NCBI GenBank assembly: GCA_049976445.1
Contig: JBMFIF010000002.1
Span: 5,115 to 69,114 of the forward strand
Length of the DNA stretch: 64,000 nt
From: Thermoprotei archaeon
GTDB lineage: Archaea; Thermoproteota; Thermoprotei; Gearchaeales; WAQG01
Reading direction: 5' to 3'
Translations under genes and position numbers: made by a program
The notes under the pieces: generated by a model
Database searches by the model: none
What the model saw: only the letters and a program-made list of their open reading frames with translations
Told to the model about the DNA's origin: nothing
Shown: piece by piece, positions 1 through 64,000 of the stretch
How positions within the stretch are numbered: the first letter of the stretch is position 1
Layout: each line of letters opens with the position of its first letter

Positions 1-46
1 TGAGAAGTGATCCATTATTTAAAGGATAATAAAAGTGTAGGGTTTT

Positions 47-322
47 TTATTTTGTTTTTTGTGTTTTTTGTGCTGTGAGTGTTTTGTGTTTTGTGAGGTA
101 CCAGTATCTTAGGGCTATTGTTTTTCTGTTGTTTGTTGTTTTTGTTGGTTCTATGATTACTTTTCTTGGTATTTCTGTCGAGAGTCTTGTCCTGCATCTT
201 GGGCATCGACCGTTAATACTGTACCTCTTAATCACATCAACGGGACTGATAGCCTCCTCAGTATCATAATACAAAAGATAACCACAAGCCCTACACACAA
301 CACTCATCGGCATCCAACACAC
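47..322 (-). CDS. small zinc-ribbon protein, function unknown
   Basis: Two CxxC pairs (CRACG ... CPRCR) about 30 residues apart. The K/T-rich C-terminal tail is read through an (A)nCAC low-complexity tract, so the true 3' end is uncertain. Several Met codons near the N-terminus leave the start uncertain too. Confidence 0.35.
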   Translation of the reverse strand: MCWMPMSVVCRACGYLLYYDTEEAISPVDVIKRYSINGRCPRCRTRLSTEIPRKVIIEPTKTTNNRKTIALRYWYLTKHKTLTAQKTQKTK

Positions 323-496
323 CTTGAGGTATTATAAAAATTTCCAAAAAACTACTTATACTTAATCGCATGAAATAATATGATTTTTGATGATAGAAGT
401 TTTGCAGATTCGGTCTACTCTAATAAAATTTTGATGTGAATTAAGTTGAATTTATTCAAATAATATTTAGTTATTTGCTAAATTTTTTTGTAGTAA

Positions 497-1420
497 TTAT
501 ACTAGTCTAGGGCAAACGATGTATAATGGGCATGAAGAACAATATTTAACTTTATCACGGCACCAATATTTTCCAACAAGTTCTAATGCGGAGAGTATTT
601 TTGGGTTTTCAGGGAAAAGTTTGTCGCTTATTTTTTTAACTATTGTTGATATTTTCTCTTTATCCTGTATTTTTGCGTCTTCTTGTGTTATGAAGCCAAG
701 TTCTGTTAATGGTCTTAGTAGGGAATTGGTGATTGGTATTCTGATTTCATTGTGAACGTTCTCCCATAGCCCGTAGACCATTGTTATCTGCCAGATTGTC
801 ATGTCTGCAAATTCTGAATCGCAACTGGGTAGTGTGCTTAATGCTTGGCGAAGTATGTTGAGTGCATCTTTTTGATTTTTGGGTTTTCCATTTGAAATGA
901 TATTATTTATTATTTGCTTTTTTTCATTATATTCTAGATCTGTGTATTGGTTGATATCATCTTTTATTGTATTTACGAGATTCCATGAAAAGTCTATTAA
1001 ATCTTCGACATTACTATTTATTATCCATTTGGCAATTATGCTTAGTGTTTTGGATACTTTTTTAATCTGAGTTTCGTTCATGTTTTTTGCTTGTTTAATT
1101 GTTGAGAATGCTAAAAATACGTGTTCCTCATCTGTATATGATTCGATTGATGATGCAATATCGCCTATCTTATTCATTAATTTCCATGCAATGTGAAGTG
1201 TTTTATTTTTCATGATGTTATTTTGATGGTCTAGAAGGTTCACGAGCATTATTCCGAAGATTAAAGATTCTTTTGATAAGGAAATTTTATTAATACCTAT
1301 TTTACTCATTCGTTTCTCTATTCTATCGTTATTCTTCTCGTTCAACTCATATAATCTTTCTCTGAGATAACTGATGGTTCCATTTTTGATGTTAATCATT
1401 CCTTTGTCTGTTAGAAACAT
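497..1420 (-). CDS. divergent HhH-GPD / endonuclease III-like protein with Fe-S cluster loop, probably non-catalytic
   Basis: The C-terminus CRDKVKYCSSCPLYIVC fits the Cx6Cx2Cx5C [4Fe-4S] cluster loop of EndoIII/MutY. LSTLPSCDSEFADM looks like a degenerate helix-hairpin-helix (L..LPGIG.WTA). IPITNSLLRPLTELG aligns with the P-V/I-D..R..LG segment but has no Asp at the catalytic position. Confidence 0.4.
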   Translation of the reverse strand: MFLTDKGMINIKNGTISYLRERLYELNEKNNDRIEKRMSKIGINKISLSKESLIFGIMLVNLLDHQNNIMKNKTLHIAWKLMNKIGDIASSIESYTDEEHVFLAFSTIKQAKNMNETQIKKVSKTLSIIAKWIINSNVEDLIDFSWNLVNTIKDDINQYTDLEYNEKKQIINNIISNGKPKNQKDALNILRQALSTLPSCDSEFADMTIWQITMVYGLWENVHNEIRIPITNSLLRPLTELGFITQEDAKIQDKEKISTIVKKISDKLFPENPKILSALELVGKYWCRDKVKYCSSCPLYIVCPRLV

Positions 1421-1495
1421 AATTAAATCTAAATATAAACCTTCCTGATAATCTAGGATTTTAATCTCAGATTTTGGAAAGTATGAAAGTATAAT

Positions 1496-2638
1496 TTAGA
1501 GTGCTTTATGTTGTTCAAACCATTTTTGATAGCGCTCTATCATATCTTTAGTTATGCTTGGCTTTCTGTTTTTGATCACAATTTTAAAATCTTCCATCGT
1601 AATGCTTCTAGGCTCATTTCTGTTATTATGTTCAAAGAATTCTTCGATAACCTTTATGTGAGCATCTCTACACACATCTAGAATATCGCTAGCTGAGTAA
1701 CCCTCAGTCATTTTAGCTAACTCCTCAAGATCTATGGAAGGGTCTAGTTTAAGTTTTGATGTATAGAATTTAAATAACTCAATCCTAGACTTAAAATCTG
1801 GAGGAGGTACTAGTATTCTTTTTTGGAATCGTCTTATAAAAGCTTCATCTAACATCCAAGGTTTATTAGTAGTTCCGATAACAAATATGAGCCGATCTCT
1901 ATCTTTTTCCATTAATCCATCCATTTCTTTGAGTAGTTGTGTGCGCATTCTAGTCTCACCACCAACTTCCTGAAAATGTATTGATGCTAACGCGTCGACC
2001 TCATCTATAAGAATTATTACTGGCTTGTTCTGTGATTCTAGTCTCCTTGCTTCTTTGAATACTCTAGCAATATTTTTTTCTGATTCGCCAAGCCATTTTG
2101 ACATAACATTAGAACTATCAATAAGCATTACTATAGCGTTAATTTCATTTGCAACAGCTGCCATTAACATAGTCTTACCACAACCAGGTGGACCAAAGAG
2201 AAGAATACCCCTTGGCCAACCCAACGGAAAAAGATCACGTCTCTTTATTGGATACACTATTGAATGAATTATTGCTCTCTTTGCATCTTCAAGACCGATT
2301 ATATCCTCCCATCTAATATTCGGCCTGCTCCCCAAGATATACTCTGCATCAATGTTAGATCTTTCCTTTTCACTACTATAATAATAGTTACCAATTTCTT
2401 CTGGTTGATCTTCTAATAATTTTTCAAGCTCTTCGACTTTATTTCTATACATCATTATGTAACGTGCATAGTTCCTATTCATTATGCTATCTGGATATAA
2501 CTCAATTAATTTCGATAGTGCATCTATAGCTCTTCTATAATATCTAATTGCTTCACTATATTGTTTGTTATTTTCATATTGGATAGCTTTAGTGGCATTT
2601 TCCCGTGCATAATCTAACAGTTCTTTACTCGCATACAT
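1496..2638 (-). CDS. cdvC: CdvC / Vps4 AAA+ ATPase
   Basis: N-terminal MIT-like three-helix region (YARENATKAIQYENNKQYSEAIRYYRRAID...). Single AAA cassette with Walker A GPPGCGKT and Walker B VIILIDEVD. Sits directly downstream of ESCRT-III genes. Confidence 0.9.
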   Translation of the reverse strand: MYASKELLDYARENATKAIQYENNKQYSEAIRYYRRAIDALSKLIELYPDSIMNRNYARYIMMYRNKVEELEKLLEDQPEEIGNYYYSSEKERSNIDAEYILGSRPNIRWEDIIGLEDAKRAIIHSIVYPIKRRDLFPLGWPRGILLFGPPGCGKTMLMAAVANEINAIVMLIDSSNVMSKWLGESEKNIARVFKEARRLESQNKPVIILIDEVDALASIHFQEVGGETRMRTQLLKEMDGLMEKDRDRLIFVIGTTNKPWMLDEAFIRRFQKRILVPPPDFKSRIELFKFYTSKLKLDPSIDLEELAKMTEGYSASDILDVCRDAHIKVIEEFFEHNNRNEPRSITMEDFKIVIKNRKPSITKDMIERYQKWFEQHKAL

Positions 2639-2662
2639 TTGCTATCTACTCCTTCAGGTGAT

Positions 2663-3511
2663 TTACTCAGGTTTCAACTTACCGGCACGACTTAAACTGT
2701 CTATTGCCCTCCTTACATCATCAGGAGAAACGCCTAAATATCTAGCACAGTCCATTACATTAAGCTCACCATTATGTTCTAAAACCCACAAATAAACTTT
2801 ATCTTCCAGAGAGAGAAGTTTCTCAGTTCTCACGTTTATAACTTTATTTTGGGTACTTGAACTTTTATCAGACCTTGAAAGCGGGCCCTCTCCTATACTA
2901 ATAGACTCAGCAACCTTTTGAACTTTATCGGTAATCTTCTCTTTAGAAGCTGTAGGAGGTTCAGGTAATAAAGACCTTTCTTTTATCATAGTACCTGCAA
3001 CTGCAGCGGCTTCTTTCAGGATCTTATTCAGATCTGCATCACTTGTATCTAAGGGTAATGTTTCAAATGTATCTGGATATTTTGCACCTAACTGTTCAAG
3101 TACAGCGTTTGATAAGACATTAAGATCGTTTTCAAGTTCTGGTGCGATTTGTGGTATTACAGTACGAACATCGCTTATAAGACCTTGTAATGAGGAAAGT
3201 AGACTAGCAGCATCACCTAACTCAATAATTGTCTCAAGTCGTAACAGTAGTTGCTCTAATGAAATACTTGCACTTTCAACAGATTTAACTAGCTTCCTTA
3301 ATTCAGCTACCTCATTAGCATATATTGTAGCATATTGAGCATTTCCTGATGCTTGAGCTGTTACAACCTTGTCAAACATCTCTTTCTCTTTTTTCCTCAA
3401 CCTGTATTTGGCTAATTCTAAACGTGAAACATAACTTCTAAGTTTTATTATAGTATCATTAATTATATCTTTAAGATCACGCCTTCTTTTTAAAAAATTT
3501 ATTCTAACCAT
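2663..3511 (-). CDS. cdvB: CdvB, an ESCRT-III (Snf7-like) protein with C-terminal winged helix
   Basis: Coiled-coil Snf7-like core. Proline-rich LLPEPPTAS segment resembles the MIM2 motif that binds the Vps4 MIT domain. C-terminal wH-like LWVLEHNGELNVMDCARYLGVSPDDVRRAIDSLSRAGKL. AGGAG SD upstream of the ATG. Confidence 0.75.
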   Translation of the reverse strand: MVRINFLKRRRDLKDIINDTIIKLRSYVSRLELAKYRLRKKEKEMFDKVVTAQASGNAQYATIYANEVAELRKLVKSVESASISLEQLLLRLETIIELGDAASLLSSLQGLISDVRTVIPQIAPELENDLNVLSNAVLEQLGAKYPDTFETLPLDTSDADLNKILKEAAAVAGTMIKERSLLPEPPTASKEKITDKVQKVAESISIGEGPLSRSDKSSSTQNKVINVRTEKLLSLEDKVYLWVLEHNGELNVMDCARYLGVSPDDVRRAIDSLSRAGKLKPE

Positions 3512-3525
3512 GATGAATCAGCTCC

Positions 3526-3544
3526 TTCCCCATAATTAGGGGAA
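3526..3544 (-). promoter_or_regulatory. short hairpin abutting the cdvB Shine-Dalgarno site
   Basis: ttcccc-ataatta-ggggaa is a 6-bp stem. On the minus strand its 3' arm runs directly into AAGGAG, 10 nt upstream of the cdvB ATG. Confidence 0.3.
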
Positions 3545-3635
3545 ATAAACGAAGAAAAAGTGAGAAAAAATGATTGTTAATAAAAAAGAAAAAATGATAT
3601 GAAAATAAAAAATTATTTAGGCTATTTATATCATC

Positions 3636-3666
3636 CGCCGCTGAGGCATGTTCATAGCCTGCGGCG
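3636..3666 (-). promoter_or_regulatory. GC-rich stem-loop between the ESCRT-III paralog and cdvB (terminator, attenuator or processing site candidate)
   Basis: cgccgc-tg-aggc / loop atgttcata / gcct-gcggcg gives 6+4 bp with a 2-nt bulge. It is conspicuously GC-rich against an AT-rich background. Confidence 0.35.
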
Positions 3667-3686
3667 TCCATATTATGCACCTAGTT

Positions 3687-4325
3687 TTATGTAGTTGAGG
3701 GGCCTTTCTCTTTTTCTGGACTTGGAAGCTCTGAAAACTCTTTGCTTCTACTTTCAGCAACAGCCTGTGCTTCTTTGAGTATTTTTTCAGCTTCTTCACT
3801 CTGTGGACCGAAGGCTCCAAAGTGAACGCCTGAGATCTCTCCAGCTTCAGTGAGTACAGATGTTAGTGCTTCGCCTATGTCGCCTAGTTCTCTCTCAGCT
3901 TCAGGTAATATGCCTATTAATTGTCTCTTAACAGCGTTCACAACACCTATTGCAGGTTCGATTGCAGCAACAACATCACCTATCTCTTTAATCGTACCAA
4001 GTCTTAATATTACGGATTCTAGTGCTATCTTACTCTGAAGTACTACTTTGGCAACTTTTCTTACTCCAGCTACTTCGTTAGCATACATGTATGCACGATC
4101 AGAATCATTCTTTATGTACGCGTTAACCAATTGCTCGAAAAGTCTGCGATCTCGCTCTTGTAAACGGTGATAAAGTTGGTCGAGTTTCATAGTTTGAGTT
4201 TCAAGTTTTCTTGTAACTTGGTCGATTTTATTCTTTAACGGTGGTGATGGATATACTGCATCCCTTATTCTTCCCGAAAGGGGCTCTTTCGGCTCCCTTT
4301 CCCATCTTCTTGCGAAGTTTGCCAT
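3687..4325 (-). CDS. ESCRT-III (CdvB paralog) without winged helix
   Basis: Helical pattern is collinear with the neighbouring CdvB (YANEVAGVRKVAKVV vs YANEVAELRKLVKSV; ILRLGTIKEIGD vs LLRLETIIELGD). Short Pro-rich C-terminal tail ELPSPEKEKGP. Confidence 0.65.
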   Translation of the reverse strand: MANFARRWEREPKEPLSGRIRDAVYPSPPLKNKIDQVTRKLETQTMKLDQLYHRLQERDRRLFEQLVNAYIKNDSDRAYMYANEVAGVRKVAKVVLQSKIALESVILRLGTIKEIGDVVAAIEPAIGVVNAVKRQLIGILPEAERELGDIGEALTSVLTEAGEISGVHFGAFGPQSEEAEKILKEAQAVAESRSKEFSELPSPEKEKGPSTT

Positions 4326-4565
4326 TTATTTATCACCAAATCTATGATAACAAAATACTAAAATAAAAGAGAAGTATTTTGCATACCTCAAAGCATAAAT
4401 GAAAATATGCTATAAAATGTTCATTAAATAACAGCAAAACATTTCATGTATGGGTTATAAAATGGGAATGAAGCATTATGATAAGCAATAAATTAGTTTA
4501 GAATTATTCGTACGTTAAACACTACAAAATCTCGTGTACTTTAAAAAGACACTCATTAGCTTATT

Positions 4566-5957
4566 TTATCCTAACATAAGTTTAATGCTTCTGAGGAAAT
4601 CTGAAAAGCATTCGCGAGCAATGTTTGTTATTGATAAATCTTTTTTACTGATGTTTTTGGATAATCGTTCTATTCTATATGATACAGGTGGATGTGCATC
4701 AAACCATTTTAACCACGAATAGGCTCTAGTAGAGTAATCTTGTTCATACTTGAGTCTTCTATATCCTATCCTCTTTAATGCCTCTATGAGGGAATCAGCG
4801 CTATTTGTATAAAATGCTCCTACTAGGTCAGCTCTTTCCTCAAAAAATTTTGCGATGAAAAATACTGTTGTGAAGGAGAGCATTAGGTATAAGTAAGCTA
4901 ATATGATTGGTATGTTTAATGTTATGAGAATTCTTATGATGTATTCAATAGAGAATAATGTTGATACTATTATAGGATCGTAATTGACTATGTGACTAAA
5001 TTCGTGAGCAATGACAGCCTTGATCTCATTTTCTTTTAATGTCATCAGTAGACCAATCGTTATTGCTATGGTAGCATATCTTTTTGAGATACCTGTTGCT
5101 GCAGCGTTTGATATTGTTGTATTTATTAGAGTGATTTTAGGCATGTTGATACGAAAGTTTTTTCTTACTTCATCAACTAGTCCGTATACATCTATACTAG
5201 TTATCTTAACATTCAGAACGTTTATGCCATATTTGTTTAGTATGTTTGTTACTGTCAGGTTGTCTATGGAGTTGTTTATTTTTATTGTTTGTTCGTAGAT
5301 TTCTTTTTTAATTTGTGCTTTATTTTTAGATATTATGTTAATGCTTTTTATGTATTCATTTTCTGGTATCCAGCATTCGACTATGTATGCGTGTCGATTA
5401 TCTTGAGTGATTTTGTAGTCACTAATTTTTAGCATTATCTTATCTGAGAATAGCAAGATTACATATTGACTTAGAACTAATAATATTGGTAAATAATATC
5501 CTAAAAAGTAAAAGCCGATTGTAGCTATTAGAATTAATATACCAATCATAGCGATTGGGTTTCCTAAAAGAAGTTTTAGTATAATATTTTCTGTTCTCGA
5601 TTTTTCTGTTAAGTAATACTTATCTGTGAAAAGGAAAGCGACGGATTTTGCAGGTTGTTGTAATGTGAGAGCTGGATAGAGTAAGCCTTTTATTATCTCA
5701 TACGCCTTGTTAGCAATTTTAATATCCCCGTTTGACCAGATTACTACCATTGGTTCTTCTTCAGGGACTATTATTGCTCGTGCATTTATTTGTTGTAAGG
5801 ATATCTCTATTGCACTGTAATTCTGGAAAGTTGTTTCTGTAAAAGGTATGTTTTTTTCTTCAATTTTTTTCTTTACATCATTTTTGTTTAAGGATTCTGG
5901 TAATCGATATATGAATGGTATGTTGCTATCTTCTGGACTAGCCAGCATCAAAGTCAC
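4566..5957 (-). CDS. membrane-bound M48-family zinc metalloprotease (HtpX-like) with N-terminal soluble domain
   Basis: HEFSH (HExxH) motif between predicted TM segments. C-terminal AHPPVSYRIERL is typical of HtpX/M48. Confidence 0.7.
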   Translation of the reverse strand: MTLMLASPEDSNIPFIYRLPESLNKNDVKKKIEEKNIPFTETTFQNYSAIEISLQQINARAIIVPEEEPMVVIWSNGDIKIANKAYEIIKGLLYPALTLQQPAKSVAFLFTDKYYLTEKSRTENIILKLLLGNPIAMIGILILIATIGFYFLGYYLPILLVLSQYVILLFSDKIMLKISDYKITQDNRHAYIVECWIPENEYIKSINIISKNKAQIKKEIYEQTIKINNSIDNLTVTNILNKYGINVLNVKITSIDVYGLVDEVRKNFRINMPKITLINTTISNAAATGISKRYATIAITIGLLMTLKENEIKAVIAHEFSHIVNYDPIIVSTLFSIEYIIRILITLNIPIILAYLYLMLSFTTVFFIAKFFEERADLVGAFYTNSADSLIEALKRIGYRRLKYEQDYSTRAYSWLKWFDAHPPVSYRIERLSKNISKKDLSITNIARECFSDFLRSIKLMLG

Positions 5958-6228
5958 CTAAGTAGTTTAGGCTTCTTGAAATGCTAAATTGACCATAAAT
6001 TGTTAATAATTGTGATTGTATGTATGAGATTAGTTCATTAAAGTTTTCTATGAGTTGTTTCTCTGCATTATCAGCTGAGGTTTCACTCCGAACTATATGA
6101 TAATACGCTTTCAAACTTAAGTATCGTGCTGATCTGCTGTTTATTTTTAATCCCATCATGCGTGCCTCGTGTCTTATGAGCTTCTCAATATCTTTAATAA
6201 AATAATGCCAAAATGTCATTTTTCCCAC
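5938..6228 (-). CDS. hypothetical small protein
   Basis: 96-aa ORF tightly packed between asnS (3-nt gap) and the M48 protease (20-nt overlap). No recognisable motif. Confidence 0.3.
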   Translation of the reverse strand: MGKMTFWHYFIKDIEKLIRHEARMMGLKINSRSARYLSLKAYYHIVRSETSADNAEKQLIENFNELISYIQSQLLTIYGQFSISRSLNYLGDFDAG

Positions 6229-6231
6229 TCT

Positions 6232-7563
6232 TCAGGGGTATATTCGTGTCGGTGTTCTTGGGAACATAATAGCATCTCTAACATGTGGAAGACCAGCTAT
6301 CCATTTTATAAATCTTTCTATTCCAAGGCCAAATCCAGCATGTGGAACAGATCCATACCTGCGAAGATCAATGTACCACTCATAATCTTCTGGTTTAAGA
6401 TCAAAATCCTTAATTCTCCTAAGGAGTAGATCTAGGTCATGTATTCTTTGACCACCACTAGTTATTTCTCCTAATCCAGGGGCGTAGAAATCTGATGAAA
6501 GAGTAACATCTGGCCTTTGAGGATCAGGCATATGATAAAATGACCTAGTAGAGACTGGGAATTTCGTTACAAAAAACGGTGTATCAAAACTGTTTGCTAA
6601 AACTTTTTCAGCTTCAGCACCAAAATCTTCACCCCACTTCATAGAAATCCCTTTAGAAGAAAGTAGGTCCAAGGCTTCATCGTAAGTAATTCTTGGATAT
6701 GGTGGTTCAGAAATCTTTATGCTATCTCTTCCTAAAACTGTTAGCTCACGCTTTCTCTCTTCAATAACCTTCTTCGCAGCATGATATACAAGCTCCTCCT
6801 CTACACGCATTATATCATCATGATCAGCAAAAGCTACCTCAGCCTCTAAATGCCAAAATTCAGTAAGATGTTTAGGTGTTCTGGATTTCTCGGCTCTGAA
6901 TGACGGTTCTAACGAATAAACTTTTTCGAACGCAAAAATAGCAGCTTCTAGATAAAACTGCGAACTCTGTGTTAGATAAGCTGTTTTACCAAAATATCTC
7001 ACAGGAAATAACGTTGCACCACCTTCAACAGCTGCAGTAATAAATATAGGAGCCTGTACTTCTACAAATCCATTTGCATCAAGCCACTCTCTAAAACCCT
7101 TTATAGCCGTTTCTCGTATTCTTAAAACAGCAATGATCTTAGGTCTCCGAAGCTGTAAATGCCTATGATCAAGCAAAAACTTCTTACCAACACCCTTCCT
7201 TATAGGAAAATCATGAGAAACACCAATAATCTCAACAGACTTAGCACTAATCTCAACACCACCAGGAGCCCTAGGATCTTTCCTTAACGTACCAATAACT
7301 TTCAAAGATGCCTCCCTATCCAATTGCGCAATCATATTATAAACATCTTCGCCTACAATATTCTTTCTAACAGCAACCTGTATAGACCCAGTACTATCCC
7401 TTAAATTAATAAAAGTTAGACCACCATGAACCCTTAAATTTTCAGCCCAACCTAATAACTCAACCTCTGAACCTTCATCCTTAGAAACGATATCCGATAC
7501 AAACATCCTCTTACCTAATGCAATCCTTCTTACATTATTTGCCACACTTAACCACTCCACCAC
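6232..7563 (-). CDS. asnS: asparaginyl-tRNA synthetase (class IIb)
   Basis: Motif 2 FRAEKSRTPKHLTEFWHLEAEVAF and motif 3 GFGLGIERFIKWIAG. The C-terminal FPRTPTRIYP is AsnRS-like rather than AspRS-like. N-terminal OB-fold region present. Confidence 0.75.
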   Translation of the reverse strand: MVEWLSVANNVRRIALGKRMFVSDIVSKDEGSEVELLGWAENLRVHGGLTFINLRDSTGSIQVAVRKNIVGEDVYNMIAQLDREASLKVIGTLRKDPRAPGGVEISAKSVEIIGVSHDFPIRKGVGKKFLLDHRHLQLRRPKIIAVLRIRETAIKGFREWLDANGFVEVQAPIFITAAVEGGATLFPVRYFGKTAYLTQSSQFYLEAAIFAFEKVYSLEPSFRAEKSRTPKHLTEFWHLEAEVAFADHDDIMRVEEELVYHAAKKVIEERKRELTVLGRDSIKISEPPYPRITYDEALDLLSSKGISMKWGEDFGAEAEKVLANSFDTPFFVTKFPVSTRSFYHMPDPQRPDVTLSSDFYAPGLGEITSGGQRIHDLDLLLRRIKDFDLKPEDYEWYIDLRRYGSVPHAGFGLGIERFIKWIAGLPHVRDAIMFPRTPTRIYP

Positions 7564-7756
7564 TTCAGCTCATTCCTATCTGATACAAACAAAAATATTT
7601 ATCGCTTTCAAAACATCTTCACAAAAAATAAAATAGTAAGTCATTCATAAAAATTTGTACGCTTTGCTAAATAATTCGGAATTACTTCTTAAAGTTATTA
7701 TATCATTCAAGAATAGTAAAGTATTTATAAATGTTGTGCTATGAAAATGTTGCATT

Positions 7757-8431
7757 ATGATGAAAAGTATTAAAAGTCTGTTACATAGTAGAGAGCATGA
7801 TATTTTACGAATGGTAGTGGAACAAACTACGATTGTGCGTGATTCTATCTTTTTACTTGAGGATTTATTTCAGAAATTAAAGAATGGAGATTGGGGATAT
7901 GCGATAGAAAAAAGTTTAGAAATTGCTAGGGAAGAGCATAAGACTGATGTCAAGCGGGAAGAGATAGCTACTAAAATCTTTAAAGAAGCCTATATGCCAG
8001 ATTTCAGAGAAGCAATATTAATGCTAATTGAGAAAATAGATGAAGTAATAGATTCAATAAAGGATACTTCCAGAATTATAACGCAGAGAAAATTTGATGA
8101 AAAAATATTGAATGTTTTAGAGCCGGAGTTCACTGCTTATGTTAAATTATGCGTGAAAGCTGTTGAAACGATGTATTTTTCAATAAGCAAGCTTATTATT
8201 AACATTGATGAATCTATAAAACTTATAAATGAGATTAAATCGTTAGAGGTTCAAGTTGATGAGATGAAAATGTTATTGATAAAGCGCATATATAACATAG
8301 ATGAGAAAACAATCAGCATATTAACACTACTTCAAATTAAGGATGTTATTCTCTTTATGGATAATATTGTTGATAATGCTGAGGATGTCGGTGATGTTCT
8401 TCAACTCTTATACTTTACTATAAAAAGTTAA
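7757..8431 (+). CDS. DUF47 / PhoU-like phosphate transport regulator
   Basis: About 220-aa all-helical protein with the acidic repeats typical of the DUF47 family that normally accompanies PiT transporters. Its 3' end overlaps the convergent PiT gene by 14 nt. Confidence 0.55.
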   Translation: MMKSIKSLLHSREHDILRMVVEQTTIVRDSIFLLEDLFQKLKNGDWGYAIEKSLEIAREEHKTDVKREEIATKIFKEAYMPDFREAILMLIEKIDEVIDSIKDTSRIITQRKFDEKILNVLEPEFTAYVKLCVKAVETMYFSISKLIINIDESIKLINEIKSLEVQVDEMKMLLIKRIYNIDEKTISILTLLQIKDVILFMDNIVDNAEDVGDVLQLLYFTIKS

Positions 8432-9356
8432 GTATCAAATACACGAATAAGGAAATAGTTGTTCCAATAATTGGTGCTATGATCCAGTTCTTAAACATTT
8501 TCATAGAGCTGCCAACACGTAGGCTTCCCTTGGCAAGGTTTATACCGATTAGACTTCCTGTTATTGTTTGAGTTACTGATATTGGTATACCTATTGCTGT
8601 GAAAAATTGTATTATGATATTGGACGAAAGGAGAGCTGAGACAGTTGCTATACGACCTAATCTGCTGAGACGAAAACCAACTTCAATAAATATTCTTTTG
8701 CTCATTATAAGTAATCCTAGTGCACCAGCGATACCATTGATTAATAAAAGTTCAGTATAACCAATCTGTATTGAAGAAACCCTAATAATAGATATAATAA
8801 AACCAATCACATTCGCACCAACCAAATACGAATTATATAAACTCATAAACACGATTAGAAATTTTATCTTAAAACTTAAACCTACATCAGGCTTTAAAAA
8901 TGAATACCTATAAAAGATATTATAAAAAAACGCTGACAAAAATACTGATACTACAACACTAACTATCCATGATATAACAGTAAACAAAAAATAATTCCAA
9001 TTGATCATAAATATTCCTGCTGCTGCAAACCCCGCTATAGAAACTATCACCAATTGAGATACTGAAGTAGGAACACCAATTGCACTCAATAATATAAGAG
9101 TGACTATTGATGAAATCATTATGGATAAGAGCTCATCAGGTTTGCCATTAACTATCAACGTACTACCATAATTAATCATTAACGTTGCGTTTATTATAAC
9201 ACCAGCAAGAATCCCTAAAGCACAAAAAAACACAGCAGTCTTTCTCTTTAAAATGCCTGAACCCATAAGAACAGCCGGATTAATAGCAGAATTGTTTCCA
9301 CCACTTGTTAAGCTTAAAATAATACCCGCAGATAAAATTATAATCTCTTTAATAAT
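8418..9356 (-). CDS. PiT-family inorganic phosphate transporter (start extended to ATT at 9356)
   Basis: Polytopic membrane protein. The C-terminal PiT repeat is GIPISVTQTITGSLIGINLAKG. The N-terminal PiT signature region (SGGNNSAINPAVLMGSG, compare GANDVAN.I...VGSG) lies upstream of the first ATG (9266). Between that ATG and the in-frame TGA at 9363-9365 there is no ATG, GTG or TTG. GAGGTGA at 9363-9369 is followed after 6 nt by ATT. Confidence 0.6.
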   Translation of the reverse strand: MIKEIIILSAGIILSLTSGGNNSAINPAVLMGSGILKRKTAVFFCALGILAGVIINATLMINYGSTLIVNGKPDELLSIMISSIVTLILLSAIGVPTSVSQLVIVSIAGFAAAGIFMINWNYFLFTVISWIVSVVVSVFLSAFFYNIFYRYSFLKPDVGLSFKIKFLIVFMSLYNSYLVGANVIGFIISIIRVSSIQIGYTELLLINGIAGALGLLIMSKRIFIEVGFRLSRLGRIATVSALLSSNIIIQFFTAIGIPISVTQTITGSLIGINLAKGSLRVGSSMKMFKNWIIAPIIGTTISLFVYLILNFL

Positions 9357-9367
9357 TCCTATTCACC

Positions 9368-10051
9368 TCAAATAAAAGGAACTCCATACAATATTGACAT
9401 CAACGCCCTAACTATTATAATCCTCACACCAATCCATGCTGAAATTAACATAAATGTGGCAGCCAGTCTATTAGCACTTAAAATCTCACTTGCAGCATAA
9501 GATTGAAGAACAATACACCAAGTTATCGGTACAACATCAGCAATAAAAACATCTAATATATAATAAACACTATTAGACTGTGCCCATTTAATTAATGCCT
9601 CTTGAAATTGAATAGATAATGGAATACCAGCCTCATAATTGTACTGTATCCTTGGGAGAAAAAGTATTATAATTCCAGAAATTAACCGTCCAAGACCAAG
9701 TAATAACAGCAAATAAAACGAGAACAGCACGAATATCTTATAATACTCGTGCTTTACAGAAACAAGAACAAGAAGCATAGTCGAGAACAATATTAATCCA
9801 GACCCCTCAATAAGATATATAATAAATTCAGAAGAATAATACTGAAAAGTATTACCAAAAATCCCATTAATTTCTATGATCTTCGACGCAGAAGCATACG
9901 ACTTAAACATGGAAAAGAATAGAAATATCATGAAAGCCATCATCGGGCTTAGTAGATCCGGTGCTACTCGTTCTTCCTCCATTAATGCGCGTGGATTATA
10001 AACAATCCTCGCCAACCGCCTTATCATTCGTTTAACGATAATTAATGACAT
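9368..10051 (-). CDS. multi-pass membrane protein (Yip1-like topology)
   Basis: Basic N-terminus followed by about five hydrophobic segments. No catalytic motif recognised. Confidence 0.35.
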   Translation of the reverse strand: MSLIIVKRMIRRLARIVYNPRALMEEERVAPDLLSPMMAFMIFLFFSMFKSYASASKIIEINGIFGNTFQYYSSEFIIYLIEGSGLILFSTMLLVLVSVKHEYYKIFVLFSFYLLLLLGLGRLISGIIILFLPRIQYNYEAGIPLSIQFQEALIKWAQSNSVYYILDVFIADVVPITWCIVLQSYAASEILSANRLAATFMLISAWIGVRIIIVRALMSILYGVPFI

Positions 10052-10226
10052 ACATTCTCTTTAATTGTAATTATCGAAGTATAAATAAATTTATTCAACA
10101 AAAATAATACTCCTTTGGTAGCGTTAAGAAAGTAAGCTTAAACATCAAGAATAAATATGTCATTCTCTTTCTTCTTCTAAGGTAAACTTTATTTTGCAGA
10201 GTAAGATAAAAATAAGTGGTTAGTGA

Positions 10227-12443
<2,217 letters not shown>

Positions 12444-12468
12444 AAGTATTCTATTTCATTTTATTTAG

Positions 12469-12690
12469 AAATTATGTGCTTTGTTGCATAATTCGTGCAT
12501 GATTTTGTGGAGCGTTTCACACATTCCCCCAAATTTCATGATACTTACTGATGTGGTTTTATGTATGCTAGTTAGGAGTACTCATTAAAATTGTGAGAAA
12601 ACATCATCAAACTCTCAACACACAAGAATCCTATACATAAAAAACACATCAAAAACACATCAGAATTATGCAACAAAGCAAAATTATAAA
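12469..12690. mobile_element. MITE-like non-coding element with terminal inverted repeats
   Basis: Left end aattatgtgctttgttgcataattc (12470-12494) and right end gaattatgcaacaaagcaaaatt (12663-12685) are inverted copies. The interior carries aaaaacacatca x2. A related right end occurs at 60.62-60.66 kb. Confidence 0.4.
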
Positions 12691-12818
12691 AAGAATTTCG
12701 TAGAACTTAGTTTGTGAAAATATTCTTAGATAGCAAAATTTTAATATGCTTATCCTGACCTTATTATCATTTTATTATATCTTAAAAATATTTAAGTAGC
12801 GCACCATATTAGTTATCG

Positions 12819-14201
12819 TTGGTGAGGATATTGGATGTTTATGGTAAGAAGCGAAAACGGGTTGTGATAATGGGTGCTGCAGGTCGAGATTTTCATAATT
12901 ATAATATTCTTTATCGTAATAATACAGATTACGAAGTTGTTGCGTTTACTGCAACACAGATACCGGGCATTGCTGGTCGTAAATATCCACCTGAATTAGC
13001 TGGCCCACTTTATCCTCAAGGAATACCTATTATGAGCGAAAATGAATTATCTCAAATAATAAAAAAGTATAATGTTGACGAAGCTGTATTTTCGTACAGT
13101 GATGTGCTTTATAATGACATAATGCATAAATCTTCAATAGTGTTGAGTTCCGGAGCGAACTTTAAGCTGATAGCTCCAGAAAAAACCATGATAAAGTCGA
13201 ATAAACCTGTTATAGCAGTTACTGCTTCGCGTACTGGTGCTGGAAAAAGTACAGTGTCTCGTAAGCTTGTCTCGCTGTTTAAGGAAGAAGGAATACGTAT
13301 TGTAGTTGTGAGACATCCTATGCCTTATGGAGACCTTTTAAATAGTGTTGTTATAAGACTTGAAAAGCTTGAAGATTTAGATAGATTAAATCTAACAATA
13401 GAAGAGAGGGAGGAGTTTGAACATTACATGAAAATGGGTATTGTAGCATATGAAGGTGTTGATTATGAAAAAATACTTAAGAACGCTGAAAGCGAGGCTG
13501 ACATAATTATTTGGGATGGAGGAAATAATGATACACCATTTTATAAGCCAGATCTTTACATAACAGTGGTCGACCCTACCAGACCAGGGCATGAAACGGG
13601 CTCGTATCCTGGAGAAATAAATGTTATGATGGCTGATTTAATAGTAATCAGTAAGATTAATACTGCAAAACCTGATGATGTAGATACTGTAGAGAAAAAT
13701 GTGCGTAAGCTTAATCCTAAGGCTACTATAGTTAAAGCAAAATTTGAAATTTCGGTTGACAACCCTCAAATGATAAAAGGTAAGAAAGTTGTAGTTGTTG
13801 AGGATGGGCCTTCTGTAACGCATGGTCACATGCCCTTTGGAGCTGGTTACATTGCTGCAAAACAATATGGGGCTTCAGAAATTGTTGATCCTAAACCATA
13901 TGCACAAGGCATATTTAAAGAAATCTATGAAATGTATAAACATACAGCCAATGTAGTACCAACAATAGGTTATGGTGCAGAACAAATGAAACAGTTACAA
14001 GAATTCATTAATAAAATACCTGGGGATACAGTAATATTGGGGTCGCCATCAGATATAAGCCGATATCTCAAGTTAAATAAGCCTGTTGTTCATGTAAAAT
14101 ATGAGATGGTTGATGTAGGAGAACCAAACTTCAGCTCTATAATAAAACAATGGATAGCTAAAAAAATTAAGAAAGCAAAATTGATAGCTTCTCAGTCATG
14201 A
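12819..14201 (+). CDS. COG2403-type predicted P-loop GTPase-like protein
   Basis: N-terminal VVIMGAAGRDFHNYN and P-loop ASRTGAGKST. Size and pattern match the conserved archaeal predicted-GTPase family. TTG start as given by the ORF track. Confidence 0.5.
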   Translation: MVRILDVYGKKRKRVVIMGAAGRDFHNYNILYRNNTDYEVVAFTATQIPGIAGRKYPPELAGPLYPQGIPIMSENELSQIIKKYNVDEAVFSYSDVLYNDIMHKSSIVLSSGANFKLIAPEKTMIKSNKPVIAVTASRTGAGKSTVSRKLVSLFKEEGIRIVVVRHPMPYGDLLNSVVIRLEKLEDLDRLNLTIEEREEFEHYMKMGIVAYEGVDYEKILKNAESEADIIIWDGGNNDTPFYKPDLYITVVDPTRPGHETGSYPGEINVMMADLIVISKINTAKPDDVDTVEKNVRKLNPKATIVKAKFEISVDNPQMIKGKKVVVVEDGPSVTHGHMPFGAGYIAAKQYGASEIVDPKPYAQGIFKEIYEMYKHTANVVPTIGYGAEQMKQLQEFINKIPGDTVILGSPSDISRYLKLNKPVVHVKYEMVDVGEPNFSSIIKQWIAKKIKKAKLIASQS

Positions 14202-14240
14202 AAATCTCTTTTCGATTGTAATAATTTTTAGTAATTGCTC

Positions 14241-14564
14241 TTAAATTTTTGGTTTGTAAATAGGATTCCTATCATCATGTGCTATAAGCTCTACAGCACC
14301 CTCACTTTCGAGTCTTTTAAGTAACCTTTTTGCCTCCCCCATTTTCACACTAAATTGGCTGGAGATCACCCATGGAGACAAATATTTAAAATTCTTTAAC
14401 TCCGCTTTTACCCTGCCCATCAATGATGTGTCAACGATTGCTGTAGTAGTTTTGCTCTCTTTCTTTGTTTCTTTGACTTCTTTAGCTTTTTTCTCCTTCT
14501 TCATCTGTTCTTTTAGCTGTTCTTTCTCAAGTTGTTTTATACTTTTCTTTCCTTTACCTCCCAT
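14241..14564 (-). CDS. rps25e: ribosomal protein S25e
   Basis: Lys/Glu-rich N-terminus followed by a winged-helix C-terminus (SPWVISSQFSVKMGEAKRLLKRLESEGAVELI). Length of about 107 aa fits. Confidence 0.65.
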   Translation of the reverse strand: MGGKGKKSIKQLEKEQLKEQMKKEKKAKEVKETKKESKTTTAIVDTSLMGRVKAELKNFKYLSPWVISSQFSVKMGEAKRLLKRLESEGAVELIAHDDRNPIYKPKI

Positions 14565-14589
14565 ATTACTCCCTTAATTATTTAGACGA

Positions 14590-14994
14590 TCACGTAAATA
14601 AGCTTATTTCTTCATCAGAAAGAGGCGACCATGTACTCTTCATCTCTGAATTTATTACATAATCTCGTATCTCGTTCATTTTAATAAAAACCCACTTGCG
14701 TGCTTTAGTAAACCGTACAGCACCTACAGCTTCTCTTATAGGATAGTAAGAAAAATATTCTAACCAATCATAAAGCCTCTTAACCTGTTCTCTAGGTATT
14801 TTAACGTTATTGTTTTTGGTGGTCTTAACCTCAAAGAATACTATTCTGTTATTTTTTGTGGCGAAACCATCAACGATGGAAGCTGGTATTCTACGTCCTT
14901 TCCAACCAAATTTTGAAAGATATAAAAACAGATCGCGTTCTCCACGCTTACCCTTATATTTTCCGCTTACTTTCTTTAGGCTCCGTTTTTTCAT
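14590..14994 (-). CDS. hjc: Holliday junction resolvase Hjc/Hje-like (PD-(D/E)xK)
   Basis: KGKRGERDLFLYLSKFGWKGRRIPAS ... D ... FFEVKTT matches the Hjc pattern (G..ER.L...L...G..V.R...S ... D ... E.K). About 134 aa. Confidence 0.6.
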   Translation of the reverse strand: MKKRSLKKVSGKYKGKRGERDLFLYLSKFGWKGRRIPASIVDGFATKNNRIVFFEVKTTKNNNVKIPREQVKRLYDWLEYFSYYPIREAVGAVRFTKARKWVFIKMNEIRDYVINSEMKSTWSPLSDEEISLFT

Positions 14995-15075
14995 GTCAGC
15001 ACTATGTTTAAATAATGCTTAAACTTAAATATTCTTTGTCTTTCAAAGATAAACTAGGTTTAGGTTGGATGCTCT

Positions 15076-18000
15076 ATGGGCAGGATAAATCAACTACCCC
15101 AAAAATATACGCCAGTTAATTATGAGCTAGAGATCTTTGACTTTTGGGATAAAAATAACGTCTATCACAAAGTTGTGGAATCAAGAAAAAATAGACCGAA
15201 ATTTTACTTTCTTGATGGTCCTCCATATGTAACAAACCCTATACATGTGGGAACTGCATGGAACAAAATAATTAAAGATGCATTCCTCAGGTTTTACAGA
15301 ATGAGAGGCTACATGGTTTGGGATAGACCTGGTTATGATATGCACGGATTACCAATAGAAGTTCAAGTCGAAAAAAACCTAGGATTAAAAACTAAGCGCG
15401 ATATTTTAAAACTCGGCGTAGAAAAGTTCGTTAACGAATGCAGGGAATGGGCTTTAAAAAATCTGAAAATACAAGAAAGACAGTTCAAGGAACTGGGAGT
15501 TTGGATGGACTGGGAACACCCTTACAGAACAATAGAAAATGAGTACATAGAAGCAGCATGGCTTTTTATAAAACGAAGTTCAGAAAAAGGATTACTTGAA
15601 CATGGTGAAAAAGTTGTCTTCTGGTGTCCAAGATGCCAAACAGTACTTTCTGGATATGAAGTAACAGAAGAATATAGAGAGGTGAAAGATCCATCAATTT
15701 ACGTAAAATTTAAAGCAAAAGAAATAAACGCAAATCTTCTCATATGGACAACTACGCCGTGGACATTACCTGGTAACGTAGCAGTAATGGTTCACCCAAA
15801 AGAAACTTATGTGAAAGCAAAAGATAAAAAAACTGGAGAAATCCTAATCGTCGCAAAGAAAAGACTTGAACCCATCGAAAAAGAAACTGGGGTAACTTTA
15901 GAAATAATTGATGAATTCCCAGGTTCAAGACTCGAAGGCATTACATATGAACACCCACTTAGAGATCTTATTCCAATACAATCAGACCTAATCCATAAAG
16001 TTGTATTAAGTGAAGAATATGTAAGTATGGAGGAAGGAACTGGCTTAGTTCACTCTGCACCTGGTCATGGTAGAGAAGACTTTGAGGTCGGTATGAGATA
16101 TAAACTCCCCGCACTAAGTCCTGTTGACGATGCTGGAATATTCACACTCGATGCTGGACGTTATTCTGGAATGTACGTTAAAGACGCTGACAAAATAATA
16201 ATCGAGGATTTAAAAAATAAAGGAGCATTATTATATGCTGGCGAAATAATCCACAGGTATCCGCATTGTTGGCGATGTAAAACACCATTGATACAAAGAT
16301 TATCTAAACAGTGGTTTATTACTGTGAGCAAAATTAAGGATGAATTGGTCAAGTTATCAGATCAACCAATATGGGTACCACAATGGGCCCTTGAAACTAG
16401 GTTTAAACCATGGTTACGGAATGCACATGATTGGGCCATATCAAGACAAAGATATTGGGGAATCCCGTTACCAATATGGAAATGTGAATCGTGCGAACAT
16501 AACATAGTAATAGGTTCGCTCGATGAACTAAAGAATTTAGCTATGTCAATACCGAATGAACCAATGGACTTACATAGACCATGGGTTGATAAGGTTACAC
16601 TAAGATGTCCAAAATGCGGTGGTCCAGCAAGAAGAGTACCTGATGTTATCGACGTATGGATAGATTCGGGAGTAGCTCCATGGGCTAGTTTAAAGTATCC
16701 ATCAAAAAAGGAGGATTGGGAATACTTAAAACCAGTCGATTTAGTAATAGAAGGACAAGATCAAATTAGAGGATGGTTTTATTCTCTCTTCACATCTGGA
16801 TATATTACGTGGAACATACCAATCTATCGTAAAGTAATAATGCACGGTTTTGGTCTTGATGAGACAGGTAGAGCAATGCACAAAAGCTTAGGTAATGTAA
16901 TCAATCCTGATGACGTGATTCCAAAGTATGGCCGCGATGCATTAAGATTATTCGAATTATCAAACGTGATATGGGAGGACCTAAGGTTTTCAATGAATGG
17001 TGTAAAAGAAGCATTCAGAACATTAGGCATAATATGGAACACATTCTATTTTGCATCATTATATATGAATCTTGATAAATTTGACCCCATAACGAACAAT
17101 ATAGATCGTTTAGGAAAATATCTACGTAATGAAGATAAATGGTTATTATCAAGATATCAGAAAATCATAAAATATATGACAGAAAGCATGGAAGAAGGTA
17201 GAATACATGACGCTGTCAGGACGATAATAAACTTTCTAGTGGAAGATGTCAGCCGATGGTATGTGAAATTAATAAGAAGAAGAGTTTGGATAGAACCTAA
17301 TGATCCTGATAAACTTGCTGCTTATACAACACTATACACAGTATTGGAAGGATCATTAAGATTACTCGCACCTTATGTGCCGTTTATAACGGAGAAGATT
17401 TATCAATCGATGTTCCGTAATGCACAATCACCACTTAGCGTCCATATGCTAGACTGGCCCTCTCCTCGTGAAGACTTAATAAACGAGAAACTTGAAAGGT
17501 TGATGGATATAGCAAAACAAATCGTAACAGCATCAAGCATGGCAAGACAAACAAAGGGTATGAAATTAAGAAAACCAGTTCAAAGAGTTATAATAGTTTC
17601 TAAACAGAGTGAAGTCTTAGACACCATAGAAACTTATGAGAATATGTTAAAAACACAGATGAATACCAAAAACATCCTCCTGGCACAGAGTGAAGAAGTT
17701 GAGAAAAAATTAAAGACAATAGAAGTCAAACTTAATCTTTCAAAAGCTGGGCCTATACTTAGAGAAAATGTAAATTCAGTAATCGAAGCATTAAAGAATA
17801 TGAACGGGTGGGAAGTATTAGATGTTATAAACAAAAACGGATTCATAGAACTTAGTACTAAAAAAGGTGTAATTAAGCTTGACAAAGAAATGCTCATCTT
17901 TGAGGAAAAAGTTTCTGGTGACTTTGCAGTAGGACAATTCGATGGAGGATGGGTATATGTTGATTTAAGAATACCAAAAGAGCTTGAAGCGGAAGCTTTA

Positions 18001-18294
18001 GCAAGAGAGATAGTAAGGAGAGTACAAACAATGCGAAAACAGCTCAATCTACCAGTAGACGCTTTCATTAAGGTTCACATAGCAGTTCCAAGCCAAGATG
18101 AAACAGAATTACTTCGTAAAACAAGAAAATACATAGCAAGTGAAGTTCGAGCACGAAACCTCAGAATCTCCTTAAGAAAGCCAAGTAAAAAAATGAATCT
18201 AGTACAAGAATGGGAAATAGAAAACGATACGTATATCATTGGAATTTCACTTATAATAGAAAATCCTGCACTCCAAAACAAAGTTGAAGGATAA
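15076..18294 (+). CDS. ileS: isoleucyl-tRNA synthetase
   Basis: Class Ia signature PPYVTNPIHVGTAWNK (HIGH region) and KMSKS-equivalent AMHKSLGN. CP1 editing domain present. Zn-ribbon cysteines (CPRCQ, CWRCK, CESCEH, CPKCGG). 1072 aa. Confidence 0.93.
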   Translation: MGRINQLPQKYTPVNYELEIFDFWDKNNVYHKVVESRKNRPKFYFLDGPPYVTNPIHVGTAWNKIIKDAFLRFYRMRGYMVWDRPGYDMHGLPIEVQVEKNLGLKTKRDILKLGVEKFVNECREWALKNLKIQERQFKELGVWMDWEHPYRTIENEYIEAAWLFIKRSSEKGLLEHGEKVVFWCPRCQTVLSGYEVTEEYREVKDPSIYVKFKAKEINANLLIWTTTPWTLPGNVAVMVHPKETYVKAKDKKTGEILIVAKKRLEPIEKETGVTLEIIDEFPGSRLEGITYEHPLRDLIPIQSDLIHKVVLSEEYVSMEEGTGLVHSAPGHGREDFEVGMRYKLPALSPVDDAGIFTLDAGRYSGMYVKDADKIIIEDLKNKGALLYAGEIIHRYPHCWRCKTPLIQRLSKQWFITVSKIKDELVKLSDQPIWVPQWALETRFKPWLRNAHDWAISRQRYWGIPLPIWKCESCEHNIVIGSLDELKNLAMSIPNEPMDLHRPWVDKVTLRCPKCGGPARRVPDVIDVWIDSGVAPWASLKYPSKKEDWEYLKPVDLVIEGQDQIRGWFYSLFTSGYITWNIPIYRKVIMHGFGLDETGRAMHKSLGNVINPDDVIPKYGRDALRLFELSNVIWEDLRFSMNGVKEAFRTLGIIWNTFYFASLYMNLDKFDPITNNIDRLGKYLRNEDKWLLSRYQKIIKYMTESMEEGRIHDAVRTIINFLVEDVSRWYVKLIRRRVWIEPNDPDKLAAYTTLYTVLEGSLRLLAPYVPFITEKIYQSMFRNAQSPLSVHMLDWPSPREDLINEKLERLMDIAKQIVTASSMARQTKGMKLRKPVQRVIIVSKQSEVLDTIETYENMLKTQMNTKNILLAQSEEVEKKLKTIEVKLNLSKAGPILRENVNSVIEALKNMNGWEVLDVINKNGFIELSTKKGVIKLDKEMLIFEEKVSGDFAVGQFDGGWVYVDLRIPKELEAEALAREIVRRVQTMRKQLNLPVDAFIKVHIAVPSQDETELLRKTRKYIASEVRARNLRISLRKPSKKMNLVQEWEIENDTYIIGISLIIENPALQNKVEG

Positions 18295-18306
18295 TTTTTT
18301 ATTTTT
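18295..18306 (+). terminator. oligo-T tract after ileS (archaeal-type terminator candidate)
   Basis: ttttttattttt immediately follows the ileS TAA. It merges into a tttttataaaaa TATA-like box about 20 nt upstream of the next ATG (18328), which suggests a leaderless transcript. Confidence 0.35.
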
Positions 18307-18327
18307 ATAAAAACATATTCAAGACAA

Positions 18328-18951
18328 ATGCTAAATGATTTAATAAGAAAAATACTTTGGGACCTAGCGCTAAAAAGAACTTTAAACAAAAATGACCTAG
18401 AAACATTAGGAATAACTGATGAAAACAACCCGGCATTAATAATAAGCACAGCATTAAGAAACGGATTCCAACTTAACGAAATATTAGAAATATTAACATG
18501 GCAAAATTTTGAACTTATAGTAGCTGGAGTTTATGAACTAAATAATTTCACTACAATAAGAAACTTTCACTTCATGTCGCAAAATAAAAGAAATGAAATT
18601 GATATTATAGCAATCAGAGACAAATATGTTCACGTGATAGAGTGCAAGCATTGGATAAGAACTAGAATATCAAGCAATATATCACGTATTGTGAATAACC
18701 ATTTATCAAAAACACTACTCTTCAAAAACATTGCAGAAAAAATTTTAGCGCCATTAACCATAAACAAATCAATGATGATATTAATACCAGTAATAGTCAT
18801 ACCACCAAAAAGTGTGCCAGAAAACGTTTCAGGTATTCCAATTGTAACATTGTACCAATTACAAGATTTCATAAACAAATTTGAGGATTATATAGATGAA
18901 ATCGAACATATACCAATAAAAATTACAAAAGATGAGAGCCTTGTCCTTTAG
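18328..18951 (+). CDS. restriction-endonuclease-fold protein (Mrr-cat / NERD-like)
   Basis: LTWQNFELIVAGVYE ... EIDIIAIRDKYVHVIECKHW reproduces the W..FE.L ... D-(x)n-E-x-K core of Mrr-type PD-(D/E)xK nucleases. Confidence 0.5.
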   Translation: MLNDLIRKILWDLALKRTLNKNDLETLGITDENNPALIISTALRNGFQLNEILEILTWQNFELIVAGVYELNNFTTIRNFHFMSQNKRNEIDIIAIRDKYVHVIECKHWIRTRISSNISRIVNNHLSKTLLFKNIAEKILAPLTINKSMMILIPVIVIPPKSVPENVSGIPIVTLYQLQDFINKFEDYIDEIEHIPIKITKDESLVL

Positions 18952-18985
18952 GGCAATGAAGTATTGTAAAAATGAACGAATAACT

Positions 18986-19738
18986 TTATTCACGTTTTGA
19001 CCATTGCAATAGCAAATTCTGTATAAAAACTTGAGAATCCTTTTTAGTGAAGTCTATACTATACCTTGCTAACTTAATTCTAACAGCATGCACGATACTT
19101 CCTGTTAACTGATTTACTCCTTCTTTAACATACTGCTCTCTAATTACAACAGTTCCAAATTTTTCCCAACTATCGATCGAATTAATGTCAATACCTAAAG
19201 TATATAATTTAGAAACGATTTCTGGTCCCTTAACATTAGTTAAATCTTCATGGATGTATGCTTGTGCATATGAGTTCAAAAAATTTCTATATGAATGTGC
19301 TGATCTCCATATTAAATAATTTATTATATCGTTTATACCATCAACCTTAACAATACGTCCATCAAAACCGATAGATCTTTTAGTAAGATCTTCTATTTTG
19401 TTAGCAAAGATTGATGCTGTATACGATGCTGTTATGGTAAGCAATTTCTCAACTCTACCATTAAAAGGAACATTGCCCAAGTATAAGTAATTTATTTCGT
19501 CAGAGAATGTATAAGCAAGAACTACATTAAAACCAATATTTCTCATGAAATCCTCAACCACTTGTATCATCAGTTCGTGAAAGCGTTTATCGAATGGTTT
19601 TTTAAGATTAAGATCTTTAGCCAATTTATGAAAATTATTACCATCAACTCTTATTATAAATGGTGCATCTACACGTAATCCACTAAATATTTCTTTAGAC
19701 CTAAAATATTGTTCTAAATAATTAAAATCAATTGTCAC
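18986..19738 (-). CDS. Thg1-like protein (tRNA-His guanylyltransferase / 3'-5' nucleotidyltransferase family)
   Basis: IIRVDGNNFHKL, KPFDKRFHELM, YTFSDEINYLY and FNGRVEKLLTITASYTASIF match Thg1/TLP signature blocks. Confidence 0.8.
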   Translation of the reverse strand: MTIDFNYLEQYFRSKEIFSGLRVDAPFIIRVDGNNFHKLAKDLNLKKPFDKRFHELMIQVVEDFMRNIGFNVVLAYTFSDEINYLYLGNVPFNGRVEKLLTITASYTASIFANKIEDLTKRSIGFDGRIVKVDGINDIINYLIWRSAHSYRNFLNSYAQAYIHEDLTNVKGPEIVSKLYTLGIDINSIDSWEKFGTVVIREQYVKEGVNQLTGSIVHAVRIKLARYSIDFTKKDSQVFIQNLLLQWSKRE

Positions 19739-19806
19739 AAAAATATTTACTCACTTCATCGATATTAATTTATTATAGTAGGTAGTAATATTGTTGTGAT
19801 TAGCTA

Positions 19807-20748
19807 ATGTATCAGGTGAAAATAATTAGTATCAATGAAAAGGATGAGATGGTCCAGAATTATCCGTCCAGAATACTTTATGAAGAAAAAGCTGATATAT
19901 ATGGTGTAGCTGTAAAACTTCTTACTGATTTAGATTGGGTTGACGAAAATTGGAGACGCAACTTCTATGCAATGTCAGATAGAATACGAAGTCATGCAAG
20001 ACTTTATGTCACGTTTAACAAGGAATATCCAGAGAATAGTGTATATTATGACCCTTTCACAAAGACAGCTTTCCTTTTTAACTTTGACTATTATGGTTGG
20101 ATTAAATCAATAGCATTAAGTTTAGCAGGTGATGTGTTGGAAGATGAACATGGAATATATTCAATACATGGCGCGTGTGTTGATGTAGATGGTTTAGGAG
20201 TAGTAATACTTGGGGCTTCTGGTGCAGGTAAGACAACACACACTTATGGTTTAATGAGAAGGGAAAAAGTTAGAGTAATAGCCGACGATTGGTTCTTCGT
20301 AAGAGGTGAAGAAAACCTTTTAGCATTCAGTAGTGAGAAGAATTTCTATATAAGAGCTGATATTGCCTCAATATGGCCTGAATATAAAATGCTAGTTGAA
20401 AAAGCTCAATTTGATAATAAAGGAAGAGCAATAGTGGATCTTCGATGGGTTGTCGGTAAGTATCGAATCCTACCTTTCACAACACTTAAGAAAACAATCA
20501 TCCTAATTAGAGATCAAAATGAACCAAGAATAATCATAAGGCCTTCATCAGATGATGCATTACAGCTATTAAAAGCTCAAGGATACGGTAATCCTCATTT
20601 CTTAGTTAACGATGAGAGAAAACAACGTATAAGAGAAGCATTTTTCAGAAAATTACTCAACATGACTGACGTATACATAGTCAATACAAGAAAAACTCCA
20701 GAGGAAACACAATCAGAGATAGCTAAAATTCTCAATTTAACCATCTAA
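19807..20748 (+). CDS. HprK C-terminal / PEPCK-like P-loop kinase-fold protein, function unknown
   Basis: IHGACVDVDGLGVVILGASGAGKTTHTYGLM ... VIADDWFFV resembles the HprK (LHG..V.V.G.GVLI.G.SG.GKS) and ATP-PEPCK (GLSGTGKTT ... IGDDEHGW) nucleotide-binding core. Confidence 0.45.
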   Translation: MYQVKIISINEKDEMVQNYPSRILYEEKADIYGVAVKLLTDLDWVDENWRRNFYAMSDRIRSHARLYVTFNKEYPENSVYYDPFTKTAFLFNFDYYGWIKSIALSLAGDVLEDEHGIYSIHGACVDVDGLGVVILGASGAGKTTHTYGLMRREKVRVIADDWFFVRGEENLLAFSSEKNFYIRADIASIWPEYKMLVEKAQFDNKGRAIVDLRWVVGKYRILPFTTLKKTIILIRDQNEPRIIIRPSSDDALQLLKAQGYGNPHFLVNDERKQRIREAFFRKLLNMTDVYIVNTRKTPEETQSEIAKILNLTI

Positions 20749-21738
20749 AGGACTCGCTTTTATATTAAGCTTCCTATTAATGTATCCTGCTAACTCAGAA
20801 GAGAAACCATATAATGTATAAACCATCTTTGGCCTAGACTCCTCAACATACTTCAGCAATCCCTTAAAATCAGAATGAGAACTTAACGGAAAATACTGTA
20901 AACCATTGTTAGAATTATGATAGTTCAAAGACCAACCAGTACATACTGACCCAACTGCCTTACCAATACTTTTTGAATTTATCATACTAACAATTTTAGA
21001 CACTTCTGATGTCGCAGCAATGATGAGCTCGCCACCATCAAAGACAGACTTTATTTTGTGTTCAATCAGCTCATAATCAAGTTTAAACTTATGTTTATCG
21101 AACACTTTATTAATATTATAAATTCTTTCGGTAACAACCACTCTGCCAAATTCTTTATTAAAAAGATATGTAAGTTCCTGAGCTTTACCTAATGGATACA
21201 CACCAATAACAACTGTACGTCCATCCTTAATATTAGCAGCAACCCATGATAATATTTTTTCATAAATAAAAGAACGTGGAGGAAAAATATAATCCGGACG
21301 ACCATATGTACTCTCAATTATTAATACATCAAGATCTTTCATTATGTATGCAGGATCATCAACGATAGAACCGTAAATATTAAAATCACCAGTATAACCG
21401 ATTCTTAAATTATAAAACTCCAATAAAAATTCTAACGAACCTAAAACATGACCAGCATTATAAGCCTCTACGATAATATCATCATAACTCTTAAAATCGT
21501 TTGGCCGAATAGTACTAACACCTCGGCGCATCTTCCTAACCCTTTGGAAGACTATATCCATAGTAGGAGGAGATAACAATAATACAGAATTGTCATTACC
21601 GTTAACACCTTTAACATGGTCAGAATGAGCATGTGAGATTAAAATCAAGTCACCACTAAACCCTTGCATCGAATCAAAAACAATCCGTTTGCCGCTTAAC
21701 TCCAATAACAACTTTCCATTGTACTCAAGCCTATACAC
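20737..21738 (-). CDS. short metallo-beta-lactamase / beta-CASP nuclease (COG1236-like)
   Basis: MBL motifs ISHAHSDH, GHVLGS, YTGDF, IESTYG and a beta-CASP-type C-terminal SSHSD. 333 aa. Confidence 0.7.
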   Translation of the reverse strand: MYRLEYNGKLLLELSGKRIVFDSMQGFSGDLILISHAHSDHVKGVNGNDNSVLLLSPPTMDIVFQRVRKMRRGVSTIRPNDFKSYDDIIVEAYNAGHVLGSLEFLLEFYNLRIGYTGDFNIYGSIVDDPAYIMKDLDVLIIESTYGRPDYIFPPRSFIYEKILSWVAANIKDGRTVVIGVYPLGKAQELTYLFNKEFGRVVVTERIYNINKVFDKHKFKLDYELIEHKIKSVFDGGELIIAATSEVSKIVSMINSKSIGKAVGSVCTGWSLNYHNSNNGLQYFPLSSHSDFKGLLKYVEESRPKMVYTLYGFSSELAGYINRKLNIKASPLDG

Positions 21739-21937
21739 GCGTTATATCCTCCCTTAACAAATATTTAGCATAATAATCTAAAAAACTTATCGAAGAATTA
21801 ACTTTCATTATAGACTCTAGAAATGAAAAATGAGAGAACAATAAACATTTAAAGATTAGATCATCGCACATTTTTGCTAATTATTAAATACACTAGAATA
21901 TATAACCTCATCAGACGAATAAAACTTGGTGTAAAAA

Positions 21938-22240
21938 ATGATAGATACATATCTGATAAACATGGTGTTTTGGATAACAGTATTCGCTGTAGCAGGAGCA
22001 ATCCTACAGATGAAAACAAAGGCATTCGGAATAACAATAGGCTTAGGTGGTGTAATGTACACACTCTTATCAGCAGTACAAGACGCAGTAAACGCAGGCC
22101 CAACAATACTCGACTACTTCCCATTCCCAGCAGCCGAAGCATTAATAATACCCTCATGGTTCATCTCAATATTACTATTCGTAGTCTCAATGGTAGTAAG
22201 CTTTACAGTAGAACGATCAGTACACCAACCAACATTCTAA
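21938..22240 (+). CDS. small membrane protein (3 predicted TM segments)
   Basis: Of four overlapping ORFs at this locus, this is the only one with a coherent hydrophobic/TM pattern. No family recognised. Confidence 0.35.
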   Translation: MIDTYLINMVFWITVFAVAGAILQMKTKAFGITIGLGGVMYTLLSAVQDAVNAGPTILDYFPFPAAEALIIPSWFISILLFVVSMVVSFTVERSVHQPTF

Positions 22241-22399
22241 CAGCGTACTAAAATTTTTTGTAAAAACTTTTTGTTTTCTAATATCAGGTATTTAAAATTA
22301 ATTTTACTAATATTGTATCACATTTTAATAACAATTTAAATATACTGCTACGTTAAATATTTATTTCACCATTTTTTTATATACCTTGAGGGTAATGTA

Positions 22400-22957
22400 A
22401 TGCTAGTTGAGTTTAAGTTTCATGGAAGAGGCGGTCAAGGTGCCGTGACCGCCGCAGATCTTCTCGTAAAAGCTGCTTATTTGGAAGGCAAATGGGGGCA
22501 ATCATACCCATTCTTTGGTGCTGAACGCAGAGGCGCACCCGTAACCGCATATGCAAGAATTTCAGATAAACCATTAAAAGTTCATTACCAAATTTATGAA
22601 CCTGACGTAGTAGTTGTCTTAGACCCTTCAATACCCAAACTAGTAAACGTAACAAGTGGACTCAAGCAAAACGGCATCATAATAATAAACACTGGAGGAA
22701 GAGAAATAGAATCATTAAAAATAGAACGTGGAACAGTATATACCGTGAACGCAACGGCTATAGCAATAAAACTAAACTTAGTCGTTGCCGGATGGCCAAT
22801 AGTAAATACAGGAATATTAGGCGCCGTAGCAAAAGCAACCAACATAATAAAAATTGAATCACTAGTGAAAGCAATTAAAGACACCTGGAAAGGAAACGCA
22901 GGAGAATCAAACGCTAAAGCAGCACTAATAGCATATGAGGAGGTAACAAAACTATGA
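22400..22957 (+). CDS. porG: pyruvate/2-oxoacid:ferredoxin oxidoreductase gamma subunit
   Basis: FHGRGGQGAVTAADLL N-terminus typical of the gamma subunit. First gene of a gamma-delta-alpha-beta operon. Confidence 0.85.
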   Translation: MLVEFKFHGRGGQGAVTAADLLVKAAYLEGKWGQSYPFFGAERRGAPVTAYARISDKPLKVHYQIYEPDVVVVLDPSIPKLVNVTSGLKQNGIIIINTGGREIESLKIERGTVYTVNATAIAIKLNLVVAGWPIVNTGILGAVAKATNIIKIESLVKAIKDTWKGNAGESNAKAALIAYEEVTKL

Positions 22958-23217
22958 GCATTAAAATACCATTGACACCAATCTCACACCCCACTGTAGG
23001 TGCATCAGGTAAGACTGGCTCATGGAGAACAACAAAACCCATCATTAATTATGATAAATGTAAAGATTGTCTTATATGCTGGATGTACTGCCCCGAAAGC
23101 TCCATAATAAGAACTGAGAAAGATAAAGTATTGATAGAATATGAATACTGTAAAGGTTGTGGAATATGTGCTAATGTCTGTCCATTTAAAGCTATTGATA
23201 TGGTTGAGGAGGAGTGA
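22954..23217 (+). CDS. porD: pyruvate/2-oxoacid:ferredoxin oxidoreductase delta subunit (2x[4Fe-4S] ferredoxin)
   Basis: Two CxxCxxCxxxCP motifs (CKDCLICWMYCP, CKGCGICANVCP). GAGGAGGT SD upstream. 4-nt overlap with porG. Confidence 0.85.
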   Translation: MSIKIPLTPISHPTVGASGKTGSWRTTKPIINYDKCKDCLICWMYCPESSIIRTEKDKVLIEYEYCKGCGICANVCPFKAIDMVEEE

Positions 23218-23220
23218 AAG

Positions 23221-24408
23221 ATGGCACAAACATTAGTCATAAATGGTAATCATGCAGCAGCCTATGGTGCAAAAGTTTCAAAAGTTCAGTTCATATCAGC
23301 ATACCCTATAACACCACAAACTGTTATAGTAGAACGATTAGCGCAAATGGTAGAAAGTGGTGAATTAAACGCAAAATTTATCAGAGTTGAGTCAGAACAC
23401 AGCGCACTCGCAGCATGCATAGGTGCCGCCTCAGCAGGACTTAGAACATTCACAGCAACATCCTCACATGGATTAGCATACATGCATGAAATGATCATTT
23501 GGGCTGCTGGTGCACGATTACCAATAGTAATGCCAGTAGTAACACGAGCTTTCGCACCACCATGGAGTATCTGGGATGAACACACAGACATACTATTAGA
23601 AAGAGATACCGGATGGATAGTATTTATGGCTGAAAACAATCAAGAAGTCTTCGATACAATAATACAAGCTTACAAGATTGCAGAAAACGAAAACGTTCTC
23701 TTACCAGTTATGATAGGAATGGATGCATTCATACTCTCACACACAACAACACCAGTCGAGATACCAGACCAAGAACTTATAGATAACTTCCTCACGCAAG
23801 AGAGCAAAAGACCATTTATCCTAGACCCAAACAACCCGATAACACATGGAAGCCTTACATACCCAGAATGGTATATGGAATTCAGATACCTTCTTTATAA
23901 AGCAATGATAAATGCAAAATCAGTAATAAAAGATACTTCAAACCAATGGGCAAAACTTACCGGAAAATACCATGGAGATCTGATAGATTGTTACAAGTGC
24001 GCAGATGCCGATGTAAACATAATAACAATAGGAGCACCATCCGGTGATGCAAAAGAGGCTGCTGACATACTTAGATCAGAAGGATATAGAACAGGTGTGA
24101 TAAGATTACGCGTGATAAGACCATTTCCATCAGAAGAACTTAGGCAAGCAGCACATAATTCAAAAGTTCTCATAGTAGTAGATAGAAACTTATCACCAGG
24201 AATAGGCGGAATACTATTAAACGAAGTAAAAGCAGCACTACAAACGATGAAAAAACAACCCTTAGTACATGGGTTCATAGCAGGATTAGGAGGACGCGAT
24301 ATAACACTCCAAAACTTTATATCAATGTTCAAGAGAGGTTACGAAATACTAGAAAAAGGTGAAGAGCCAGGTACAGAATGGATCAACCTTAGAAAGGAGG
24401 TGCTCTAA
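23221..24408 (+). CDS. porA: pyruvate/2-oxoacid:ferredoxin oxidoreductase alpha subunit
   Basis: GNHAAAYGA ... ISAYPITPQT N-terminal signature. About 395 aa. GAGGAGG SD upstream. Confidence 0.85.
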   Translation: MAQTLVINGNHAAAYGAKVSKVQFISAYPITPQTVIVERLAQMVESGELNAKFIRVESEHSALAACIGAASAGLRTFTATSSHGLAYMHEMIIWAAGARLPIVMPVVTRAFAPPWSIWDEHTDILLERDTGWIVFMAENNQEVFDTIIQAYKIAENENVLLPVMIGMDAFILSHTTTPVEIPDQELIDNFLTQESKRPFILDPNNPITHGSLTYPEWYMEFRYLLYKAMINAKSVIKDTSNQWAKLTGKYHGDLIDCYKCADADVNIITIGAPSGDAKEAADILRSEGYRTGVIRLRVIRPFPSEELRQAAHNSKVLIVVDRNLSPGIGGILLNEVKAALQTMKKQPLVHGFIAGLGGRDITLQNFISMFKRGYEILEKGEEPGTEWINLRKEVL

Positions 24409-25308
24409 ATTACATCAATAAGAGAAATTCCTAGAGAAGAATACCTATTACCAGGCACAGCAGCATGCCCAGGATGTGGTTTTACAATAGGATTAAGAAT
24501 GGCACTAAAAGCATTAGGACCAAAAGTAATAATGGTTGTACCAGCAGGATGCACCTCAATAATACAAAGCCCATATCCATACGTTTCTATAGGAGTACCA
24601 CTATTAAACATCGCATTTGCTGCAGCAGCATCAACAGCATCAGGAATAGCAGCAGCACTAGAATACAAAGGGGATAAGGAAACCACAGTCCTAGTATGGG
24701 CAGGAGATGGAGGAACAGCAGACATAGGAATACAAGCGCTCAGCGGAGCAGCAGAAAGGGGCGATAATTTCATTTACATATGCTATGACAATGAAGCATA
24801 CATGAATACTGGAATACAAAGAAGCGGAGCAACACCATTCGGAGCATGGACAACAACCACATGGACTGGCAAAAAAGAATTCAAAAAAGACATCCCCATG
24901 ATTATGGCAGCACATAAAATACCTTACATTGCAACAGCATCAATAGCATACCCAATAGACTTCTACGATAAACTAAAGAAAGCCAAAACATACAAAGGAT
25001 TAAAATACTTACACATACACGCACCATGTCCACCAGGCTGGAAAATCCCAACAGACAAAACAGTAGAAATAGCAAAACTCGCAGTAGAAACAGGATTATG
25101 GGTACTCTACGAAATAGAAAACGGAGAGTTTAGACTCACAGGCCCTAGCAAAATACTCATAGACAAAAACAGAAGAAAATCAATAGAACAATACATCAAA
25201 ATACAAGGAAGATTCTCACACATGACAGACGAAGATATAAAAACACTCCAAGAATGGATAGATAAACAATGGGAACAATATACAGAAATGCTTAAACAAC
25301 GAAAATAA
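24409..25308 (+). CDS. porB: pyruvate/2-oxoacid:ferredoxin oxidoreductase beta subunit (TPP-binding); start placed at ATT 24409
   Basis: TPP motif GDGGTADIG. The conserved N-terminal LPGTAACPGCG (Fe-S ligand cysteines) lies between the porA TAA (24406-24408) and the first ATG (24499). That stretch has no ATG, GTG or TTG. GGAGGTG at 24396-24402 is followed after 6 nt by ATT. Confidence 0.8.
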   Translation: MTSIREIPREEYLLPGTAACPGCGFTIGLRMALKALGPKVIMVVPAGCTSIIQSPYPYVSIGVPLLNIAFAAAASTASGIAAALEYKGDKETTVLVWAGDGGTADIGIQALSGAAERGDNFIYICYDNEAYMNTGIQRSGATPFGAWTTTTWTGKKEFKKDIPMIMAAHKIPYIATASIAYPIDFYDKLKKAKTYKGLKYLHIHAPCPPGWKIPTDKTVEIAKLAVETGLWVLYEIENGEFRLTGPSKILIDKNRRKSIEQYIKIQGRFSHMTDEDIKTLQEWIDKQWEQYTEMLKQRK

Positions 25309-25379
25309 ACAAATAACTGACAAAACAATACAGAAACATCACAATGAGTTATCTAAATATATAGCCCATGCATTAACGA

Positions 25380-25571
25380 GCTGGCTTCATCTGCTGGTTC
25401 AGGGAGTGTCACGATTTCCTCGTCACATAGAGAATGCAACACTGAAAAACATGCTAAACGTTGGAACCTTGAACCGTAAGGTGTGCTTTCAACAAACGGA
25501 TTGGAGAACGACCAATGAAGCCTAACCGAAGAAAAAGCTGGAAGCTCTCAACTTAAGTCGAGGAGAGGACG
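25380..25571 (+). pseudogene. 3' remnant of an IS200/IS605-family tnpB gene plus right-end sequence
   Basis: Translates, with an internal stop, to ...RHIENATLKNMLNVGTLNRKVCFQQ...NEA*PKKKLEALNLSRGED. This resembles the TnpB C-terminus (DRD.NAA.NIL..GT.G...NACG...EA..L.RGEDV). It forms a GC-rich patch in AT-rich intergenic DNA. Confidence 0.5.
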
Positions 25572-25952
25572 TTACATACTAAGACTTAATAATGTTAATT
25601 CATCAATTGTTTGATTAAACAATGCCTCATAAAGACCAGCGACCCTCTCTAAAATAATAATACCTTTAGTTAACACGTTATACCTAAACTTTACTTGCAA
25701 CTCATCTATTGGAACAACATCAAAAGGAATTCTTAAAAACTCTTCTAATCTAGCAGAAAGTAATGCATAATATTTAAACTCCTTATTCATAGAATAAATG
25801 GCAATATCAACATCCCTAAAACTTTTTAACTCCACAAAACTACCAAATATGATTGCTAGAAGCACATCTTTTTCACTCTCAAAAAACTCTCTAATGGAAT
25901 TCATGACAGTTTTCTTATCAATCCTATAATACTTAAATCTTGAAAGCATCAC
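25572..25952 (-). CDS. minimal nucleotidyltransferase (MNT) antitoxin-type protein
   Basis: GSFVELKSFRDVDIAIY is the GS-x(n)-DxD NTase motif. Overlaps the upstream HEPN gene by 20 nt. Confidence 0.8.
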   Translation of the reverse strand: MMLSRFKYYRIDKKTVMNSIREFFESEKDVLLAIIFGSFVELKSFRDVDIAIYSMNKEFKYYALLSARLEEFLRIPFDVVPIDELQVKFRYNVLTKGIIILERVAGLYEALFNQTIDELTLLSLSM

Positions 25953-26355
25953 TAATCCTCCTAATAAAATTCATAACATTAACAAAATCACTTCTAATAT
26001 TCTCATATATCTTCTCGTCAATAATAATCCAATATCTATGAACAAGTAAATTTCGCAACTTAAACATGCTCACAAAATCCTTATACTCTTCATCAATCAA
26101 AAGACCCTTATCTCTTAAAATATTTAAGGCATGAATTGAAGATTCAGGTTCAACATTATAAAATCTCCTAACAATGTGAAGAGCTAAAGCACTCAAAGCT
26201 TCAGCAATCACAATGATATGATATCTAACTGCATACCTCTCAGTAAGACTTATTTCTTCAAACGACTTACTAACATAATCACTAATAATATTTATAGATT
26301 CCATAATATCTTTAATAAGTTTCTTAATAAAATCTCTATTAACATCCACTCTCAA
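25933..26355 (-). CDS. HEPN (DUF86) toxin-type protein
   Basis: RNLLVHRYW is the R-x4-H HEPN motif. About 140 aa. Paired with the MNT gene. Confidence 0.8.
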   Translation of the reverse strand: MRVDVNRDFIKKLIKDIMESINIISDYVSKSFEEISLTERYAVRYHIIVIAEALSALALHIVRRFYNVEPESSIHALNILRDKGLLIDEEYKDFVSMFKLRNLLVHRYWIIIDEKIYENIRSDFVNVMNFIRRISDAFKI

Positions 26356-26433
26356 TTCACTCCAAGAAAACTAAGAAACCACAATTTAAAAAGATATTCA
26401 ACAAACTCTCATAAAAACCAAAATAAATAAAAA

Positions 26434-26529
26434 TTAACGGGAATAAGCAAGACGCTCATACAAAAAAGAAGAAAACCAACAGAGCAATACATAAAGATAC
26501 AAGGCGTGTTCTCAAGCATGACTAATGAT
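26434..26529 (+). pseudogene. ghost fragment homologous to the 3' end of porB
   Basis: Translates to LTGISKTLIQKRRKPTEQYIKIQGVFSSMTND, compared with real porB LTGPSKILIDKNRRKSIEQYIKIQGRFSHMTDE (25145-25243). Hand alignment gives roughly 70 percent nucleotide identity over about 96 nt with one codon gap. Confidence 0.55.
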
Positions 26530-26672
26530 AAAAGAAGGACAAACTTCACCCTTCAGGGTGGAGTAAATTTAAATACTCAGACACACTATACTCTACAGTA
26601 GCACCCATAAAGGGGTGTAACCCTCAAGACCTCGGGGAACCCTCGCACCTTCAGGGCGGGGAAGAGGTCAGA
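26526..26672 (+). repeat. tandem/nested IS200/IS605 right-end-like relics (tnpB-tail motif)
   Basis: tgataaaagaaggacaaacttcacccttcagggtgg (26526-26561) and ccttcagggcggggaagaggtcaga (26648-26672) are separated by about 86 nt. Joined, they equal the single copy at 35195-35243 on the opposite strand. Confidence 0.5.
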
Positions 26673-26983
26673 CAAAAATTTAACTATCAATAAAATAATT
26701 AACAATTTTTGAAATATAATATTATTTTGTTATCCTGAATATCCTGCTGTGAGTATAAATAAGTATGTGCTGTTTGTATTAGTTATTATGACTAATGTAT
26801 GATTGCTATTGACCTGTTGTGGTCCTACATCGGCATAAAGTGTTATTAATGTTTTTGGTGTTACGGATTGGGAGTCTTGTCGAATATTATAATATCTGTA
26901 CGGTGGAAATATTATATCGTTTGTGGGTATGTTTGGTATATTTTGGGATGCGTTAGAAGTGTAAATTCTAGTTCTCATGATAA

Positions 26984-28093
26984 CTAAATGAGTTCGTTAA
27001 TTTTAGTAGTAAGTCTTTTATATTCATCTTCAATTTTAAGTGCTAGTTCATCTGGGTTTAATTTCATCTTTATTTGTGCTATTAATGCTGTTCCGCCTGC
27101 TCCTACTCCTTCCTTCACATAACCATTTTCGTACGCTTTAAGTCCATAAAATTTTGATTTCGAAAAATTTAGTGTTGTGGCAATTATTGGTATTTTTTCG
27201 ATTTGGCTTACTAAACCTATAATATCGGAACTCCTGTCTTCTATAATCCATTTAGTGGTTCCAATTGCTACCTTGTCTAAATTAATATTCTTATGTTTCA
27301 ATAGTGCTAGCACTGAAGACATTTGAGTTCCACCGGCTAATAATACATGAGAGTTTATTTTTACTATGCCCTCAGTTAATCCTGCCATAGCTATCATCAC
27401 AGGATCACCAACTTTGCTCGCAGCAAGTAAAGGATTTTCTTTAGCTTGCTTGATACTTAGGTTAGCATTTTTTAAGCTCTCCTCAGCTATCCTTATTTTT
27501 AGATCATGCGGGTTATTAGCATCTGCACTACTTATTTTGTATCTAGCGTCATAACCAAGGGCTAAGAGAAAAGTTAGAGTGGTTGTAGTGCCACCTGGTA
27601 TACTTTCACCGATGAGAACAGTATCAGCTAATAATCCCAACTCTTTACCAAAAAGTTTAGCATTTTCATATATTGTGATCGCATCATCATATTTCATGGC
27701 GTTTCCAGTCCTTATATCATTACCGACAACACCACCTACATCTATGAAAGGAACTTTAGGTTTTACATAACAACCAGCGTTTACTACAAAGAAGGGTATG
27801 TTGAGTAGTTGTAATACTGTCCTAGTTATTATTGCGGGTGTTGGAATACCATCAGGCGTTGTTGGTATTACGTTGAAACTGATAACCTTACCATAAAAAA
27901 GATACTCTATATCACCAGTCGGAGTATATAGTGTTGCTTCGGGGTTAGCCCCAGCTATACTAAGACCAGGAATTTTTGATGTTAATGTTGATCCTATTAC
28001 ATAGACAGCTAGCAGGTTAGATTTTTCTATACGTTTAGTGAATTGTTCTCCTTTTTCAGGCATGTACGCATACATAATACTCATACAAACCAC
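26984..28093 (-). CDS. cobT: archaeal CobT-like protein (UPF0284; nicotinate-nucleotide:dimethylbenzimidazole phosphoribosyltransferase analogue)
   Basis: GSTLTSKIPGLSIAGANPEATLYTPTGDIEYL and ESIPGGTTT match the archaeal CobT-type family pattern. Located in the cobamide cluster. Confidence 0.6.
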   Translation of the reverse strand: MVCMSIMYAYMPEKGEQFTKRIEKSNLLAVYVIGSTLTSKIPGLSIAGANPEATLYTPTGDIEYLFYGKVISFNVIPTTPDGIPTPAIITRTVLQLLNIPFFVVNAGCYVKPKVPFIDVGGVVGNDIRTGNAMKYDDAITIYENAKLFGKELGLLADTVLIGESIPGGTTTTLTFLLALGYDARYKISSADANNPHDLKIRIAEESLKNANLSIKQAKENPLLAASKVGDPVMIAMAGLTEGIVKINSHVLLAGGTQMSSVLALLKHKNINLDKVAIGTTKWIIEDRSSDIIGLVSQIEKIPIIATTLNFSKSKFYGLKAYENGYVKEGVGAGGTALIAQIKMKLNPDELALKIEDEYKRLTTKINELI

Positions 28094-29035
28094 CTAAACA
28101 GGATATGCTCCACATGTTCTACAATATTTTGAATCCGCTGGCACTCCAGCACCACAAAATGAGCATCTTTTTTCATTAGATTTGGGTTTAGGTATATTAC
28201 CGATAATCTCTTTGAACAATTTATAATAATATGCCTGTTCATAATCTCTTAGAATTATTTCTTTGCCCAATTTTTCGAACTCTTCTTTATTAATCATTTT
28301 ACTAATTATCTGTGTGAGGGTTGTGGAACCACTGCCAATTTCGATGGGATCTTTAGTTCTCCATACAATTTCGTCAGGTAGTAATCCTTCTATTGCTTTT
28401 CTGACAATCCATTTTCCATAAATACTGTTTCTTTCTTCATGAACCTTAAATTCAGGAGGAATGCTCAATGCAAAATCCACGAATTCACGATCAATATAAG
28501 GTTGTTCAATCTTTAACCCTAGGCTTTCACCTAGAGGAACAGCTGAAAAGAACCAACGTTCTGATAATTCTTTAATATATTTTTCAAGTTCTTGTGGTTT
28601 CATTTTATACATGTATGAGTAGCCGGCAAACAATTCATCACCACCATCACCTGTTACTATTGATTTGAGACCTAGCTGTTTCGCATAGGATAGTGCTATA
28701 TAAATTGTAATACTATTACGTATTTCCATCGGATCAAAAGTCCTAAGCACGTGAATGACATTTCTAACAGCCTCAAGGGCTTCATCCAATTTGAATATTT
28801 TTATCTTATGATCAAACCCTAAAAATTCTGTTACACGCTTAGAATAATAAAGATCAGGCCCAGGATTTTGTTCAAAAATTGCAGTAATAGCAACCGGTTT
28901 TAGGTTTTTCATTAAAAAGGCTAAAACACTGGTGTCAAGACCCCCAGAAAGAAGTATTGCTTCTCCTTGATGTCTTTTGACTGAAGCTTCCAGCTTATTA
29001 AGAAGTTCTTTTGTTAAAATATTCACTGTAATCAT
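28094..29035 (-). CDS. asparagine synthetase-like ATP pyrophosphatase domain protein (no glutaminase domain) with C-terminal zinc ribbon
   Basis: PP-loop LLSGGLDTS and an AsnB C-domain-like core (GDGGDELFAGY). C-terminal CSFCGAGVPADSKYCRTCG. Confidence 0.6.
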   Translation of the reverse strand: MITVNILTKELLNKLEASVKRHQGEAILLSGGLDTSVLAFLMKNLKPVAITAIFEQNPGPDLYYSKRVTEFLGFDHKIKIFKLDEALEAVRNVIHVLRTFDPMEIRNSITIYIALSYAKQLGLKSIVTGDGGDELFAGYSYMYKMKPQELEKYIKELSERWFFSAVPLGESLGLKIEQPYIDREFVDFALSIPPEFKVHEERNSIYGKWIVRKAIEGLLPDEIVWRTKDPIEIGSGSTTLTQIISKMINKEEFEKLGKEIILRDYEQAYYYKLFKEIIGNIPKPKSNEKRCSFCGAGVPADSKYCRTCGAYPV

Positions 29036-29036
29036 A

Positions 29037-29051
29037 TGGTTGGATTATCCA
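29037..29051. promoter_or_regulatory. candidate operator copy 1 (TGGATTATCCA palindrome) at the asnB-like promoter/start
   Basis: The exact 15-mer tggttggattatcca lies between a TATA-like tttaaata (minus strand, about 29059-29066) and the ATG at 29035. Confidence 0.4.
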
Positions 29052-29123
29052 ATCAAGTATTTAAACTTTTTGTATCCTCATGAAGATTAAACAATATGTC
29101 AGAAACGTTAGCTTTAAATTCTT

Positions 29124-29138
29124 TGGTTGGATTATCCA
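29124..29138. promoter_or_regulatory. candidate operator copy 2 (TGGATTATCCA palindrome) at the btuF-like promoter/start
   Basis: Identical 15-mer tggttggattatcca, downstream of the TATA-like ctttaaatt (about 29111-29119). It overlaps the annotated TTG start at 29127; the in-frame GTG at 29145 is an alternative leaderless start. Confidence 0.4.
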
Positions 29139-30383
29139 GACTTGGTGAATAACTTGAGTGATAGGAATACTCGTTACTTATTAAGTCTAATAATTATAAT
29201 AGTGATAGTACTGGGAGTTACTATACCTCTTTATATGGAAATTAATTCTTTAAGAGATGAAATTTCTAGATTACGTAATGATATATCAGCACTTAGTTTA
29301 AGTTCTAAGCAACTTACCTCACAGTTTAATAGTAGTCTCACACAATTAAATGCAGCTTATAAGAGCCTTGAAGATAGGTATAATAAATTATTTCAACAGT
29401 ATTCATCATTGTCTGAAAGTATTAAGTATCCTTTTACAATTACTGATGCTCTTGGAAGAACTGTAACGATAGTTTCAAGGCCAGTTCGAGTTATAAGTAC
29501 GGCACCTAGTGTGACAGAAATGCTTTTTGCTATAAATGCAGAAAAACTTATTGTAGGTGTTGATAAGTATTCAGATTATCCGCCTACAGTAAAAGATTTA
29601 GTTAAAAATAGTACAATTAAGCTGGTTGGTGGTTTTTCGACTGTTGATGTGGAGGCTATTGTAGCACTAAAGCCTGATATTGTATTTATGACACCGGGCG
29701 TGCAAACACCTTTCGTATATAGGTTAGCAGAACTTGGACTAACCGTCGTCGCTTTAAAGGAAGATAGTATATCGGATGTGTTTGATTCGATAATGCTCGT
29801 AGGGAGAATTCTTGATAAGATTGATGGGGCATTAAACGTTGTCGCATCTATGAAGTCTAAAATCACTTATGCGTTCTCAAAGGTTGAGAATTATATTAAA
29901 TCTGTTAATATTACAAGGGTTAAAGTGTATTGGGAAGTATGGCCTGAACCAATATATACCGTTGGTTCACAAAATTTTATAAATGATATAATTACACTAG
30001 CAGGAGGGGTTAATATTTTTGGTGATATAAAATCAGGCTATCCAGTCGTAAGTTCTGAGGAAGTTATAAACAAAACTCCTGATGTTATAATAACAACTGA
30101 TCATGGTGGGGTTTATGGATCGCCACAGGATGTATTAAATATGATCAGGAATAGAACTGGATGGAATGTAATACCAGCTATAAAAAGTAATAGAGTTTAT
30201 GTGTTAACGGGCCAGTTTGGGTCTATGTTTATAAGGCCTGGTCCAAGAGTTGCAGATGCAATTCTTCAACTTGCCGTAATATTATATCCTGAGGCATTTG
30301 GTATGAGTAAAATCATGATACCGAACATAATAAGCACATCGTTTAACGTTACAACATATATTAGTTTGTTAATTGTTTCATAA
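29127..30383 (+). CDS. BtuF/FhuD-type (class III) substrate-binding protein, membrane-anchored, with N-terminal coiled coil
   Basis: N-terminal TM segment, a heptad-like Ser/Leu-rich stretch, then a periplasmic-binding-protein core (RVISTAPSVTEMLFAI, ALKPDIVFM, TPDVIITT). Followed by FecCD permease and ATPase genes. Confidence 0.7.
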   Translation: MDYPDLVNNLSDRNTRYLLSLIIIIVIVLGVTIPLYMEINSLRDEISRLRNDISALSLSSKQLTSQFNSSLTQLNAAYKSLEDRYNKLFQQYSSLSESIKYPFTITDALGRTVTIVSRPVRVISTAPSVTEMLFAINAEKLIVGVDKYSDYPPTVKDLVKNSTIKLVGGFSTVDVEAIVALKPDIVFMTPGVQTPFVYRLAELGLTVVALKEDSISDVFDSIMLVGRILDKIDGALNVVASMKSKITYAFSKVENYIKSVNITRVKVYWEVWPEPIYTVGSQNFINDIITLAGGVNIFGDIKSGYPVVSSEEVINKTPDVIITTDHGGVYGSPQDVLNMIRNRTGWNVIPAIKSNRVYVLTGQFGSMFIRPGPRVADAILQLAVILYPEAFGMSKIMIPNIISTSFNVTTYISLLIVS

Positions 30384-31410
30384 TACAATGAGCAGTAATT
30401 ATATACAAAGGAGATATTCCCGCCTTATTTTTTCTGTTATTGTTCTAATCATGTTAGTAGGAGTTTTAAGTATATTATCCATTAGTGTTGGTTCTGCGTT
30501 TATAAATCTGCCGGAATCTTTAAAAGCTTTGGTTGATTCTGATAACGTTGATGTATATACAAGAATTATAATATGGGAGATTAGAGTTCCTAGGACATTA
30601 AGCGCTATTTTTATAGGAATGTTGATGGCTTTAGCTGGGCTTTTTATGCAGACTGTTACTCTGAATCCTCTTGCTGATCCTTATTTAACAGGTATGGCTT
30701 CTGGTGCACTGTTAGGTGTTAGTATAACTATTGTGCTTTCACCTTTAATCGTTAGTCCTTATGTTATAGTTATCTCAGCGTTCTTTGGAGCCTTGTGCGC
30801 CATGATATTAACACTTCTAATTGCAAGTAAATTTCGCTTAGATCCAATAGGACTCATACTGGGAGGTGTTGCAGTCTCTATGATTTTTTACTCATTTTCT
30901 GCGATACTTCAGTTTATTGGAGGTGAAAAGATGGTTATGATAATTATATGGAGTCTTGGAAGCTTGAGTACTGCATCATGGTCAAGAACATGGTTTACTG
31001 GCATTACTGCAATAATTCTTATACCCCTTTCTATAATTATGTACAAATCGTTGAATGCTTTATTACTTGGTGATGAGAATGCACAAAGTATTGGTGTAAG
31101 TCCGAAGTTAACACGATCATTTTCCTTGCTAATATCCTCAATTGCCACGGCAATCTCAGTGTCAATGTTTGGTGTGATAGGCTTTGTTGGATTAGTAGCA
31201 CCTCATTTAGCACGTCTCGCATTAAGGAGCGGTGATCATTTAATAGTCATACCAGTCACATGTCTTGTTGGATCCGCTATCATGCTTTTAAGTGATGTGA
31301 TAGCTAGAATAATAGGTTCTCCTGGAGAATTTCCGTTAACTCCTATAATGAGTTTAATTGGTGCTCCGCTACTTATTTATTTAATGAGTAGGAGGTTTAA
31401 AAATGGTTAA
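30373..31410 (+). CDS. btuC: FecCD/BtuC-family ABC permease
   Basis: About 10-TM protein with a typical FecCD pattern (RVPRTLSAIFIGMLMALAGLFMQTVTLNPLADPYLTG ... GAPLLIYLM). Confidence 0.85.
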   Translation: MFHNTMSSNYIQRRYSRLIFSVIVLIMLVGVLSILSISVGSAFINLPESLKALVDSDNVDVYTRIIIWEIRVPRTLSAIFIGMLMALAGLFMQTVTLNPLADPYLTGMASGALLGVSITIVLSPLIVSPYVIVISAFFGALCAMILTLLIASKFRLDPIGLILGGVAVSMIFYSFSAILQFIGGEKMVMIIIWSLGSLSTASWSRTWFTGITAIILIPLSIIMYKSLNALLLGDENAQSIGVSPKLTRSFSLLISSIATAISVSMFGVIGFVGLVAPHLARLALRSGDHLIVIPVTCLVGSAIMLLSDVIARIIGSPGEFPLTPIMSLIGAPLLIYLMSRRFKNG

Positions 31411-32179
31411 ACTAATCATAGATAATCTTTCTGTTAATTATGGTTCAATAAAAGCATTAGAAGATATTAGTATAAAACTTGACAAAGGCATGATGGTATC
31501 AATAATAGGACCTAACGGTTCTGGAAAGACAACACTTCTCAGATCTATAGCAAGAATAGTAAAACCAGTAAAAGGTGTAATCTATATTGATGGAAAAAAT
31601 ACTAACGAACTATCATTAAAAGATCTAGCTCATCATGTATCATACACATCTACATTGAAAGTAAAAGAGGGTTTTGAACTCACAGTGGGCGATATAGTTT
31701 TTATGGGTAGATATCCAAGAACTGGATTTATGATGAGTCATACTGATGAAAGAATTGTGAACGATGTATTAAATAAGTTTCGCATTACTCATTTAATGAA
31801 TAGAAAAATAGATGAGCTTAGCGATGGTGAACGGCAAAAAACCTTTTTAGCAAGAGCCTTAGCTCAAGAATCAGAAATAATACTTGTAGATGAACCATTA
31901 GCGCATCTTGATCTAAAAGCACAACTTGAAGTCTTAAAAATACTTAAAAATGAAGCAAACGATGGAAAGCTTGTAATAATGACCTCACACGAGATAGACT
32001 TACCGATTAAATACAGTGATGTATTAATAGTAATGAAAAAAGGAGAAATATTAGCAGCAGGAAAACCTAATGAAATACTAACAGAAAAAATAATAGAAAA
32101 TGCTTATGGTGTTAAATGTCGTATAATCAAAGATAAAGAATATTCACTTATAGTACTTCTTGACACACTCAGTGATTAG
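31403..32179 (+). CDS. btuD: ABC ATPase (BtuD/FepC type)
   Basis: Walker A GPNGSGKTT, signature LSDGERQ, Walker B IILVDEP. AGGAGGT SD 6 nt upstream of the ATG. Confidence 0.85.
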   Translation: MVKLIIDNLSVNYGSIKALEDISIKLDKGMMVSIIGPNGSGKTTLLRSIARIVKPVKGVIYIDGKNTNELSLKDLAHHVSYTSTLKVKEGFELTVGDIVFMGRYPRTGFMMSHTDERIVNDVLNKFRITHLMNRKIDELSDGERQKTFLARALAQESEIILVDEPLAHLDLKAQLEVLKILKNEANDGKLVIMTSHEIDLPIKYSDVLIVMKKGEILAAGKPNEILTEKIIENAYGVKCRIIKDKEYSLIVLLDTLSD

Positions 32180-32181
32180 TA

Positions 32182-33282
32182 ATGAAGGAATTAAAACAAC
32201 CAGTACACGGTGGTAGAGTATGGGATGCAGCAGAAAAACTCAACATAAACGTTGAAAAGATTATAGATTTTAGTACAAATACAAATCCATTAGGACCTCC
32301 AAAACAATTAATAACAACATTAATAAAAAATATTAACACTGTTGCTTATTATCCAGATCCTGACTATAGAACATTAAGGATGGAATTGGCAAGGTTTTAT
32401 AACATTAATGAAGAGAATATTATAGTTGGTAATGGTGCAACTGAACTTATACATCTATTTGCACAAACATTCATCTCAGAAAATGACAGAGTAATAATAC
32501 CAATACCCACGTTTGAAGAATACCAATATGCATCACAGAAAGTTAGCGCAAGAATTATTTATATAAAGTCAAAAAACAATATGCACATAAACATAGACAA
32601 AATAATATCAAAAATGAACAATACAAAGGTCATATTTGTATGTAATCCAAATAACCCAACAGGAATATTAGAAAAACAAGAAGATATACTCAATCTAATA
32701 AAAGAGGCTAATAAGAGAAACGTACTAGTTTTTCTTGATGAAAGCTTTATGGATCTAGTAGTTACAAAAAAGCCGTACACGTTAATAAGATCAGTAAACA
32801 TGTTTGATAATCTTTTTATAATAAGATCACTAACAAAAATCTTCAGCATACCCGGATTAAGGATAGGTTTTGGTGTATCTTCAAAGTACTTAATAAAAGA
32901 ACTTAATAAACATAAAATACCATGGAATGTCTCAACACTTATTGAAAAAACTATTCCAGAAGCACTAAAATATGCAAGACAATATCTAAAAACATCAAGA
33001 AAAATAATCAAACAAGAAAGAAACTATATGATAAGTGAACTATCGAAAATTGATGGTATTAAAGTAATAAGCGGTGATGCTAATTTTCTCTTCATAGATA
33101 TAAGTGAAACTGGACTCACATCATCAGAATTAGCAGATCAATTAATAAAACATCGTATACTAATACGAGATTGTAGCACTTTTACAGGACTGAACAACTC
33201 GTACATAAGAATAGCAATAAAGAAACACCGAGAAAACATACTACTAATAAATGCTCTGAAAACAATAGTGATAAGAAAATGA
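32182..33282 (+). CDS. cobD: L-threonine-O-3-phosphate decarboxylase (CobD; class I/II aminotransferase fold)
   Basis: N-terminal VHGGRVW, HisC-like PLP fold (SLTKIFSIPGLRIGF carries the PLP Lys). Context directly upstream of cbiB. Confidence 0.7.
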   Translation: MKELKQPVHGGRVWDAAEKLNINVEKIIDFSTNTNPLGPPKQLITTLIKNINTVAYYPDPDYRTLRMELARFYNINEENIIVGNGATELIHLFAQTFISENDRVIIPIPTFEEYQYASQKVSARIIYIKSKNNMHINIDKIISKMNNTKVIFVCNPNNPTGILEKQEDILNLIKEANKRNVLVFLDESFMDLVVTKKPYTLIRSVNMFDNLFIIRSLTKIFSIPGLRIGFGVSSKYLIKELNKHKIPWNVSTLIEKTIPEALKYARQYLKTSRKIIKQERNYMISELSKIDGIKVISGDANFLFIDISETGLTSSELADQLIKHRILIRDCSTFTGLNNSYIRIAIKKHRENILLINALKTIVIRK

Positions 33283-34235
33283 ACTCCTTCCACACAAGTA
33301 TAATAATTTTAGTATTAGCAGTACTCATAGATATATTATTTGGAGAACCTCCACTCAAAGTTCATCCAGTAGTTTGGGTTGGTAGATTAATTAAATATTT
33401 GGAACGTTACTGTCATGGAGGAAGCACTCAACTAGAGAAAATTAAAGGTACGATGATGGCTATATCAGTAATTATAATATCCATCACAATAACATACATC
33501 GCTTTAAAAATAGTACAGTCTTATCTCGGTTTATATGGATACATAATAATAGCATCTATAATATTCAAAACAACTTTTTCAATACGATCCATGAAAGATC
33601 ACATAAAACCAATAGCTATCTCGTACGAGAAAAATAATAAAGAAAAGGCCAAAGTATTATTGTCACGAGTCGTAAGAAGAAATCCCTGGCAACTCACTGA
33701 TGAACAAATAATCTCAGCTGCAATAGAGACGACAGCAGAAGGCATAGTAGATGGTATAACATCAGCATTGTTCTATTACAGTATACTTGGAATACCAGGT
33801 GCAATAATGCAACGAGTTATAAACACATTGGACTCAATGGTTGGGTATAAAGATGAATATTATAAGAATGTAGGATGGTTCTCAGCAAAATTAGATACAA
33901 TAATAAACTTTATACCAGCTCGTCTCACAGCAATTACTATAGTACTGGCATCATTAATTTTAAAAAAAGATTATAAATTAAGCTTTAAAATAGCATTAAC
34001 AGACCATAAAAATACTGAAAGTCTTAATGCGGGATGGCCAATGTCAGCAATGGCAGGCGCTCTAAGAATACAACTAGAAAAACCCGGACATTACAAACTT
34101 GGGATTCCAATGCAAAAACTAAAGCCAGAACTCATATACGATGCATTAAACATAATGTATACATCAACAACACTTTTCATAATAACAATAATAATTCCTA
34201 TACTTATTCTCTTTAATATCTACCTATTTTTATAA
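33279..34235 (+). CDS. cbiB: adenosylcobinamide-phosphate synthase CbiB
   Basis: DILFGEPPLKVHPVVWVGRLI N-terminal signature and polytopic membrane topology. Confidence 0.8.
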   Translation: MNSFHTSIIILVLAVLIDILFGEPPLKVHPVVWVGRLIKYLERYCHGGSTQLEKIKGTMMAISVIIISITITYIALKIVQSYLGLYGYIIIASIIFKTTFSIRSMKDHIKPIAISYEKNNKEKAKVLLSRVVRRNPWQLTDEQIISAAIETTAEGIVDGITSALFYYSILGIPGAIMQRVINTLDSMVGYKDEYYKNVGWFSAKLDTIINFIPARLTAITIVLASLILKKDYKLSFKIALTDHKNTESLNAGWPMSAMAGALRIQLEKPGHYKLGIPMQKLKPELIYDALNIMYTSTTLFIITIIIPILILFNIYLFL

Positions 34236-34342
34236 TTAAAAAACTTACCAGAAAGCACGTGTTCACAAAATGAAATGATCTGATTTTTCGTTATCATTTA
34301 GTTATTTGCGTTAATTTTAAAATATAAGTTTTATAAATTATT

Positions 34343-35158
34343 TTGATAAAAATGTGGTATTTAGATACTCTAGACCGTAAACCTTTAGGTAGAACAAGAG
34401 AAACTGTACCTGCGATCGGTATTGGAACATGGGCTGTAAGGGACTTTAATAAAGCCGAAACAGCTTTAGTTAAAGCAGTAGAGCTTGGGCTTAATATGAT
34501 AGATACTGCAGAAATGTACCACACAGAAGAACTTGTAGGTAAAGTTATCAAAAAGGTTGGTAAAGAGAACGTTTTCATAACAACTAAACTTTTACCTGAA
34601 CACTTTTCAGATGTTGACAATGCATTAAATGCAGCTAAATTAAGCCTTTCAAGATTAGGAATTAATATTGTCGATTTAATTCTAATACACTGGCCTAGAA
34701 CCTTCACACCCATCGAAAAACAAGTCAGAATACTAGAGGCAATAGCCAACGCAGGGTATTCCAGATACATAGGTGTGAGTAATTTTAATGTTAACCAGCT
34801 TTCAAAAGCAACACAATCAACCAAAAAACATGAAATAGTAGTAAACCAAGTAAAATATAGCGTGTTAGATCGAACAATAGAGGATAACTTATTATTATAT
34901 GCTATAGAGCATGGTATAACAATACAAGCATACACACCATTAGAGAAAGGTAAGGTTTCAAACAATAAAATTTTATCTGAAATAGGTAAAAAATACAATA
35001 AGACACCAACACAAGTAGCATTAAATTATCTTATCTCTAACCCCATGGTGACTGCAATACCAAAAACAGAAAAAATCGAAAGAGTATTAGAATTTAAAGG
35101 ATCATTAGGATGGAGACTTATGAAAGAGGACATAGAATTCATTAAGAGCAAAATTTAA
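34343..35158 (+). CDS. aldo/keto reductase
   Basis: AKR blocks IGIGTW, IDTAEMYHTEELVG, LILIHWP, IGVSNF. About 271 aa. Confidence 0.8.
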   Translation: MIKMWYLDTLDRKPLGRTRETVPAIGIGTWAVRDFNKAETALVKAVELGLNMIDTAEMYHTEELVGKVIKKVGKENVFITTKLLPEHFSDVDNALNAAKLSLSRLGINIVDLILIHWPRTFTPIEKQVRILEAIANAGYSRYIGVSNFNVNQLSKATQSTKKHEIVVNQVKYSVLDRTIEDNLLLYAIEHGITIQAYTPLEKGKVSNNKILSEIGKKYNKTPTQVALNYLISNPMVTAIPKTEKIERVLEFKGSLGWRLMKEDIEFIKSKI

Positions 35159-35194
35159 CCCTAAAAACCTTTAGCTTATCCAGCTATCCTTTCT

Positions 35195-35243
35195 CTGACC
35201 TCTTCCCCACCCTGAAGGGCGAAGTTTGTCCTTCTTTTATCAA
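35195..35243 (-). repeat. IS200/IS605 right-end-like relic, inverted copy of the 26.5-kb relic
   Basis: The reverse complement reads tgataaaagaaggacaaacttcgcccttcagggtggggaagaggtcaga. This matches 26526-26561 plus 26648-26672 almost base for base. Confidence 0.5.
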
Positions 35244-35298
35244 CGAAGAGTGAAGCTTAAATAAATTTTTCAAATAGAAGAATCGTAAGTGAACAAAA

Positions 35299-36411
35299 AT
35301 GAATAACACTCAAAACGTAAAAATCTATTTTAAAGATAATACACTCATCATCGAATCAGCATCAGAAATGGAAGTACTGAGTAGTGCTGTATTCAATGGT
35401 GGAAGACAAAAAGCACAATATATAATAAACTATAAGGTTTCTAAAACCTTTGATGATCCAAAACCAGCACTATACCTAAAAAATGTAATAGAAAAACTAG
35501 GATTACCTCACGATTCAACAATAGGATTAATGACAGCTGCTGATGTTCACAATGCTTCAATAATTAATGAAGGACCAGTTACAGCAATAATTACTGCAGG
35601 CCTTTCAAATACAGCAACCGCCGGTGATGATATAGCAGTACAAAACATCGGAACGATTAATATGATTATTATAGTAAATGGATTACTAAACGAAAACGCT
35701 TTTGTAGATGCAATAATAACTGCCACAGAAGCAAAAACAGTAGCACTTGATCAATTAGATATTATAAGTAGAGTATCAAGAAAAAGAGCAACAGGAACAA
35801 CAACTGATTCTATAGTAATAGCATGCACACAACAAGGTGAAAGATATGAATATGCAGGCACAGCGACAAAAATAGGTAATATGATAGCTAAAAGTGTCAT
35901 AAAAGGTGTTTTAGAAGCCATAAAACTCCAGGAAAATATAACATCATCTAGACCAATATTAAAAAGATTAGAAGAAAGAGGAATTACACTAAAGGATCTC
36001 GTAGAAACGGGTATGGAACTTTATATACATCACCCAAGCATGGGAACAATAGAGAACGCAAGAAAAACATTAGAAGAAATATTGATAGAATCAATGAATG
36101 ATATAAATGTTGCATCATTAATTATTGCCGGAATAAGGATAGAGGAGGAAGGAAGAAAGGGTTTAATACCTGGTCTTACAAGAGAAGAATTTGAAAAAGA
36201 TCCTGTAAATCTAGTGGCTGATGAGTTAATAGGAATGGCTATAGCTGATTACATAGCAGGTTCAAGAGGTATTTTTGAATATGTCAGGTTTGATAGAATA
36301 AAACCAGGCATTATCAGAAATCTAGGGCCCTTCATGGATGACATAATCGGAGCATTAATAGGTGGAGCGTCATCACTCATGTATACAAAATTACTTAAAA
36401 AACAGAAGTGA
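35299..36411 (+). CDS. cbiZ: adenosylcobinamide amidohydrolase CbiZ fused to a C-terminal CobZ/PgpA-like domain (CbiS-like architecture)
   Basis: CbiZ blocks LSSAVFNGG, IGLMTAADV, GTINMIIIV and AIITATEAKTVAL lie in residues 1 to about 210. An extra C-terminal domain of about 150 aa (GLIPGLTREEFEKDPVNLVADELIGMAIADYIAG) follows, as in the archaeal fusion with alpha-ribazole-phosphate phosphatase. Confidence 0.6.
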   Translation: MNNTQNVKIYFKDNTLIIESASEMEVLSSAVFNGGRQKAQYIINYKVSKTFDDPKPALYLKNVIEKLGLPHDSTIGLMTAADVHNASIINEGPVTAIITAGLSNTATAGDDIAVQNIGTINMIIIVNGLLNENAFVDAIITATEAKTVALDQLDIISRVSRKRATGTTTDSIVIACTQQGERYEYAGTATKIGNMIAKSVIKGVLEAIKLQENITSSRPILKRLEERGITLKDLVETGMELYIHHPSMGTIENARKTLEEILIESMNDINVASLIIAGIRIEEEGRKGLIPGLTREEFEKDPVNLVADELIGMAIADYIAGSRGIFEYVRFDRIKPGIIRNLGPFMDDIIGALIGGASSLMYTKLLKKQK

Positions 36412-37151
36412 TCAAGTTGATAAAACAATTAAAAGCCCTCTTATCATTTCTTACAATAATACCAGTAAAAGAGGAACACGATCTAAAAACAATTGCAGAA
36501 GGTATACACCTCTTTCCATTGATAGGATTTTTCACCGGAATCCTAACAGGATTTATAGCATACCTTATCTCAAGAGTATACCTAAGTCTTTTAACGGGAA
36601 TAATAGCAGTATCATTCCTGGAATTTATAACAGGACTTCACCATTTTGACGCATTGTTAGATTTTGGTGATGGTATTATGGCTAAAACAACACCAGAAAA
36701 GAAAATAGAAATTATGCATGATAAACAAACAGGAAGCGGCGGATTCTGGTTAGGTATTACAATAATTGGAATAAAAATATTTTCAATATCACAATTACAT
36801 GGATTACAACTCTTTACAGCAATAATTCTTTCAGAAATCTCCGCAAAACTTTCAATGGTAATAGGAATGTGGCTAGGCAACCCAGCTTACCCCTCTAGTA
36901 CAGCAGTACCGTTCATAGAAGAAGCACATAAAAACCCTAAAAAACCATTAATAGCTCTTATATTCTCATTATTCATAGCATTACTCTTCATGACAGAAGG
37001 AATATTAATGATAATTACAAGCATAATAGTGGCAGTAATCATTGAACATCTATCACAAAAACATTTTAAAGGTATAACTGGCGATGTATTGGGATCCATG
37101 GATGAAATAACATCAGCTCTCTCATTATTAGTATTAGTGAGCATAATATGA
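36408..37151 (+). CDS. cobS: cobalamin-5'-phosphate (adenosylcobinamide-GDP ribazoletransferase) synthase CobS
   Basis: LSFLTIIPV N-terminal motif, HHFDALLDFGD, membrane topology. 4-nt overlaps with both neighbours. Confidence 0.75.
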   Translation: MIKLIKQLKALLSFLTIIPVKEEHDLKTIAEGIHLFPLIGFFTGILTGFIAYLISRVYLSLLTGIIAVSFLEFITGLHHFDALLDFGDGIMAKTTPEKKIEIMHDKQTGSGGFWLGITIIGIKIFSISQLHGLQLFTAIILSEISAKLSMVIGMWLGNPAYPSSTAVPFIEEAHKNPKKPLIALIFSLFIALLFMTEGILMIITSIIVAVIIEHLSQKHFKGITGDVLGSMDEITSALSLLVLVSII

Positions 37152-37768
37152 TAAAAATTAAAGCTCTAATCATGGCAGGAGGAAAAGCAACCAGAATGAA
37201 TAACATAGAAAAACCCCTCATAAAAATATGCGGAACCACAATGATAGAAAGAATACTCAATGCACTAAAGAACACTAAGTGCATAGAAGATGTATATATA
37301 ACAACAAGTAAAAATACGAAAAACACAGAAATCCTACTTAAAACCTTAGGATATAAAACAATAACAACTTCAGGAGAAGATTATGTAGAAGACTTAAAAA
37401 ACACAATTATAAAACTAAACATAAAAGATCCCATATTAGTATTACCATCCGATCTACCATTAATAACACCAAATACAATAGAACAATTAATCAATATTTA
37501 CATACAAAACAACTCTCCACCAACAACGACGTTTTACATACCATTGCAACTACTAAAAACAAAAATACGAACAAACTACATAGAACAAATAAATAATATA
37601 AAAGTAATACCATCTGGCATTAGTATAATAAAAGGATCATACATTACGCAAAATGTAATACCGCAAATAAACATAATAGTCGAAAACACAGAATTAAGCG
37701 TTAACGTGAATACGTTATTAGATATAAAAATTGCACAATCAATTTTATGCAAAAGAAATAATAAGTAG
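37148..37768 (+). CDS. cobY: adenosylcobinamide-phosphate guanylyltransferase CobY (MobA-like NTP transferase)
   Basis: ALIMAGGKATRM nucleotide-binding N-terminus. About 200 aa. Position after cobS. Confidence 0.6.
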   Translation: MIKIKALIMAGGKATRMNNIEKPLIKICGTTMIERILNALKNTKCIEDVYITTSKNTKNTEILLKTLGYKTITTSGEDYVEDLKNTIIKLNIKDPILVLPSDLPLITPNTIEQLINIYIQNNSPPTTTFYIPLQLLKTKIRTNYIEQINNIKVIPSGISIIKGSYITQNVIPQINIIVENTELSVNVNTLLDIKIAQSILCKRNNK

Positions 37769-37802
37769 TTAAATCAAAGATAAATTTGACATATTATTTA
37801 TT

Positions 37803-37902
37803 TTATACTCAAGAAGATACTAATGAAATTAAAGAAACATTACTAAAAATTAATACCATGGTCAATGAACCGAAAAATAGCTCGATGATACTTAAAACAA
37901 TA
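37803..37902 (+). repeat. direct repeat DR-A, copy 1 (about 100 nt)
   Basis: ttatactcaagaagatactaatgaaattaaag...aatagctcgatgatacttaaaacaata aligns with 40488-40590 (about 80 percent by eye). It includes an ATG plus 16 codons ending in a stop here. Confidence 0.6.
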
Positions 37903-37924
37903 TTCTAGGATGTTCATTGCAGAA

Positions 37925-37990
37925 ACAGTGTACCACTATTCGTTATCCCTACCCCTCCATGAGGGATTACGGTTCCATCCTTCAGTACTA
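37925..37990 (-). repeat. IS200/IS605 right-end-like relic
   Basis: The minus strand reads ggaaccgtaatccctcatggaggggtagggataacgaatag. It has the same GAAxC...C.T.A.GG.G..G tail pattern as the other relics. Confidence 0.4.
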
Positions 37991-38278
37991 TGTTTAAGAC
38001 TCCAACGATATCTGAATTCATTACTTAATTACAGTTTGGACAATAAATAATCCTTTATGCAATGCTCTTTAGTCCAAAAATTTCAATCGGTTTTGATTAT
38101 TTTCTCAGTAAATTATAAAATAAGTTCAATTTCAAGATAACTCATATATAGGTCAGTAATTATAGTAAAAATTTAAACACTAAACTTTTCACTAATAAAC
38201 AACTAGATAATTATTGTCTTGAAAAACATTTAGAAAACATTTAAATGCAGTTTCTTACACAATACTACGGGAAAGTTC

Positions 38279-38530
38279 GTGGAGAAATCAATTGAAGAGT
38301 TTGAGAAAGAAATCGAGAAAGTAAGTAGATACAAGATTAAAGCCATGATTGCATTACTTAAGCTCAGAGAAGAATATGGTGCGGAATATTTAAAAAAGAA
38401 ACGTGGAGCTATACGAAATAAGGATGAACTTCGTAAACTTGCTGAAGCCTGTAAATTAAACTGGAAATTTATGGAAGAGGTGGGAATAATACGACGCATC
38501 AACAACAAGGAAATAATAATAGCAATATGA
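38279..38530 (+). CDS. small helical protein, upstream partner of the NTase-fold gene
   Basis: 83-aa ORF with a GTG start and a 4-nt overlap (ATGA) with the next gene. No motif recognised. Confidence 0.4.
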   Translation: MEKSIEEFEKEIEKVSRYKIKAMIALLKLREEYGAEYLKKKRGAIRNKDELRKLAEACKLNWKFMEEVGIIRRINNKEIIIAI

Positions 38531-39120
38531 TCTCAGAATTTAGAAATCAATTTAAATTGTTTAGTGAAAAACTATTATTCATCAAAGATACTACTATGAG
38601 ATTTCTTATGTTATTGGCATTCATTAATACTTTTTTAGAAAAACATGCCTTAGGCAAAATAATAATCTCTAGAGGTTTTGCTGCTGAATTTTATAGCGGG
38701 GGTGGGTACAAAACTTTAGATGTTGATGTGATAGTTGAAGGAAAAACTGAAACCGTAAACCTGTTAAAAGAACTTTTAAAATCAATTGGCTATATTGAAT
38801 CTGGCAGATTTTATGTAGCAACACTATCAAGTTTAGTTGATAAAGCGCTCGACATAGTCGGAGTAGTTTATGACAAACCTAAACCACCCATAAAAATAAA
38901 AACAAACGAATACCATGTTTACATGATACCACCTGAAGAAGCAATAATTTATGCTTTAGCAGCAGCTAAATACTGGCTCTCAGTTTCAGATTTTGAAAGA
39001 GCTGTCTTAGTTTATGTAGTACAAAAAGAAAACCTTGATATCGAATACCTTAAAAAACGAGCTAGAGAAGAAAATGTTACAGAGTATCTAACCAAAATTA
39101 TAGAAATCGCAGAAAAATAA
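38527..39120 (+). CDS. nucleotidyltransferase-fold-like protein (possible AbiEii/DUF6036-type toxin)
   Basis: ISRGFAAEFYSGGGYKTLDVDVIVEG fits a hG-x(n)-DxD polymerase-beta-type NTase pattern. The two-gene overlapping module sits in an accessory islet. Confidence 0.4.
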   Translation: MISEFRNQFKLFSEKLLFIKDTTMRFLMLLAFINTFLEKHALGKIIISRGFAAEFYSGGGYKTLDVDVIVEGKTETVNLLKELLKSIGYIESGRFYVATLSSLVDKALDIVGVVYDKPKPPIKIKTNEYHVYMIPPEEAIIYALAAAKYWLSVSDFERAVLVYVVQKENLDIEYLKKRAREENVTEYLTKIIEIAEK

Positions 39121-39206
39121 TCCTATCTATATCACCTGTGGGTCTTATAATTGTGTAATTTCTTATAAAAATTAACAAAAAAGAGAAGATCGAAAAACTA
39201 TGAAAA

Positions 39207-39390
39207 GTGAAGAATAAAGAATATAATGACCTATCTCCTAAAGATCGGAATATAGCTATGGTTTTTCAAAATTATGCTCTCTATCCTCATATGAGTGTTT
39301 ATGATAATATTGCATTTCCTTTAAAAATGAAAAATTTTCTAAACTTGAAATTGATAAGAAGGTTAAGTATGTTGCTGAACTATTCAGGGC
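39207..39390 (+). pseudogene. fragment of a MalK/UgpC-type sugar ABC transporter ATPase
   Basis: [35 protein letters not shown] is the Q-loop region only. Walker A is missing upstream. A frameshift at the aaaaatttt run is needed to read [16 protein letters not shown]. Homology ends at an IS right-end-like relic. Confidence 0.7.
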
Positions 39391-39442
39391 GGAGAGCTCT
39401 CCGACGAGTTTCGTGCTCATGGAGGTCAACGGCCTACACCCC

Positions 39443-39470
39443 AGTCAGTTCTGTAAACACAGAACTGACT
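39443..39470. repeat. perfect 12-bp stem-loop at the end of an IS right-end-like relic
   Basis: agtcagttctgt-aaac-acagaactgact. It is preceded by ttcagggcggagagc and ccgacgagtttcgtgctcatggaggtcaacgg (tnpB-tail pattern). Confidence 0.55.
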
Positions 39471-39559
39471 AATATGTTATATAAGGAGGTCAGAATTCAT
39501 TATTACCAGCTATTTTATTTTTTATAGAAAAAAGCAAGGAATGTTTATTCTTAATGAGA

Positions 39560-40354
39560 TTATTTCCTAGTTACATAGAAGCTGGTTCCATCTGTAGTTA
39601 ATGGTGATGGTTGGGCTAACACTTTTCCATTGTTACTTACCATTATTACATATTCGTGTGGTAGGTCTCCTATTCGAGCAGTTATGCCACCGATGGTAGC
39701 ATAGTTTGTGTTCTGAATGTTTGTATAATCATAACCGTAATATGCTGTTCCAAAATTAGCGAGTATAGTTAAGCTTCCAGCTATTGCTGGCCTTTCTTCT
39801 ATCCATTCTGCAGATAGCATGGATGAAGTGTAGTTAACAAGTATTGAAAAGTGTTCGTTTTGTGTTAAATCATTTAGTGTTATGTTCCATTCTTGTGTTG
39901 TAGTATTTATTATTCTTACCATGAATATCATGGCAAACATATAGTCTCCTGGTTTCACAACATAACCTGATATTCTGGTTTCCGAAGCTGGCAGTAATTC
40001 ATACCATGCATAATAGAAAGTTTGGCTTTGCCATGAATCGGATTCGGTACCTGTTTGGATTAAAGAATTATCTCCTGAAAAGAAACCACCTATACCAATC
40101 CACTGAGATGAGTAAACAGGCTTTTTGCTTGGTTGGACTGTTTGAACTATCCATGAACCATTAACTGCAGTAACGGAGGGTGTGGGATTAGTAAAGCTTG
40201 ATGCTACAACATATCCTGCCCAATTTAAAGAATATACTTGATTTTTCGGAACATTATGCGATGCTGTTACATCTGTAGTTGGTGAGAAGCTCGGTATTAA
40301 AAGTAGTAATATTACTATGCTTATTATGTTCACGTAACGATTTTTATAGCTCAT
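39560..40354 (-). CDS. secreted G1-family (eqolisin/scytalidoglutamic) glutamic peptidase
   Basis: Signal/TM N-terminus, then NWAGYV, QWIGIGG, LIQTGTE (catalytic Gln context), YAWYELLP and AEWIEE (catalytic Glu context). Confidence 0.7.
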   Translation of the reverse strand: MSYKNRYVNIISIVILLLLIPSFSPTTDVTASHNVPKNQVYSLNWAGYVVASSFTNPTPSVTAVNGSWIVQTVQPSKKPVYSSQWIGIGGFFSGDNSLIQTGTESDSWQSQTFYYAWYELLPASETRISGYVVKPGDYMFAMIFMVRIINTTTQEWNITLNDLTQNEHFSILVNYTSSMLSAEWIEERPAIAGSLTILANFGTAYYGYDYTNIQNTNYATIGGITARIGDLPHEYVIMVSNNGKVLAQPSPLTTDGTSFYVTRK

Positions 40355-40487
40355 GATTTATTTTAGTTTTACAAGTTAATAAGCTTACTTGTTAATTGGT
40401 TAATAGTGAAGTTACAAAAGAATGAAGTCCTAAGCTTTAAAGGGCGAGAAGATCATATATTAAACTCTGGAAATTTGTAATTTGATA

Positions 40488-40590
40488 TTATACTCAGGAA
40501 GATATTAATAAAATTAAAGATAACTCACTATCAAAAATTGGTATGATAGTTAATGAGCTGGCGAATAGTTCGATGATACTTAAAACAATA
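40488..40590 (+). repeat. direct repeat DR-A, copy 2 (about 103 nt), forming the 5' end of the permease ORF
   Basis: See 37803-37902. An IS right-end-like relic (gaagtcctaagctttaaagggcgagaagatcat, about 40425-40457) lies just upstream. Confidence 0.6.
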
Positions 40591-41436
40591 GAGGAGAATT
40601 ATGATAGTTTCATAGAAACTGTTCTGAGCGATGTGAGCAGTGAGATTAGTAGGTTGTCTATTCATTTCGTTGGATTACAAAATTTTGCAACACTCTTTAC
40701 TGATTCTAGATTTCCATATTCAATTTTTAAAACAATTCTCTTCGTGTTAACCAGCGTACCTTTAAAGGTTATTTTTGGAATTATAATAGCATTTCTTTTT
40801 TCAAGTCCACTAATTTACGGTAGAAAAATTATGCGAGCAATGTTATTAATTCCATGGGCTCTACCAGTACTCCTCTCAGTAACAACATGGAGAATGCTAT
40901 TTGCCCCCGATGGCCCATTAGCCTTGATTCTCAGTCAGATGTTAAATTATAAATTCAGCATCTATACTCATGAATGGGATGCATTTTTTGTGTATAATAT
41001 TGTAGAGATGTGGTTAGCATACCCATTCATAATGACTATAACAATGGGTGCAATAGCAAGTGTACCTAAAGAATTTATAGAGGCATCATATATGGATGGG
41101 ATAAGCGTTTTCTCTCGGTTTAGAAAAATCATGTTACCTTTAACAATTAAACCTATACTCTTTGCAACAATACTTACTAGTGGCGCATCGTTACAGGCGT
41201 TTATGGTACCGTTACTTATAAACGATGGTGGACCAACAACTATGATAAAGTTACCAGGATTTACTTCAACCCTTGGAAATGCAAACGAATTAATGATCCT
41301 TTATGGATACAATAGAGCCTGGCTAGATCAACAATATGGTCTTTCGACAGCTACATTTCTCGTAGTCGTCGCTATTCTATTCATATATGCATTAATATGG
41401 TTTTACTTCATCTATAGAAGAGGTACCACAAAATGA
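40543..41436 (+). CDS. sugar ABC transporter permease (MalF/UgpA type), apparently 5'-truncated with a chimeric N-terminus
   Basis: FVGLQNFATLFTD and the EAA loop EASYMDGISVFSRFRKIMLP are present. The usual first TM segment before FVGL.NF is replaced by a 40-aa hydrophilic sequence encoded by repeat DR-A. Confidence 0.7.
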   Translation: MIVNELANSSMILKTIEENYDSFIETVLSDVSSEISRLSIHFVGLQNFATLFTDSRFPYSIFKTILFVLTSVPLKVIFGIIIAFLFSSPLIYGRKIMRAMLLIPWALPVLLSVTTWRMLFAPDGPLALILSQMLNYKFSIYTHEWDAFFVYNIVEMWLAYPFIMTITMGAIASVPKEFIEASYMDGISVFSRFRKIMLPLTIKPILFATILTSGASLQAFMVPLLINDGGPTTMIKLPGFTSTLGNANELMILYGYNRAWLDQQYGLSTATFLVVVAILFIYALIWFYFIYRRGTTK

Positions 41437-42287
41437 AAGTATTCAAATTTAGGTATTATATTATCAAACTGACATTAACATTAGTTGCAATACTAATAGT
41501 CTTTATGATTCTTTATCCATTGATGTATGATATCATGACTTCAATAGTAAGTGGACAAACATTAGTGACAAGCATTAATGATATGACAAAACGTGGTCTA
41601 TCAGTATCGCATTATTTATCAGCCATAACTGATCCACATTTCATTAACGCAACAATAATAAGTATTATGGTAGCATTAGTGAATATCATATTATCACTAC
41701 TAATAATAACACCAGCAGCCTATGCATTTTCAAGGTTTGAGTTTTTCGGAAAGAACACATTACTAATACTTTATCTAATACTTAGTCAAATAGGTGGAGG
41801 GTTTGGAATTGCAAGCGTAATAGCATTGTACGTATTTTTATTAAAACTTAATGCATTAGGGTTACCTGTAATAGGTAATCCATTAGTCTTACCAATCATA
41901 TACACATCCACAGCAGTGCCATTCCAGACGTGGTTAATCAAAAACTATTTTGACTCATTACCTAAAAGTTTAGATGAAGCTGCATTTATAGATGGTGTTA
42001 GATGGAATGATATAATATTCAGAGTGATCTTGCCAGCATCAAAACCAGCTATTATAATCATAGCATTATTTGCATTCATGGGGGCATGGGGAGAATTCAT
42101 AATAGCCAATTTTCTAAGAATTGAGACATTAGCGGCATACATTTATGAAACAGCCACAGGACAAACAATATATTGGAGTGACTTCGCTGCAAGAACACTA
42201 CTTTTCGCAATACCAATAATCATAATGTACGTGTTGACACAAAAATACATAGGAGAAGCAATGAAGTACGGAGCTGGAAAACTCTAA
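41433..42287 (+). CDS. sugar ABC transporter permease (MalG/UgpE type)
   Basis: Six TM segments and the EAA loop EAAFIDGVRWNDIIFRVILPASKP. 4-nt overlap with the preceding permease. Confidence 0.8.
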   Translation: MKVFKFRYYIIKLTLTLVAILIVFMILYPLMYDIMTSIVSGQTLVTSINDMTKRGLSVSHYLSAITDPHFINATIISIMVALVNIILSLLIITPAAYAFSRFEFFGKNTLLILYLILSQIGGGFGIASVIALYVFLLKLNALGLPVIGNPLVLPIIYTSTAVPFQTWLIKNYFDSLPKSLDEAAFIDGVRWNDIIFRVILPASKPAIIIIALFAFMGAWGEFIIANFLRIETLAAYIYETATGQTIYWSDFAARTLLFAIPIIIMYVLTQKYIGEAMKYGAGKL

Positions 42288-42389
42288 ATACTTATAACTA
42301 AAATTAAAATCTTATTCTTTATACTAAGTAAGAGTTACCTGTGTTTATGTTTATATTTATTTGTGTTTTTGTGTTATGTGGTGCTAGAA

Positions 42390-43319
42390 ATGGTTAGAAT
42401 TTTGGTTACTGATCAAGTTCATGAAAGTGGTTTAAAATTGCTCAAAGAAAATAATTTTGATGTCGATGTTTTACTGGGAATTGATGAGGGTAATCTTGCG
42501 AGAATTGTTGGTAATTATGATGGATTGATCGTAAGAGGGAGGACTAAAGTTACTGAAAGAGTTTTAGAAAATTCTGGTAAACTTAAAATCATAGTACGAG
42601 CAGGTGTAGGACTTGATAATATAGATTTAAATGTTGCAAAGAAAAAGGGTATTTTTGTATATAATACACCTGGTGCGCCTTCTGTCGCTGTCGCGGAATT
42701 AACTGTTGGTTTAATTGTATGTGTTTTGAGAGGTATTGGTAAGGGTTATTATGATCTCAGGCATGGTAAATGGAGTAAAAATGAACTCATGGGTCGTGAG
42801 ATTCGTGGTAAGGTTGTGAGTATTATAGGGTTTGGGAGGATCGGTTATGAAGTTGCTAAACGTCTTAAAGCGTTTGATGCAAAAATTGTAGTCTATGATG
42901 TAGATAGGAATAGAGAAATTCTTGCAAGAAGTCTTGGTGTTGATTTTGCTAATAGTTTAGAAGAAGCTCTTTCAGTTGGTGATATAGTTACACTTCATGT
43001 GCCTTTATTGCCTGAGACTAGACATTTAATTAATGCTGAGAAAATAAAAATTATGAAACGCGGGGCTTATTTAATCAACGTAGCACGTGGTGAAGTTATT
43101 GATGAAAAAGCTCTACTTGATGCACTAAAGAACGGTCAGTTATCTGGCGTAGCATTGGATGTTTTTTCAGTTGAGCCTCCTAAAGAACCTTGGGAGCTTG
43201 AATTACTTTCTCTTCCAAACGTGATCGCAACGCCACACATAGGAGCTCAAACAATTGAAACTCAAGAGGCTGAATCATTAGAAGCTGCAAAAATCATTAT
43301 AGATTTCTTTAAAAAATAA
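42390..43319 (+). CDS. D-isomer-specific 2-hydroxyacid dehydrogenase (short D-3-phosphoglycerate dehydrogenase / glyoxylate reductase type)
   Basis: MVRILVTDQ start (ATG at 42390 inside the longer ORF). NAD-binding GFGRIGYEVA. Catalytic-region blocks NVARGEVID and ATPHIGAQT. Confidence 0.8.
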   Translation: MVRILVTDQVHESGLKLLKENNFDVDVLLGIDEGNLARIVGNYDGLIVRGRTKVTERVLENSGKLKIIVRAGVGLDNIDLNVAKKKGIFVYNTPGAPSVAVAELTVGLIVCVLRGIGKGYYDLRHGKWSKNELMGREIRGKVVSIIGFGRIGYEVAKRLKAFDAKIVVYDVDRNREILARSLGVDFANSLEEALSVGDIVTLHVPLLPETRHLINAEKIKIMKRGAYLINVARGEVIDEKALLDALKNGQLSGVALDVFSVEPPKEPWELELLSLPNVIATPHIGAQTIETQEAESLEAAKIIIDFFKK

Positions 43320-43432
43320 TTTTTTATTAAATTTTGCAAAATTAAAGTGGTTATTGGTTTGCATATACATGATTGTTATTTTATCGTTTGTAAAAATATA
43401 TTAATCAATTAATTTATTTTCAGTATGCTGAA

Positions 43433-44152
43433 ATGAGTGTTGTAGAGCTAAAGAATGTGACAAAGGTTTATAGGTTGCCTGGCGCACCAGAGGTTTGGGC
43501 ATTAAGGAATATAAACTTGAAAGTAAGGAGAGGGGAATTTCTATCTATAATGGGACCTTCAGGTCATGGGAAAACTACATTGCTTCAGATTATAGGTCTG
43601 CTTGATAAACCAACATCTGGAACTGTTATTATAAATGGTGTTGAAGTTAATGGTCTTAGTGATAATGAGCTTGCAAGGTTTAGAAATAAAGTATTAGGAT
43701 TTGTTTTTCAACAGTATAATTTGATTAATAGAATGAGTGTCCTAGAAAATATAGAGATACCATTAATAATAAGAGGGATTCCTAGGAGTAAAAGAATTGA
43801 GATTGTGAAAGAAGCATTAATGATGGTTGGCGGGGATCTTACATGGCTTACTAAAAAGCCTTCTCAATTATCAGGTGGTCAACAACAGAGAGTAGCAATA
43901 GCAAGAGCTATCGTGGGTAATCCAGAAATAATATTAGCGGATGAACCGACTGGTAATCTCGATTCAGAATCTTCTAAGATAATAATGGAAACATTTGTGA
44001 AACTTAATAAAACTGGTAAAACAATAATCATGGTCACGCATAATCCTGAAATTGCCATGTGTAGCGAAAGGATAGTATTAATTAGAGATGGTATCATAGT
44101 TGGTGAAGAAAGATCAGACCCTAGTAAAAGCATTCTTTATGTTAAACGTTAA
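43433..44152 (+). CDS. ABC ATPase, MacB/LolD/FtsE-like
   Basis: Walker A GPSGHGKTT, signature LSGGQQQRVAIARA, Walker B IILADEPTGNLD. Confidence 0.85.
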   Translation: MSVVELKNVTKVYRLPGAPEVWALRNINLKVRRGEFLSIMGPSGHGKTTLLQIIGLLDKPTSGTVIINGVEVNGLSDNELARFRNKVLGFVFQQYNLINRMSVLENIEIPLIIRGIPRSKRIEIVKEALMMVGGDLTWLTKKPSQLSGGQQQRVAIARAIVGNPEIILADEPTGNLDSESSKIIMETFVKLNKTGKTIIMVTHNPEIAMCSERIVLIRDGIIVGEERSDPSKSILYVKR

Positions 44153-44220
44153 CCTCCTATATTTTGTGAAGATAAACTAAAAACTTAAATTTATCTGAGA
44201 ATTATTAATTTGAGTAAAAA

Positions 44221-47200
44221 ATGAAAAATCGATTTATTGCTGCATTTTTGATGATTTTTATTTTATTGGAGATTCCGCTGTATCTTCAATCTGTGTTTGC
44301 TTCAGGTAATTTTACGTTAGTATCTACATTATGGGGTTCTCAATCTAACCCTCAAAAGGTTTATCCTGGAAGTAGTAATGTAAGATTTATTGTTCTAATT
44401 AGGAATGATTATTCAAATTTAGTCAGTGTTGTTGGGTATCTCAGCTTACCTTATGGATTTTCTGGTACGAATGGTGGAAATGTTTTAAGTGCTGTCGGTT
44501 ACATATCAACAAATAACACTATAAGATATAATATAAATAAGGGGGAAATCTTTGAACTTGATTATTTCTTAAATATAGCTGGCTTTTTAGCTCCGGGCAC
44601 TTATTACGGTAATTTGACCTTGAATTTTACTAACTCTACATTTTCAAACGGTAATTTTACTATGAATGTGCCAATGACAGTTAGTAGTTTTCCAACATTT
44701 AATTTTCAAATTATTAGTGTATACTGGTCAACAACTGGAGGTACTATAGTTAACGCTGTACCTGGCACAAGAAACGTTGAACTTAACGTTATTCTTAAAA
44801 ATATTGGCACTGACAATATCAATAGTATATCGGCTCAACTAATTCTAAACAAGCCATTTAATCCTAATAAAGTTATGAGTAGTGCACAGCAAGTAAATAA
44901 AGGCAGCACGTTTACGCTAACGTTTACAGGTATTTCAATTGATTTTGCCAGCGCACCTGGTAACTATATGGAACAGTTAATGATTAACTCTACTTTTATT
45001 GGATACGGAGGAGCTACTAGCACATACACAAATATGATTAATTTATCATTAGTAATAGGGAACTATTCAAATGCAGGAATACAAATTGTTAGTGTTCAGT
45101 GGAATGGTGGTGAAAAGGTTTATTCCGGATCTAGGAAAGTTTCATTAGATGTAGTAATACAAAACATGGGAAGCTACACAATAAGTAATATGTTATCACG
45201 TATAATTCTTCCTAGTGGTTTCACCAATGCATATGGTTCAAACATAATTAATACAACATCTACTGCTGTCCTAAATTACGGAAATAGTATTACATTAAAC
45301 TTTAGTCCAATATACATAGGTGACTCTACAAAACCTGGTATTTATTATGTTAGACTTGTTATTATGTCAGTTGTTTCAATAGATAACACAAATCTGATAG
45401 CAAAGGATAATTTTACCATACCGATTTATGTTAATGATTTAATAACACCAATTGATCTGGTAAGTGTAGATTGGTCTTATAATGGAAATCCAGCACCTGC
45501 TTTACCAGGATCGCAATATGTAATACTGTCAATCACTTTTGTAAATAGAGGAGAAGATACATATTCAGGTTTTCAACCGAGGTTAATACTACCCCGAGGT
45601 TTTACGGTCTTTGGAACTAGTGCAGATCCTGGTCCTATTACGCCAGGTTCAATATTTACGGTTAGATCTTATGTGAATGTTAGTGATACCGTATTACCAG
45701 GGAATTATATTGCGAATTTAACTTTAAGGTTTAGTGTAAATCCATCAGGTATAAATACTGTTGGATCGATGAACTTCTCAATACCACTTTACATAATGGA
45801 TCCTAAAGGTTTTGATACCAAAATATCCATAGTAAATGCTTATTGGGGCACTGGTACCCCTAATCCAGTTTATCCAGGATCTAAAAATGTACCTTTAACT
45901 GTTGAGATTGTTAATGTTGGACTTTATACAGCACAAGCTGTTCAAATAGGTATTTCTGCTCCTGAAACTTTCACACCAATAATTAATTCAACTAGCGTCA
46001 CATCTACATTACCTTCAGGTTCCTTTGCCTCTGCTGTCTTGTATTTTGATATATCACCACATACTACTCCAGGATCTTATGTGTTCTTAGTGAACGTGAA
46101 ATATTTTATAAGTGTTTATGGTGCAACAATATATAGATATGTTAAATTTGTTTTTGTATTGTATGTATCTCAACCAACTTCAGGGCCTCCATATATTAAT
46201 GTAGTTAATTCGGGTTGGCTTAATAATTATCCTGTATATCCTGGGACTCAGAATGCTACATTCAGTTTAACTATAAACAATGAGGCGCCATTTCCGATTG
46301 CTGGGATTCATTTAAAACTTGTTTTACCTAGAGGATTTACACCTGGAGTCAATGGAGTAGAATCATACATAGGAGGCCCAATACAGCAATGGCAAACAGC
46401 GTCTGCAAGTTTTAGTATAAATGTTAATGCGAGCACATTACCTGGATTATATACTGCATCCTTAAAAATTGATTATATTTTATTGAGTGGAGGAAATAAC
46501 TTAAAGAATAGCGAAGAGAAAGAGATAGTACTACGTGTAAACTCGTTAAAAGGTTTTGAATATATTACATATAATTGGGTCGGATATGCTCCGAACCCGG
46601 GTAATGTAGGAGCTACTTTGATTGTTCTTGTCAGAAATACAGAGGTGCCAACTATGAAGGGAATCGTTGCAGAGATTCAGTTACCAAAAGGTTTTAACTC
46701 TACAATAACTGGGACAAGAGTTTTTAATGTAACACCTTATATATTTACTTCTATAAATCAGGTTCAGAATTTATTACAACGCACACCTGTTTCTAGCTTA
46801 CAATTTATGGTTCCTCAACAAGCAACACAAGCAAATCTCGGAGATTTCCTGGCAATACCTATATCAGTATCTATTAACAAAAATGTAACCCCAGGCTATT
46901 ATCCGATAATAATAAAGCTTAATTTTTTAGATCAATGGAATGTTGTTAGGAACGTTATAGTTAATGGAGACTTCTGGCTACCAGGTTCATCAAACATTAT
47001 TCAAGTTGTAGAAGGAAAATCTAAGTTATTAGTTGGTAATAGGACTGCAGAAATCAATATATATCTTAGGAATAATGGTTCATCGTCAGTTTACAACGTG
47101 TATGTTGCAATAACTAACATGGAAGCACCAATCTCGATATCGTCAACTGTGAAATATATACCTATAATTGGGCCCAATTCTGAAGTGCCCGTATCATGGG

Positions 47201-47799
47201 TTGTATCCGTAAGCCCTTCAATCAGTTATTTGGGGTCAGTACCGATAGTACTTTCAATTACTTTTGTAGATCCTGCAGGCTTCAGGCATAATATTACTCA
47301 GACAGCAATTCTTTTCATAGAAGGTCTTGCTGAAATAAAGTTCGTTGATGTAACCGTGGAGCCAAAACCTATCTATTTAGGTTCCACAATAACAATATCG
47401 GCAACATTAATCAACTTAGGAACTTATAAGGCCGGAAACGTTGAGGCATGGTTAGAGGGTAATGACATAATTACACTTTCTAATTCATATACGTTTGTGG
47501 GTGATATAGATGTTGGTTCGCAAATACCGATAAGTTTATCAGCTAATATAAGCAACAAAGCTGTAAATAAAACAATCGTGTATATAGTAATTAAATTTAA
47601 GAATGTTTTTAATGAAATAACGACTGAACGGTATCCGATAGTTCTGAACATTACATATAAACCTCCACAGACGCAAACACAAGCGCAGAGTCTTATTTTA
47701 CCAAATGTATACGAACTTTTAATAATTGTAGCTACTGTTATATTCCTATCAGTAAGTGGATATATGATCTATCTCTTGTATAAGAAAACAAAGCATTAA
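44221..47799 (+). CDS. 1192-aa secreted, C-terminally membrane-anchored repeat protein (CARDB / COG1361 S-layer-domain-like repeats)
   Basis: Signal peptide. About nine repeats of roughly 120-130 aa share the pattern [IV]xW......P.PG..NV.L.V.+.N.G......+...L.LP.GF. Many N-x-S/T sequons. Terminal TM LLIIVATVIFLSVSGYMIYLLY followed by KKTKH. Confidence 0.7.
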   Translation: MKNRFIAAFLMIFILLEIPLYLQSVFASGNFTLVSTLWGSQSNPQKVYPGSSNVRFIVLIRNDYSNLVSVVGYLSLPYGFSGTNGGNVLSAVGYISTNNTIRYNINKGEIFELDYFLNIAGFLAPGTYYGNLTLNFTNSTFSNGNFTMNVPMTVSSFPTFNFQIISVYWSTTGGTIVNAVPGTRNVELNVILKNIGTDNINSISAQLILNKPFNPNKVMSSAQQVNKGSTFTLTFTGISIDFASAPGNYMEQLMINSTFIGYGGATSTYTNMINLSLVIGNYSNAGIQIVSVQWNGGEKVYSGSRKVSLDVVIQNMGSYTISNMLSRIILPSGFTNAYGSNIINTTSTAVLNYGNSITLNFSPIYIGDSTKPGIYYVRLVIMSVVSIDNTNLIAKDNFTIPIYVNDLITPIDLVSVDWSYNGNPAPALPGSQYVILSITFVNRGEDTYSGFQPRLILPRGFTVFGTSADPGPITPGSIFTVRSYVNVSDTVLPGNYIANLTLRFSVNPSGINTVGSMNFSIPLYIMDPKGFDTKISIVNAYWGTGTPNPVYPGSKNVPLTVEIVNVGLYTAQAVQIGISAPETFTPIINSTSVTSTLPSGSFASAVLYFDISPHTTPGSYVFLVNVKYFISVYGATIYRYVKFVFVLYVSQPTSGPPYINVVNSGWLNNYPVYPGTQNATFSLTINNEAPFPIAGIHLKLVLPRGFTPGVNGVESYIGGPIQQWQTASASFSINVNASTLPGLYTASLKIDYILLSGGNNLKNSEEKEIVLRVNSLKGFEYITYNWVGYAPNPGNVGATLIVLVRNTEVPTMKGIVAEIQLPKGFNSTITGTRVFNVTPYIFTSINQVQNLLQRTPVSSLQFMVPQQATQANLGDFLAIPISVSINKNVTPGYYPIIIKLNFLDQWNVVRNVIVNGDFWLPGSSNIIQVVEGKSKLLVGNRTAEINIYLRNNGSSSVYNVYVAITNMEAPISISSTVKYIPIIGPNSEVPVSWVVSVSPSISYLGSVPIVLSITFVDPAGFRHNITQTAILFIEGLAEIKFVDVTVEPKPIYLGSTITISATLINLGTYKAGNVEAWLEGNDIITLSNSYTFVGDIDVGSQIPISLSANISNKAVNKTIVYIVIKFKNVFNEITTERYPIVLNITYKPPQTQTQAQSLILPNVYELLIIVATVIFLSVSGYMIYLLYKKTKH

Positions 47800-47809
47800 G
47801 TGATTATTT

Positions 47810-49027
47810 ATGATAAGGGTTAGTGATATTTTTAGATTCGCTTTCTCGATACTAACTGAAAAGAAATTAAGAGCTATTTTAACTATTATAGGAATAGCAA
47901 TAGGCCCTGCTGCTATGGTCACGATAATAGGTACAACCCAAGGATACTCGTTAACTATAGTAAATAGTCTCACTTCATTAGGCCAGAACATTATTGTAGC
48001 TTTTCCTGAGAAAGGTTATAGTTTTACTGATAATACAGTTAACACTCTTAAATCATTAAGCTATGTGAAAACAGCAATACCATTTTATACTTCACAAGGT
48101 ATAATAAAAAGATCTGACGGATCACAACTTACTGTTTCAATTTATGCCACTAACCTAGATGAATTGTTTAAAGCCGTTTCTAGTTTAGAACTTGAAAGTG
48201 GTATTATTCCTAATCCTACATCATACACATCAGGCATATTAGGTCATGATATAGTATATAAGGATAATAATAAGTTGATCAATGTGGGCGATTCCGTAGG
48301 AATAAAGATTGTCATTGCAAAAGGTAATAATTTAGAAGTAAAAAATATCAATGTAAGGATTTCTGGTATATTAAGTAAATACGGCAGTGCATTAGTCCTT
48401 AACCCTGATTCAACACTATTTTTGCCTCTTCAAGCCGGTCGCTCATTACTATCGATGAACAACTACAGTGGAATATTGGTCGTTGCAGTAGATAGTTCGC
48501 ATGTGGTGAATATAGTCGATGAAATCAAAAATAAATATCAAGATTTAGTAACCACATTTGCATTCCAACAGATTGCTAATATAATTAGTTCAGTCGTAGA
48601 TACATTAAACTTTCTGCTTTTTGCTTTATCTTCATCAGCATTTAGTGTAGCAGTTACTGGAACAATGGCTACCATGTTCACATCTGTGATAGAAAGAAGC
48701 AAAGAGATAGGCGTGCTTAAAGCAATGGGATATTCGAATGCGCTTGTTCTATTGTTAATCACAACTGAGGCACTTTTAATGAGTTTATTAGGGGGCATAA
48801 TGGGAGTAATAATTGGAGCTATTGGAGCTAACATCCTTTCTTCGGCAGGTTCGTTTGTAATTAGGGGAGTAAGCGAATCAATAACAATAAAAGCAGGGCC
48901 TTTAATAACTATTGATCTAATATTAAGGTCTATAGGTATGGCTATAGTTGTTGGTATAATAGGGGGTTTCATACCAGCTTATAGAGCATCTAAGATACAA
49001 CCAGCTATTGCACTTAGATACGAGTAA
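47810..49027 (+). CDS. MacB/FtsX-family ABC permease with large extracytoplasmic domain
   Basis: An N-terminal TM, an external domain of about 230 aa, then three TMs of the FtsX domain (SKEIGVLKAMGYSN linker motif). Confidence 0.8.
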   Translation: MIRVSDIFRFAFSILTEKKLRAILTIIGIAIGPAAMVTIIGTTQGYSLTIVNSLTSLGQNIIVAFPEKGYSFTDNTVNTLKSLSYVKTAIPFYTSQGIIKRSDGSQLTVSIYATNLDELFKAVSSLELESGIIPNPTSYTSGILGHDIVYKDNNKLINVGDSVGIKIVIAKGNNLEVKNINVRISGILSKYGSALVLNPDSTLFLPLQAGRSLLSMNNYSGILVVAVDSSHVVNIVDEIKNKYQDLVTTFAFQQIANIISSVVDTLNFLLFALSSSAFSVAVTGTMATMFTSVIERSKEIGVLKAMGYSNALVLLLITTEALLMSLLGGIMGVIIGAIGANILSSAGSFVIRGVSESITIKAGPLITIDLILRSIGMAIVVGIIGGFIPAYRASKIQPAIALRYE

Positions 49028-49038
49028 TAGTTTAATTT

Positions 49039-50127
49039 TTAAGTATCTTTCTCCATGCTTTTTATTTTCTTTAATATGTAACGGTCTATTATTGCTGTTA
49101 GACCGTATTTACTGAATGCTTCAAGTTCAGCTTTTAGGCCTATCTTCTTAAATGCTCTAAGTTGTTCTGCCCATATGCCATCGCTATATCTAGGGTCTCT
49201 TTCTAATGTTATTAAACGTTGTACATCGATAGTGTTTAGTTTAAGTGCAGGTAAGTCGTATTTTTTAATATCTGTTGCCCATATGCCCACCCACTTGGCA
49301 TTAGGTGTTGCTAGAAATGGTATATGAGCTGCTTGTGCTGATCCTGATGTGATGACCCTTGCGATGTGCATTCCCCATGGATCCGCATCGGTAAGAATGT
49401 ATACCGGTAGTCCTAATTCTTCATGTAATCTTCTTATGACAATTCTGGTAAATCTTGGTGCTTGGCCTCCGGTATCTATAAGGATTGCATTTAGTTTGTT
49501 GTAAAGCCCTTCTTCTATGAATCTTCTAAACATTGCTCCTTTTTCTACAGCTATAACCATTCTTGCGTTTGTTTCGATGAATTTTGCTGTTGCAATAGAA
49601 AGTCCTATGTTTTTGCCATCAGGATCTGACATTAAGTTTACCTTTAATCCTGCGTGGCTTTCAGGTGTTGTATATTCAATGGTCAAATCACCAAATATCG
49701 AGCTTTTCTCTTCAGGTAGAATGTTAAATGTTTCGCGTGGTACACCTAGTATGCTTTCTAGCTCAACAACTACATTATCTGATTCATCTTGTTCATCAAA
49801 CTTGATTGCTTCGTCGTTGAATGAATGATAGTATAGATCTCTGAGACTGCACGATTTGCCCTTATCTACTAGATTTGTTTTTGCAAAAGCTGCAACCCAC
49901 ATTAATCTTGCGAATGCCTTTGATTGTTTTATGTTTGAACTGCTCCTTATTGACATTTTTTCTCCTAATTTTACTACTCCTTTTTCTGGGTCATATATGA
50001 TGTTTGAAACGCTTCTTACAGGCAGTTTTATTTTTGGATATAAACCAGATTCTAACTGTTTATATACTTCAAGACCAAGAAGTCTTAATCGTTCCGATAT
50101 ATTCATTCTATCGTTATTCATACTCAT
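49039..50127 (-). CDS. top6A: DNA topoisomerase VI subunit A (Spo11 family)
   Basis: 5Y-CAP region with SLRDLYYHS. Toprim motifs VEKGAMF (Glu) and ILTDADPWG (DxD). Confidence 0.9.
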   Translation of the reverse strand: MSMNNDRMNISERLRLLGLEVYKQLESGLYPKIKLPVRSVSNIIYDPEKGVVKLGEKMSIRSSSNIKQSKAFARLMWVAAFAKTNLVDKGKSCSLRDLYYHSFNDEAIKFDEQDESDNVVVELESILGVPRETFNILPEEKSSIFGDLTIEYTTPESHAGLKVNLMSDPDGKNIGLSIATAKFIETNARMVIAVEKGAMFRRFIEEGLYNKLNAILIDTGGQAPRFTRIVIRRLHEELGLPVYILTDADPWGMHIARVITSGSAQAAHIPFLATPNAKWVGIWATDIKKYDLPALKLNTIDVQRLITLERDPRYSDGIWAEQLRAFKKIGLKAELEAFSKYGLTAIIDRYILKKIKSMEKDT

Positions 50128-51683
50128 TGTTTTGCTACCTCCTCTATTTGAGTTTCAGTAAGTACTGGTTCAGGTAATCCTGTAAGTTCAGAAGAATACT
50201 TGGCAATGAGCTTTAAATATTTACTTAAAACATTGAGTCGTGTACGATTTATCTCTTCAAAGCGTTTCTTATTTAGATATGCAGATAAGTGTCTTGCATT
50301 TTCTCTTAATCCAAGCTCTATTTCTCTTGCTACCTCAGGCTGTTCTGCGATGTACTCTTTTCCTACAGTCTTATAAGGTATTTTTGTGGAACAAATGTGG
50401 ACAAAGAATGCGATGGGTTCATTGTAGATTTTAATCTTGTAATTGTTCCAGTCAATCCTTTTAATAACTTTCATTGAGACATCACTGTATACATCATAAA
50501 GGAGTGGAATTTTATTAGCAAACCTGTAAAGATTTACCTCACCTTCGCCTGCAGGTTGTATTTTTCCTCCATAAGCAATTGCAGTTTCAACAATAAATGG
50601 ATGACCTTCATAAGATGATGGAGGTCTTTGAACAGCATGCACAAATTCTGCACCTGTAGATTCTTTAATGCCAATTTTTAATAGGTCTTCACCTATGGGT
50701 GAAAGACCAGATGCATCAGGAGGTAAAAATTCGCTAAAGTTTTTCATTGCCGCAGAAAGCTTTACTATCATATCCTGGTTTAATTTTTCAACACGCAGAT
50801 CTGGCTGAAAACCTACATACTCTAGGAATTTTTCTGCTTTCTTAGGACCCACACGCTGAAAATTCTCTATTAAAAATTCTTTTAGAGTCATACCTTTAGA
50901 TTTCGTTATCAACCTTTTTAATAACTCTACATCTACACCATGCGGATGTGGTAAGATTTCATGTGGTTTCTTTGGCATATTTTCTGTCTTTCTTTCAAAC
51001 GTATACATCACACCATCTGGATCAATAAACCTGATCGATGCGTAAGGTAGTATCATAGATGTTTGCCACAAATACTCTATTATACGATTTTTTGCTTTAT
51101 AATAATCTCCTATAAAAGAAAAGCTTATCATTGTTCCATGCCAATCATCCGTGTTCTCAAGTATTTTTCTTTTAAGTTGTAAAGGTTTATTTCTGGTTAT
51201 GTCTATCATTAATTCATAGTAATAAATAAACCGAGATCCTAATGTTGCGGATGCGACTTCAACTGTAGTATTAGTGGTAATTTGCCCATAAAGTATAGCC
51301 ATTTTGCCGCCTAGGCCAAATAATCCTCTGGCTTGTCTTAACCTGTATTTAGAACCATAAAAAACTTGCCCAAACGCTGAAGGAATATGCTCTTGAGGAA
51401 CTCCACCACCATTATCTATAACACGTATTTTAAGTAATTCTCCATTCTCCGTCATTTTGCTAGTAAGCACTCCGTTAGTGTCATCAACTTTTATCATGCG
51501 TATTTCAACATCAGGAGGTATTCCATTATTCTCACATGAATCTAAAGAATTCTCGACAAGTTCCCTGAGTATTGTATATGTAGCTCTGGCAGAATTGTCA
51601 AAGCCCGCTATTTCCTTGTTTCTATAGAAAAAATCAGCAGGAGAAATGGATTCATACTTTTCTTCTATCAAATCAAGCTTCAC
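50124..51683 (-). CDS. top6B: DNA topoisomerase VI subunit B (GHKL ATPase)
   Basis: Bergerat-fold N box LRELVENSLDS and G1 box VIDNGGGV. 4-nt overlap with top6A. Confidence 0.9.
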   Translation of the reverse strand: MKLDLIEEKYESISPADFFYRNKEIAGFDNSARATYTILRELVENSLDSCENNGIPPDVEIRMIKVDDTNGVLTSKMTENGELLKIRVIDNGGGVPQEHIPSAFGQVFYGSKYRLRQARGLFGLGGKMAILYGQITTNTTVEVASATLGSRFIYYYELMIDITRNKPLQLKRKILENTDDWHGTMISFSFIGDYYKAKNRIIEYLWQTSMILPYASIRFIDPDGVMYTFERKTENMPKKPHEILPHPHGVDVELLKRLITKSKGMTLKEFLIENFQRVGPKKAEKFLEYVGFQPDLRVEKLNQDMIVKLSAAMKNFSEFLPPDASGLSPIGEDLLKIGIKESTGAEFVHAVQRPPSSYEGHPFIVETAIAYGGKIQPAGEGEVNLYRFANKIPLLYDVYSDVSMKVIKRIDWNNYKIKIYNEPIAFFVHICSTKIPYKTVGKEYIAEQPEVAREIELGLRENARHLSAYLNKKRFEEINRTRLNVLSKYLKLIAKYSSELTGLPEPVLTETQIEEVAKQ

Positions 51684-52236
51684 CTCCTAAACTTTTTAAT
51701 GATCTTATTTTCTGAGCTGACTTAAAGCGTTCTAAGAATCTATAAACTGCAGTATGCGGCGAACCATCAATCAACATTTCTATAGCCCTTTTAGCTGCTT
51801 GAAGTTGCTCAAAATTACCTATTATGACTACCTCATTATTGCTAATACTAATACTTGCACCAGTAAACTCGATTATTGTGGATTTAGTCTTACCACCAGC
51901 TCCGATAATTCTCCCCTTCACTCTAGTAATGTCATTAGACGATGATAAATAGTCCTTAAGATTTATTATTTCCATAAAAGTATCAGGGTCTCGTAACCTT
52001 AATGTATCGTTTGGATCAAATCCGTATCCGTAGGCTTGGATCATTTCTCTTGCTCTTATTATATCGCTCTGTCTAGAATCTTTATCAACATCAATAGTAA
52101 TTTCACCAGTCTCTCTCTTTACAGTAATTTTGGTTCCAGTAACTTTTTCTACCTCACGAATAAACCAAGAATCTTTACCTAGTATAGATTTAAGACGAGT
52201 CTCAGGAATACTAATAACAATCCTTGAAGGATACAT
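51673..52236 (-). CDS. double KH-domain RNA-binding protein (Dim2/Pno1-like)
   Basis: Two KH units (ILGKDSW..., IIGAGGKTKSTI with GxxG). Start chosen at MYPSRIV (52236) within the longer ORF. Overlaps the top6B start by 11 nt. Confidence 0.6.
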   Translation of the reverse strand: MYPSRIVISIPETRLKSILGKDSWFIREVEKVTGTKITVKRETGEITIDVDKDSRQSDIIRAREMIQAYGYGFDPNDTLRLRDPDTFMEIINLKDYLSSSNDITRVKGRIIGAGGKTKSTIIEFTGASISISNNEVVIIGNFEQLQAAKRAIEMLIDGSPHTAVYRFLERFKSAQKIRSLKSLGGEA

Positions 52237-52336
52237 ACTGCTCACTGCCAATCCAAAATAAATTATACTTAATCTTATTTTTATCTTGTTACCACAACTG
52301 TTTAAAGGTACAGTCAATGAATATAAATGAAATATT

Positions 52337-52906
52337 TTATCTTGAATCGCTTAATAATTCTTCTATTAAATGTTTTAATACGCTTAATTCTCCTTTTTCA
52401 ACAAGCTTTAAAGCTTCGGATGTACTATTATTTACAATATCGTTCACATTGTAACCAGACGACAAATATCTTCTACCTTGCAATACCGTGGATACATGAT
52501 CGGCCAGTTTTACTAATTGTGCCTCAATACTCTTTCTTTCTAAATATTCTGCAAAAAATTTCTTTATAATATCCATTTCATCCTTAAACATATCAGAGAG
52601 AATCATCATTTCTATGTTTTCCTTCATGCTCATTGGAAAGTACTTACCTAATGATTTAGGAATGTCTCCAGTGATTGCCTCAGCCCAATCATGAATTATA
52701 CTCATAGAAAGCGCCTTTGATAAATCAACTTGAACACCAGAATATATAACTCTTTGAGAAAACATGAGTACAAGACTTGAAACCTCAAAAATGTGTTCTG
52801 CAACAGTTTCACATAATTGCAATGGAACACCACGTTGAATCCATCCAATCCTAGGAATATTCTTCAAAACACCTATGAACTCAACAAAATCATGAAACTT
52901 TGACAT
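52337..52906 (-). CDS. HD-domain phosphohydrolase (YfbR-like 5'-nucleotidase family)
   Basis: ETVAEHIFEV (His) and IIHDWAEAITGDIP (HD...D) motifs. Confidence 0.7.
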   Translation of the reverse strand: MSKFHDFVEFIGVLKNIPRIGWIQRGVPLQLCETVAEHIFEVSSLVLMFSQRVIYSGVQVDLSKALSMSIIHDWAEAITGDIPKSLGKYFPMSMKENIEMMILSDMFKDEMDIIKKFFAEYLERKSIEAQLVKLADHVSTVLQGRRYLSSGYNVNDIVNNSTSEALKLVEKGELSVLKHLIEELLSDSR

Positions 52907-52989
52907 ATGAATACCTATTTAATCTTCGCATAAATATTTTACCATCAAATATGCAAAGCTAATCTCGTTATACGCTATGGGCATGATGG

Positions 52990-53035
52990 GGTTGTGAAGC
53001 ATGAAGCTCCCCAATTTTAGTTGGGAGTAGTTCAC
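52990..53035 (+). repeat. short IS200/IS605 right-end-like relic
   Basis: gaagctccccaattttagttgggagtagttcac contains the hairpin ctcccc..ttgggag. It shares the tail pattern of the other relics. Confidence 0.4.
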
Positions 53036-53083
53036 TTTAGAGTTAAGTTTATTTTTAATGGAGGTTTTAGTAAATAGATTAGA

Positions 53084-54721
53084 ATGATTGATGTAAGATA
53101 TTTAATTAATCAAATGAGCCTTGAAGAAAAAATTGGTAACCTGTTTATGTTTGGTTTTGACAGTACTGATGACAGTAGAGCTGTTACAGAAAGATTAAAA
53201 ATTATTATCGACCAGTATCATGTTGGAGGAATAATTTATTTTTCTAGAAATTTAAAGAGTGCTAAACAAGCTGCTGAACTTTCTAAATCAATACAATCGT
53301 TATCAAGGCGTAACAATTATGTGTTGCCCGTTATCATAGCAACGGATCAAGAAGGTGGTAATGTAGTCAGACTAAGAGATGGCACAATATTTCCTGGTAA
53401 TATGAGTCTTGGTGCTATAGGTTCTAAAAAGATTACTTATGAGGTAGGTCGTATTATTGGTAAGGAATTGATCTCAGTAGGAATAAACATGAACTTGGCA
53501 CCAGTTTTAGATGTGAACACAAATCCTGTAAATCCTGTGATAGGTATTAGATCGTTTGGTGGTGATCCTGAGATGGTCGCATCGTTAGGTGGAGCATACA
53601 TTGAAGGTCTTCATTCTGAAGGTGTACTAGCCGTAGCAAAACATTTTCCAGGACATGGTGACTCATCGTTGGATTCTCATTTGGATCTTCCAATAATAAA
53701 TAAAGATCTTGACGAATTAATGAAGATTCATATAAAACCATTCATGGATGCAATTAGTATGTTTAATGTTGATGCAATAATGACTGCACATGTAGTATAT
53801 CCAGCTCTCGACAAAGAAAATCCTGCAACGCTTTCTAGAAAAATATTAAGAGAATTTTTGCGCGAAAAATTAGGATTCAATGGGGTTATAATGACAGATG
53901 ATATGGAGATGAGAGCAATAAGTGATAGATATGCACCTGGTGATGCTTCTATTAAGGCATTAAAGGCTGGTGCAGACCTCATACTTTTCTCTCATACATA
54001 TTCTAAACAAATTGAGGCTTATAATACTGTTCTTAAGGCAGTAGAAAATGAGTATATTACAAATGATGAGTTAGATGAGAAGGTTAGAAGGATTCTTCAG
54101 CTTAAACTTCGCGTTATAGATCATATGAGTAAAATAGATCCATCGATTGTCGGTAAGAAGGAACATCGTGACTTTGAATTAGAAGTCGCTAGAAAGGCTG
54201 TAACATTGTTAAAAAATAATAATAGAGTATTACCAATTAAAGGTGAACGAGAGGTTATAATTGTTGAACCAAAAATAGGTATTTCATCACAAGTTGAAGA
54301 AAAATATCAACCATTATATTTATCTGAAATACTTAAGAATTATCTTAAAATAAAGAGTGTAGTAGTTAATAAGGATTTAAACGATGATTATTACAGTAAG
54401 TTTTCCAAACTCTTAGAAAGTAATAGTGCTGCTGTATTTTTAATCGTAATTTCGTCTAAAGATGGTGTTGAATTCTTTAATAAAATAGTGCAGAATAATA
54501 ACTATAATAATGATACTGTAGTGGTTCTTTTTAAGAATCCTTTTCTCATAAATTATTTAAATACTAATCGCAGTGATTCAATAATAATAGGATACGCTTA
54601 TACACAGTGTATGATTATTGCAATTAGTGAGCTTATCATAGGAAAAATTAAGCCTAATGGTAAATTGCCAGTTAACTTAAATGAAGAGTATAAAATTGGT
54701 TATGGTATGAGAGATTTTTAG
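53084..54721 (+). CDS. glycoside hydrolase family 3 (NagZ-like beta-N-acetylhexosaminidase / beta-glucosidase)
   Basis: KHFPGHGDSSLDSHLDLP and GVIMTDDMEM (nucleophile Asp region). No signal peptide is evident. Confidence 0.8.
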   Translation: MIDVRYLINQMSLEEKIGNLFMFGFDSTDDSRAVTERLKIIIDQYHVGGIIYFSRNLKSAKQAAELSKSIQSLSRRNNYVLPVIIATDQEGGNVVRLRDGTIFPGNMSLGAIGSKKITYEVGRIIGKELISVGINMNLAPVLDVNTNPVNPVIGIRSFGGDPEMVASLGGAYIEGLHSEGVLAVAKHFPGHGDSSLDSHLDLPIINKDLDELMKIHIKPFMDAISMFNVDAIMTAHVVYPALDKENPATLSRKILREFLREKLGFNGVIMTDDMEMRAISDRYAPGDASIKALKAGADLILFSHTYSKQIEAYNTVLKAVENEYITNDELDEKVRRILQLKLRVIDHMSKIDPSIVGKKEHRDFELEVARKAVTLLKNNNRVLPIKGEREVIIVEPKIGISSQVEEKYQPLYLSEILKNYLKIKSVVVNKDLNDDYYSKFSKLLESNSAAVFLIVISSKDGVEFFNKIVQNNNYNNDTVVVLFKNPFLINYLNTNRSDSIIIGYAYTQCMIIAISELIIGKIKPNGKLPVNLNEEYKIGYGMRDF

Positions 54722-54729
54722 GTGATCTA

Positions 54730-55842
54730 ATGGAGTTGTATTATGGAACACCTGAAGAAGCCGGATTAAATAAGGTACGATTAGATAAGATTCATGAGTT
54801 TATGAAAAAATACGTTAATGATGCCTTTCCAGGTGCTGTAATACTTATTGCGCGTAAAAGTGTAATTGCATTTCATGAAGCATATGGCAGCTCACAGATT
54901 ATACCAGTAAAAAGAGAAATGACAAGGGAGACAATATTTGATCTAGCATCTCTTACTAAACCTCTAGCAACATCAATAATAACTATGAGACTAGTTGAAG
55001 ATGGTCTTATAAATCTAAGACAAAAAATTTCAACAATATTTGATGAAATAGGGAAAGATGAAATAAAGCGCGAAATTACATTATGGCATTTGCTCACTCA
55101 CACATCTGGGTTACCTGCATGGGAACCTTTTTACAAAGGCTTTAAAGACAAAAAAGAAATAATTAAAGCTGCACTTAGCGCATTTCCTTCAAGCAAACCC
55201 GGTGAGAAATATACATATAGTGATCTAGGCTATATTATTTTAACTGGTATTGCAGAAGAAGTTTCTGGTAAAACATTTGACAAATTATTCGAAGAATATG
55301 TAGCATCACCATTAAGCCTTAAAGATACAATGTTTAATCCACCGGATTATTTAAAATCCCGCATAGCAGCTACAGAATTATGCGAATGGAGAGGAGAAGT
55401 TTTAGTTGGTTCTGTTCATGATGAGAATGCATATGCAATGGGTGGTGTAAGCGGTCATGCTGGACTTTTCTCAACAGCATTGGATATCGCTAAGATAGCA
55501 CAAATGATGCTTAACGGTGGAATCTATGGATCAAAAGAAATCTTATCTAGATCTTCCGTTCAGATTATGATAAAAAATCATGTTAAAAATTTAGGTGCTG
55601 GTTATGGTTTAGGGTGGATGATAAATAATGCCCCCAATGGAACATCAGCTGGAGATCTGTTTTCTAAAGAATCTTTTGGACATACTGGCTTTACAGGAAC
55701 ATCTCTTTGGGTTGATCCGGAAAAGGAGTTAATAGCAGTTTTACTTACTAATAGAATACATCCCTCAAGACAAAATACAAAACTTATAGAACTAAGACCA
55801 AAAATACATAACCTGATAGCATCAACTTTAACAAGATATTAA
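54730..55842 (+). CDS. beta-lactamase-fold serine hydrolase (class C / esterase / D-aminopeptidase-like)
   Basis: SxxK (SLTKP), YSDLGY (Y-x-N equivalent) and HTGFTG (KTG equivalent). AGGTGA SD precedes the ATG, 8 nt after the GH3 stop. Confidence 0.75.
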   Translation: MELYYGTPEEAGLNKVRLDKIHEFMKKYVNDAFPGAVILIARKSVIAFHEAYGSSQIIPVKREMTRETIFDLASLTKPLATSIITMRLVEDGLINLRQKISTIFDEIGKDEIKREITLWHLLTHTSGLPAWEPFYKGFKDKKEIIKAALSAFPSSKPGEKYTYSDLGYIILTGIAEEVSGKTFDKLFEEYVASPLSLKDTMFNPPDYLKSRIAATELCEWRGEVLVGSVHDENAYAMGGVSGHAGLFSTALDIAKIAQMMLNGGIYGSKEILSRSSVQIMIKNHVKNLGAGYGLGWMINNAPNGTSAGDLFSKESFGHTGFTGTSLWVDPEKELIAVLLTNRIHPSRQNTKLIELRPKIHNLIASTLTRY

Positions 55843-55865
55843 TTTCTGAAATTCACATACTTTCT

Positions 55866-56150
55866 GTTGGTAGTTGAATCATTTTAGGATAAATTTTATA
55901 CTGTTTTAAGAAATGATGGGTATGAATTGGTTCATACTAATCTGGTTCCACTACCGTTCTAGAGGGAAAAGAAATCAAATGCATAAGAGGACCCTACAAT
56001 CATATCAGGAGGAAGCTCCAGAAGAAGGGACTCCTAAAAAAGGATAGAGGAGGCATGAGCCCTCTTGAACTGGCAAATGAGGTTGGAGGATAAAGCCCCC
56101 AGCTGAACATCAGAAGCTCAGCCTTTTAGGAGTAGCTCATATAATCGACA
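55866..56150 (+). mobile_element. non-autonomous IS200/IS605-derived element: repeat DR-B copy 1 plus tnpB-tail relics
   Basis: 55866-55953 matches 60517-60605 and contains the hairpin gtatgaa-ttgg-ttcatac. 56000-56140 contains ...gaactggcaaatgaggttggaggataaagcccccagctgaacatcagaagctcagccttttaggagtagctc (tnpB-tail pattern). Confidence 0.45.
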
Positions 56151-56204
56151 TTATTGTGTATAATGAATCTCAGTACTTAAGCTCACCAATTTTTCTATAA
56201 TTAT

Positions 56205-56576
56205 TTAATGTTGTTCATTATTGAGAAGGAATTCAATGTATTCTTTTATTACTGTAGCATTATTTCTTTCTTTGTCTTTGGTTGCATAAAGTAATGTTAT
56301 GCTATTTTTTTGTTTTATTATCTCGATTAATTTTTGTAATGAAGGATTATTTTCTAATTCTTTAATATACCTTTTTTTAAATTCATTCCATTTAGCGGGA
56401 TCATGAGAAAACCATTTCCTTAAATCATTTGAAGGTGCAATATCTCTAAGCCATAAATCTATTTTTGATTTCTTTTTGCTTAATCCTCTAGGCCATAGTC
56501 TATCTACTAAAATTCTGTAACCATCATCTTCAGATGGTTCTTCGTAAATTCTTTTTATTTTAATCATTTTTCTCAT
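56205..56576 (-). CDS. DUF488 (YeaO-like) protein
   Basis: IKRIYEEPSEDDGYRILVDRLWPRGLSKKK...WLRDIAPSNDLRKWFSHDPAKWNEF matches the DUF488 signature. Confidence 0.7.
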   Translation of the reverse strand: MRKMIKIKRIYEEPSEDDGYRILVDRLWPRGLSKKKSKIDLWLRDIAPSNDLRKWFSHDPAKWNEFKKRYIKELENNPSLQKLIEIIKQKNSITLLYATKDKERNNATVIKEYIEFLLNNEQH

Positions 56577-56711
56577 TAAAAAAGTGAATTCTCATCTAAA
56601 TATTTTTGACGGGCATTAAATAAAAATCATCATTAACCATTATTTGAGTGTTAAATCAGATAATATTAAAATTGATTAGTTAGATAAGTGAGTTTTGAGA
56701 TTTTTATTAGA

Positions 56712-57284
56712 TTATTGTACTTTAAATAAAACATCTATGATCTTTTGTATATATTCATAAGGTTGCTCTACGCGTTCAGCAAAATCCATAGAAATAACAT
56801 AATAAAATAAATTTCCAAGGAATATTTTTAAATAAAACTCATCGATCATTTTTCCAGTTAGGTTCTGTATTTTTTCTTTTAATTTGGTATAGTTTGAGTG
56901 ATGAATTTTTTTGAAGGTTTCTTTAATTTCACTGTATCTATTTGCTATTCCTATGGAATAAAGGAAAAGTTTTCTTTCAATGGGGTCATTGTATTTTAGA
57001 ATATATTTTAATGCTAGATCATTAAGCATTTCTTTAACATCATTATAATGTTTTTCTATTACATTGTTTAATACTTCAACTGGTGAAACACTGATAGCAA
57101 TCTCTTTGATTAATTGCTCTTTGCTTGTAAAATATGTATAAAATGTGCCTTTGGAGAGTTTAACTTTTTCCATTATTTCATCTACTGTAGTCAAGTCAAA
57201 ACCTTTTTCAGCGAATATTTGACGTGCAGCCATGATGATTAATTTCTTTTTTTCGTTATTGCTATTCCTCATAATCCTACACAT
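56712..57284 (-). CDS. TetR-family transcriptional regulator
   Basis: N-terminal HTH AARQIFAEKGFDLTTVDEIMEKVKLSKGTFYTYFTSKEQL followed by a helical ligand-binding domain. Confidence 0.8.
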   Translation of the reverse strand: MCRIMRNSNNEKKKLIIMAARQIFAEKGFDLTTVDEIMEKVKLSKGTFYTYFTSKEQLIKEIAISVSPVEVLNNVIEKHYNDVKEMLNDLALKYILKYNDPIERKLFLYSIGIANRYSEIKETFKKIHHSNYTKLKEKIQNLTGKMIDEFYLKIFLGNLFYYVISMDFAERVEQPYEYIQKIIDVLFKVQ

Positions 57285-57312
57285 AATTTAGTTCTGCATA
57301 GTTATATACTTT

Positions 57313-57332
57313 TTGGCTAACTAGTCAGTCAA
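57313..57332. promoter_or_regulatory. 20-bp imperfect palindrome, candidate TetR operator
   Basis: ttggctaactagtcagtcaa matches its own reverse complement at 16 of 20 positions. It lies in the 88-nt divergent region between the TetR gene and the radical SAM operon. Confidence 0.4.
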
Positions 57333-57372
57333 AAATATAAGTATCTTTAAAGAAATATATAAGTGAGAAATT

Positions 57373-58896
57373 ATGGGTAATACTAATGGTTCGAATTCAA
57401 TGGTTAATGCTATAGAATCATTTAAGGGTATTGTAGATAATCCATTGAGTAAGTATTTATTAAGATATTTAACTGGTTATTGTGAGAAGGATCATGAGAA
57501 TCGGTTAGAGGTTGCTCTTGAACTTTACTTAGGAATTAGGAAAGATGCTTGTTTTTCTTGTCGATCAGCTTCTAAGGTTGTTAGTTACATTGTTAAAAAA
57601 GGTGCAAAGAGTTTTGGAGTTAGTGAGGATCAATTAAAAAGTACTATGAAAGATTCGTATTGGAGAAGAGGTCTTATTAGTGTACTTAAAGGTATAGCAT
57701 TTTTTGGTGTTCGCAAGCCGTTTGTACCAGGGGCTCCGTTTCAAGTCGTATGGAATATAACCAAAGCGTGTAATATGAACTGTTTGCATTGTTATGAAAG
57801 CGCTGGCATAAAGGGTAATGATGAACTCACTTCTGAACAAATTCATCAGGGAATAGATATACTTGCTGATGCTGGCGTAACTATCTTAGCGTTTTCTGGA
57901 GGTGAGCCAACAATACATCCTAATATAGTAGAATTCATTAGTCATGCTCACAATAGGGGAATGTACGTAGCTATTGCTACTAATGGTTATGTTTTAGCCA
58001 ATAAGTATGTTATAAGAAAATTAAAGAGTGCAGGTTTAGGATATGTACAGATTAGTCTAGATGGTCTGAATCCAAACACTCATGACTCATTTAGAAGGGT
58101 GAAGGGTGCTTGGGAACATGCTGTTCGTGCAATAAAAAATAGTATTGAGGAAGGATTATTTGTTGAAGTAGCTACTACTGTTACAAAATACAATATTAAT
58201 GAAATACCTGAAATGATTAAGTTTGTCAGAAATCTTAAAGCTAATTGGTTTATGTTATATAATTTTGTCCCTACAGGGCGTGGGAAAGAGATTATAGAAA
58301 GTGATCTTTCACCGAGAGAACGTTTTGATCTTTTAAAATTAGCCTATTCAGAAACAGGTGATGGTGGTTTGCAAGTGCTTTCCACAGCTCCTCAGTATGC
58401 TGCTGTTGCGCAAATGTTTAATAAGAATGGTAAGAATATAATACCAACTCATTTCTATAATCCTGAATATAATGATCCAAAAATACGTCAGTTAGCAGAA
58501 TTTATTGGTGGTTGTGGTGCTGGGAGGTTTTATATATCGATCGAGCCAAATGGAGACATATATCCATGCGTATTCTTTCCACATGTAGATGAAGTAAAAA
58601 TCGGTAATTTGTTAAAAGATGATTTCGAAAAACTTTGGAGGGAACATGAGTTATTATGGAAATTACGAAATAAGGATATTTTAGAAGGATTCTGTGGTAA
58701 ATGTGCGTTTAGATATACATGTGGGGGGTGTCGAGCTCGTGCATATAATTATTTTGGCAACGTATTAGCACCTGACCCAGGATGCATTTTTAATTCTAAA
58801 GAATGGAATAAATTAAGGTCTGAATTGCTTATTAAATATCATGCAGAGGAAACACCAGCAGGTAATATTCTCATAAGAATAAATGATACACCATGA
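57373..58896 (+). CDS. radical SAM enzyme with C-terminal SPASM-type auxiliary cluster domain and about 110-aa Cys-containing N-terminal extension
   Basis: CNMNCLHCY (Cx3Cx2C), SGGEPT. SPASM cysteines CGAG...GDIYPC and [17 protein letters not shown]. The N-terminal region holds C..(22)..CFSC. Confidence 0.8.
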
Positions 58897-60341
58897 CGCG
58901 CATTATTCTCATAAATCCTATAGATAGAACTCAGATCACTAATAGGCTTGGACTAAAAGCACCACCACTAAATTTAATGTACCTTGCGTCTGCGCTTGAA
59001 AAAGCTGGATTCTATGTTAAAATTATAGATGCTAATCTTTATAATATACTACCGCATCAAATAGCAAGAGTAATAAAAGGGTTTAGACCTGATATTATTG
59101 GTTTAACAGCTGCAACCGCTACCATAAAAACTGCTTTACATTATGTATCAGAAATCAAAAAGGCTATATCAAACGTATTTACCATAATAGGTGGACCTCA
59201 TGTTACTTTTCTTCCAACAGAAACATTGAATATGTCAAAAGATTTAGATGCGGTAGTTATAGGTGAAGGTGAAGAAACCATCGTCAAGATAGCAGAATCT
59301 TATGAAAAAAGTAATCCGGAATGGCTTTCTAACATAAGAGGAGTGGCTTATAGGATAAAAAATCATGATTCAAGTAAAATAAAAATCACACCCCCAAGGC
59401 CTTTTATTAAAAACTTAGATTTAATACCATTCCCGGCTCGTCATTTAGTACCGTTTAACGAATATAAGCTGTACAACAAGGATACACCCATAGGTAGTAT
59501 GATTACAAGTAGGGGTTGCGTTTTTGCATGTAATTATTGTTCATCCTCGCACCTGATGGGAAGAATGTTTCGAGCACGCAGTTCAAAAAATGTAGTTGAT
59601 GAAATCGAAGAATTAGTATACAAATACAATGTTGATACAATCGAATTTATTGATGATATTTTCACTCTAAACAAAAAACGTGCATTAGAGATTGCTAAGG
59701 AAATACGCTCTAGAAAAATTGATATAAACTTTGTTGCATCATCTAGAGTTGATACTATAAACCGTGAATTATTAACAGAATTAAAAAAAGCTGGGCTTTC
59801 AACAATGTATTATGGTGTAGAATCAGGTTCAGAACGCGTTTTAAAATTAATGAATAAAAGAATCACGTTATCACAAGCGGAAAAAGCCATAAATGAAACT
59901 AAAAACATTGGTGTTAGTACACTAGCATCATTCATACTAGGTTATCCAGGTGAAACTCTTAATGAGATGTGGGCCACTATAAAATTCTCTATAAAACTTA
60001 ACCCAGATTATGCACAATTCTCCATACTCACACCATATCCTGGGACACCAATATACTATGAACTTAAACAAAAAGGATTAATCGCTACAGAAGATTGGGA
60101 TAAATACACAGTATTAGACCCAGTTATAGAATATGAAAAATTAGGATTAAGCAAACACATAGTCTCAAAAATGCTCAGAGAAGCATATTTAAGATTTTAT
60201 CTAAGACCAAGATACTTATTAAAACGAATAACAATGTTAAAGGCTCTAATATATACAATGATCAATACTTATATCTTACCTATTTTTCAACACAAAGACT
60301 CATTAGGTTGGTATAAGGACCTAAGCACTCATCACGATTGA
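58893..60341 (+). CDS. B12-binding-domain radical SAM enzyme (class B, COG1032-like)
   Basis: N-terminal Rossmann-like B12-binding region (IILINP ... [23 protein letters not shown] ... GEGEETI) then [11 protein letters not shown] (Cx3Cx2C). 4-nt overlap with the upstream radical SAM gene. Confidence 0.8.
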
Positions 60342-60516
60342 AGACAGAAGATTTTCACTCCTAAAATGCTCACCAATCTGTTGTCACTCCTTTAAACCTT
60401 CATTATAGAAAACTGTTCAAAAATATTACTGATAGAAATTTAATGCTTTTTTACATAATTTTTGTCCCTTAATCTTCATAAAGTGATGATGAATCTTTCA
60501 TCGTTGAGCTTATTTA

Positions 60517-60665
60517 TTGGGTAGTCGAATCATTTTAGGATAAATTTTATACTATCTTAAGAAAAGATGAGTATGGATTGGTTCATACTAACCTGACTCC
60601 ACCACATATTTATCAAGTAGCATTTTTCAAACTACAACACACACAATTATGTAGCAAAGCAAAAC
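60517..60665 (+). mobile_element. repeat DR-B copy 2 fused to a MITE-type right end
   Basis: 60517-60605 matches 55866-55953 (hairpin gtatgga-ttgg-ttcatac with a G-U-compatible change). 60625-60662 caaactacaacacacacaattatgtagcaaagcaaaac resembles the right end of the 12.5-kb MITE. Confidence 0.45.
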
Positions 60666-60738
60666 TTAATTAATCTTTATAAATTGTTTACGATATCTAT
60701 TTATTCATAAAATGATAAATTCTCTTGAGGTGTTTTAA

Positions 60739-62775
60739 TTGAAAATATTACCGTGGATCATTATAGTGATGATCTTAAACTTAATGTTCGTAATGCAAGC
60801 ACCTATTCACGCACAAACGTTACCTCCAAACAGAGCAATAATATTCCCAACACCATTATCACCTGCGGTTGTTTTAGTTGGATCAACATTTAATGTTACA
60901 ATAAATGCGCCTCAAAGTGCATTAAATTGGACAGCCCAAGGATATGGTATTAAACTAGTAAATAATACATTAATATCTTTAAACACGACATTTTACATTA
61001 CCAACACTTATTATAATTCATCAAATAGCCTGTGGATCTTAAGTTTAAACGTACCTGATACTACGATACCCGGACTTTATACGCTTCAGGTTATCTTTCG
61101 TCTCGGTAATTCGATTTTAAAATATGTTCAGGAAAAAAGTGTATGGATTCTTGATAAATGGCCTGATAGGTTACGTATTGCTCAATTTACCGATGTTCAT
61201 ATAGGTGTTCCTGAGGCGATAAGTCTCTTTACTACTGGGATTATTAGTGCTCAACTATTTAATTCAACTGTAGTATTCATAACTGGAGATGATGGTGATA
61301 CTGCGGCTGAATGGCAAGAACTAACTTTTAGGCAGCTTTCATTACTTGCACCCACACTACCAACTTTTGCCATACCTGGAAATCACGATGCTAGAACAAC
61401 AGCCTATGATGATTATGTAGGGCCTCGTCAATACTTCACAAACTTAGGAAAATTCCTTGTAATAGGAATAGATACAGGTGAAAATGGAGCTATATCTTAT
61501 AACACACTACGATGGATGCAACAAGTACTAATGTTATATGGCGATAATAAAGTCAAAATACTCCTTATGCATCATCCCTTATTCAGTACCAAAGTACAAG
61601 GTTATCTCAGCACATCATTATCAAACGTTTCAACATCAATGCTATATTATAGCTGGGCTGCTAACCCTGACATCGCCAAGGCTCTTCTCAAGACTATAGA
61701 AGACTTTAACATCACATTAATCTTAGCTGGCCATGTGCACACAGACAGAATTGTTGTAGTAAATTCAACAGTAACAAAATCACTACACTGGTTTATAACC
61801 ACTACAACAACAGGAGAAGGAAGGCCTGAATATAATGGTTTTAGAATAATTGACATAGATAAAGAAGGCCATGTTAACATACCTTTCATGCCTCCATGGG
61901 GAAAAATCGAACAATATCCGAATAGTATTCCTATAGATAAAACATGGTCACAAGGATACTTAGATGCAAGACTCATATATAATAATAAAAAAATAGTAGT
62001 AACAGTTAACATTACTAATGCTCTAACTTACGTTAATTTAAATTCTGTAATAATACTTAACTCAAACAGTAGTGTTACGTTATCAAACTATAAAACATAT
62101 ACTAACTCTTATGGATCAAGCGCTTCAGCAACATTATTAAGCAGTACAAGTATTGCAGGATTAAACTATTATGCAGTAAAAATAAACGTTCCATCAAGAA
62201 GTGGTATAAGAATAACATTAGCACCATATGATGATACTGATGTACCAACAGGAAAAATAGTATACACATTACCACTTCAACCAGAACCTAATGCCCCAAT
62301 ATCGGTATACATACAAGCATCCGATACAGGCTGGGGTATCTTGAGAGTATATGCAGAATATTTATATCAAAATAAAGAAACTGTTATCGAATCAACATAT
62401 GAACAACCATACTATAAGATAACATTACCAGGATTTCCACCTGGAACAGTTATTAATATTACAATAAAAATTACTGATGTTGCAGGTCATGCTACAACAT
62501 TGACCCTGCCCATAAACTTCGGCATCATATCTACTACATCTACTACGACGTTAACCCTAACTACTACGACCACAACATCAACTACATCAAAAACCACTAC
62601 AACAATCACAACGACCACTACAACTATAACCACCACGAGTACACCATTATTAACAACCACTACAGAGACCTTAATAACGACCAGCCCAGTTAGTATTATT
62701 AATCCATTAACCGTTATAATAATAGCCATAGTAATAGGAGTGATACTATTTGTTATAATTGTCAGACGTAAATAA
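60739..62775 (+). CDS. secreted calcineurin-like metallophosphoesterase with Thr-rich stalk and C-terminal membrane anchor
   Basis: Signal peptide. MPE motifs FTDVHIG, TGDDGD, PGNHD, MHHP, GHVH. About 55-aa Thr/Ser-rich linker then TM IIIAIVIGVILFVIIV-RRK. TTG start. Confidence 0.7.
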   Translation: MKILPWIIIVMILNLMFVMQAPIHAQTLPPNRAIIFPTPLSPAVVLVGSTFNVTINAPQSALNWTAQGYGIKLVNNTLISLNTTFYITNTYYNSSNSLWILSLNVPDTTIPGLYTLQVIFRLGNSILKYVQEKSVWILDKWPDRLRIAQFTDVHIGVPEAISLFTTGIISAQLFNSTVVFITGDDGDTAAEWQELTFRQLSLLAPTLPTFAIPGNHDARTTAYDDYVGPRQYFTNLGKFLVIGIDTGENGAISYNTLRWMQQVLMLYGDNKVKILLMHHPLFSTKVQGYLSTSLSNVSTSMLYYSWAANPDIAKALLKTIEDFNITLILAGHVHTDRIVVVNSTVTKSLHWFITTTTTGEGRPEYNGFRIIDIDKEGHVNIPFMPPWGKIEQYPNSIPIDKTWSQGYLDARLIYNNKKIVVTVNITNALTYVNLNSVIILNSNSSVTLSNYKTYTNSYGSSASATLLSSTSIAGLNYYAVKINVPSRSGIRITLAPYDDTDVPTGKIVYTLPLQPEPNAPISVYIQASDTGWGILRVYAEYLYQNKETVIESTYEQPYYKITLPGFPPGTVINITIKITDVAGHATTLTLPINFGIISTTSTTTLTLTTTTTTSTTSKTTTTITTTTTTITTTSTPLLTTTTETLITTSPVSIINPLTVIIIAIVIGVILFVIIVRRK

Positions 62776-62804
62776 TTATTCTAATTTTTATTTGAAGCGT
62801 TTAC

Positions 62805-63758
62805 TTAAATTATTTTACTAAGAATCATTCCAATAATATAAAAAATACCGAAGAGTAAAGTAAATTTAGATGTTTGTGGTGCAGCAGTATTTGGAATTTG
62901 TTTTGAAAAGCGTTTTATAAGGCTTATTAATTTTGGAAGTGTTAAGAAGATTATAAGTGATGGAATTCCCAAAATGTTAATGATAATGAACAATATAACT
63001 AAAATGAGCGGTGATGTTACTAATATATAGTATAATTTTAATGCATTTTGTTTTCCAATAAGGATTGGTAGTGTCTTTATATTTGAAGATTTATCATATT
63101 CATAATCTCTTATTCCATCAATTAATAATACAGCTGCTACGAGTAATCCTATTGGGAATGAGATTAAAATTGGTTTGAAGGAGATTATTCCGGTTTGTGC
63201 ATAATAAGAACCTAAGAATATTAATGGTCCCCATACTATAAACACGGCTAGCTCTCCTAATCCTTTATACTTGTATTTTAATGGTGGACCAGTGTATTCT
63301 AACGATATTAATGCACCGATCAAGCCTAAAAATAAGATTAAAGGTCTTCTTAAGAGGTATAAAGAAAATCCTGCTAAGACTGCTACAAAAAAGTATCCTA
63401 TTGATATTTTAAGCGTGTGGTGCGGTTTAAAGATGCCTGATATTATAGGATGTGGTCTGTATCTTGTGGTTGGGGCATCGGGCTTATCTACCCCATAAAG
63501 AGTATCAAAATAGTCGTTTATTACATTCGTATAAGCGTGCAGTGAAATAGCACCTATTAAAGTAATTAGATAAATAATTGGATTAAAGATGTTAAGTTCA
63601 TAATAAGCATAAGCAATTCCTGATGTTACGGATGCGATTGTCATAAGGAAACTCCAAGGCCTAGTTATATACACTACATTTATAATAAATTTCCAAAGAT
63701 TATTAAAAGAACTTGGCATTATCATCACTTCTTTACAACAATATAGGAAAAATGACAA
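62805..63758 (-). CDS. UbiA-family (MenA-like) aromatic prenyltransferase
   Basis: NVINDYFDTLYGVD (N/DxxxD with G.D, as in MenA) and DGIRDYEYD second Asp-rich motif. 8-9 TM segments. The true start may be the internal MIMPSS or MPSS. Confidence 0.7.
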   Translation of the reverse strand: MSFFLYCCKEVMIMPSSFNNLWKFIINVVYITRPWSFLMTIASVTSGIAYAYYELNIFNPIIYLITLIGAISLHAYTNVINDYFDTLYGVDKPDAPTTRYRPHPIISGIFKPHHTLKISIGYFFVAVLAGFSLYLLRRPLILFLGLIGALISLEYTGPPLKYKYKGLGELAVFIVWGPLIFLGSYYAQTGIISFKPILISFPIGLLVAAVLLIDGIRDYEYDKSSNIKTLPILIGKQNALKLYYILVTSPLILVILFIIINILGIPSLIIFLTLPKLISLIKRFSKQIPNTAAPQTSKFTLLFGIFYIIGMILSKII

Positions 63759-64000
63759 TAACTAACTCTAGCCAAATGATATGCGTAATCATTGATGGTA
63801 TAATACCAAATTGATAAGCTACGTATCCTGTGACTAATCCTACTATTAACGCTGCTATTACTAATATATAATTAAAAGTGGCTATGTGAACCATCGAATA
63901 GTAAATCGATGATAAAATCCATGGATATTGTACATTATTAATGAATATGCCTTGGATAAATCCTCTCCAATAGATTTCTTCCATTATGCCTATTATTATT
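63733..64000 (-). CDS. CPBP (CAAX-type) intramembrane protease, partial (N-terminus beyond window end)
   Basis: EEIYWRGF (EExxxR motif 1), VHIATF (motif 2 His), THIIWLE (motif 3 His). The reading frame stays open to the window edge. Confidence 0.55.
   Translation of the reverse strand, partial: IIIGIMEEIYWRGFIQGIFINNVQYPWILSSIYYSMVHIATFNYILVIAALIVGLVTGYVAYQFGIIPSMITHIIWLELVIVIFPILL

Follow-up and report, generated by a model that had tools for sequence, protein, structure and literature searches.

A conserved 19-bp palindrome at archaeal cobamide gene promoters is a candidate operator for a winged-helix regulator

Introduction

Bacteria regulate the uptake and synthesis of vitamin B12 mainly through riboswitches. 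The genes controlled by bacterial B12 riboswitches fall into classes for biosynthesis, uptake, utilization, and cobalt supply (PMC7689651). We found no published account of how archaea sense B12 supply, and no literature on the function of DUF4443 or DUF7839, on the operator sequence described below, or on an archaeal B12-responsive regulator; earlier mention in a comparative study of B12 regulation from 2003 remains possible. Ammonia-oxidizing archaea are regarded as B12 producers.

Several regulatory proteins offer points of comparison. ThiR, an archaeal thiamine regulator, is a parallel in concept. MDR1, LrpA, Phr, and members of the TrmB family repress archaeal promoters from sites located between TATA box and start site, and we know of no repressor of this type that controls cobamide genes, the indirect effect of TrmB aside. 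CarH is a MerR-type HTH protein fused to a B12-binding domain (PF02310/PF02607), and it senses light, not B12 supply. Like the factor sought here, CarH and LitR are protein transcription factors, and their DNA binding depends on a cobamide (PMC7689651). TrmB is reported to control the cobalamin genes of Halobacterium indirectly (PMC3794607). RbkR is an archaeal winged-helix regulator that replaces a bacterial vitamin (FMN) riboswitch, and comparative genomics revealed its palindrome at vitamin biosynthesis and transport promoters, with the regulator gene colocalized; B12 goes unmentioned in that paper (PMC5397151).

Here we report a palindrome, its promoter geometry, its conservation in orthologs, its occurrence at cobamide, cobalt, and corrinoid promoters of Thermoproteota, and its linkage to genes for DUF4443 proteins, all of which are direct observations. 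From these we infer that the palindrome is bound by a dimeric winged-helix (wHTH) factor that would repress cobamide genes when the cofactor is sufficient.

Results

The starting point was a pair of divergent promoters in a cobamide gene island within the window, the whole 64-kb stretch of DNA analyzed. The first-pass annotation had reported here an exact 15-nt direct repeat built around an 11-bp palindromic core. The 15-mer TGGTTGGATTATCCA is indeed present at exactly two places on the + strand, 29037-29051 and 29124-29138, with a spacing of 87 nt, and the core TGGATNATCCA has no further exact copy anywhere in the 64-kb window. Taken alone, the repeat is only modestly unusual, since at least one exact 15-mer repeat within 200 nt, of which the real window has one, arose in 4% of first-order Markov simulations. 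The 11-bp core did not hold up as the unit. In orthologous promoters the palindrome takes the form TGGTTGGAT-W-ATCCAACCA and is mostly perfect, and judged by this comparison the repeated unit is a 19-bp (9-1-9) palindrome, TGGTTGGATWATCCAACCA, of which the window carries slightly worn copies. Copy 1, TGGTTGGATTATCCAATCA (29037..29055), has one mismatch to TGGTTGGATWATCCAACCA and occupies about -20..-2 of the asnB-like/cobT promoter (- strand). Copy 2, TGGTTGGATTATCCAGACT (29124..29142), lies between the TATA box and the btuF start (+ strand) and has three mismatches, all in the start-proximal half. The appearance of a direct repeat at divergent promoters arises because the two imperfect palindromes happen to coincide over 15 bases of the + strand. 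When the window was searched with the 19-bp palindrome TGGTTGGATNATCCAACCA, two sites were found at ≤3 mismatches against 0.03 expected, a number reached by none of 100 shuffles, and at ≤4 mismatches the same two sites stood against 0.1 expected, with no additional ones.

Each copy sits directly behind a TATA-like box. Toward the asnB-like gene, the order on the - strand is the TATA box TTTAAATA (29058..29065, read from the sequence, at -30..-23 when the A of the ATG at 29035 counts as +1), two bases, the palindrome at -20..-2, one base, and the ATG. Toward the btuFCD-cobD-cbiB operon, the order on the + strand is the TATA box TTTAAATT (29113..29120, 3 nt upstream of copy 2), three bases, the palindrome at 29124-29142, and then a conserved GTG at 29145, where the btuF start was placed from ortholog comparison. 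The btuF start given in the ORF list, a TTG at 29127, falls inside the site and was set aside, as the orthologs favor the conserved GTG. An alternative start, a TTG at 29142, is also possible. In archaea, leaderless mRNAs canonically have the TATA box at this distance, -30..-23 relative to the start codon, and the asnB-like/cobT and btuFCD transcripts are apparently both leaderless, a statement made without transcription-start data. By inference, and with no binding data, a dimer on the palindrome would cover everything between TATA box and start. The first-pass annotation had put each repeat copy between a TATA-like box and the start codon of one of the divergent units, and had recognized in this the classical position of an archaeal repressor. 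Sequence and ortholog geometry agree on the former, and the spacing of TATA box and site ahead of the asnB-like ATG fits the latter, with start sites that are predicted only. As at promoters controlled by MDR1, LrpA, Phr, or TrmB, a dyad-symmetric site follows the TATA box, and a block of RNA-polymerase recruitment after TBP/TFB would be expected; those repressors belong to other protein families and recognize other operator sequences.

The two promoters serve genes of cobamide salvage and uptake. To the left, the first gene of the operon is asnB-like (28094..29035, - strand) and encodes a 313-aa protein with an asparagine-synthase synthetase domain (Pfam Asn_synthase, E=1.6e-40) and a Zn ribbon; this gene is embedded in cobamide salvage clusters of distant lineages too. 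It is followed by a gene earlier called only cobT-like (26984..28093, - strand), which proved to be a genuine archaeal-type cobT, encoding a nicotinate-mononucleotide-dependent phosphoribosyltransferase (NCBIfam TIGR00303, score 354 bits, cutoff 240). To the right, the btuF-like gene (29145..30383, + strand) encodes a substrate-binding protein that has a membrane anchor at its N terminus and a coiled coil (Pfam Peripla_BP_2, E=3.2e-34), and its match to the NCBIfam BtuF model lies below that model's cutoff. Next on the same strand come genes for a btuC-like permease (FecCD; 30373-31410), a btuD-like ATPase (31403-32179), and a cobD-type aminotransferase (32182-33282), and then cbiB (33279-34235). 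Because these coding regions are adjacent or overlapping, their arrangement suggests that btuFCD, cobD, and cbiB form a single operon. Also to the right of this operon are an aldo-keto reductase gene, cbiS (CbiZ+CobZ; NF038002; 35293-36411), cobS (36408-37151), and a cobY-like NTP transferase gene (37148-37768), the last three on the + strand and part of the same cobamide island. Upstream of these four genes there was no palindrome at ≤4 mismatches.

The first-pass annotation had noticed neither a B12 riboswitch nor a regulator gene in this cluster, and broader searches bear out both absences. Across the whole window, Rfam cmscan returned no family at gathering score, the cobalamin riboswitch (RF00174) included, and at E≤1 in the 20-40 kb part of the window no cobalamin riboswitch appeared, the sole match being a weak HgcC. 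No DNA-binding gene was recognizable among the called ORFs scanned between ~14 and 44 kb, six of which had no Pfam match, and the 64-kb window yielded neither a DUF4443 homolog (profile HMM, hmmsearch best E=0.13) nor a DUF7839 homolog (tblastn). The genes that carry the palindrome, here and in the genomes described below, are the same set that the cobalamin riboswitch (RF00174) controls, namely BtuFCD, ECF-type transporters, CbiM, NiCoT, corrin biosynthesis and salvage, and B12 utilization. A riboswitch, however, is an RNA aptamer in a 5' leader, whereas the palindrome is a DNA element before the predicted start, apparently with no leader. Membership in RF00174 can be set aside, there being no Rfam match and no leader left by the geometry, and a DNA palindrome that lies upstream of the predicted start without an Rfam match implies a protein sensor.

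Orthologous loci (L001-L009) were fetched via asnB-like homologs of 90, 75, 75, and 73% identity. In all asnB-like relatives so fetched (73-90% identity), the palindrome is retained at both promoters and is mostly perfect. The orthologs of copy 1 are perfect or carry one mismatch (L001, L003, L004-L009), those of copy 2 carry 0-2 mismatches (L001, L003, L004-L006, L008), and the TATA-like boxes directly upstream of the palindrome are kept. In L004-L008 an EamA transporter gene, in either orientation, has been inserted between the two promoters; each original promoter still carries a copy of the palindrome, and none is present at the EamA promoter, a natural experiment that, at the level of sequence, supports a function for the palindrome. 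The centre-to-centre distance of the two sites is variable (87, 84, 75 nt, or >1 kb), and the sites would therefore act independently. Salvage clusters with remoter asnB-like homologs (59% and 52% identity; L244 and L245/246) have no palindrome, which is therefore lineage-restricted and not a built-in feature of asnB-like salvage promoters.

These loci bear on whether the repeat is a site for a regulatory protein at all, or instead arose by chance, forms a hairpin in DNA or RNA, serves as a core promoter element, or is the relic of a mobile element. The rate of 15-mer repeats in simulated windows (4% within 200 nt) leaves room for chance, and the consensus would fold as an RNA hairpin of -9.9 kcal/mol. 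Against these alternatives, the site is retained at both promoters in every close relative, even where the promoters have been separated, and dozens of unrelated lineages have it at the same post-TATA position. The EamA, CbiS, and aldo-keto reductase promoters do without the palindrome, and neither flanking repeats nor transposase genes are present. A role as RNA hairpin is unlikely: the palindrome is upstream of the predicted transcription start and hence would be absent from the RNA, copy 2 would fold at only -3.1 kcal/mol, and the mismatches are uncompensated. The comparative data largely refute these readings, which we consider very improbable.

As the first-pass annotation would predict, further sites lie upstream of cob/btu or B12-dependent genes, both in genomes and in metagenomes. 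When one genome per GTDB species was searched for the exact 17-mer core GGTTGGATNATCCAACC, at least 120 loci matched. Among the matches listed, at least 38 are from Thermoproteota, by the taxon named in the record, and the rest (82 listed) are from other groups; 33 of the 38 are Bathyarchaeia, and the others include Nitrososphaeria, Nitrosopumilales, Methylarchaceae, and Hecatella. The two groups of listed matches differ in context. A TATA-like box lies within 15 nt of the site in 33/38 Thermoproteota matches vs 8/82 others (Fisher p=8e-17), the site is inside a long ORF in 6/38 vs 57/82 (Fisher p=4e-8), and A or T occupies the centre in 35 of the 38, the central bases of the other 82 being spread evenly over all four. 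Directly downstream, the archaeal matches listed have genes for BtuF or BtuFCD (12 loci), for a PQQ-type beta-propeller that is secreted (8 loci), and for an ECF-S-like membrane protein of ~190 aa (6 loci), with CobD, BtuC, and the cobalt/nickel transporter NiCoT as further examples.

The full 19-mer, scanned against metagenomes as an exact match only, was found on 108 contigs. In 72 of these a labeled gene starts within 110 nt, and the gene is ECF-S-like in 47, a beta-propeller in 13, BtuF in 8, asnB-like in 3, and BtuC in 1; of the 47 ECF-S-like genes, 46 have their start codon at -1..+18 nt past the site. For sites among the remainder, Pfam, NCBIfam, and BLAST identified several further neighbors. 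These are a CbiX-CbiC fusion and, divergent from it, CbiM; a subunit of a ChlI-type chelatase; MtaB and corrinoid proteins (B12-binding + B12-binding_2); a radical-SAM gene next to an asnB-like gene of a second lineage; and CobZ alpha-ribazole phosphatases, which share 36-53% identity with the CobZ half of CbiS in the window. Altogether, ~81 of the 108 sites adjoin a recurrent gene family, mostly of cobamide, cobalt, or corrinoid genes, and about a dozen within ORFs of high-GC contigs look like chance matches. Wherever a clear TATA box could be scored, the gap between it and the palindrome was mostly 0-5 nt. The ECF-S-like gene is usually followed by one for a DUF4430 protein (Pfam E=1.3e-8), and in L238 by that of an alpha/alpha-toroid protein as well. 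In transcobalamin-type B12 binders, DUF4430 forms the C-terminal domain (PMC4350170). As both scans accepted exact matches only, the catalog of sites is biased and incomplete. On this comparison, and without binding data, we regard the two sites of the window as genuine members of a widespread family of putative operators.

A candidate for the binding protein emerged from the neighborhoods of these sites. A gene for a protein with a wHTH domain and DUF4443 (Pfam E=1.2e-30, plus CggR_N and PH0730-like_N) is found on ~30 palindrome-bearing loci, which span 33-100% identity and include Bathyarchaeia and Nitrososphaeria genomes, with a distance of 60 nt to 2 kb between gene and site. Three arrangements recur, in which the gene is divergent at 60-94 nt from the site, with an ECF-S-like gene as its partner; is last in an operon of the order palindrome, ECF-S, DUF4430, and transcription factor (TF); or lies ~1.5 kb away. 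Among ECF-S loci with enough flank, 9/11 have the DUF4443 gene. As an independent test, six loci were fetched via DUF4443 homologs alone. The sixth is cut by a contig end, and all five that could be evaluated have the palindrome (≤2 mismatches) in the promoter of the ECF-S-like operon or divergon to which the TF gene belongs, with 6 sites in 76 kb against 0 expected. Over the 32 non-ascertained half-sites, those of the TF-anchored loci and of the window lineage, the counts are T30 G32 G28 T25 T32 G28 G32 A32 T31.

The first-pass proposal of a protein-bound operator tied to cobamide genes thus has the support of conservation, regulon content, and regulator linkage, still without binding data. 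The 9-1-9 palindrome has the dyad symmetry suited to a dimeric HTH protein, and the candidate has the required wHTH DNA-binding domain together with a C-terminal DUF4443 domain. Colocalization with the regulator gene is met at the Bathyarchaeia and Nitrososphaeria loci and unmet in the window and in the fragments of its relatives. That the DUF4443 protein is the binder is inferred from colocalization in other lineages and not from binding data, and that the window's own lineage carries such a TF is likewise inferred, none being encoded in the 64 kb. The parallel with RbkR lies in approach and logic; vitamin, operator sequence, and sensor domain all differ, the sensor of RbkR being a CTP-dependent riboflavin kinase and DUF4443 having no known ligand or activity.

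The binder might instead be a wHTH-DUF7839 (PF25211) protein or a factor not yet recognized, with DUF4443 a coregulated passenger of a real cobamide operator. A wHTH+DUF7839 gene is divergent from the palindrome in two Bathyarchaeia loci, beside cobD in L119 and beside NiCoT in L122; neither the window nor the fragments of its relatives have a DUF4443 gene; and the linkage of DUF4443 is mostly with the ECF-S-like operon rather than with sites at btuF or asnB-like genes. L119 and L122 are 77% identical, however, and so amount to one observation, and the DUF7839 family is small (84 clusters), its range of one Bathyarchaeia subgroup plus Methanobacteriales being narrower than that of the palindrome. 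The linkage of DUF4443 spans Bathyarchaeia and Nitrososphaeria and passed the TF-anchored test, and the two families have only the wHTH in common (hhalign probability 38%). We consider another binder rather unlikely and retain the DUF4443 protein as the candidate, with the caveat that the binder of the window remains unseen because its 64 kb hold neither a DUF4443 nor a DUF7839 gene.

The DUF4443 fold resembles PH0730 and the AspRS/GatE insertion domain and not a B12-binding fold of any known type, and no His or Cys is invariant in the family; for these reasons its structure gives no support for a cobamide or a metal ligand. PH0730 of Pyrococcus horikoshii (PDB 2P8T), which has Pfam DUF4443 (PF14544), PH0730-like_N, and a CggR_N wHTH, is labeled a hypothetical protein in its deposition. 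No literature was found on its function, DNA site, or ligand, and one TF census gives the family name only. A regulator of the CarH/LitR type was considered and rejected, since neither candidate has PF02310/PF02607 and the fold of DUF4443 is that of the AspRS/GatE insertion domain.

The operator and the repression could be the same and the signal be cobalt or another metal, a corrin precursor, or a general nutrient. The targets include the cobalt transporters CbiM and NiCoT, as well as Peripla_BP_2/FecCD transporters, which elsewhere carry iron chelates or haem. The boxes of the metal repressors DtxR and IdeR share the 9-1-9 layout, being 19-bp palindromes at uptake promoters bound by a dimeric wHTH protein, and in a profile search the wHTH was weakly similar to those of iron-dependent repressor and MntR (E 0.004-0.01). 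Against a metal signal, many of the targets handle the finished cofactor (DUF4430, CobD/CbiB/CobT/CobZ, and the corrinoid protein/MtaB), DUF4443 lacks the invariant His or Cys of a classical metal site, and no DtxR-type gene was noticed among the annotated neighbors of the sites. The half-site sequence also appears to differ from that of DtxR/IdeR boxes, and the regulon is mostly cobamide-handling, not metal-handling. A signal other than the cobamide itself is in our judgment unlikely, and cobamide sufficiency remains the preferred effector.

Discussion

Our main reading, to which we assign a probability of about 0.58, is that the two copies are operators of a dimeric wHTH transcription factor, likely a DUF4443 protein encoded elsewhere, that represses a cobamide regulon at cobamide sufficiency. 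The dimer would bind TGGTTGGATWATCCAACCA in the space that separates TATA box and transcription start at both divergent operons, leaving TBP/TFB room on the TATA box, and would block RNA-polymerase recruitment or promoter opening so that the uptake and salvage genes are turned off. The most likely binder would be a PH0730-like wHTH-DUF4443 protein encoded elsewhere in this genome, and the most likely signal cobamide sufficiency, with the ligand-bound form presumed to bind DNA. Repression by a dimer that blocks RNA polymerase is inferred from established archaeal promoter biology, without expression data, and the cobamide as effector is inferred from regulon content only and is unproven. The three mismatches in one half-site of the window's copy 2 count against this reading.

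By our analysis, this is most likely a vitamin-responsive TF/operator regulon with an uncharacterized sensor family and a new operator. With the effector inferred, it is most likely an archaeal, protein-based counterpart of the bacterial B12 riboswitch. If the effector is confirmed, the factor would represent a new class of cobamide-sensing TF, unrelated to CarH. The analysis provides an operator sequence with a defined promoter geometry and a candidate regulator family that has a crystal structure and no assigned function. The regulon can be used to annotate genes of uncultured Bathyarchaeia and Nitrososphaeria, including those for candidate B12-capture proteins, and it points to an asnB-like enzyme with an undefined role in cobamide salvage.

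The position of the site relative to the TATA box differs between classes of target. At uptake, salvage, and biosynthesis genes the palindrome is 0-5 nt downstream of the TATA box. At the corrinoid-protein and MtaB genes of L139, L185, and L232 it is immediately upstream of BRE/TATA (CCA-TAAAGCTTTATAA), and the gene follows after a further 50-76 nt. Archaeal sites that precede BRE/TATA typically serve activation, and those that follow the TATA box typically serve repression; given this convention and the two positions, opposite regulatory modes are conceivable. We hypothesize that one factor, bound when B12 is plentiful, would turn acquisition off and B12-dependent enzymes on, on the strength of three loci at which the TATA element is itself palindromic.

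In its widest form, this hypothesis would make wHTH-DUF4443 proteins the missing archaeal B12 sensors, a single factor that represses cobamide and cobalt acquisition and activates corrinoid methyltransferase genes from Bathyarchaeia through Nitrososphaeria to the window lineage. We advance it tentatively and put its chances at a little under even. If true, the single-factor reading would span Bathyarchaeia, Nitrososphaeria (including Nitrosopumilales), and the thermophile-like lineage of the window. Its regulon would flag new B12-handling proteins, among them an ECF-S-like/DUF4430/alpha-toroid capture system, secreted beta-propellers, and the asnB-like enzyme, and might possibly include a small RNA.

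Also against the main reading, some sites have no obvious link to B12. Recurrent targets of this kind are the secreted beta-propellers, a site 220-240 nt upstream of purS-purL, and a conserved noncoding leader, and single sites occur near TFB or an integrase.

An asnB-like gene is embedded in archaeal cobamide salvage clusters

The asnB-like gene of the window (28094-29035, minus strand) encodes a protein whose only asparagine synthase domain is the synthetase domain; it also carries a Zn ribbon. Counterparts in other lineages were found at L244:5164-6066, L245:7001-7942, and L159 (L numbers denote loci fetched from other genomes or metagenome contigs, in their own coordinates), the L245 ortholog, from a source named Methanomethylicia, sharing 52% identity. 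Across several distant archaeal lineages, the gene was embedded in cobamide salvage clusters encoding CobD, CbiB, CbiZ/CbiS, CobS, CobY-like, and CobT proteins, often near a small radical-SAM gene. The asnB-like protein may act as an enzyme in the salvage or remodelling of cobamides that has so far gone unrecognised.

The 19-bp putative operator palindrome was absent from the divergent asnB-like/cobD promoter of L244, a more distant lineage. A different palindrome, GTAGGATTTAAATCCTAC (L244:4990-5010), is centred on the TATA box of this promoter and has a GGAT...ATCC core similar to that of the 19-mer; it may represent the other lineage's version of the operator. Upstream of the L245 salvage operon (6840-6975), an inverted repeat was found whose arms, GCTTTGTGGCTTAAT and ATTAAGCCACAAAGC, lie ~110 nt apart.

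Genes and non-coding sequences adjoining the palindrome

Among the matches listed, the second most common gene directly 3' of the palindrome encodes a secreted, membrane-anchored PQQ_2/BamB-type beta-propeller protein of ~430 aa, occurring at eight genomic loci (L055, L066, L067, L084, L090, L099, L101, and L112) and 13 metagenomic loci (e.g., L150:3713 and L166:3008). Since the B12-capturing protein BtuG of Bacteroides is a beta-propeller, the palindrome-linked proteins could by analogy be archaeal B12-capture proteins. In Nitrosopumilales (L118, L202), btuF and a divergently transcribed gene (L118:845-2941, minus strand) have the palindrome in common. The 698-aa product of this second gene is of unusual architecture: an ArsR-type HTH (DUF7347) fused to an ATP-cone and to a domain resembling NrdD, the anaerobic ribonucleotide reductase. 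At L238, the gene of the candidate regulator, wHTH-DUF4443, directly adjoins one (8685-9386) whose product combines a MarR-type HTH with a CTP-dependent riboflavin kinase, as RbkR does. Another 3 kb along is a methylmalonyl-CoA mutase/MeaB/CobA cluster.

No ORF follows the palindrome in three Bathyarchaeia genomes among the matches listed (L011:2200-2520, L062:7350-7670, and L077:7210-7530, all minus strand). Here, a strong TATA box and the palindrome precede ~150 nt of conserved non-coding sequence without a match in Rfam, at the end of which is a conserved hairpin, CGTTGGGGTTyAGCTT...AGTTrGnCCCCAACG. This stretch may encode a small RNA that is part of the palindrome's regulon.

At a further three loci (L037:4267, L154:192, and L201:4250), the palindrome and an adjacent TATA box lie ~220-240 nt upstream of purS-purL, which a purM-like gene adjoins, and no cobamide link was evident. 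At L165:2798, L172, and L181, the 19-mer core forms the centre of an inverted repeat of >50 nt, GTTCTGGTCTGCCAAC...GTTGGCAGACCAGAAC, with no ORFs or TATA box nearby; this is a different, unidentified element whose match to the pattern is coincidental.

Other features of the window

Just beyond cobT, an overlapping pair of genes (25572-26355, minus strand) encodes a HepT-like ribonuclease and an MNT-type nucleotidyltransferase, a toxin-antitoxin-like arrangement. HepT and cobT are separated by 628 nt, and in this interval GC content peaks locally at 0.47-0.49 (26550-26700, plus strand) vs 0.25-0.30 in the surroundings. This segment is predicted to fold stably (-39 kcal/mol, z=-3.4) and weakly matches Rfam HgcC (E=0.027; 25.4 bits, with the gathering score at 50); it is possibly a small non-coding RNA. 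Other exact repeats in the window include a 27-nt plus 15-nt pair ~4.65 kb apart (55876-55940 and 60527-60591), a 21-nt pair (37882-37902 and 40570-40590), and a 45-nt pair (10910-10954 and 11729-11773), whose translation, judged by eye, contains a P-loop (Walker A-like) motif.

Follow-up and report, generated by a model that had tools for sequence, protein, structure and literature searches.

Two direct repeats of about 100 nt lie some 2.6 kb apart in the 64-kb stretch of archaeal DNA analyzed here (the window), and the second of them runs into a gene for the permease of an ABC sugar transporter. The original prediction read the repeats as the bounds of an accessory islet and as the donors of a foreign N terminus to this permease. 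We ask what the two copies are, what the DNA between them consists of, and what has become of the permease and its operon.

The Repeats Are Internal Coding Sequence of One Permease Gene

MAFFT, blastn, and the list of open reading frames confirm the repeats as they had been described, each with its own ATG. Copy 1 (37803–37902) and copy 2 (40488–40590) align over their full length; in the MAFFT alignment 81 of the 100 positions of copy 1 are invariant and there is one gap, of 3 nt, and by blastn the copies are 78% identical across 109 columns (E ~1e-18). Both copies share one reading frame, which the 3-nt indel preserves. In copy 1 the ATG at 37858 opens a frame of only 16 codons (MVNEPKNSSMILKTIF, then a stop), and in copy 2 the permease ORF of 297 aa begins with the ATG at 40543. 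The 27-mer AATAG[C/T]TCGATGATACTTAAAACAATA occurs exactly twice in the window, against 0.00 occurrences expected from 100 shuffles. No third copy was found in the window, either by tolerating up to 3 mismatches or by a repeat search, and the metagenome and viral collections searched contain no further copies of the sequence, which argues against a promoter or leader shared by many genes.

Both copies are internal coding sequence (codons ~177–213) of one ~494-aa MalF/MdxF-type permease gene. Comparison with the intact orthologue refines their edges: the homology of copy 1 extends from about 37795 to 37902, that of copy 2 begins at 40489 and runs on as the permease gene, and the 3' edge of the similarity is abrupt in both, at ...ACAATA. 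At the DNA level, copy 1 is 80.6% identical to positions 4402–4509 of L001, the locus of a relative with 93% DNA identity, and its translation is 69% identical to residues 178–213 of P0001, an intact orthologue of 494 aa. It starts 27 nt past the stop of the last gene of a cobalamin cluster. In a three-way alignment the native sequence reads ...KLFYTQEDINKIK....

The Permease Has Lost Its 5' End and Starts at a Native Methionine

Comparison with full-length orthologues of 480–500 aa, the typical length in this permease family, bears out the proposal that the permease is truncated. P0001 is 96% identical to it across all 316 aa of the open frame in the window, and a stop (40483–40485) lies just 5' of that frame. 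Missing are the first ~178–197 residues, comprising TM1 (residues 20–47 of P0001 in the hydropathy profile) and most of a large outward-facing loop; TM1 is encoded nowhere in the window. The idea of a donated foreign N terminus fails, because the sequence from 40489 onward is the permease's own internal loop, 94–96% identical to P0001, and the ATG at 40543 is the native Met198 of that orthologue: about 197 residues have been lost, and none donated. Of the claim that hydrophilic sequence had replaced the first transmembrane segment, the loss of TM1 therefore stands, but the hydrophilic N terminus is native loop sequence and not foreign. Relatives share this sequence, with TM1 lying ~150 residues farther upstream in a longer protein. 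The BPD_transp_1 core of the truncated permease is present (PF00528, E = 1.5e-12), and the protein matches the NCBIfam MalF model PRK10999 with E = 2e-30, under the equivalog cut-off. The second permease, downstream, is 97.5% identical to its orthologue in L001.

Relatives Retain the Ancestral Operon

Synteny with relatives defines the ancestral operon as malK(+), alpha-amylase(−), binding protein(+), permease 1 of ~494 aa(+), and permease 2(+), an order read from L001 and from two further relatives' loci, L009 and L011. L001 carries the amylase gene (minus strand) followed by genes for the binding protein, the 494-aa permease, permease 2, and a dehydrogenase; in more distant relatives malK lies upstream of the amylase, binding-protein, and permease genes. 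Across relatives the permease gene clusters with genes for amylase, GH57, binding protein, and MalK. The window is colinear with L001 only from 40485 on, where positions 40485–43823 correspond to L001 4404–7728 in a 3,341-nt block of 93.3% identity, and L001 1–4403 has no counterpart in the window at the DNA or protein level. By tblastn the window contains no relic of the binding-protein or amylase gene, only a 190-nt frameshifted fragment of malK, and it encodes neither a cognate binding protein nor a sugar-type ATPase. That relatives keep a binding-protein gene and the window has none supports the original view of a sugar ABC operon that has been broken up.

The DNA Between the Copies Is Composite

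The DNA between the repeats is composite, and its parts do not behave together as one inserted unit (Table 1). One part of it belongs to the operon itself. The malK fragment, whose frameshift was read directly from the sequence, is 70–73% identical to MalK residues 64–103 of L009 and L011, and its divergence is that of permeases 1 and 2 against the same genomes. The malK genes of 10 relatives match it, and both its orientation and its relative position are native; UgpC/MalK genes in a plasmid collection match it as well, up to about 39390 in the window. This relic is the operon's own ATPase gene, in place, and the ABC-ATPase pseudogene reported earlier is indeed a dead fragment.

Another part is a two-gene cassette with a distribution of its own. 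Its 197-aa protein has 12 homologue clusters (65–79% identity) in Thermoproteota MAGs, in unrelated contexts, and a gene of ~82–83 aa lies directly upstream of every homologue examined, in four genomes with unrelated neighbors; DNA similarity is limited to the cassette's ORFs (38280–39119). The AlphaFold2 model of the 197-aa protein (pLDDT 87.6) has as its top Foldseek matches NTase-like proteins, MenT1, ANT(2'')-Ia, and TglT (probability ~1.0, E 1e-3 to 1e-2, TM ~0.5), and a motif invariant in 11 sequences of the family, G59-G60...D65-x-D67, fits the nucleotidyltransferase signature G-G/S...D-x-D. The modeled fold is thus consistent with the NTase-fold module that had been proposed. The 197-aa protein has no Pfam, NCBIfam, or PADLOC match and so lies outside the curated toxin families (AbiEii/DUF1814, MenT); 1 of 11 family members gives a faint match to DUF6036 (E = 0.039). 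Its 83-aa partner, which has no family match in Pfam, NCBIfam, PADLOC, or PHROGs, may be an antitoxin or regulator. The cassette would resemble AbiE and MenAT-type toxin–antitoxin pairs in its predicted fold, with MenT1 and TglT among the best structural matches, in its small overlapping upstream gene, and in its varied contexts, but by sequence the 197-aa protein belongs to no such family, and the TM-scores reach only ~0.5.

The peptidase gene is absent at all of the relatives' loci examined and is foreign to the ancestral cluster. Its PF01828 match scores 80.1 bits against a cut-off of 22.3, which places the protein in family G1 by domain score, and its hydrophobic N terminus is consistent with the secreted G1 peptidase originally predicted. 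A single 1.1-kb contig from another sample (L006, 99.6% identical) covers 39428–40488, so that at least the part of the second GC-rich patch from 39428 onward travels with the peptidase segment. L006 matches the window as far as ...aatttgatat (40488) and then continues into 52 nt of unrelated sequence; its other end stops in a hairpin with a flipped loop and may reflect a weakness of the assembly. This one contig points to a recent origin of the junction at 40488.

Nothing supports the earlier reading of the two GC-rich patches as IS relics. Neither patch is related to the other or occurs more than once in the window; both lack a transposase remnant, give no protein-family hit, and are without a counterpart in collections of plasmid, phage, viral, and metagenome sequences. 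The spacer that holds the first patch has no counterpart in any of the 33 loci compared, no Rfam match, no Pfam or PHROGs match in six frames, and none in viral contigs, and its predicted fold is not significant (z = −1.1); the second patch is likewise without a match in Rfam or in the viral and metagenome collections. Searches of all ORFs and six-frame open stretches between the repeats (Pfam, NCBIfam, PADLOC, PHROGs) found no integrase, transposase, or recombinase, and the window contains no tRNA.

Table 1. Features of the repeat-bounded region and the adjoining permease genes (window coordinates)
Feature	Position	Strand	Basis or remark
Copy 1, orphan non-functional fragment of a MalF/MdxF-type permease gene (codons ~177–213)	37795..37902	+	Homology to L001/P0001
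Spacer with GC-rich patch (~37930–37990), formerly "IS relic 1"	37903..38278		No family match
83-aa gene, upstream partner in the cassette	38279..38530	+	ORF; 4-nt overlap with next gene
197-aa nucleotidyltransferase-fold protein (predicted), second cassette gene	38527..39120	+	Homologues and structure model
malK relic (MalK-type ATPase, ~residues 58–121)	39200..39390	+	Both ends truncated; apparent 1-nt frameshift near 39333
GC-rich patch with perfect 12-bp hairpin (39443–39470), formerly "IS relic 2"	39391..39559		Hairpin z = −5.6
Peptidase_A4 (MEROPS G1) protein, 264 aa, hydrophobic N-terminal segment	39560..40354	−	Pfam PF01828, E = 2e-22
Peptidase-side flank ending at rearrangement junction 40488/40489	40355..40488		Comparison with L006 and L001
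Copy 2, native permease sequence (codons ~180–213), with which the truncated gene now begins	40489..40590	+	Block colinear with L001
Truncated permease 1 ORF, 297 aa	40543..41436	+	Met1 = Met198 of 494-aa P0001; TM1 absent, as is most of the large extracytoplasmic insert
Permease 2 (MalG/MdxG-type), intact	41433..42287	+	Pfam BPD_transp_1

A Probable History of Operon Decay

We consider it likely that the locus is the decaying maltodextrin-uptake operon of an AT-rich Thermoprotei archaeon, accompanied by an orphan fragment of its permease gene, and that ordinary gene decay accounts for it. About 5 kb, from malK codon ~121 to permease-1 codon ~179, is missing, and with it the 3' part of malK, the amylase and binding-protein genes, TM1, and most of the loop; a ~1.1-kb segment with the putatively secreted G1 peptidase now stands in its place. 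The 5' end of malK is missing too, beside the small NTase-fold (toxin–antitoxin-like) cassette. Copy 2 is native sequence that survives as the 5' end of the truncated permease gene. Copy 1 corresponds to that part of the gene as well, but it is an orphan of 105 nt, left just after the cobalamin cluster, non-coding and far more diverged. The latter could derive from an older partial duplication or from a second, diverged copy of the operon, and its 3' end may have been partly homogenized by gene conversion. The truncation that created the copy-2 junction would be recent, and what is left of the permease genes has most likely lost its function, as pseudogenes too young to have decayed.

Ages of the Two Copies and the Origin of Copy 1

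Over 99 sites, we count 16 changes unique to copy 1, 3 unique to copy 2, and 2 unique to L001, an asymmetry in age from which it follows that the two copies did not arise in one event. By a hand count on the three-way alignment, the copy-1 differences fall about 4/6/7 at codon positions 1/2/3, a pattern that looks neutral. We infer that copy 1 is older than the species split, an age read from only 99 sites, with the contig of the nearest intact relative ending before the region upstream of malK. Divergence between the copies is uneven, with mismatches of 4/34, 14/38, and 1/27 along their length (p = 0.0015), which simple neutral decay does not predict. In addition, the gene coordinates at which the two copies begin agree to within ~6–9 nt, a coincidence with a chance of ~1% if the events were independent, and a two-event history leaves this shared 5' edge unexplained.

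These features bear on whether copy 1 is a resident relic at all. It could be xenologous, a piece of the permease gene of an unsampled, ~20% diverged lineage that arrived together with neighboring DNA and not by duplication in place. Copy 1 is about equidistant from copy 2 and L001, its indel is in frame, its non-uniform divergence tracks the conserved and variable stretches of the family at the 5' end, and the junction between the cob and mal genes is lineage-specific, all of which would fit such an arrival. The 248 permease homologues, however, include no donor-like sequence (none falls between 96% and 68% identity), the neutral look of the codon-position pattern speaks against it, and the match of the 5' edges would still be unexplained; we think a foreign origin of copy 1 unlikely.

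Selection on the Remaining Permease Genes

The permeases may be young pseudogenes, as we favor, or may still work. For the truncated permease dN/dS is 0.072, next to values of 0.067 for permease 2 and 0.06 for the neighboring dehydrogenase (dS 0.16–0.27), and there is no stop or frameshift in 600 permease codons, a combination that also fits continued permease function. Sharing of an ATPase between sugar ABC systems and a minimal core of five helices are both established. The truncated permease could be a selected five-helix core, like the minimal MetI-type subunit of type I importers, that pairs with permease 2 and relies on a binding protein and an ATPase from genes at other sites. Besides a dN/dS equal to that of the dehydrogenase, its start at a conserved native methionine, the acidic character of the remaining ~57-residue N-terminal tail, and, if copy 1 dates the truncation, the long survival of the gene would favor this. 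Polarized replacements in the two permeases tell against it, with 13 on the window lineage and 2 on the L001 lineage compared with 5:5 in the dehydrogenase control, although the asymmetry relative to the control gene reaches only p = 0.075. A recent truncation would itself explain the absence of decay, since the excess replacements amount to ~0.8% neutral divergence, at which ~0.5 stop codons are expected, and the L006 polymorphism points to such a recent junction. The window, moreover, supplies neither partner, and what is missing from the permease is TM1 together with a conserved domain of ~150 residues kept in all of the ~490-aa relatives. We regard continued function as rather improbable. 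In its strongest form, purifying selection would have preserved a MalF-type five-helix core, translated from the native internal methionine, ever since a truncation of the same age as copy 1. This is very doubtful; if true, it would be a natural experiment in which an archaeal permease family does without TM1 and the ~180-residue extracytoplasmic insert.

One Insertion or Several Events

The decay history that we prefer involves more than one event, and the alternative is that a 2.6-kb segment entered an already truncated permease gene as a unit, through Campbell-type recombination at a carried homologous patch of ~105 nt or through an unusually long target duplication, the repeats being attL/attR-like scars. 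Direct repeats with a sharp 3' edge next to non-operon genes would be expected of such an event; a block of 21 exact (26/27 near-exact) nucleotides at that edge resembles a crossover core, and the near-identical starting coordinate of the two copies in the gene would also be accounted for. The composite nature of the spacer, its lack of an integrase or transposase, and the very different ages of the copies nevertheless count against the notion of one bounded islet. The relic of the operon's own malK sits in place and in native orientation inside the spacer, and the other parts have separate histories, the cassette occurring alone elsewhere and the peptidase segment occurring with another partner in L006. 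The copies are ~20% apart and carry 16 versus 3 unique changes, yet the junction looks less than 1% old. The geometry of a single Campbell crossover, as we reason it, would put the diverged arm beside the 3' part of the permease gene, whereas here it adjoins the cob cluster, and the sequences flanking the copies upstream show no significant similarity (p = 0.11). We hold an entry as a single unit to be highly unlikely. The attL/attR sites of archaeal SSV-type and pNOB8-type integrations are similar: they too flank accessory genes as direct repeats, tens to ~100 nt long, that share an identical core block. They differ in that the window has no integrase or tRNA target, its repeats have diverged by 20% and are not of one age, and part of the native operon remains between them.

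A mis-join of two strains' contigs at shared sequence deserves next to no credence: the source is metagenomic and the break in the related contig L006 falls exactly on the junction, but the same arrangement recurs at 99.7–99.98% identity in GCA_049973215.1, GCA_049700375.1, and JGI 3300039096, making four independent assemblies from different projects that are identical across both copies on contigs of 22–73 kb, and an identity of 80% between the copies is too low to confuse an assembler.

Comparison with Known mal Loci

Clusters of mal genes are unusually prone to transfer, duplication, and rearrangement (PMC2246101). A close parallel is the mal2 operon of Thermotoga maritima, in which a truncated malF pseudogene (malF2) follows a short ORF and an ATPase gene is lacking (Noll et al. 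2008, PMC2246101). Like the locus in the window, it is a maltose/maltodextrin ABC operon of a hyperthermophile in which a truncated MalF-type permease gene follows a short leftover ORF and the ATPase gene is missing; the lesion in T. maritima is a frameshift, whereas here a multi-kb replacement removed the binding protein, the amylase, and the 5' third of the permease gene. In Pyrococcus furiosus and Thermococcus litoralis the mal region is flanked by insertion sequences (PMC2246101), and the locus in the window has no flanking insertion sequence. Unlike in any of these, the same segment of the permease gene occurs a second time in the window, as a diverged fragment 2.7 kb upstream.

Compared with MalF/MdxF permeases in general (E. 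coli MalF and the archaeal Mdx/Mal proteins), the window gene is alike in matching both BPD_transp_1 and the MalF model and in being followed by a MalG-type partner, and unlike in having lost TM1 along with ~150 insert residues. In the permease family of the window, hydropathy places the extracytoplasmic insert after TM1, whereas the P2 loop of E. coli MalF is found between TM3 and TM4.

The repeat copies as permease coding sequence

The original prediction described direct repeats of about 100 nt, which are confirmed by alignment, blastn and k-mer counts: the two stretches, 37803-37902 and 40488-40590, can be aligned along their entire extent, with 81 of 100 copy-1 positions invariant and one 3-nt gap, the pair is 78% identical over 109 columns (blastn, E ~1e-18), and the 27-mer AATAG[C/T]TCGATGATACTTAAAACAATA is present at exactly two places in the window, where chance would give 0.00. 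No third copy was found in the window by searches allowing <=3 mismatches or by repeat scans, and exact 27-mer scans of viral and metagenome collections (the latter evidently without the present lineage) returned no further copies or arrangements. An assembly artefact is excluded, as three other independent assemblies show the identical arrangement (contigs of 22-73 kb, identity 99.7-99.98%). Reading of the ORFs likewise agrees with the predicted 16-codon frame at copy 1 (ATG at 37858) and permease frame at copy 2 (ATG at 40543, 297 aa).

Both copies translate in one shared frame, which the 3-nt indel keeps, giving LFYTQEDTNEIKET-LLKINTMVNEPKNSSMILKTI for copy 1 and YYTQEDINKIKDNSLSKIGMIVNELANSSMILKTI for copy 2. 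With the open frame from 40486 as query we found 248 homologues, among which the full-length permeases are nearly all 470-505 aa long, not 297; the closest, the intact MalF/MdxF-type orthologue P0001 (494 aa), is 96% identical, covers all 316 query residues and reads ...GFKLFYTQEDINKIKDSSLPKIGMIVNELTNSSMILKTIEENYDSF... across the repeat region. Based on this alignment, both copies are coding sequence of one permease gene, corresponding to codons ~177-213 of the intact form. A promoter or leader role for the repeat was rejected, the sequence being coding in relatives. Met1 of the window permease equals Met198 of P0001, in which a sole N-terminal hydrophobic helix (20-47) is followed by a long hydrophilic insert and the next helix at 262-280. 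The hydrophilic N-terminus, predicted to be a foreign one donated by the repeat, is the orthologue's native interior, with ~197 residues lost and none gained; of the claim that the first transmembrane segment had been replaced by hydrophilic sequence, the loss of that segment stands, and the replacement does not, the hydrophilic part being a native loop.

In the archaeal MalF/MdxF-like family, a hydrophilic insert of ~180 residues sits right after the first transmembrane segment (P0001 ~50-235; 4020-4575 in L001, the locus encoding P0001) and is lost from the window. Its length is kept across Desulfurococcales, Sulfolobales and Thermofilaceae MAGs (480-500-aa proteins), its sequence is variable, and no Pfam domain was matched in it; shorter permease homologues of ~317 aa lack it.

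Loss of the left-hand part of the operon

L001 (GCA_964615525.1) is the nearest relative with an intact operon, on a contig that ends at malK, with nothing upstream of that gene visible there. Window 40485-43823 is colinear with L001 4404-7728 at 93.3% identity, no counterpart of L001 1-4403 was found in the window at the DNA or protein level, and copy 1 is 80.6% identical to L001 4402-4509. The predicted break-up of a sugar-transporter operon is borne out, since the binding protein, amylase and ATPase present in relatives, including the more distant L009 and L011, have been lost. Relatives of P0001 in the genome collection are only 43-65% identical and all come from Desulfurococcales, Sulfolobales, Pyrodictiaceae or Ignisphaera MAGs, the species of the window and of L001 not being among them. 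Downstream of the dehydrogenase gene (43433-47799 and beyond), the window shares with the sister assemblies a set made up of an ABC ATPase, a MacB/FtsX-type permease and a 1192-aa protein, secreted or anchored, whose NPCBM_assoc-like segments are repetitive.

Location and content of features in the window and of the compared operons
Feature	Position	Strand	Content
Direct repeat, probably AAA domains	11199-11449; 12024-12274		71-74% identity, 825-nt spacing
36-nt element	26526-26561; 35207-35242	+; -	inverted pair, 97% complementary
Cobalamin salvage cluster	left of 37768		Peripla_BP_2, FecCD, ABC, CobD-type aminotransferase, CbiB, CbiZ, CobS, MobA-like NTP transferase
Repeat copy 1	37795-37902
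Cassette gene 1	38279-38530		83 aa; 4-nt overlap with gene 2
Cassette gene 2	38527-39120		197 aa; 4-nt overlap with gene 1
malK fragment	~39200-39390	+	MalK residues ~58-121
Peptidase gene	39560-40354	-	Peptidase_A4 (G1)
Repeat copy 2	40489-40590
86-nt direct repeat	55869-55954; 60520-60605		intergenic, 88% identical, TTTTATA motif
L001 operon			MalK C-terminus, alpha-amylase (-), 453-aa gene in binding-protein position, 494-aa permease, 284-aa permease, 2-hydroxyacid dehydrogenase, ABC ATPase start
L009/L011 fuller cluster			Glucodextran_C, GH57, malK (+), amylase (-), binding protein (+), permease 1, permease 2

Composition of the spacer

The DNA between the copies had been taken for an islet bounded by the repeats; it is instead composite, its parts having separate histories. 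Against MalK of L009 and L011, the aligned part of the malK fragment shows 70-73% identity, on a par with permease 1 (the truncated ORF; 63-68%) and permease 2 (its MalG-type neighbour; 70-72%) against those genomes. The fragment lies upstream of the permease on the + strand, matching the ancestral order, and UgpC/MalK DNA matches run past an apparent 1-nt frameshift near 39333 to the fragment's right-hand end at ~39390. Given this permease-like divergence, the native strand and position, and the UgpC/MalK matches, the fragment is what remains, in place, of the ATPase gene that belonged to the operon, in agreement with the dead ABC ATPase predicted here. Plasmid and phage BLAST searches of the whole spacer returned no match besides this relic.

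The 197-aa protein of the two-gene cassette has only 12 homologue clusters (65-79% identity), all from Thermoproteota MAGs, and in four genomes it directly follows a ~82-aa gene, the surroundings being unrelated and including GH38 and ceramidase genes, an MNT/HEPN pair and a shikimate operon; similarity of these cassettes to the window is limited to 38280-39119. No curated family matched the 197-aa protein. Its predicted NTase fold is supported by a confident structural model (pLDDT 87.6), by first structure matches to an NTase-like antigen, MenT1, ANT(2'')-Ia and TglT (TM ~0.5), and by a G-G...D-x-D block invariant throughout the family, and the module looks like a putative toxin-antitoxin-type accessory pair. 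The G1 peptidase was also correctly recognized, and has no counterpart in the relatives' loci.

Two GC-rich patches do not merit the label of IS relics: each occurs once, they are mutually unrelated, no transposase trace appears in six frames, and neither matches the Rfam, viral, metagenome, plasmid or phage collections. The second contains a perfect 12-bp hairpin (z = -5.6). Inverted ends of one element were rejected for want of a meaningful mutual alignment, and structured RNA or tRNA fragments for want of a tRNA or an Rfam match at E <= 1.

Breaks on either side

L006, a 1.1-kb contig of another sample (GCA_023270135.1, WPAA01064450.1; 99.6% identical), carries the peptidase segment and its flank to ...aatttgatat (40488); past the equivalent of 40488, where the window has permease, its positions 1-52 read CTTCAGTAACAAACTTTATTTCATAAGCATAAGTAGTGTATAAGTAAGATGT, a tail with no match in the window or any fetched locus. 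L006 is short and breaks off at its other end inside the 39443-39470 hairpin, whose loop is inverted there; the join could be a genuine polymorphism between strains or the product of a weak contig. With at least two right-hand partners for the peptidase flank within effectively one species, its join to the permease is suggested to be recent.

On the left, the cobalamin cluster is kept in the nearest relatives (cob orthologues 70-73% identical; L026 and L028), where an ArnR1-like regulator and a glycosyltransferase follow it in the mal locus's stead; because of these different following genes, the point just after 37768 is a separate synteny break. No exact record of the window's MobA-like protein was found.

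Ages of the events and competing explanations

Over 99 ungapped sites, unique changes number 16 in copy 1, 3 in copy 2 and 2 in L001, and the copy 1 differences fall ~4/6/7 on codon positions 1/2/3 (hand count), without a third-position excess. The corrected distance between the copies is ~0.23, as against a synonymous divergence of 0.16-0.27 between the window and L001, so copy 1 probably split from the copy 2 lineage about at, or before, the split of these species. The L001 operon is still intact despite this age.

Unlike copy 1, the truncated permease has decayed little. The truncated permease, permease 2 and the dehydrogenase contain no stop or frameshift and have dN/dS values of 0.072, 0.067 and 0.06. 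Outgroup-polarised replacements in the two permeases divide 13 to 2 between the window and L001 lineages (binomial p = 0.007), with 5:5 in the dehydrogenase control (Fisher test against control, p = 0.075). The excess, ~11 replacements in ~1400 non-synonymous sites, corresponds to roughly 0.8% neutral divergence, which is compatible with a recent loss of constraint and far too small had the truncation been of the same age as copy 1. We infer from this two separate events, an older one that would have left copy 1 and a later, recent replacement that would have truncated the permease gene. In-place duplication at the truncation was rejected on the mismatch of ages. The low divergence might have been explained had the right-hand side been imported as an allele from a donor resembling L001; this was rejected because no crossover homology exists to the left of 40489.

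Copy 1 could be of foreign origin or an old resident relic; the present data fit either, and the former is rather doubtful. Low dN/dS and intact frames speak for a truncated protein still functional as a 5-helix permease, which would require partners encoded elsewhere and is opposed by the 13:2 asymmetry; this is improbable. A single entry of the spacer, whether by insertion or by Campbell-type integration, is disfavoured: the spacer contains the native malK relic, its parts have separate histories, the copies differ in age, no recombinase was found and, for the Campbell type, the crossover geometry does not fit.

Copy 1 starts at ~L001 4399 and copy 2 at L001 4408, within ~6-9 nt of one gene coordinate, a shared 5' edge for which independent events would have a chance of roughly 1%; the upstream flanks have no significant similarity (p = 0.11). 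Mismatches between the copies are uneven by segment (4/34, 14/38 and 1/27; chi-square p = 0.0015), with the last 27 nt nearly identical, synonymous sites included, and partial gene conversion between the repeats could account for this unevenness. No single model that we tried explains at once why the copies share an edge and yet differ in flanks and in age.

Relation to known mal loci

Hyperthermophile mal/mdx clusters are already known as transferred, duplicated and broken: in P. furiosus / T. litoralis insertion sequences flank the mal region, and in T. maritima malF2 is a truncated, frameshifted pseudogene that follows a short leftover ORF and whose operon has no ATPase gene (PMC2246101). 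The window locus is another such broken case, going beyond these in its orphan second fragment and strain-variable junction. It is an ordinary decaying operon that leaves current understanding unchallenged, and provides a small, datable view of hyperthermophile operon decay, in which a fragment orphaned long ago is seen together with a recent replacement and a junction variable between strains.

The chief use of the analysis lies in correcting the permease annotation and the inferred sugar-uptake capacity of the lineage. The public "sugar ABC transporter permease" of 287 or 297 aa really represents no more than the 3' two-thirds of a gene for ~494 aa, and, because the permease is truncated and the binding protein, amylase and ATPase are lost, metabolic reconstructions of the present Thermoprotei lineage should not credit it with maltodextrin uptake via the mal locus. 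More generally, direct repeats around accessory genes are not necessarily element ends, and what looks like a newly acquired hydrophilic N-terminus may turn out to be internal, native sequence of a longer protein.

Other repeats in the window

The 86-nt repeat folds into two hairpins better than shuffled sequence does, with z values of -3.6 (one copy, + strand) and -4.2 (the other, - strand); it matched no Rfam family and may be a small RNA or shared regulatory element. Each copy of the 36-nt element, TGATAAAAGAAGGACAAACTTCACCCTTCAGGGTGG, contains the palindrome CACCCTTCAGGGTG, and the second lies between an aldo-keto reductase gene and cbiZ. The repeat at 11199-12274 probably represents the two AAA domains of a putative CDC48-like ATPase gene.

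Follow-up and report, generated by a model that had tools for sequence, protein, structure and literature searches.

Two similar direct repeats enclose four genes in a 64,000-nt stretch of DNA from a Thermoprotei archaeon (hereafter the window, analysed at its full length and used for all coordinates below). The arrangement raises the question of whether the four genes form a cassette delimited by mobile-element ends, as the initial annotation proposed, or whether the repeats reached the two sides of these genes separately.

The repeats and the genes between them

The repeats had been described as about 88 nt long with some ten mismatches, each with a conserved hairpin whose sole stem difference turns an A-U into a G-U pair. 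This description was borne out, with the unit refined to 86 nt and the hairpin placed on the + strand:

55869-55954/55955 (86-87 nt), + strand: repeat copy A, from ungapped alignment and covariance model
55920-55937, + strand: hairpin GTATGAA-TTGG-TTCATAC inside copy A
60520-60605/60606, + strand: repeat copy B, nested in a 218-bp miniature inverted-repeat transposable element (MITE)
60571-60588, + strand: hairpin GTATGGA-TTGG-TTCATAC inside copy B

The copies were identical at 76 of 86 positions (88%), end to end and without gaps, on the same strand and 4651 nt apart (local blastn E ~5e-27). They were the only two in the 64-kb window, both by covariance model with filters off and by pattern searches allowing ≤3 mismatches, and sub-patterns of the repeat gave 0 chance matches in shuffled windows. 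A third copy, C, was detected on another metagenome contig (L008:2035-2120, - strand) with 93% identity to A and 91% to B; its boundaries were as sharp as those of A and B, and its neighbours were unrelated genes. All three copies thus have sharp ends in common and unrelated flanks. Because three loci only were seen, speaking of a family here relies on a small sample.

The unit carries imperfect 25-nt terminal inverted repeats, with 19/25 positions matching in A, 17/25 in B and 18/25 in C (the last counted by hand), a match that 0 of 20,000 shuffles of either A or B reached. A 27-nt block was invariant across all copies, and the ATG frame ran for 44 codons in A, 9 in B and 5 in C, indicating no conserved ORF. 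TATTTAT occurs on both sides of copy B (60511-60517 and 60607-60613) and may be a 7-bp target duplication; no matching flanks were found at copies A and C. We found no parent insertion sequence with ends matching the unit, and neither the unit nor the MITE showed sequence similarity to phage, plasmid or viral collections.

Pfam confirmed the annotation of all four genes between the copies:

56205-56576, - strand: DUF488 protein, 123 aa, 26% GC
56712-57284, - strand: TetR-family regulator, divergent from the radical SAM pair
57373-58896, + strand: SPASM radical SAM protein, 507 aa, with an N-terminal extension of ~120 aa
58893-60341, + strand: B12-binding radical SAM protein, 482 aa, its start overlapping the stop of the SPASM gene

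The DUF488 gene is atypical in composition, and both radical SAM genes are typical. In the SPASM protein the radical SAM domain spans residues 128-285 and the SPASM domain residues 381-444 (Pfam); it shares ~60% identity with proteins across anaerobic archaea. Against NCBIfam, all matches of the SPASM and B12 radical SAM proteins fell below the cut-offs.

The two borders and their counterparts in relatives

The MITE around copy B is complete, with terminal repeats, a target duplication and a precise empty site. Only a MITE-type end, related to an element at 12.5 kb, had been recognised here before; both ends have now been found, and they are indeed related to those of that element.

60436-60443: left target-site duplication, 8 bp, AAATTTAA
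60444-60661: 218-bp MITE, ends TGCTTTTTTACATAATT and AATTATGTAGCAAAGCA, containing copy B; empty site in L065 and L066
60662-60669: right target-site duplication, 8 bp, AAACTTAA, where homology to L065 and L067 restarts
12477-12680: sister MITE, 204 bp, perfect 17-nt ends TGCTTTGTTGCATAATT, 8-bp duplication AAATTATG / AAATTATA

The arms of the 218-bp element are 17-nt terminal inverted repeats, 88% complementary, and each end differs from those of the 204-bp element by 2 mismatches. No 86-nt unit was present in the latter. The family comprises three non-coding copies of 203-218 bp, two in the window and one at L008:7-209, 1.8 kb from copy C. No insertion sequence bearing the MITE ends was found in the window or the relatives' loci compared. 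In L065 and L066, which represent a sister lineage with ~92% nucleotide identity to the window, we found a single unduplicated site, TAGAAATTTAATTAATC, to which the window minus the MITE aligns seamlessly; homology of both L065 and L067 (81-87% identity) to the window restarts at 60661/60662. Copy B is missing from L065 only together with the whole larger MITE.

Because the sister lineage has this single empty site, the genes were there first. L065 and L066 carry the SPASM radical SAM, B12 radical SAM, Metallophos and UbiA genes in window order, the L065 sequence beginning within the TetR region. In L067 the order is Peptidase_S13, TetR, the two radical SAM genes, a tnpB insertion sequence, Metallophos, UbiA, Rce1, ADH and HTH_45. 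Since L067 has the module and Metallophos-UbiA without the 86-nt repeat, the right junction is older than copy B; a covariance-model search of L024-L032 and L065-L067 detected no copy of the repeat. The adjacency of the module to Metallophos-UbiA-Rce1-ADH thus appears to have been vertically inherited within the clade. TetR is kept with the radical SAM pair in L024-L026 and L067, and in the same loci DUF488 is absent from beside TetR; judged by this synteny, the conserved unit is TetR, SPASM radical SAM and B12 radical SAM, with DUF488 outside it. The trio occupies another neighbourhood in the more distant L024-L027, and the more distant L068 has Metallophos without it.

At the left border, copy A starts 26 nt past the stop of a beta-lactamase-family gene and is followed by the remains of a transposon gene:

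55990-56170, + strand: probable tnpB 3'-tail relic, G+C-rich and frameshifted, from homology to L067 and a TnpB-like tail

The core of this relic (56042-56119) is 69% identical over 81 nt to L067:9676-9751 (- strand), a sequence that abuts an insertion-sequence end in L067. One frame reads SEAQPFRSS, which resembles the EAPSVRVG C-terminus of the intact TnpB of L028. No Zn-ribbon or RuvC part is left in the relic, and tblastn of the window with intact TnpB gave no match. The tnpB-tail relics that the initial annotation noted after copy A are therefore probable, on the strength of the L067 homology and the TnpB-like SEAQPFRSS. Every relative shows a rearrangement where copy A sits in the window. 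In L028, GH3 and beta-lactamase genes precede tnpB elements and the module is missing; in L029 and L030 a truncated beta-lactamase is fused to an ABC-ATPase fragment and homology restarts just past the TetR stop. On this comparison, the left junction is a rearrangement breakpoint with tnpB debris, different in every related lineage. Among the relatives compared, no precise empty site of the bare 86-nt unit was found.

Origin of the 86-nt unit

We propose that the 86-nt copies are dispersed, small, non-coding, palindrome-like repeats that arrived independently after the genes were in place (probability about 0.68), the unit itself being most likely a tiny MITE-like palindromic repeat. Two hairpins lie within it, imperfect inverted repeats of ~25 nt form its termini, and it would behave as a miniature non-autonomous mobile element. 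Copy B may have been carried in by the 218-bp MITE or have inserted into it; the MITE itself inserted between the B12 radical SAM and metallophosphoesterase genes with its 8-bp target duplication. Copy A lies between the beta-lactamase-family gene and the probable tnpB insertion-sequence tail, now decayed. We infer both the mobility of the unit itself and the order of these nesting events. As A and B lie only 4.65 kb apart and copies are apparently rare in the genome, the pair could instead reflect a local duplication.

The proposal that the repeats are the ends of one composite cassette, comprising DUF488, TetR and the two radical SAM genes, gained whole and excisable or duplicable by recombination between the repeats, is scarcely tenable. 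Its part concerning the borders stood, since mobile-element debris does occur at both (repeat A and the tnpB relic on one side, the MITE with repeat B on the other), and the sole copies in 64 kb are direct repeats placed one per side of the four genes. The atypical GC content of DUF488, the other placement of the trio in L024-L027 and the Metallophos gene without the trio in L068 also speak for it. The claim of a single unit between the repeats did not survive the comparison with relatives: the radical SAM pair adjoins Metallophos and the same right-hand neighbours without any repeat in L065/L066 and L067 (in the latter also with TetR), and in L065/L066 the exact insertion site of the copy B-bearing MITE is empty. 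Because relatives without the repeat already have this gene order, the four genes are not a unit that the repeats brought in or bound, and the empty site by itself already largely refutes the cassette. Moreover, DUF488 is unlinked to the trio elsewhere, the third repeat copy is unrelated to any such cassette, and the radical SAM genes are of typical composition. Recombination between 86-nt repeats of 88% identity is possible in principle; among the few contigs available we saw neither a deletion of the gene stretch nor a deletion junction, and its occurrence is not indicated by the contigs compared.

The probable tnpB tail directly after copy A, on the same strand, brings up another origin, in which an IS200/IS605-type tnpB element ends in the unit, on its left or on its right, omega-RNA-bearing side, copy A with the tail being an internally deleted insertion sequence and B and C solo ends. 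The subterminal hairpins in the unit and the frequent tnpB elements at these junctions in relatives agree with such an origin, which we nevertheless regard as very unlikely. No 86-nt unit lies near the intact tnpB genes of L028 and L067 or the homologous tail relic of L067, no tnpB remnant lies beside B or C, the window has no tnpB, and the hairpin was not found again at the other end of the relic. The unit also has terminal inverted repeats, which to our knowledge are absent from the IS200/IS605 family.

The hairpins also allow for the unit being a small + strand structured RNA gene or cis-element whose paralogues are kept by selection, or else a portable archaeal promoter; we consider this unlikely. 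In the RNA, the GUAUGAA/UUCAUAC hairpin and a second, G-U-rich hairpin of 10 bp would meet an outer stem in a three-way junction. The consensus fold reached -20.6 kcal/mol on the + strand against -14.9 on the - strand, and copy A folded with z = -3.8. Seven one-sided changes keep their pairs through G-U on the + strand, several of which would break pairs on the - strand, and strain variants of copy A differ at the same three positions of one hairpin arm. The one-sided changes in the two hairpins preserve pairing on the + strand only, and an RNA fits them as well as a transposon end does. The lack of any variation in the 27-nt block and the same-strand genes downstream of copies B and C are also consistent with an RNA or promoter. 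This block holds GATAAA-TTTTATA, which we take to resemble a BRE plus TATA box facing downstream. Against an RNA or promoter, Metallophos has its own conserved 78 nt upstream, outside the MITE; the promoter reading is one of motif resemblance. Against the RNA, the outer stem is broken in copy B, whose + strand fold (z = -1.5) was no better than shuffles, and 0 compensatory double changes occurred among the 5 sequences, from which the structure under test was itself derived and for which the shuffle control was uninformative. Rfam 15 gave no match at the gathering score and noise alone at E up to 10, and the unit is missing from these sites in relatives.

Archaeal C/D-box sRNAs carry C (RUGAUGA), D (CUGA), C' and D' boxes and guides of 10-12 nt. 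We rejected this class for the unit: perfect C-like and D-like boxes occur in copy C only, the C-box-like and D-box-like motifs of A and B are imperfect, with substitutions, and wrongly spaced, and in the alignment the boxes are separated by a hairpin instead of a guide with D'/C'. Highly improbable, too, is the combined scenario of a functional + strand structured RNA or portable promoter, folded as a three-way junction and holding the invariant BRE/TATA-like block, that spreads through this Thermoprotei lineage inside MITEs, its repeat pair allowing reversible loss, by deletion between the repeats, of the probable GMGT lipid-modification module described below.

Relation to known elements and the enclosed module

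Archaeal MITEs include the SM1-SM4 families of Saccharolobus (Sulfolobus) solfataricus (Redder et al. 2001, cited in PMC10969869). The 218-bp family resembles archaeal MITEs in being short, non-coding, intergenic and present in several copies, with terminal inverted repeats, 8-bp duplications and an empty site, and the 86-nt unit shares with them its small size, intergenic position, presence in several copies and inverted-repeat borders. Unlike the archaeal MITEs described, they show no sequence similarity to any described family and have no identified parent insertion sequence, and for the 86-nt unit, seen in three copies, the target duplication is confined to B and there is no clean empty site. 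As a small imperfect intergenic palindrome that can form RNA stem-loops, lies beside or inside other mobile elements and is a possible substrate for rearrangement, the unit also recalls REP/BIME/ERIC repeats. These are bacterial and usually number tens to hundreds of copies, whereas the unit seems to be scarce here; no RAYT transposase, which REPs require, is known or was seen here. Composite transposons and gene cassettes likewise have two similar direct elements bracketing a few accessory-looking genes. Here, in contrast, each bracketing copy would have come on its own once the genes were in place; the two share 88% identity, neither encodes a transposase, and no relative has the genes with the repeats at another site.

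The radical SAM pair can be compared with gms-gmm, which encode a GMGT synthase and a GMGT methylase (PMC11214058, PMC11186832). Gms, characterised as METOK_RS04425 and PF0647, is a SPASM radical SAM protein with an N-terminal domain, has AhbD/NirJ as its nearest families and is encoded beside a B12 radical SAM gene (PMC11186832, PMC11214058). The window protein likewise has an N-terminal helical extension, radical SAM core, bridging region and SPASM domain, is nearest to AhbD/NirJ among curated families, has homologues widespread in anaerobic archaea and adjoins a B12 radical SAM gene. The likeness is one of architecture and gene clustering, and a TetR partner is not described in PMC11214058 or PMC11186832. 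The architecture of the SPASM protein thus resembles that of Gms, the B12-binding protein is possibly a Gmm-like lipid methylase, and the two, with TetR as regulator, probably modify membrane lipids as a pair of the Gms/Gmm kind.

The mobile-element debris at this locus of an uncultured hot-spring archaeon is routine, and its value mainly corrective: direct repeats flanking a handful of genes are not enough to define a cassette. The locus also provides a cleanly defined new MITE family in a Thermoprotei lineage, with ends TGCTTTGTTGCATAATT and an 8-bp duplication. If the RNA or promoter scenario with repeat-mediated deletion were true, the probable GMGT lipid-modification module would be subject to reversible loss. 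Among close relatives, the TetR, SPASM radical SAM and B12 radical SAM module, possibly encoding a GMGT synthase and methylase, shifts neighbourhood at breakpoints rich in insertion sequences.

Copies, ends and fold of the 86-nt repeat

The initial annotation had proposed a mobile 4.6-kb cassette of four genes, delimited by direct repeats with a shared hairpin. The repeats themselves were confirmed as a gap-free alignment of 86 nt in which 76 positions (88%) are identical. The copies considered here are as follows.

Copy A: 55869-55954, same strand as copy B, 86-nt repeat
Copy B: 60520-60605, same strand as copy A, 86-nt repeat
Copy C: L008:2035-2120(-), third copy, on a metagenome contig

The similarity between copies A and B is far above chance (E ~5e-27, local blastn), and two blocks of the repeat, of 27 and 25 nt, were each found at exactly two places in the window and at none in shuffled windows. 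The hairpin GTATG[A/G]A-TTGG-TTCATAC is present in A and in B, and its sole stem difference, A-U to G-U on the + strand, preserves pairing. A search of the 64-kb window with a covariance model of the repeat copies, filters off, detected no further copy. Copy C, which was detected among metagenome contigs with an invariant 20-mer, shares 93% identity with A and 91% with B and has equally sharp boundaries; its neighbours are a divergent FAD-oxidoreductase-like gene and small membrane-protein genes, with no relation to radical SAM genes. This copy was the only real one of 16 hits, and because even the JGI contigs of the window itself are missing from the metagenome collection, the scan is uninformative on copy number. 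A 22-mer invariant in all copies had no hits in a GTDB-based genome collection. The best match to the B12 radical SAM protein in that collection was 52% (Methanomassiliicoccales), so that it holds no close relative from which a genome-wide repeat count could be obtained. Neither the repeat nor the probable tnpB relic that follows copy A had a match among viral contigs, phages and plasmids, and an Rfam search of the repeat returned nothing at either the gathering score or a relaxed threshold.

The unit has imperfect terminal inverted repeats of 25 nt (17-19/25 positions matching), and the inverted-repeat score of copies A and B was reached by none of 20,000 shuffles of A or B. The predicted fold of the + strand consists of an outer stem and two hairpins. 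Among five distinct sequences, seven one-sided changes are compatible with wobble pairing, four cells are unpaired and compensatory changes are absent; the base changes favour the + strand fold, which is plausible but unproven.

The 86-nt unit is most readily interpreted as a small palindromic repeat, MITE-like and with a low known copy number. Its interpretation as a structured RNA, or as a promoter module built on the promoter-like motif TTTTATAC, is a minority possibility. A hammerhead-like or C/D-box reading of UGAUGA...CUGA was rejected by inspection, since its core motifs are either absent or imperfect, and wrongly spaced. A small protein was also excluded, since the 44-codon frame beginning in copy A is just 9 codons long in B and 5 codons long in C, leaving no conserved ORF. 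The left end of the IS found in L028 and L067, two contigs of MAG GCA_038881895.1, was rejected as a source of the unit because this end (TTGTCAGCGTTTTCAAAATAGA) is unrelated. A hairpin 3′ of the L067 tnpB has AGTATGGA/CATACT in common with copy B, but the match is at chance level and lies outside the IS.

In one hairpin arm of copy A (55905-55912), the same three positions vary in otherwise identical strains (window, L001 and L007: GTTTTAAG, TTCTTGAG and GTCTTGAG), and the L007 version equals the sequence of copy C. The pattern points to gene conversion among the copies or to a hot spot. Elsewhere in the window, a 36-nt inverted repeat with 97% complementarity (TGATAAAAGAAGGACAAACTTCACCCTTCAGGGTGG; 26526-26561 and 35207-35242) has two intergenic arms 8.6 kb apart with about nine ORFs between them; the arms could be paired regulatory sites, or they could bound a segment that is invertible or mobile. 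A 65-nt direct repeat with 77% identity is found at 37838-37902 and 40526-40590, 2.7 kb apart. Direct repeats at 11199-11449 and 12024-12274, 825 nt apart within ORF 10233-12443, are consistent with two presumed AAA+ domains of a CDC48-like ATPase rather than a mobile element.

A MITE carrying copy B

Copy B lies inside a 218-bp MITE (60444-60661), flanked by the target duplication AAATTTAA and AAACTTAA. Its arms and sister elements are listed below.

60444-60460: left arm of the MITE, 17-nt inverted repeat TGCTTTTTTACATAATT
60645-60661: right arm of the MITE, 17-nt inverted repeat AATTATGTAGCAAAGCA
12477-12680: sister MITE, 204 bp, same ends, target duplication AAATTATG/AAATTATA, no 86-nt unit
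L008:7-209: sister MITE, 203 bp, same ends, opposite orientation, no 86-nt unit

The two sister elements represent a new MITE family, with perfect 17-nt ends (TGCTTTGTTGCATAATT) and an AT-rich target duplication of 8 bp. The sister lineage L065/L066 (GCA_964615525.1 and ERZ1669417, ~92% nt identity to the window) has an empty site, with a single TAGAAATTTAATTAATC where the window has the B-carrying MITE, and the window aligns seamlessly to it once the 218-bp element and one copy of the duplication are taken out. The alignment indicates that this MITE was inserted after the radical SAM pair and its right-hand neighbours were already in place. TATTTAT occurs on both sides of copy B inside the MITE and may be a 7-bp target duplication from a nested insertion; no flanking duplication was found around copies A and C. 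An apparent insertion upstream of copy B in L004, a contig near-identical to the window, was a run of N in a scaffold gap.

Synteny of the radical SAM genes and their junctions

Pfam searches confirmed DUF488, TetR, SPASM radical SAM and B12-binding radical SAM between the repeats, flanked on the left by GH3 and a beta-lactamase-family hydrolase and on the right by a metallophosphoesterase (Metallophos) and a UbiA prenyltransferase. By exact protein matches, the window belongs to MAGs labelled 'Thermoprotei archaeon'; MAG GCA_049973215.1 and the near-identical contigs (L001-L007 and L069) all have the window's arrangement and both repeats. In L067 (81-87% nt identity to the window), the order is Peptidase_S13(-), TetR(-), SPASM radical SAM, B12 radical SAM, IS, Metallophos, UbiA, Rce1-like, ADH and HTH_45, where the IS comprises HTH_17 and tnpB on the - strand and the order from Metallophos to HTH_45 matches that on the right of the window. 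Homology between L067 and the window covers 56725-60343 and begins again from 60661, and no 86-nt repeat was found in L067. In L065, the radical SAM pair is followed by Metallophos and UbiA. Because L067 and L065 keep the pair beside Metallophos/UbiA, the right junction is ancestral to the window, L065 and L067 lineages and older than copy B.

In more distant relatives (L024-L026, radical SAM 85% identical), TetR and the two radical SAM genes are kept together without DUF488, with a cation-efflux gene on one side and a further radical SAM gene on the other. In the same samples, an alcohol dehydrogenase directly follows GH3 and beta-lactamase, and in another of the more distant relatives (L068) an ABC transporter lies upstream of Metallophos. 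DUF488 has a GC content of 26% (z = -2.4), and both radical SAM genes are compositionally typical. Since the trio stays together without DUF488 in relatives, the conserved module is TetR-rSAM-rSAM, not four genes, and its change of neighbourhood took place at a deeper node than that at which the repeats arrived.

These comparisons upheld and sharpened the mobile-element nature of both borders. The proposed four-gene unit delimited by repeats is contradicted by the empty site and the synteny in relatives: the radical SAM pair and its right-hand neighbours are present in L067, where no repeat was found, and in L065, where the MITE with copy B is absent. No deletion or excision variants were seen among the few contigs available.

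The left junction differs per lineage, with Peptidase_S13 at this position in L067. L028, a separate contig of the L067 MAG, has GH3 and beta-lactamase with a tnpB N-terminal relic and then an intact tnpB after them. The IS left end TTGTCAGCGTTTTCAAAATAGA[C/T]ATGTTT is common to L028:11136-11165, after the beta-lactamase gene, and L067:9600-9650(-), before Metallophos, which suggests that IS-mediated recombination separated these two loci in the GCA_038881895.1 lineage. In L029/L030, from a relative with ~93% nt identity, window homology ends at 55726, inside the beta-lactamase gene, and resumes at 56652-56696, just past the TetR stop, with a 250-nt LivF-like ABC ATPase fragment (L029:10998-11245) lying between. 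The beta-lactamase-family gene is cut there to 337 aa and fused to this C-terminal fragment, which is on the opposite strand. The last ~55 nt of L029 overlap the start of L065, yet the two contigs differ upstream, so there may be two haplotypes in that population, or else an assembly-graph branch.

A G+C-rich stretch 3′ of copy A shows 69% identity over 81 nt to L067:9676-9751(-), a sequence directly adjoining the left end of the IS in L067, and the relic frame SEAQPFRSS is comparable to the TnpB terminus EAPSVRVG (L028) and EAPNLVRN (L067 relic). Strain variants have clustered differences inside this tnpB relic. Because no 86-nt unit was found beside the intact tnpB elements of relatives, copy A and the relic appear to be neighbours by coincidence, not as parts of a single element. 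Inside the relic, 56116-56158 (- strand) matched Rfam sR46, an archaeal C/D-box sRNA, at 20.9 bits (E = 0.0085; gathering score 50), which is probably noise.

Possible function of the radical SAM pair

The SPASM radical SAM protein has an N-terminal extension of ~120 aa and homologues with ~60% identity across anaerobic archaea, and its best matches are sub-threshold ones to the NirJ/AhbD families. Identity as tetraether synthase (Tes) was excluded, as the match to GDGT-MAS 7TOL (E = 1e-13) is limited to the radical SAM core. In the window (57373-60341), the SPASM gene overlaps the B12 radical SAM gene, with a divergent TetR upstream; the UbiA prenyltransferase lies 2.5 kb downstream. GMGT synthase (Gms) has been described as a SPASM radical SAM that carries a helical domain at its N-terminus, near AhbC/AhbD yet distinct, and often clustered with the B12 radical SAM methylase Gmm (PMC11186832, PMC11214058). 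The architecture and clustering of the window's pair fit this description of Gms/Gmm from 2024, and, as matched by description, the two genes may be a candidate Gms/Gmm pair.

What the first reader, a model, noticed from the sequence alone, without database searches (positions are those of the whole stretch)
57373..60341. Translationally coupled SPASM radical SAM and B12-binding radical SAM pair: tetraether-lipid synthase/ring-synthase-like, or an unknown modification pathway
The first enzyme is 507 aa, with Cx3Cx2C, two SPASM-type auxiliary cluster motifs and a Cys-bearing 110-aa N-terminal domain. In size and domain order it matches what I recall of the archaeal tetraether synthase (Tes / GDGT-MAS). 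The second is 482 aa with a B12-binding domain plus a radical SAM core, COG1032-like. It belongs to the class that includes the GDGT ring synthases GrsA/GrsB as well as many C-methyltransferases. In characterised Sulfolobales these lipid genes are, as far as I know, not adjacent. Here they overlap by 4 nt, sit under a divergent TetR regulator, and lie in a repeat-bounded cassette in the same window as a cobamide salvage island. I found no convincing precursor-peptide ORF nearby, which argues against a RiPP cluster. Either outcome is of interest: a regulated, possibly mobile membrane-lipid tailoring operon, or a new radical SAM pathway.
Basis: inference. Interest (0 to 1): 0.65.

Follow-up and report, generated by a model that had tools for sequence, protein, structure and literature searches.

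The report
GMGT lipid cross-linking and methylation operon
The two overlapping radical SAM genes are most likely the archaeal GMGT synthase (Gms) and its partner B12-dependent lipid methylase (Gmm), a membrane-lipid tailoring pair first described in 2024, so this is a new example of a known system rather than a tetraether or ring synthase or an unknown pathway.

Summary
Two ORFs overlap by 4 nt: 57373-58896 (507 aa: N-terminal domain, radical SAM, SPASM) and 58893-60341 (482 aa: B12-binding, radical SAM). A TetR gene is divergent, an 86-nt direct repeat flanks the block, and a cobamide uptake/salvage cluster lies 20 kb upstream.

The Tes/Grs reading is only partly right. These are tetraether-lipid tailoring enzymes, but the first matches the published GMGT synthase Gms, not Tes. 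It is an AhbD-like radical SAM/SPASM core with a roughly 120-aa extra N-terminal six-helix domain. It is 57-60% identical over its full length to proteins that Li et al. 2024 list as Gms homologues. Similarity to the Tes structure covers only the radical SAM core.

The second gene sits where the GMGT methylase gene gmm sits. Its homologue follows the gms homologue in 37 of 85 other loci, including Methanothermobacter, a methylated-GMGT producer.

TetR-gms-gmm recurs in two related uncultured Thermoprotei lineages, with a conserved near-palindrome between the divergent promoters. The flanking repeat is a dispersed small element, not evidence of a mobile cassette. The window is not from Sulfolobales.

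I had no verified Gms or Gmm sequence, so membership rests on an indirect chain. Verdict: new member of a known kind, modest interest.

The parts
57373..58896 (+). gms candidate (GMGT synthase). 507 aa: N-terminal six-helix domain (about residues 1-120; Cys 37/60/63), radical SAM core (CX3CX2C at 133/137/140), bridging region, and a 7-Cys SPASM domain (381-471).
   Evidence: ORF and Pfam. The AhbD and NirJ2 NCBIfam models match only residues 125-474, far below their cut-offs. It is 57-60% identical over 97-99% of its length to AEG18787.1 and KZX16868.1, which Li 2024 list as Gms homologues. The AF2 model has six N-terminal helices.
58893..60341 (+). gmm candidate (B12-dependent radical SAM tetraether-lipid C-methylase). 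482 aa: B12-binding domain 16-133, radical SAM 203-365 (C209/C213/C216, the only Cys), and a hydrophobic C-terminal segment 446-465.
   Evidence: The 4-nt overlap with gms is seen. A homologue lies directly downstream of the gms homologue in 37 of 85 other loci (38 of 86 counting the window), including Methanothermobacter L066 at 55% identity. The second-best solved relative is the B12-dependent sp3 C-methyltransferase QCMT, 9CCB, after the diol dehydratase AprD4.
56712..57284 (-). Divergent TetR-family regulator. The start may be the second ATG at 57272. Inferred repressor of the gms-gmm operon and of itself.
   Evidence: TetR_N E 2.2e-16. It is conserved next to gms-gmm in L081-L085. No ligand could be inferred from solved TetR structures.
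57285..57372 (.). Divergent control region. It holds an invariant near-palindrome CTAACTAGTCAG (57317-57328) flanked by TATA-like boxes at 57300-57309 (for tetR, minus strand) and 57331-57340 (for gms). A GTGAG Shine-Dalgarno-like motif lies at 57363-57367.
   Evidence: Alignment of four lineages gives 85-91% identity here, against 77-87% for the flanking coding DNA. The sequence is shown. The operator and promoter roles are inferred, not shown.
60443..60466 (+). T-rich tract (GCTTTTTTACATAATTTTTG) about 100 nt after the gmm stop. Possible archaeal oligo-T terminator.
   Evidence: Sequence read. This is inference only.
55869..55954 (+). Left copy of an approximately 86-nt dispersed repeat. It flanks the block but is probably not functionally part of it.
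60520..60605 (+). Right copy of the approximately 86-nt dispersed repeat, 88% identical to the left copy.
   Evidence: A third copy lies in L086.
29127..37768 (+). Cobamide uptake and salvage cluster (BtuF/C/D-like, CobD, CbiB, CbiZ, CobS, CobY-like). It is a plausible supplier of the cobalamin cofactor for Gmm. It is not adjacent, and the link is inferred.
   Evidence: Pfam hits.

Best explanation
The locus is a TetR-flanked gms-gmm operon for tailoring membrane-spanning tetraether lipids.

Protein A is a GMGT synthase. It is a radical SAM/SPASM enzyme with three [4Fe-4S] clusters. Its extra N-terminal helical domain is said to form a hydrophobic lipid-binding pocket. [quoted passage not shown] Protein B is translationally coupled to A. 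It is the cobalamin-dependent radical SAM methylase that adds one to three methyl groups to the bridged alkyl chain. Cobalamin is plausibly supplied by the salvage cluster 20 kb upstream.

The divergent TetR protein most likely represses both promoters by binding the conserved near-palindrome between the two TATA boxes, and releases them on binding an unknown ligand.

Shown here: the gene anatomy, the motifs, the family-level similarity, the conserved synteny and the conserved intergenic core.
Taken from the literature: the enzyme activities.
Inferred: that these two proteins have those activities, and the whole regulatory scheme.
For: Architecture.
- Garcia 2024 define Gms as an AhbD homologue with a roughly 100-aa N-terminal extension (COG4001) that is absent from AhbD.
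- Li 2024 describe a six-helix N-terminal domain, then a radical SAM domain, a bridging region and a SPASM domain.
- In protein A the AhbD model covers only residues 125-474, at 241 bits against a cut-off of 500.
- The AF2 model (pTM 0.77) has six helices in residues 7-111, then the barrel and the SPASM region.
- Foldseek's best solved matches are SPASM/twitch enzymes (SkfB, SuiB, PqqE, anSME). SuiB is the structure Li et al. used to place the Gms clusters.

Similarity chain for A.
- A is 57-60% identical over 97-99% of its length to Methanobacterium paludis AEG18787.1 and Methanobrevibacter cuticularis KZX16868.1, at 685-830 bits.
- A is 59% identical to the M. ferruginis locus L033.
- Li 2024's Source Data list all three as homologues of the biochemically verified M. 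okinawensis Gms, at E 1e-100 to 4e-111.

Synteny.
- A homologue of B lies immediately downstream on the same strand in 37 of the 85 other loci.
- These include Methanothermobacter (L066: A 53%, B 55%).
- Garcia 2024 state that gms clusters with gmm in Methanothermobacter, Thermoprotei and Nitrososphaerota.

Protein B.
- It has B12-binding and radical SAM domains and a single cluster.
- Its second-best solved relative is the sp3 C-methyltransferase QCMT.
- Its hydrophobic C-terminal segment resembles the C-terminal membrane anchoring predicted for the Gmm homologue Saci_1785.

Regulation.
- TetR-A-B is conserved in L081 and in L082-85 with different flanking genes.
- The intergenic core CTAACTAGTCAG is invariant across them.
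Against: - I could not obtain any experimentally verified Gms or Gmm sequence (Tg, Tc, Pf or Mo). Membership therefore rests on a two-step chain and on published descriptions, not on a direct alignment or a tree.
- COG4001 itself could not be scored, because no COG or CDD library was available.
- Homologues of Gmm include enzymes with other specificities or chemistry: Cgm, Pgm and the desaturase Ted, each at about 31-40% identity. B's exact reaction is therefore less certain than A's.
- The AF2 model is of moderate confidence (mean pLDDT 72.5), with low-confidence loops around the cluster-binding motifs.
- Li 2024 argue that gms is restricted to obligate anaerobes. The lifestyle of this organism is unknown.
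- Nothing here shows expression, TetR binding or a ligand.
Confidence: 0.8

Rival explanations
1. A is Gms, but B is not a GMGT methylase. Instead it would be a related B12-radical SAM lipid enzyme with a different substrate or chemistry. Candidates are methylation of unbridged or cyclised GDGTs (Cgm/Pgm-like), desaturation (Ted-like) or ring formation (Grs-like).
For: Homologues of Gmm at 31-40% identity carry out these different reactions. Garcia 2024 note that some gmm-encoding genomes lack gms, and that extra homologues form a 'Gmm2' clade of unknown role. I had no verified Gmm, Cgm, Ted or Grs sequence with which to place B.
Against: - B overlaps gms by 4 nt.
- B is 54-65% identical to the B12 enzymes directly downstream of gms in Methanobacteriaceae, Methanothermobacter and Nitrososphaerales. 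That is far above the 31-40% seen between the functionally distinct subfamilies.
- Methanothermobacter makes methylated GMGTs.
- B (482 aa) is shorter than the >495 aa filter used for Cgm homologues.
Confidence: 0.12
2. One reading: A is a tetraether synthase (Tes/GDGT-MAS) and B is a GDGT ring synthase (GrsA/GrsB), forming a GDGT synthesis and cyclisation operon.
For: Both families are radical SAM enzymes of similar size that act on the same lipids. Grs enzymes are B12-binding radical SAM proteins like B. In T. guaymasensis, grs lies in the same cluster as gms and gmm.
Against: - Against the solved Tes (7TOL), A gives E 1.3e-13 and 53.6 bits over the radical SAM core only. Several unrelated SPASM enzymes score higher.
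- The Foldseek TM-score to Tes is 0.35-0.36, at ranks 32-33.
- A matches listed Gms homologues at about 700 bits or more, including the N-terminal domain.
- B's closest gms-adjacent relatives occur in Methanobacteriaceae.
Confidence: 0.03
3. A is an AhbC/AhbD/NirJ-type tetrapyrrole-modifying enzyme or a RiPP/cofactor maturase, and B is a BchE-like or other small-molecule B12-radical SAM enzyme. Together they would form a non-lipid pathway.
For: The best NCBIfam hits for A are NirJ2, AhbD, TIGR04053 and AhbC. The best hits for B are BchE, HpnJ and ApyD. Public annotations of homologues include 'heme biosynthesis protein', 'PqqE' and 'AlbA'.
Against: - Every one of those models scores at half its curated cut-off or less: 248 against 500 for NirJ2, 241 against 500 for AhbD, 244 against 481 for BchE.
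- None of them covers A's N-terminal domain.
- No precursor-peptide ORF and no tetrapyrrole genes lie next to the pair.
- Garcia 2024 showed that exactly this 'AhbD plus N-terminal extension' type is Gms.
Confidence: 0.03

Closest known systems
GMGT synthase Gms (M. okinawensis METOK_RS04425; T. guaymasensis WP_062369926.1; T. celer A3L02_02305; P. furiosus PF0647). Li et al. 2024 (PMC11186832); Garcia et al. 2024 (PMC11214058).
   Same: - AhbD-like radical SAM core.
- 7-Cys SPASM domain.
- An extra N-terminal helical domain of about 100-120 aa, with six helices in the model.
- Length of about 500 aa.
- Followed by a B12-radical SAM gene.
- Proteins 57-60% identical to A are listed as Gms homologues.
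   Different: - It comes from an uncultured, deep-branching Thermoprotei lineage.
- It was not compared directly with a verified Gms.
- It is preceded by a divergent TetR gene, which the two Gms papers do not mention.
GMGT methylase Gmm (T. guaymasensis WP_062369928.1). Garcia et al. 2024.
   Same: B12-binding plus radical SAM architecture, a single Fe-S cluster, and a gene position next to gms. Here the two genes overlap by 4 nt. It is 54-58% identical to the gms-adjacent enzymes of Methanobacteriaceae, including Methanothermobacter.
   Different: No direct comparison with Tg-Gmm was possible. Substrate preference (GMGT versus GDGT) and the number of methylations are unknown.
Cgm (Saci_1785), Pgm (T. 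aggregans) and Ted (DRO69_02625): Gmm homologues described in Garcia et al. 2025 (bioRxiv 10.1101/2025.10.20.683597).
   Same: They belong to the same B12-radical SAM lipid-modifying group. Like B, they have a hydrophobic or peripheral-membrane character. Their genes also lie near ligand-responsive regulators and amphiphile-handling genes.
   Different: Those enzymes are not gms-linked. They act on unbridged GDGTs or desaturate them, and they share only about 31-40% identity with Gmm or with each other. The Cgm homologues collected were longer than 495 aa.
Tetraether synthase Tes / GDGT-MAS (MJ0619, PDB 7TOL/7TOM) and GDGT ring synthases GrsA/GrsB.
   Same: They are radical SAM enzymes that form C-C bonds in the same lipid class. 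The Grs enzymes are B12-binding radical SAM proteins.
   Different: A resembles Tes only in the radical SAM core (E 1.3e-13; TM 0.35) and has a different domain layout. Li 2024 note that the helical caps of Gms and Tes sit on opposite sides of the radical SAM domain.
AhbD (heme b synthase) and NirJ-type radical SAM/SPASM enzymes.
   Same: These are the closest curated HMM families for residues 125-474 of A.
   Different: Scores are about half the family cut-offs, and these enzymes lack the N-terminal domain.

Membership tests
Gms (GMGT synthase) | Radical SAM CX3CX2C motif plus a SPASM domain with auxiliary-cluster cysteines (three [4Fe-4S] clusters) | tested here: met
   C133/C137/C140. The seven SPASM Cys are C381, C399, C441, C444, C450, C453 and C471, all invariant in 22 homologues.
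Gms (GMGT synthase) | An N-terminal extension of about 100 aa, absent from AhbD, that forms a separate six-helix domain (annotated as COG4001) | tested here: met
   The AhbD HMM starts at residue 125. The AF2 model shows six helices in residues 7-111. The domain aligns across all homologues, including those listed by Li 2024. The COG4001 label itself could not be scored because no COG or CDD library was available.
Gms (GMGT synthase) | Separation from the AhbD outgroup | tested here: inconclusive
   By score, AhbD gives 241 bits against a cut-off of 500, and listed Gms homologues give about 685-830 bits. No tree with AhbD sequences could be built.
Gms (GMGT synthase) | Similarity to a verified Gms: E < 1e-80 to Tg-Gms (Garcia), or E < 1e-50, more than 30% identity and more than 420 aa to Mo-Gms (Li) | not testable with these tools
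   No verified sequences could be obtained. The indirect chain is as follows. A is 60% identical to AEG18787.1, which is 40% identical (E 4e-105) to Mo-Gms. A is 58% identical to KZX16868.1, which scores E 1e-100 against Mo-Gms.
Gms (GMGT synthase) | Catalyses GDGT to GMGT cross-linking | not testable with these tools
   This needs expression and LC-MS.
Gmm (GMGT methylase) | B12-binding domain plus a radical SAM core, at least 400 aa | tested here: met
   PF02310 E 2.1e-25, PF04055 E 1.3e-26, 482 aa.
Gmm (GMGT methylase) | Gene clustered with gms | tested here: met
   The two genes overlap by 4 nt. Homologues are adjacent in 37 of 85 other loci, including Methanothermobacter.
Gmm (GMGT methylase) | Falls in the canonical Gmm clade (E < 1e-65 to Tg-Gmm, separate from MoeK5, Cgm/Pgm, Ted and Grs) | not testable with these tools
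   No reference sequences were available. Indirect evidence: 54-65% identity to gms-adjacent enzymes, against 31-40% between the functional subfamilies.
Tes / GDGT-MAS | Full-length similarity to MJ0619 (7TOL) | tested here: not met
   E 1.3e-13 and 53.6 bits over A 128-327 only. Foldseek TMq 0.35-0.36 over 227-252 aligned columns.
GrsA/GrsB | Orthology to Saci_1585 or Saci_0240 | not tested
   No Grs sequence was available. The enzyme class (B12-radical SAM) is shared. Context and closest relatives favour Gmm.
AhbD / NirJ / AhbC | Score above the curated NCBIfam cut-off | tested here: not met
   NirJ2 248 against 500, AhbD 241 against 500, NirJ 203 against 515, AhbC 202 against 650.
RiPP radical SAM/SPASM maturase cluster | An adjacent precursor peptide, or a family-specific maturase model above its cut-off | tested here: not met
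   No conserved small ORF is present. All maturase models are far below their cut-offs.

The most novel reading that the evidence does not exclude
The most novel reading still open is that the divergent TetR protein is a ligand-sensing switch. It would turn GMGT cross-linking and methylation on in response to a membrane-active small molecule or a lipid intermediate.

That would be the first regulatory handle on GMGT synthesis. It would also fit a wider pattern in which gms is paired with a dedicated transcription factor:
- a divergent TetR in this lineage;
- a co-oriented TetR in 11 Methanobacteriaceae loci;
- a TrmB-like regulator in 14 Thermoplasmata loci.

This echoes the amphiphile-induced GDGT methylation reported for Cgm and Pgm.
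Probability: 0.3. Interest if true: 0.45.

Novelty: new member of a known kind. Interest (0 to 1): 0.25.

Why it matters
GMGTs (H-GDGTs) are used as environmental and palaeo-temperature or redox biomarkers, so it matters which organisms can make them. This locus adds an uncultured hot-spring-type Thermoprotei lineage to the likely producers of methylated GMGTs.

It also shows the two genes as a tightly coupled operon with its own regulator and a nearby cobamide supply. The conserved TetR gene and its candidate operator give a concrete, testable entry point to a question the published work leaves open: what signal controls GMGT formation.

Beyond that, the finding is an annotation correction, from 'radical SAM protein' to gms/gmm, rather than new biology.

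Tried and rejected
1. Obtaining a verified Gms, Gmm, Tes or Grs sequence for direct comparison failed.
   - The genome-contig scan kept only the best 80 loci (52-69% identity), none from the organisms whose Gms has been verified.
   - The supplementary models in Li 2024 are PDB coordinate files without SEQRES records, too long to read.
   - Garcia 2024 has no held supplements. The preprint tables list JGI and NCBI accession numbers only.
2. NCBIfam appears to have no Gms, Gmm, Tes or Grs model. None was among the 25 best of the 87 (A) or 43 (B) families matched, and every family listed is below its cut-off.
3. Rfam found nothing in the whole window at gathering thresholds. In the GC-rich intergenic patch it found only a weak C/D-box hit.
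4. I tested the mobile-cassette idea.
   - The 86-nt repeat is absent from the related loci L081-85.
   - It has one further copy in a metagenome contig in an unrelated context.
   - L081 keeps gmm-metallophosphoesterase-UbiA synteny without it.
   - I therefore rejected it as an att-like boundary.
5. Inferring the TetR ligand from solved structures failed. Only generic TetR hits appeared, and S. acidocaldarius FadR (6EL2) matched at the HTH only.
6. The window TetR and the Methanothermobacter TetR share only the HTH region: 35% identity over 81 aa. I make no claim that they are orthologous.
7. The Sulfolobales assignment was rejected on topoisomerase VI-B.
8. I searched for paralogues of A or B, or any Tes-like gene, in the window. 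tblastn found only the genes themselves.
Full report
**Observation**

ORF A is 57373..58896 (+, 507 aa) and ORF B is 58893..60341 (+, 482 aa). A's TGA stop overlaps B's ATG in the sequence ATGA.

Pfam gives Radical_SAM (128-285) and SPASM (381-444) for A, with nothing on residues 1-120. For B it gives B12-binding (16-133) and Radical_SAM (203-365).

A has 13 cysteines:
- C37, C60 and C63 in the N-terminal domain;
- C133, C137 and C140 (the CX3CX2C motif);
- a canonical seven-Cys SPASM set, C381, C399, C441, C444, C450, C453 and C471.

All are invariant in an alignment of 22 homologues. B has only the three radical SAM cysteines, C209, C213 and C216.

- a divergent TetR gene at 56712..57284 (-);
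- an 86-nt direct repeat at 55869-55954 and 60520-60605, 88% identical;
- a cobamide transport and salvage cluster, BtuFCD-like, CobD, CbiB, CbiZ, CobS and CobY-like, at 29127-37768.

**What the proteins are**

Curated family models do not claim either protein. A's best NCBIfam hits are NirJ2 (248 bits, cut-off 500) and AhbD (241 bits, cut-off 500), and they cover only residues 125-474. B's best hits are BchE (244 bits, cut-off 481), HpnJ and ApyD.

Among solved structures, the tetraether synthase GDGT-MAS (7TOL) matches A at only E 1.3e-13. The match covers the radical SAM core alone, and BlsE, SkfB, PqqE and CteB score higher.

Both proteins are nonetheless strongly conserved across archaeal phyla. 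Full-length identity is about 55-70% to proteins from Methanobacteriaceae, Nitrososphaeria, Thermoplasmata, Bathyarchaeia and Asgard MAGs. That level of conservation points to a specific, widespread enzyme pair.

**The literature identifies the pair**

Garcia et al. 2024 (PMC11214058) and Li et al. 2024 (PMC11186832) identified GMGT synthase, Gms.
- Garcia et al. describe it as an AhbD homologue with a 100-aa N-terminal extension, annotated COG4001, that AhbD lacks.
[quoted passage not shown] They report such clusters in Nitrososphaerota, Thermoprotei, Thorarchaeota, M. kandleri and Methanothermobacter.

**Tests of that lead**

Architecture. The AhbD model begins at A's residue 125. An AlphaFold2 model built on the 22-sequence alignment has mean pLDDT 72.5 and pTM 0.77. 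It shows six helices (7-21, 24-33, 44-53, 61-80, 85-91, 95-111), followed by the beta/alpha barrel and the SPASM region. Foldseek against the PDB ranks SkfB, SuiB, BlsE, PqqE and anSME first. Tes is at ranks 32-33 with TM 0.35-0.36 over the core only.

Similarity chain. The homologues I retrieved include Methanobacterium paludis AEG18787.1 (P0021, 60% identity to A over 99% of its length) and Methanobrevibacter cuticularis (P0080, 58%). The M. ferruginis locus L033 is 59% identical. The Source Data of Li et al. list exactly these three as Gms homologues of the biochemically verified M. okinawensis enzyme:
- AEG18787.1, E 4e-105, 40% identity;
- KZX16868.1, E 1e-100;
- BDZ68219.1, E 4e-111.

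The same table lists a 503-aa 'Sulfolobus sp.' MAG protein at 46% identity. Its length matches the 503-aa cluster that is 84% identical to A, but I could not confirm that it is the same protein.

Synteny. I fetched 85 loci encoding an A homologue. Eighty came from one-per-species genomes and five from contigs carrying close relatives of the pair. A homologue of B lies immediately downstream on the same strand in 37 of them, or 38 of 86 counting the window. One is a Methanothermobacter genome (L066): gms-like gene at 8085..9449 and B-like gene at 9450..10859, with 53% and 55% identity to A and B. Methanothermobacter makes methylated GMGTs.

Taken together these results make A a Gms with good confidence.

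B is very probably Gmm. It is 54-65% identical to the gms-adjacent enzymes. Functionally distinct relatives of Gmm share only about 31-40% identity with it or with each other. These are:
- the cyclised-GDGT methylase Cgm (Saci_1785);
- the promiscuous methylase Pgm;
- the desaturase Ted.

B's second-best solved relative, after the diol dehydratase AprD4, is the B12-dependent sp3 C-methyltransferase QCMT (9CCB). Its most hydrophobic stretch is C-terminal (446-465). That is consistent with the C-terminal peripheral-membrane binding predicted for Saci_1785.

**Limits**

I could not obtain any experimentally verified Gms or Gmm sequence, nor a Tes or Grs from a comparable organism. I therefore did no direct alignment or tree against the type members.

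COG4001 could not be scored. The claim 'is a Gms/Gmm' therefore rests on architecture, a two-step similarity chain, synteny and published descriptions. B's precise reaction is less secure than A's.

**Regulation and context**

The three-gene unit TetR-A-B recurs in two related uncultured lineages.
- In L081 (87% nucleotide identity) the downstream metallophosphoesterase-UbiA synteny is kept, but an IS605-type TnpB sits between gmm and the next gene.
- In L082-L085 (77% identity) the flanking genes on both sides are entirely different.

The TetR-gms intergenic region is more conserved than the coding DNA. It shows 85-91% identity over 60-86 nt. It contains an invariant near-palindrome, CTAACTAGTCAG (57317-57328). 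This lies between two TATA-like boxes, one at 57300-57309 for tetR on the minus strand and one at 57331-57340 for gms.

I infer a classic divergent, autoregulated repressor-operator arrangement in which bound TetR occludes the BRE/TATA region. This is inference only. Solved TetR structures gave no clue to the ligand.

A regulator next to gms is a recurrent theme:
- a co-oriented TetR-family gene directly upstream in 11 Methanobacteriaceae loci, including Methanothermobacter;
- a TrmB-like gene upstream in 14 Thermoplasmata loci.

The TetR proteins of the two groups share only the HTH region. Neither of the 2024 papers mentions regulators. The 2025 preprint links the related methylases Cgm and Pgm to amphiphile stress and to MarR-type regulators.

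**The repeat and mobility**

The 86-nt repeat is real, but it does not mark a mobile gms cassette.
- It is absent from L081-L085.
- A third copy, 91-93% identical, lies in a metagenome contig next to unrelated membrane-protein genes.
- L081 shows the same gmm-to-metallophosphoesterase junction without it.

The element folds as a closing stem with two hairpins, with z-scores of -4.1, -1.6 and -2.1 for the three copies. It looks like a small dispersed repeat, either MITE-like or a small RNA gene. DUF488, which lies inside the repeat-bounded segment, is not conserved with the module.

**Taxonomy**

The identical protein A is deposited from 'Thermoprotei archaeon' MAGs. Outside the window's own lineage (85-100% identity), the topoisomerase VI-B hits that carry an organism name are Methanomethylicia, Nezhaarchaeales and Bathyarchaeia at 55-57%. 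Two unnamed hits are closer, at 60-66%. No hit carrying an organism name is from Sulfolobales.

**Verdict**

The finding is a correctly observed gene pair whose best explanation is the known gms-gmm system for making and methylating GMGT (H-GDGT) membrane lipids. It is a new member of a known kind. The dedicated TetR gene with a conserved candidate operator is a modest, testable addition.

Noticed in passing
window 55869-55954 and 60520-60605; L086 2034-2121 (-): An approximately 86-nt dispersed element with three known copies (88-93% identical) in unrelated contexts. It is predicted to fold as a closing stem plus two hairpins (z -4.1, -1.6 and -2.1). It contains a TATA-like TTTTATAC. In the L086 copy it also has AUGAUGA...CUGA, which resembles C and D boxes but with only 22 nt between them. 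It could be a MITE-like repeat or a small RNA gene.
   Followed up: partly
window 55975-56124 (and 56116-56158, minus strand): An intergenic patch with 48% GC in a genome of about 32% GC, between the left repeat copy and DUF488. The only Rfam signal is a weak C/D-box sRNA hit (sR46, 20.9 bits against a gathering score of 50, E 0.0087). It may be an unannotated structured RNA or a gene remnant.
   Followed up: partly
L014, L016, L017, L020, L021, L023-L026, L044, L066 (for example L066 7371-7970); L060-L080 subset (for example L064 5133-5552): A transcription-factor gene directly upstream of gms recurs in other phyla. A co-oriented TetR-family gene is present in 11 Methanobacteriaceae loci, including Methanothermobacter. 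A TrmB-like winged-helix gene is present in 14 Thermoplasmata loci.
   Followed up: partly
L042, L060, L064, L065, L067, L068 (1961-3427), L071, L076: In eight Thermoplasmata/Thermoproteota loci, the gene directly downstream of gms is a different radical SAM protein of about 488 aa. It has a Radical_SAM Pfam hit only and no B12-binding hit. It may be a Grs-like or other lipid-modifying enzyme.
   Followed up: no
L012, L014-L016, L020-L027 (for example L022 10266-10844): A CDP-alcohol phosphatidyltransferase gene (lipid head-group synthesis) lies 1-3 kb downstream of gms-gmm in 12 Methanobacteriaceae loci.
   Followed up: no
L081 11669-12975, against window 60342-60660: In the 87%-identical relative, an IS200/IS605-type TnpB plus an HTH gene is inserted between gmm and the metallophosphoesterase gene. 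This is exactly where the window carries the right copy of the 86-nt element, so the junction appears to be an insertion hot spot.
   Followed up: partly
window 53084-55842; L081 6187-7548: Genes of penicillin-binding or beta-lactamase-type families sit just upstream of the TetR-gms-gmm block in two lineages. The window has a GH3 (NagZ-like) gene plus a PF00144 serine hydrolase. L081 has a Peptidase_S13 gene. This is curious given the reported induction of GDGT methylation by penicillin G in S. acidocaldarius, but it may be coincidence.
   Followed up: no
window 60739-62775: A 678-aa secreted calcineurin-like metallophosphoesterase with a long Thr-rich linker and a C-terminal transmembrane anchor. 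It is syntenic with a UbiA/MenA-like prenyltransferase (62805-63758, NF004617 at 239.1 bits against a cut-off of 239) and with a downstream ORF (63733-63984) whose L081 counterpart is an Rce1-like protease (PF02517). The same arrangement is seen in L081.
   Followed up: no
window 37797-37902 / 40482-40590; 26526-26561 / 35207-35242; 10887-11449 / 11706-12274: Other repeats in the window: a 109-nt direct repeat (78% identical) flanking the region after the cobamide cluster; a 36-nt inverted repeat (97% identical) spanning the cobamide island; and an internal 570-nt duplication (67% identical) inside the 736-aa ORF at 10233-12443.
   Followed up: no
window 35299-36411: The CbiZ (adenosylcobinamide amidohydrolase) domain is fused to a C-terminal PgpA-like phosphatase domain (residues 263-361). 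This is an unusual fusion within the cobamide salvage cluster.
   Followed up: no
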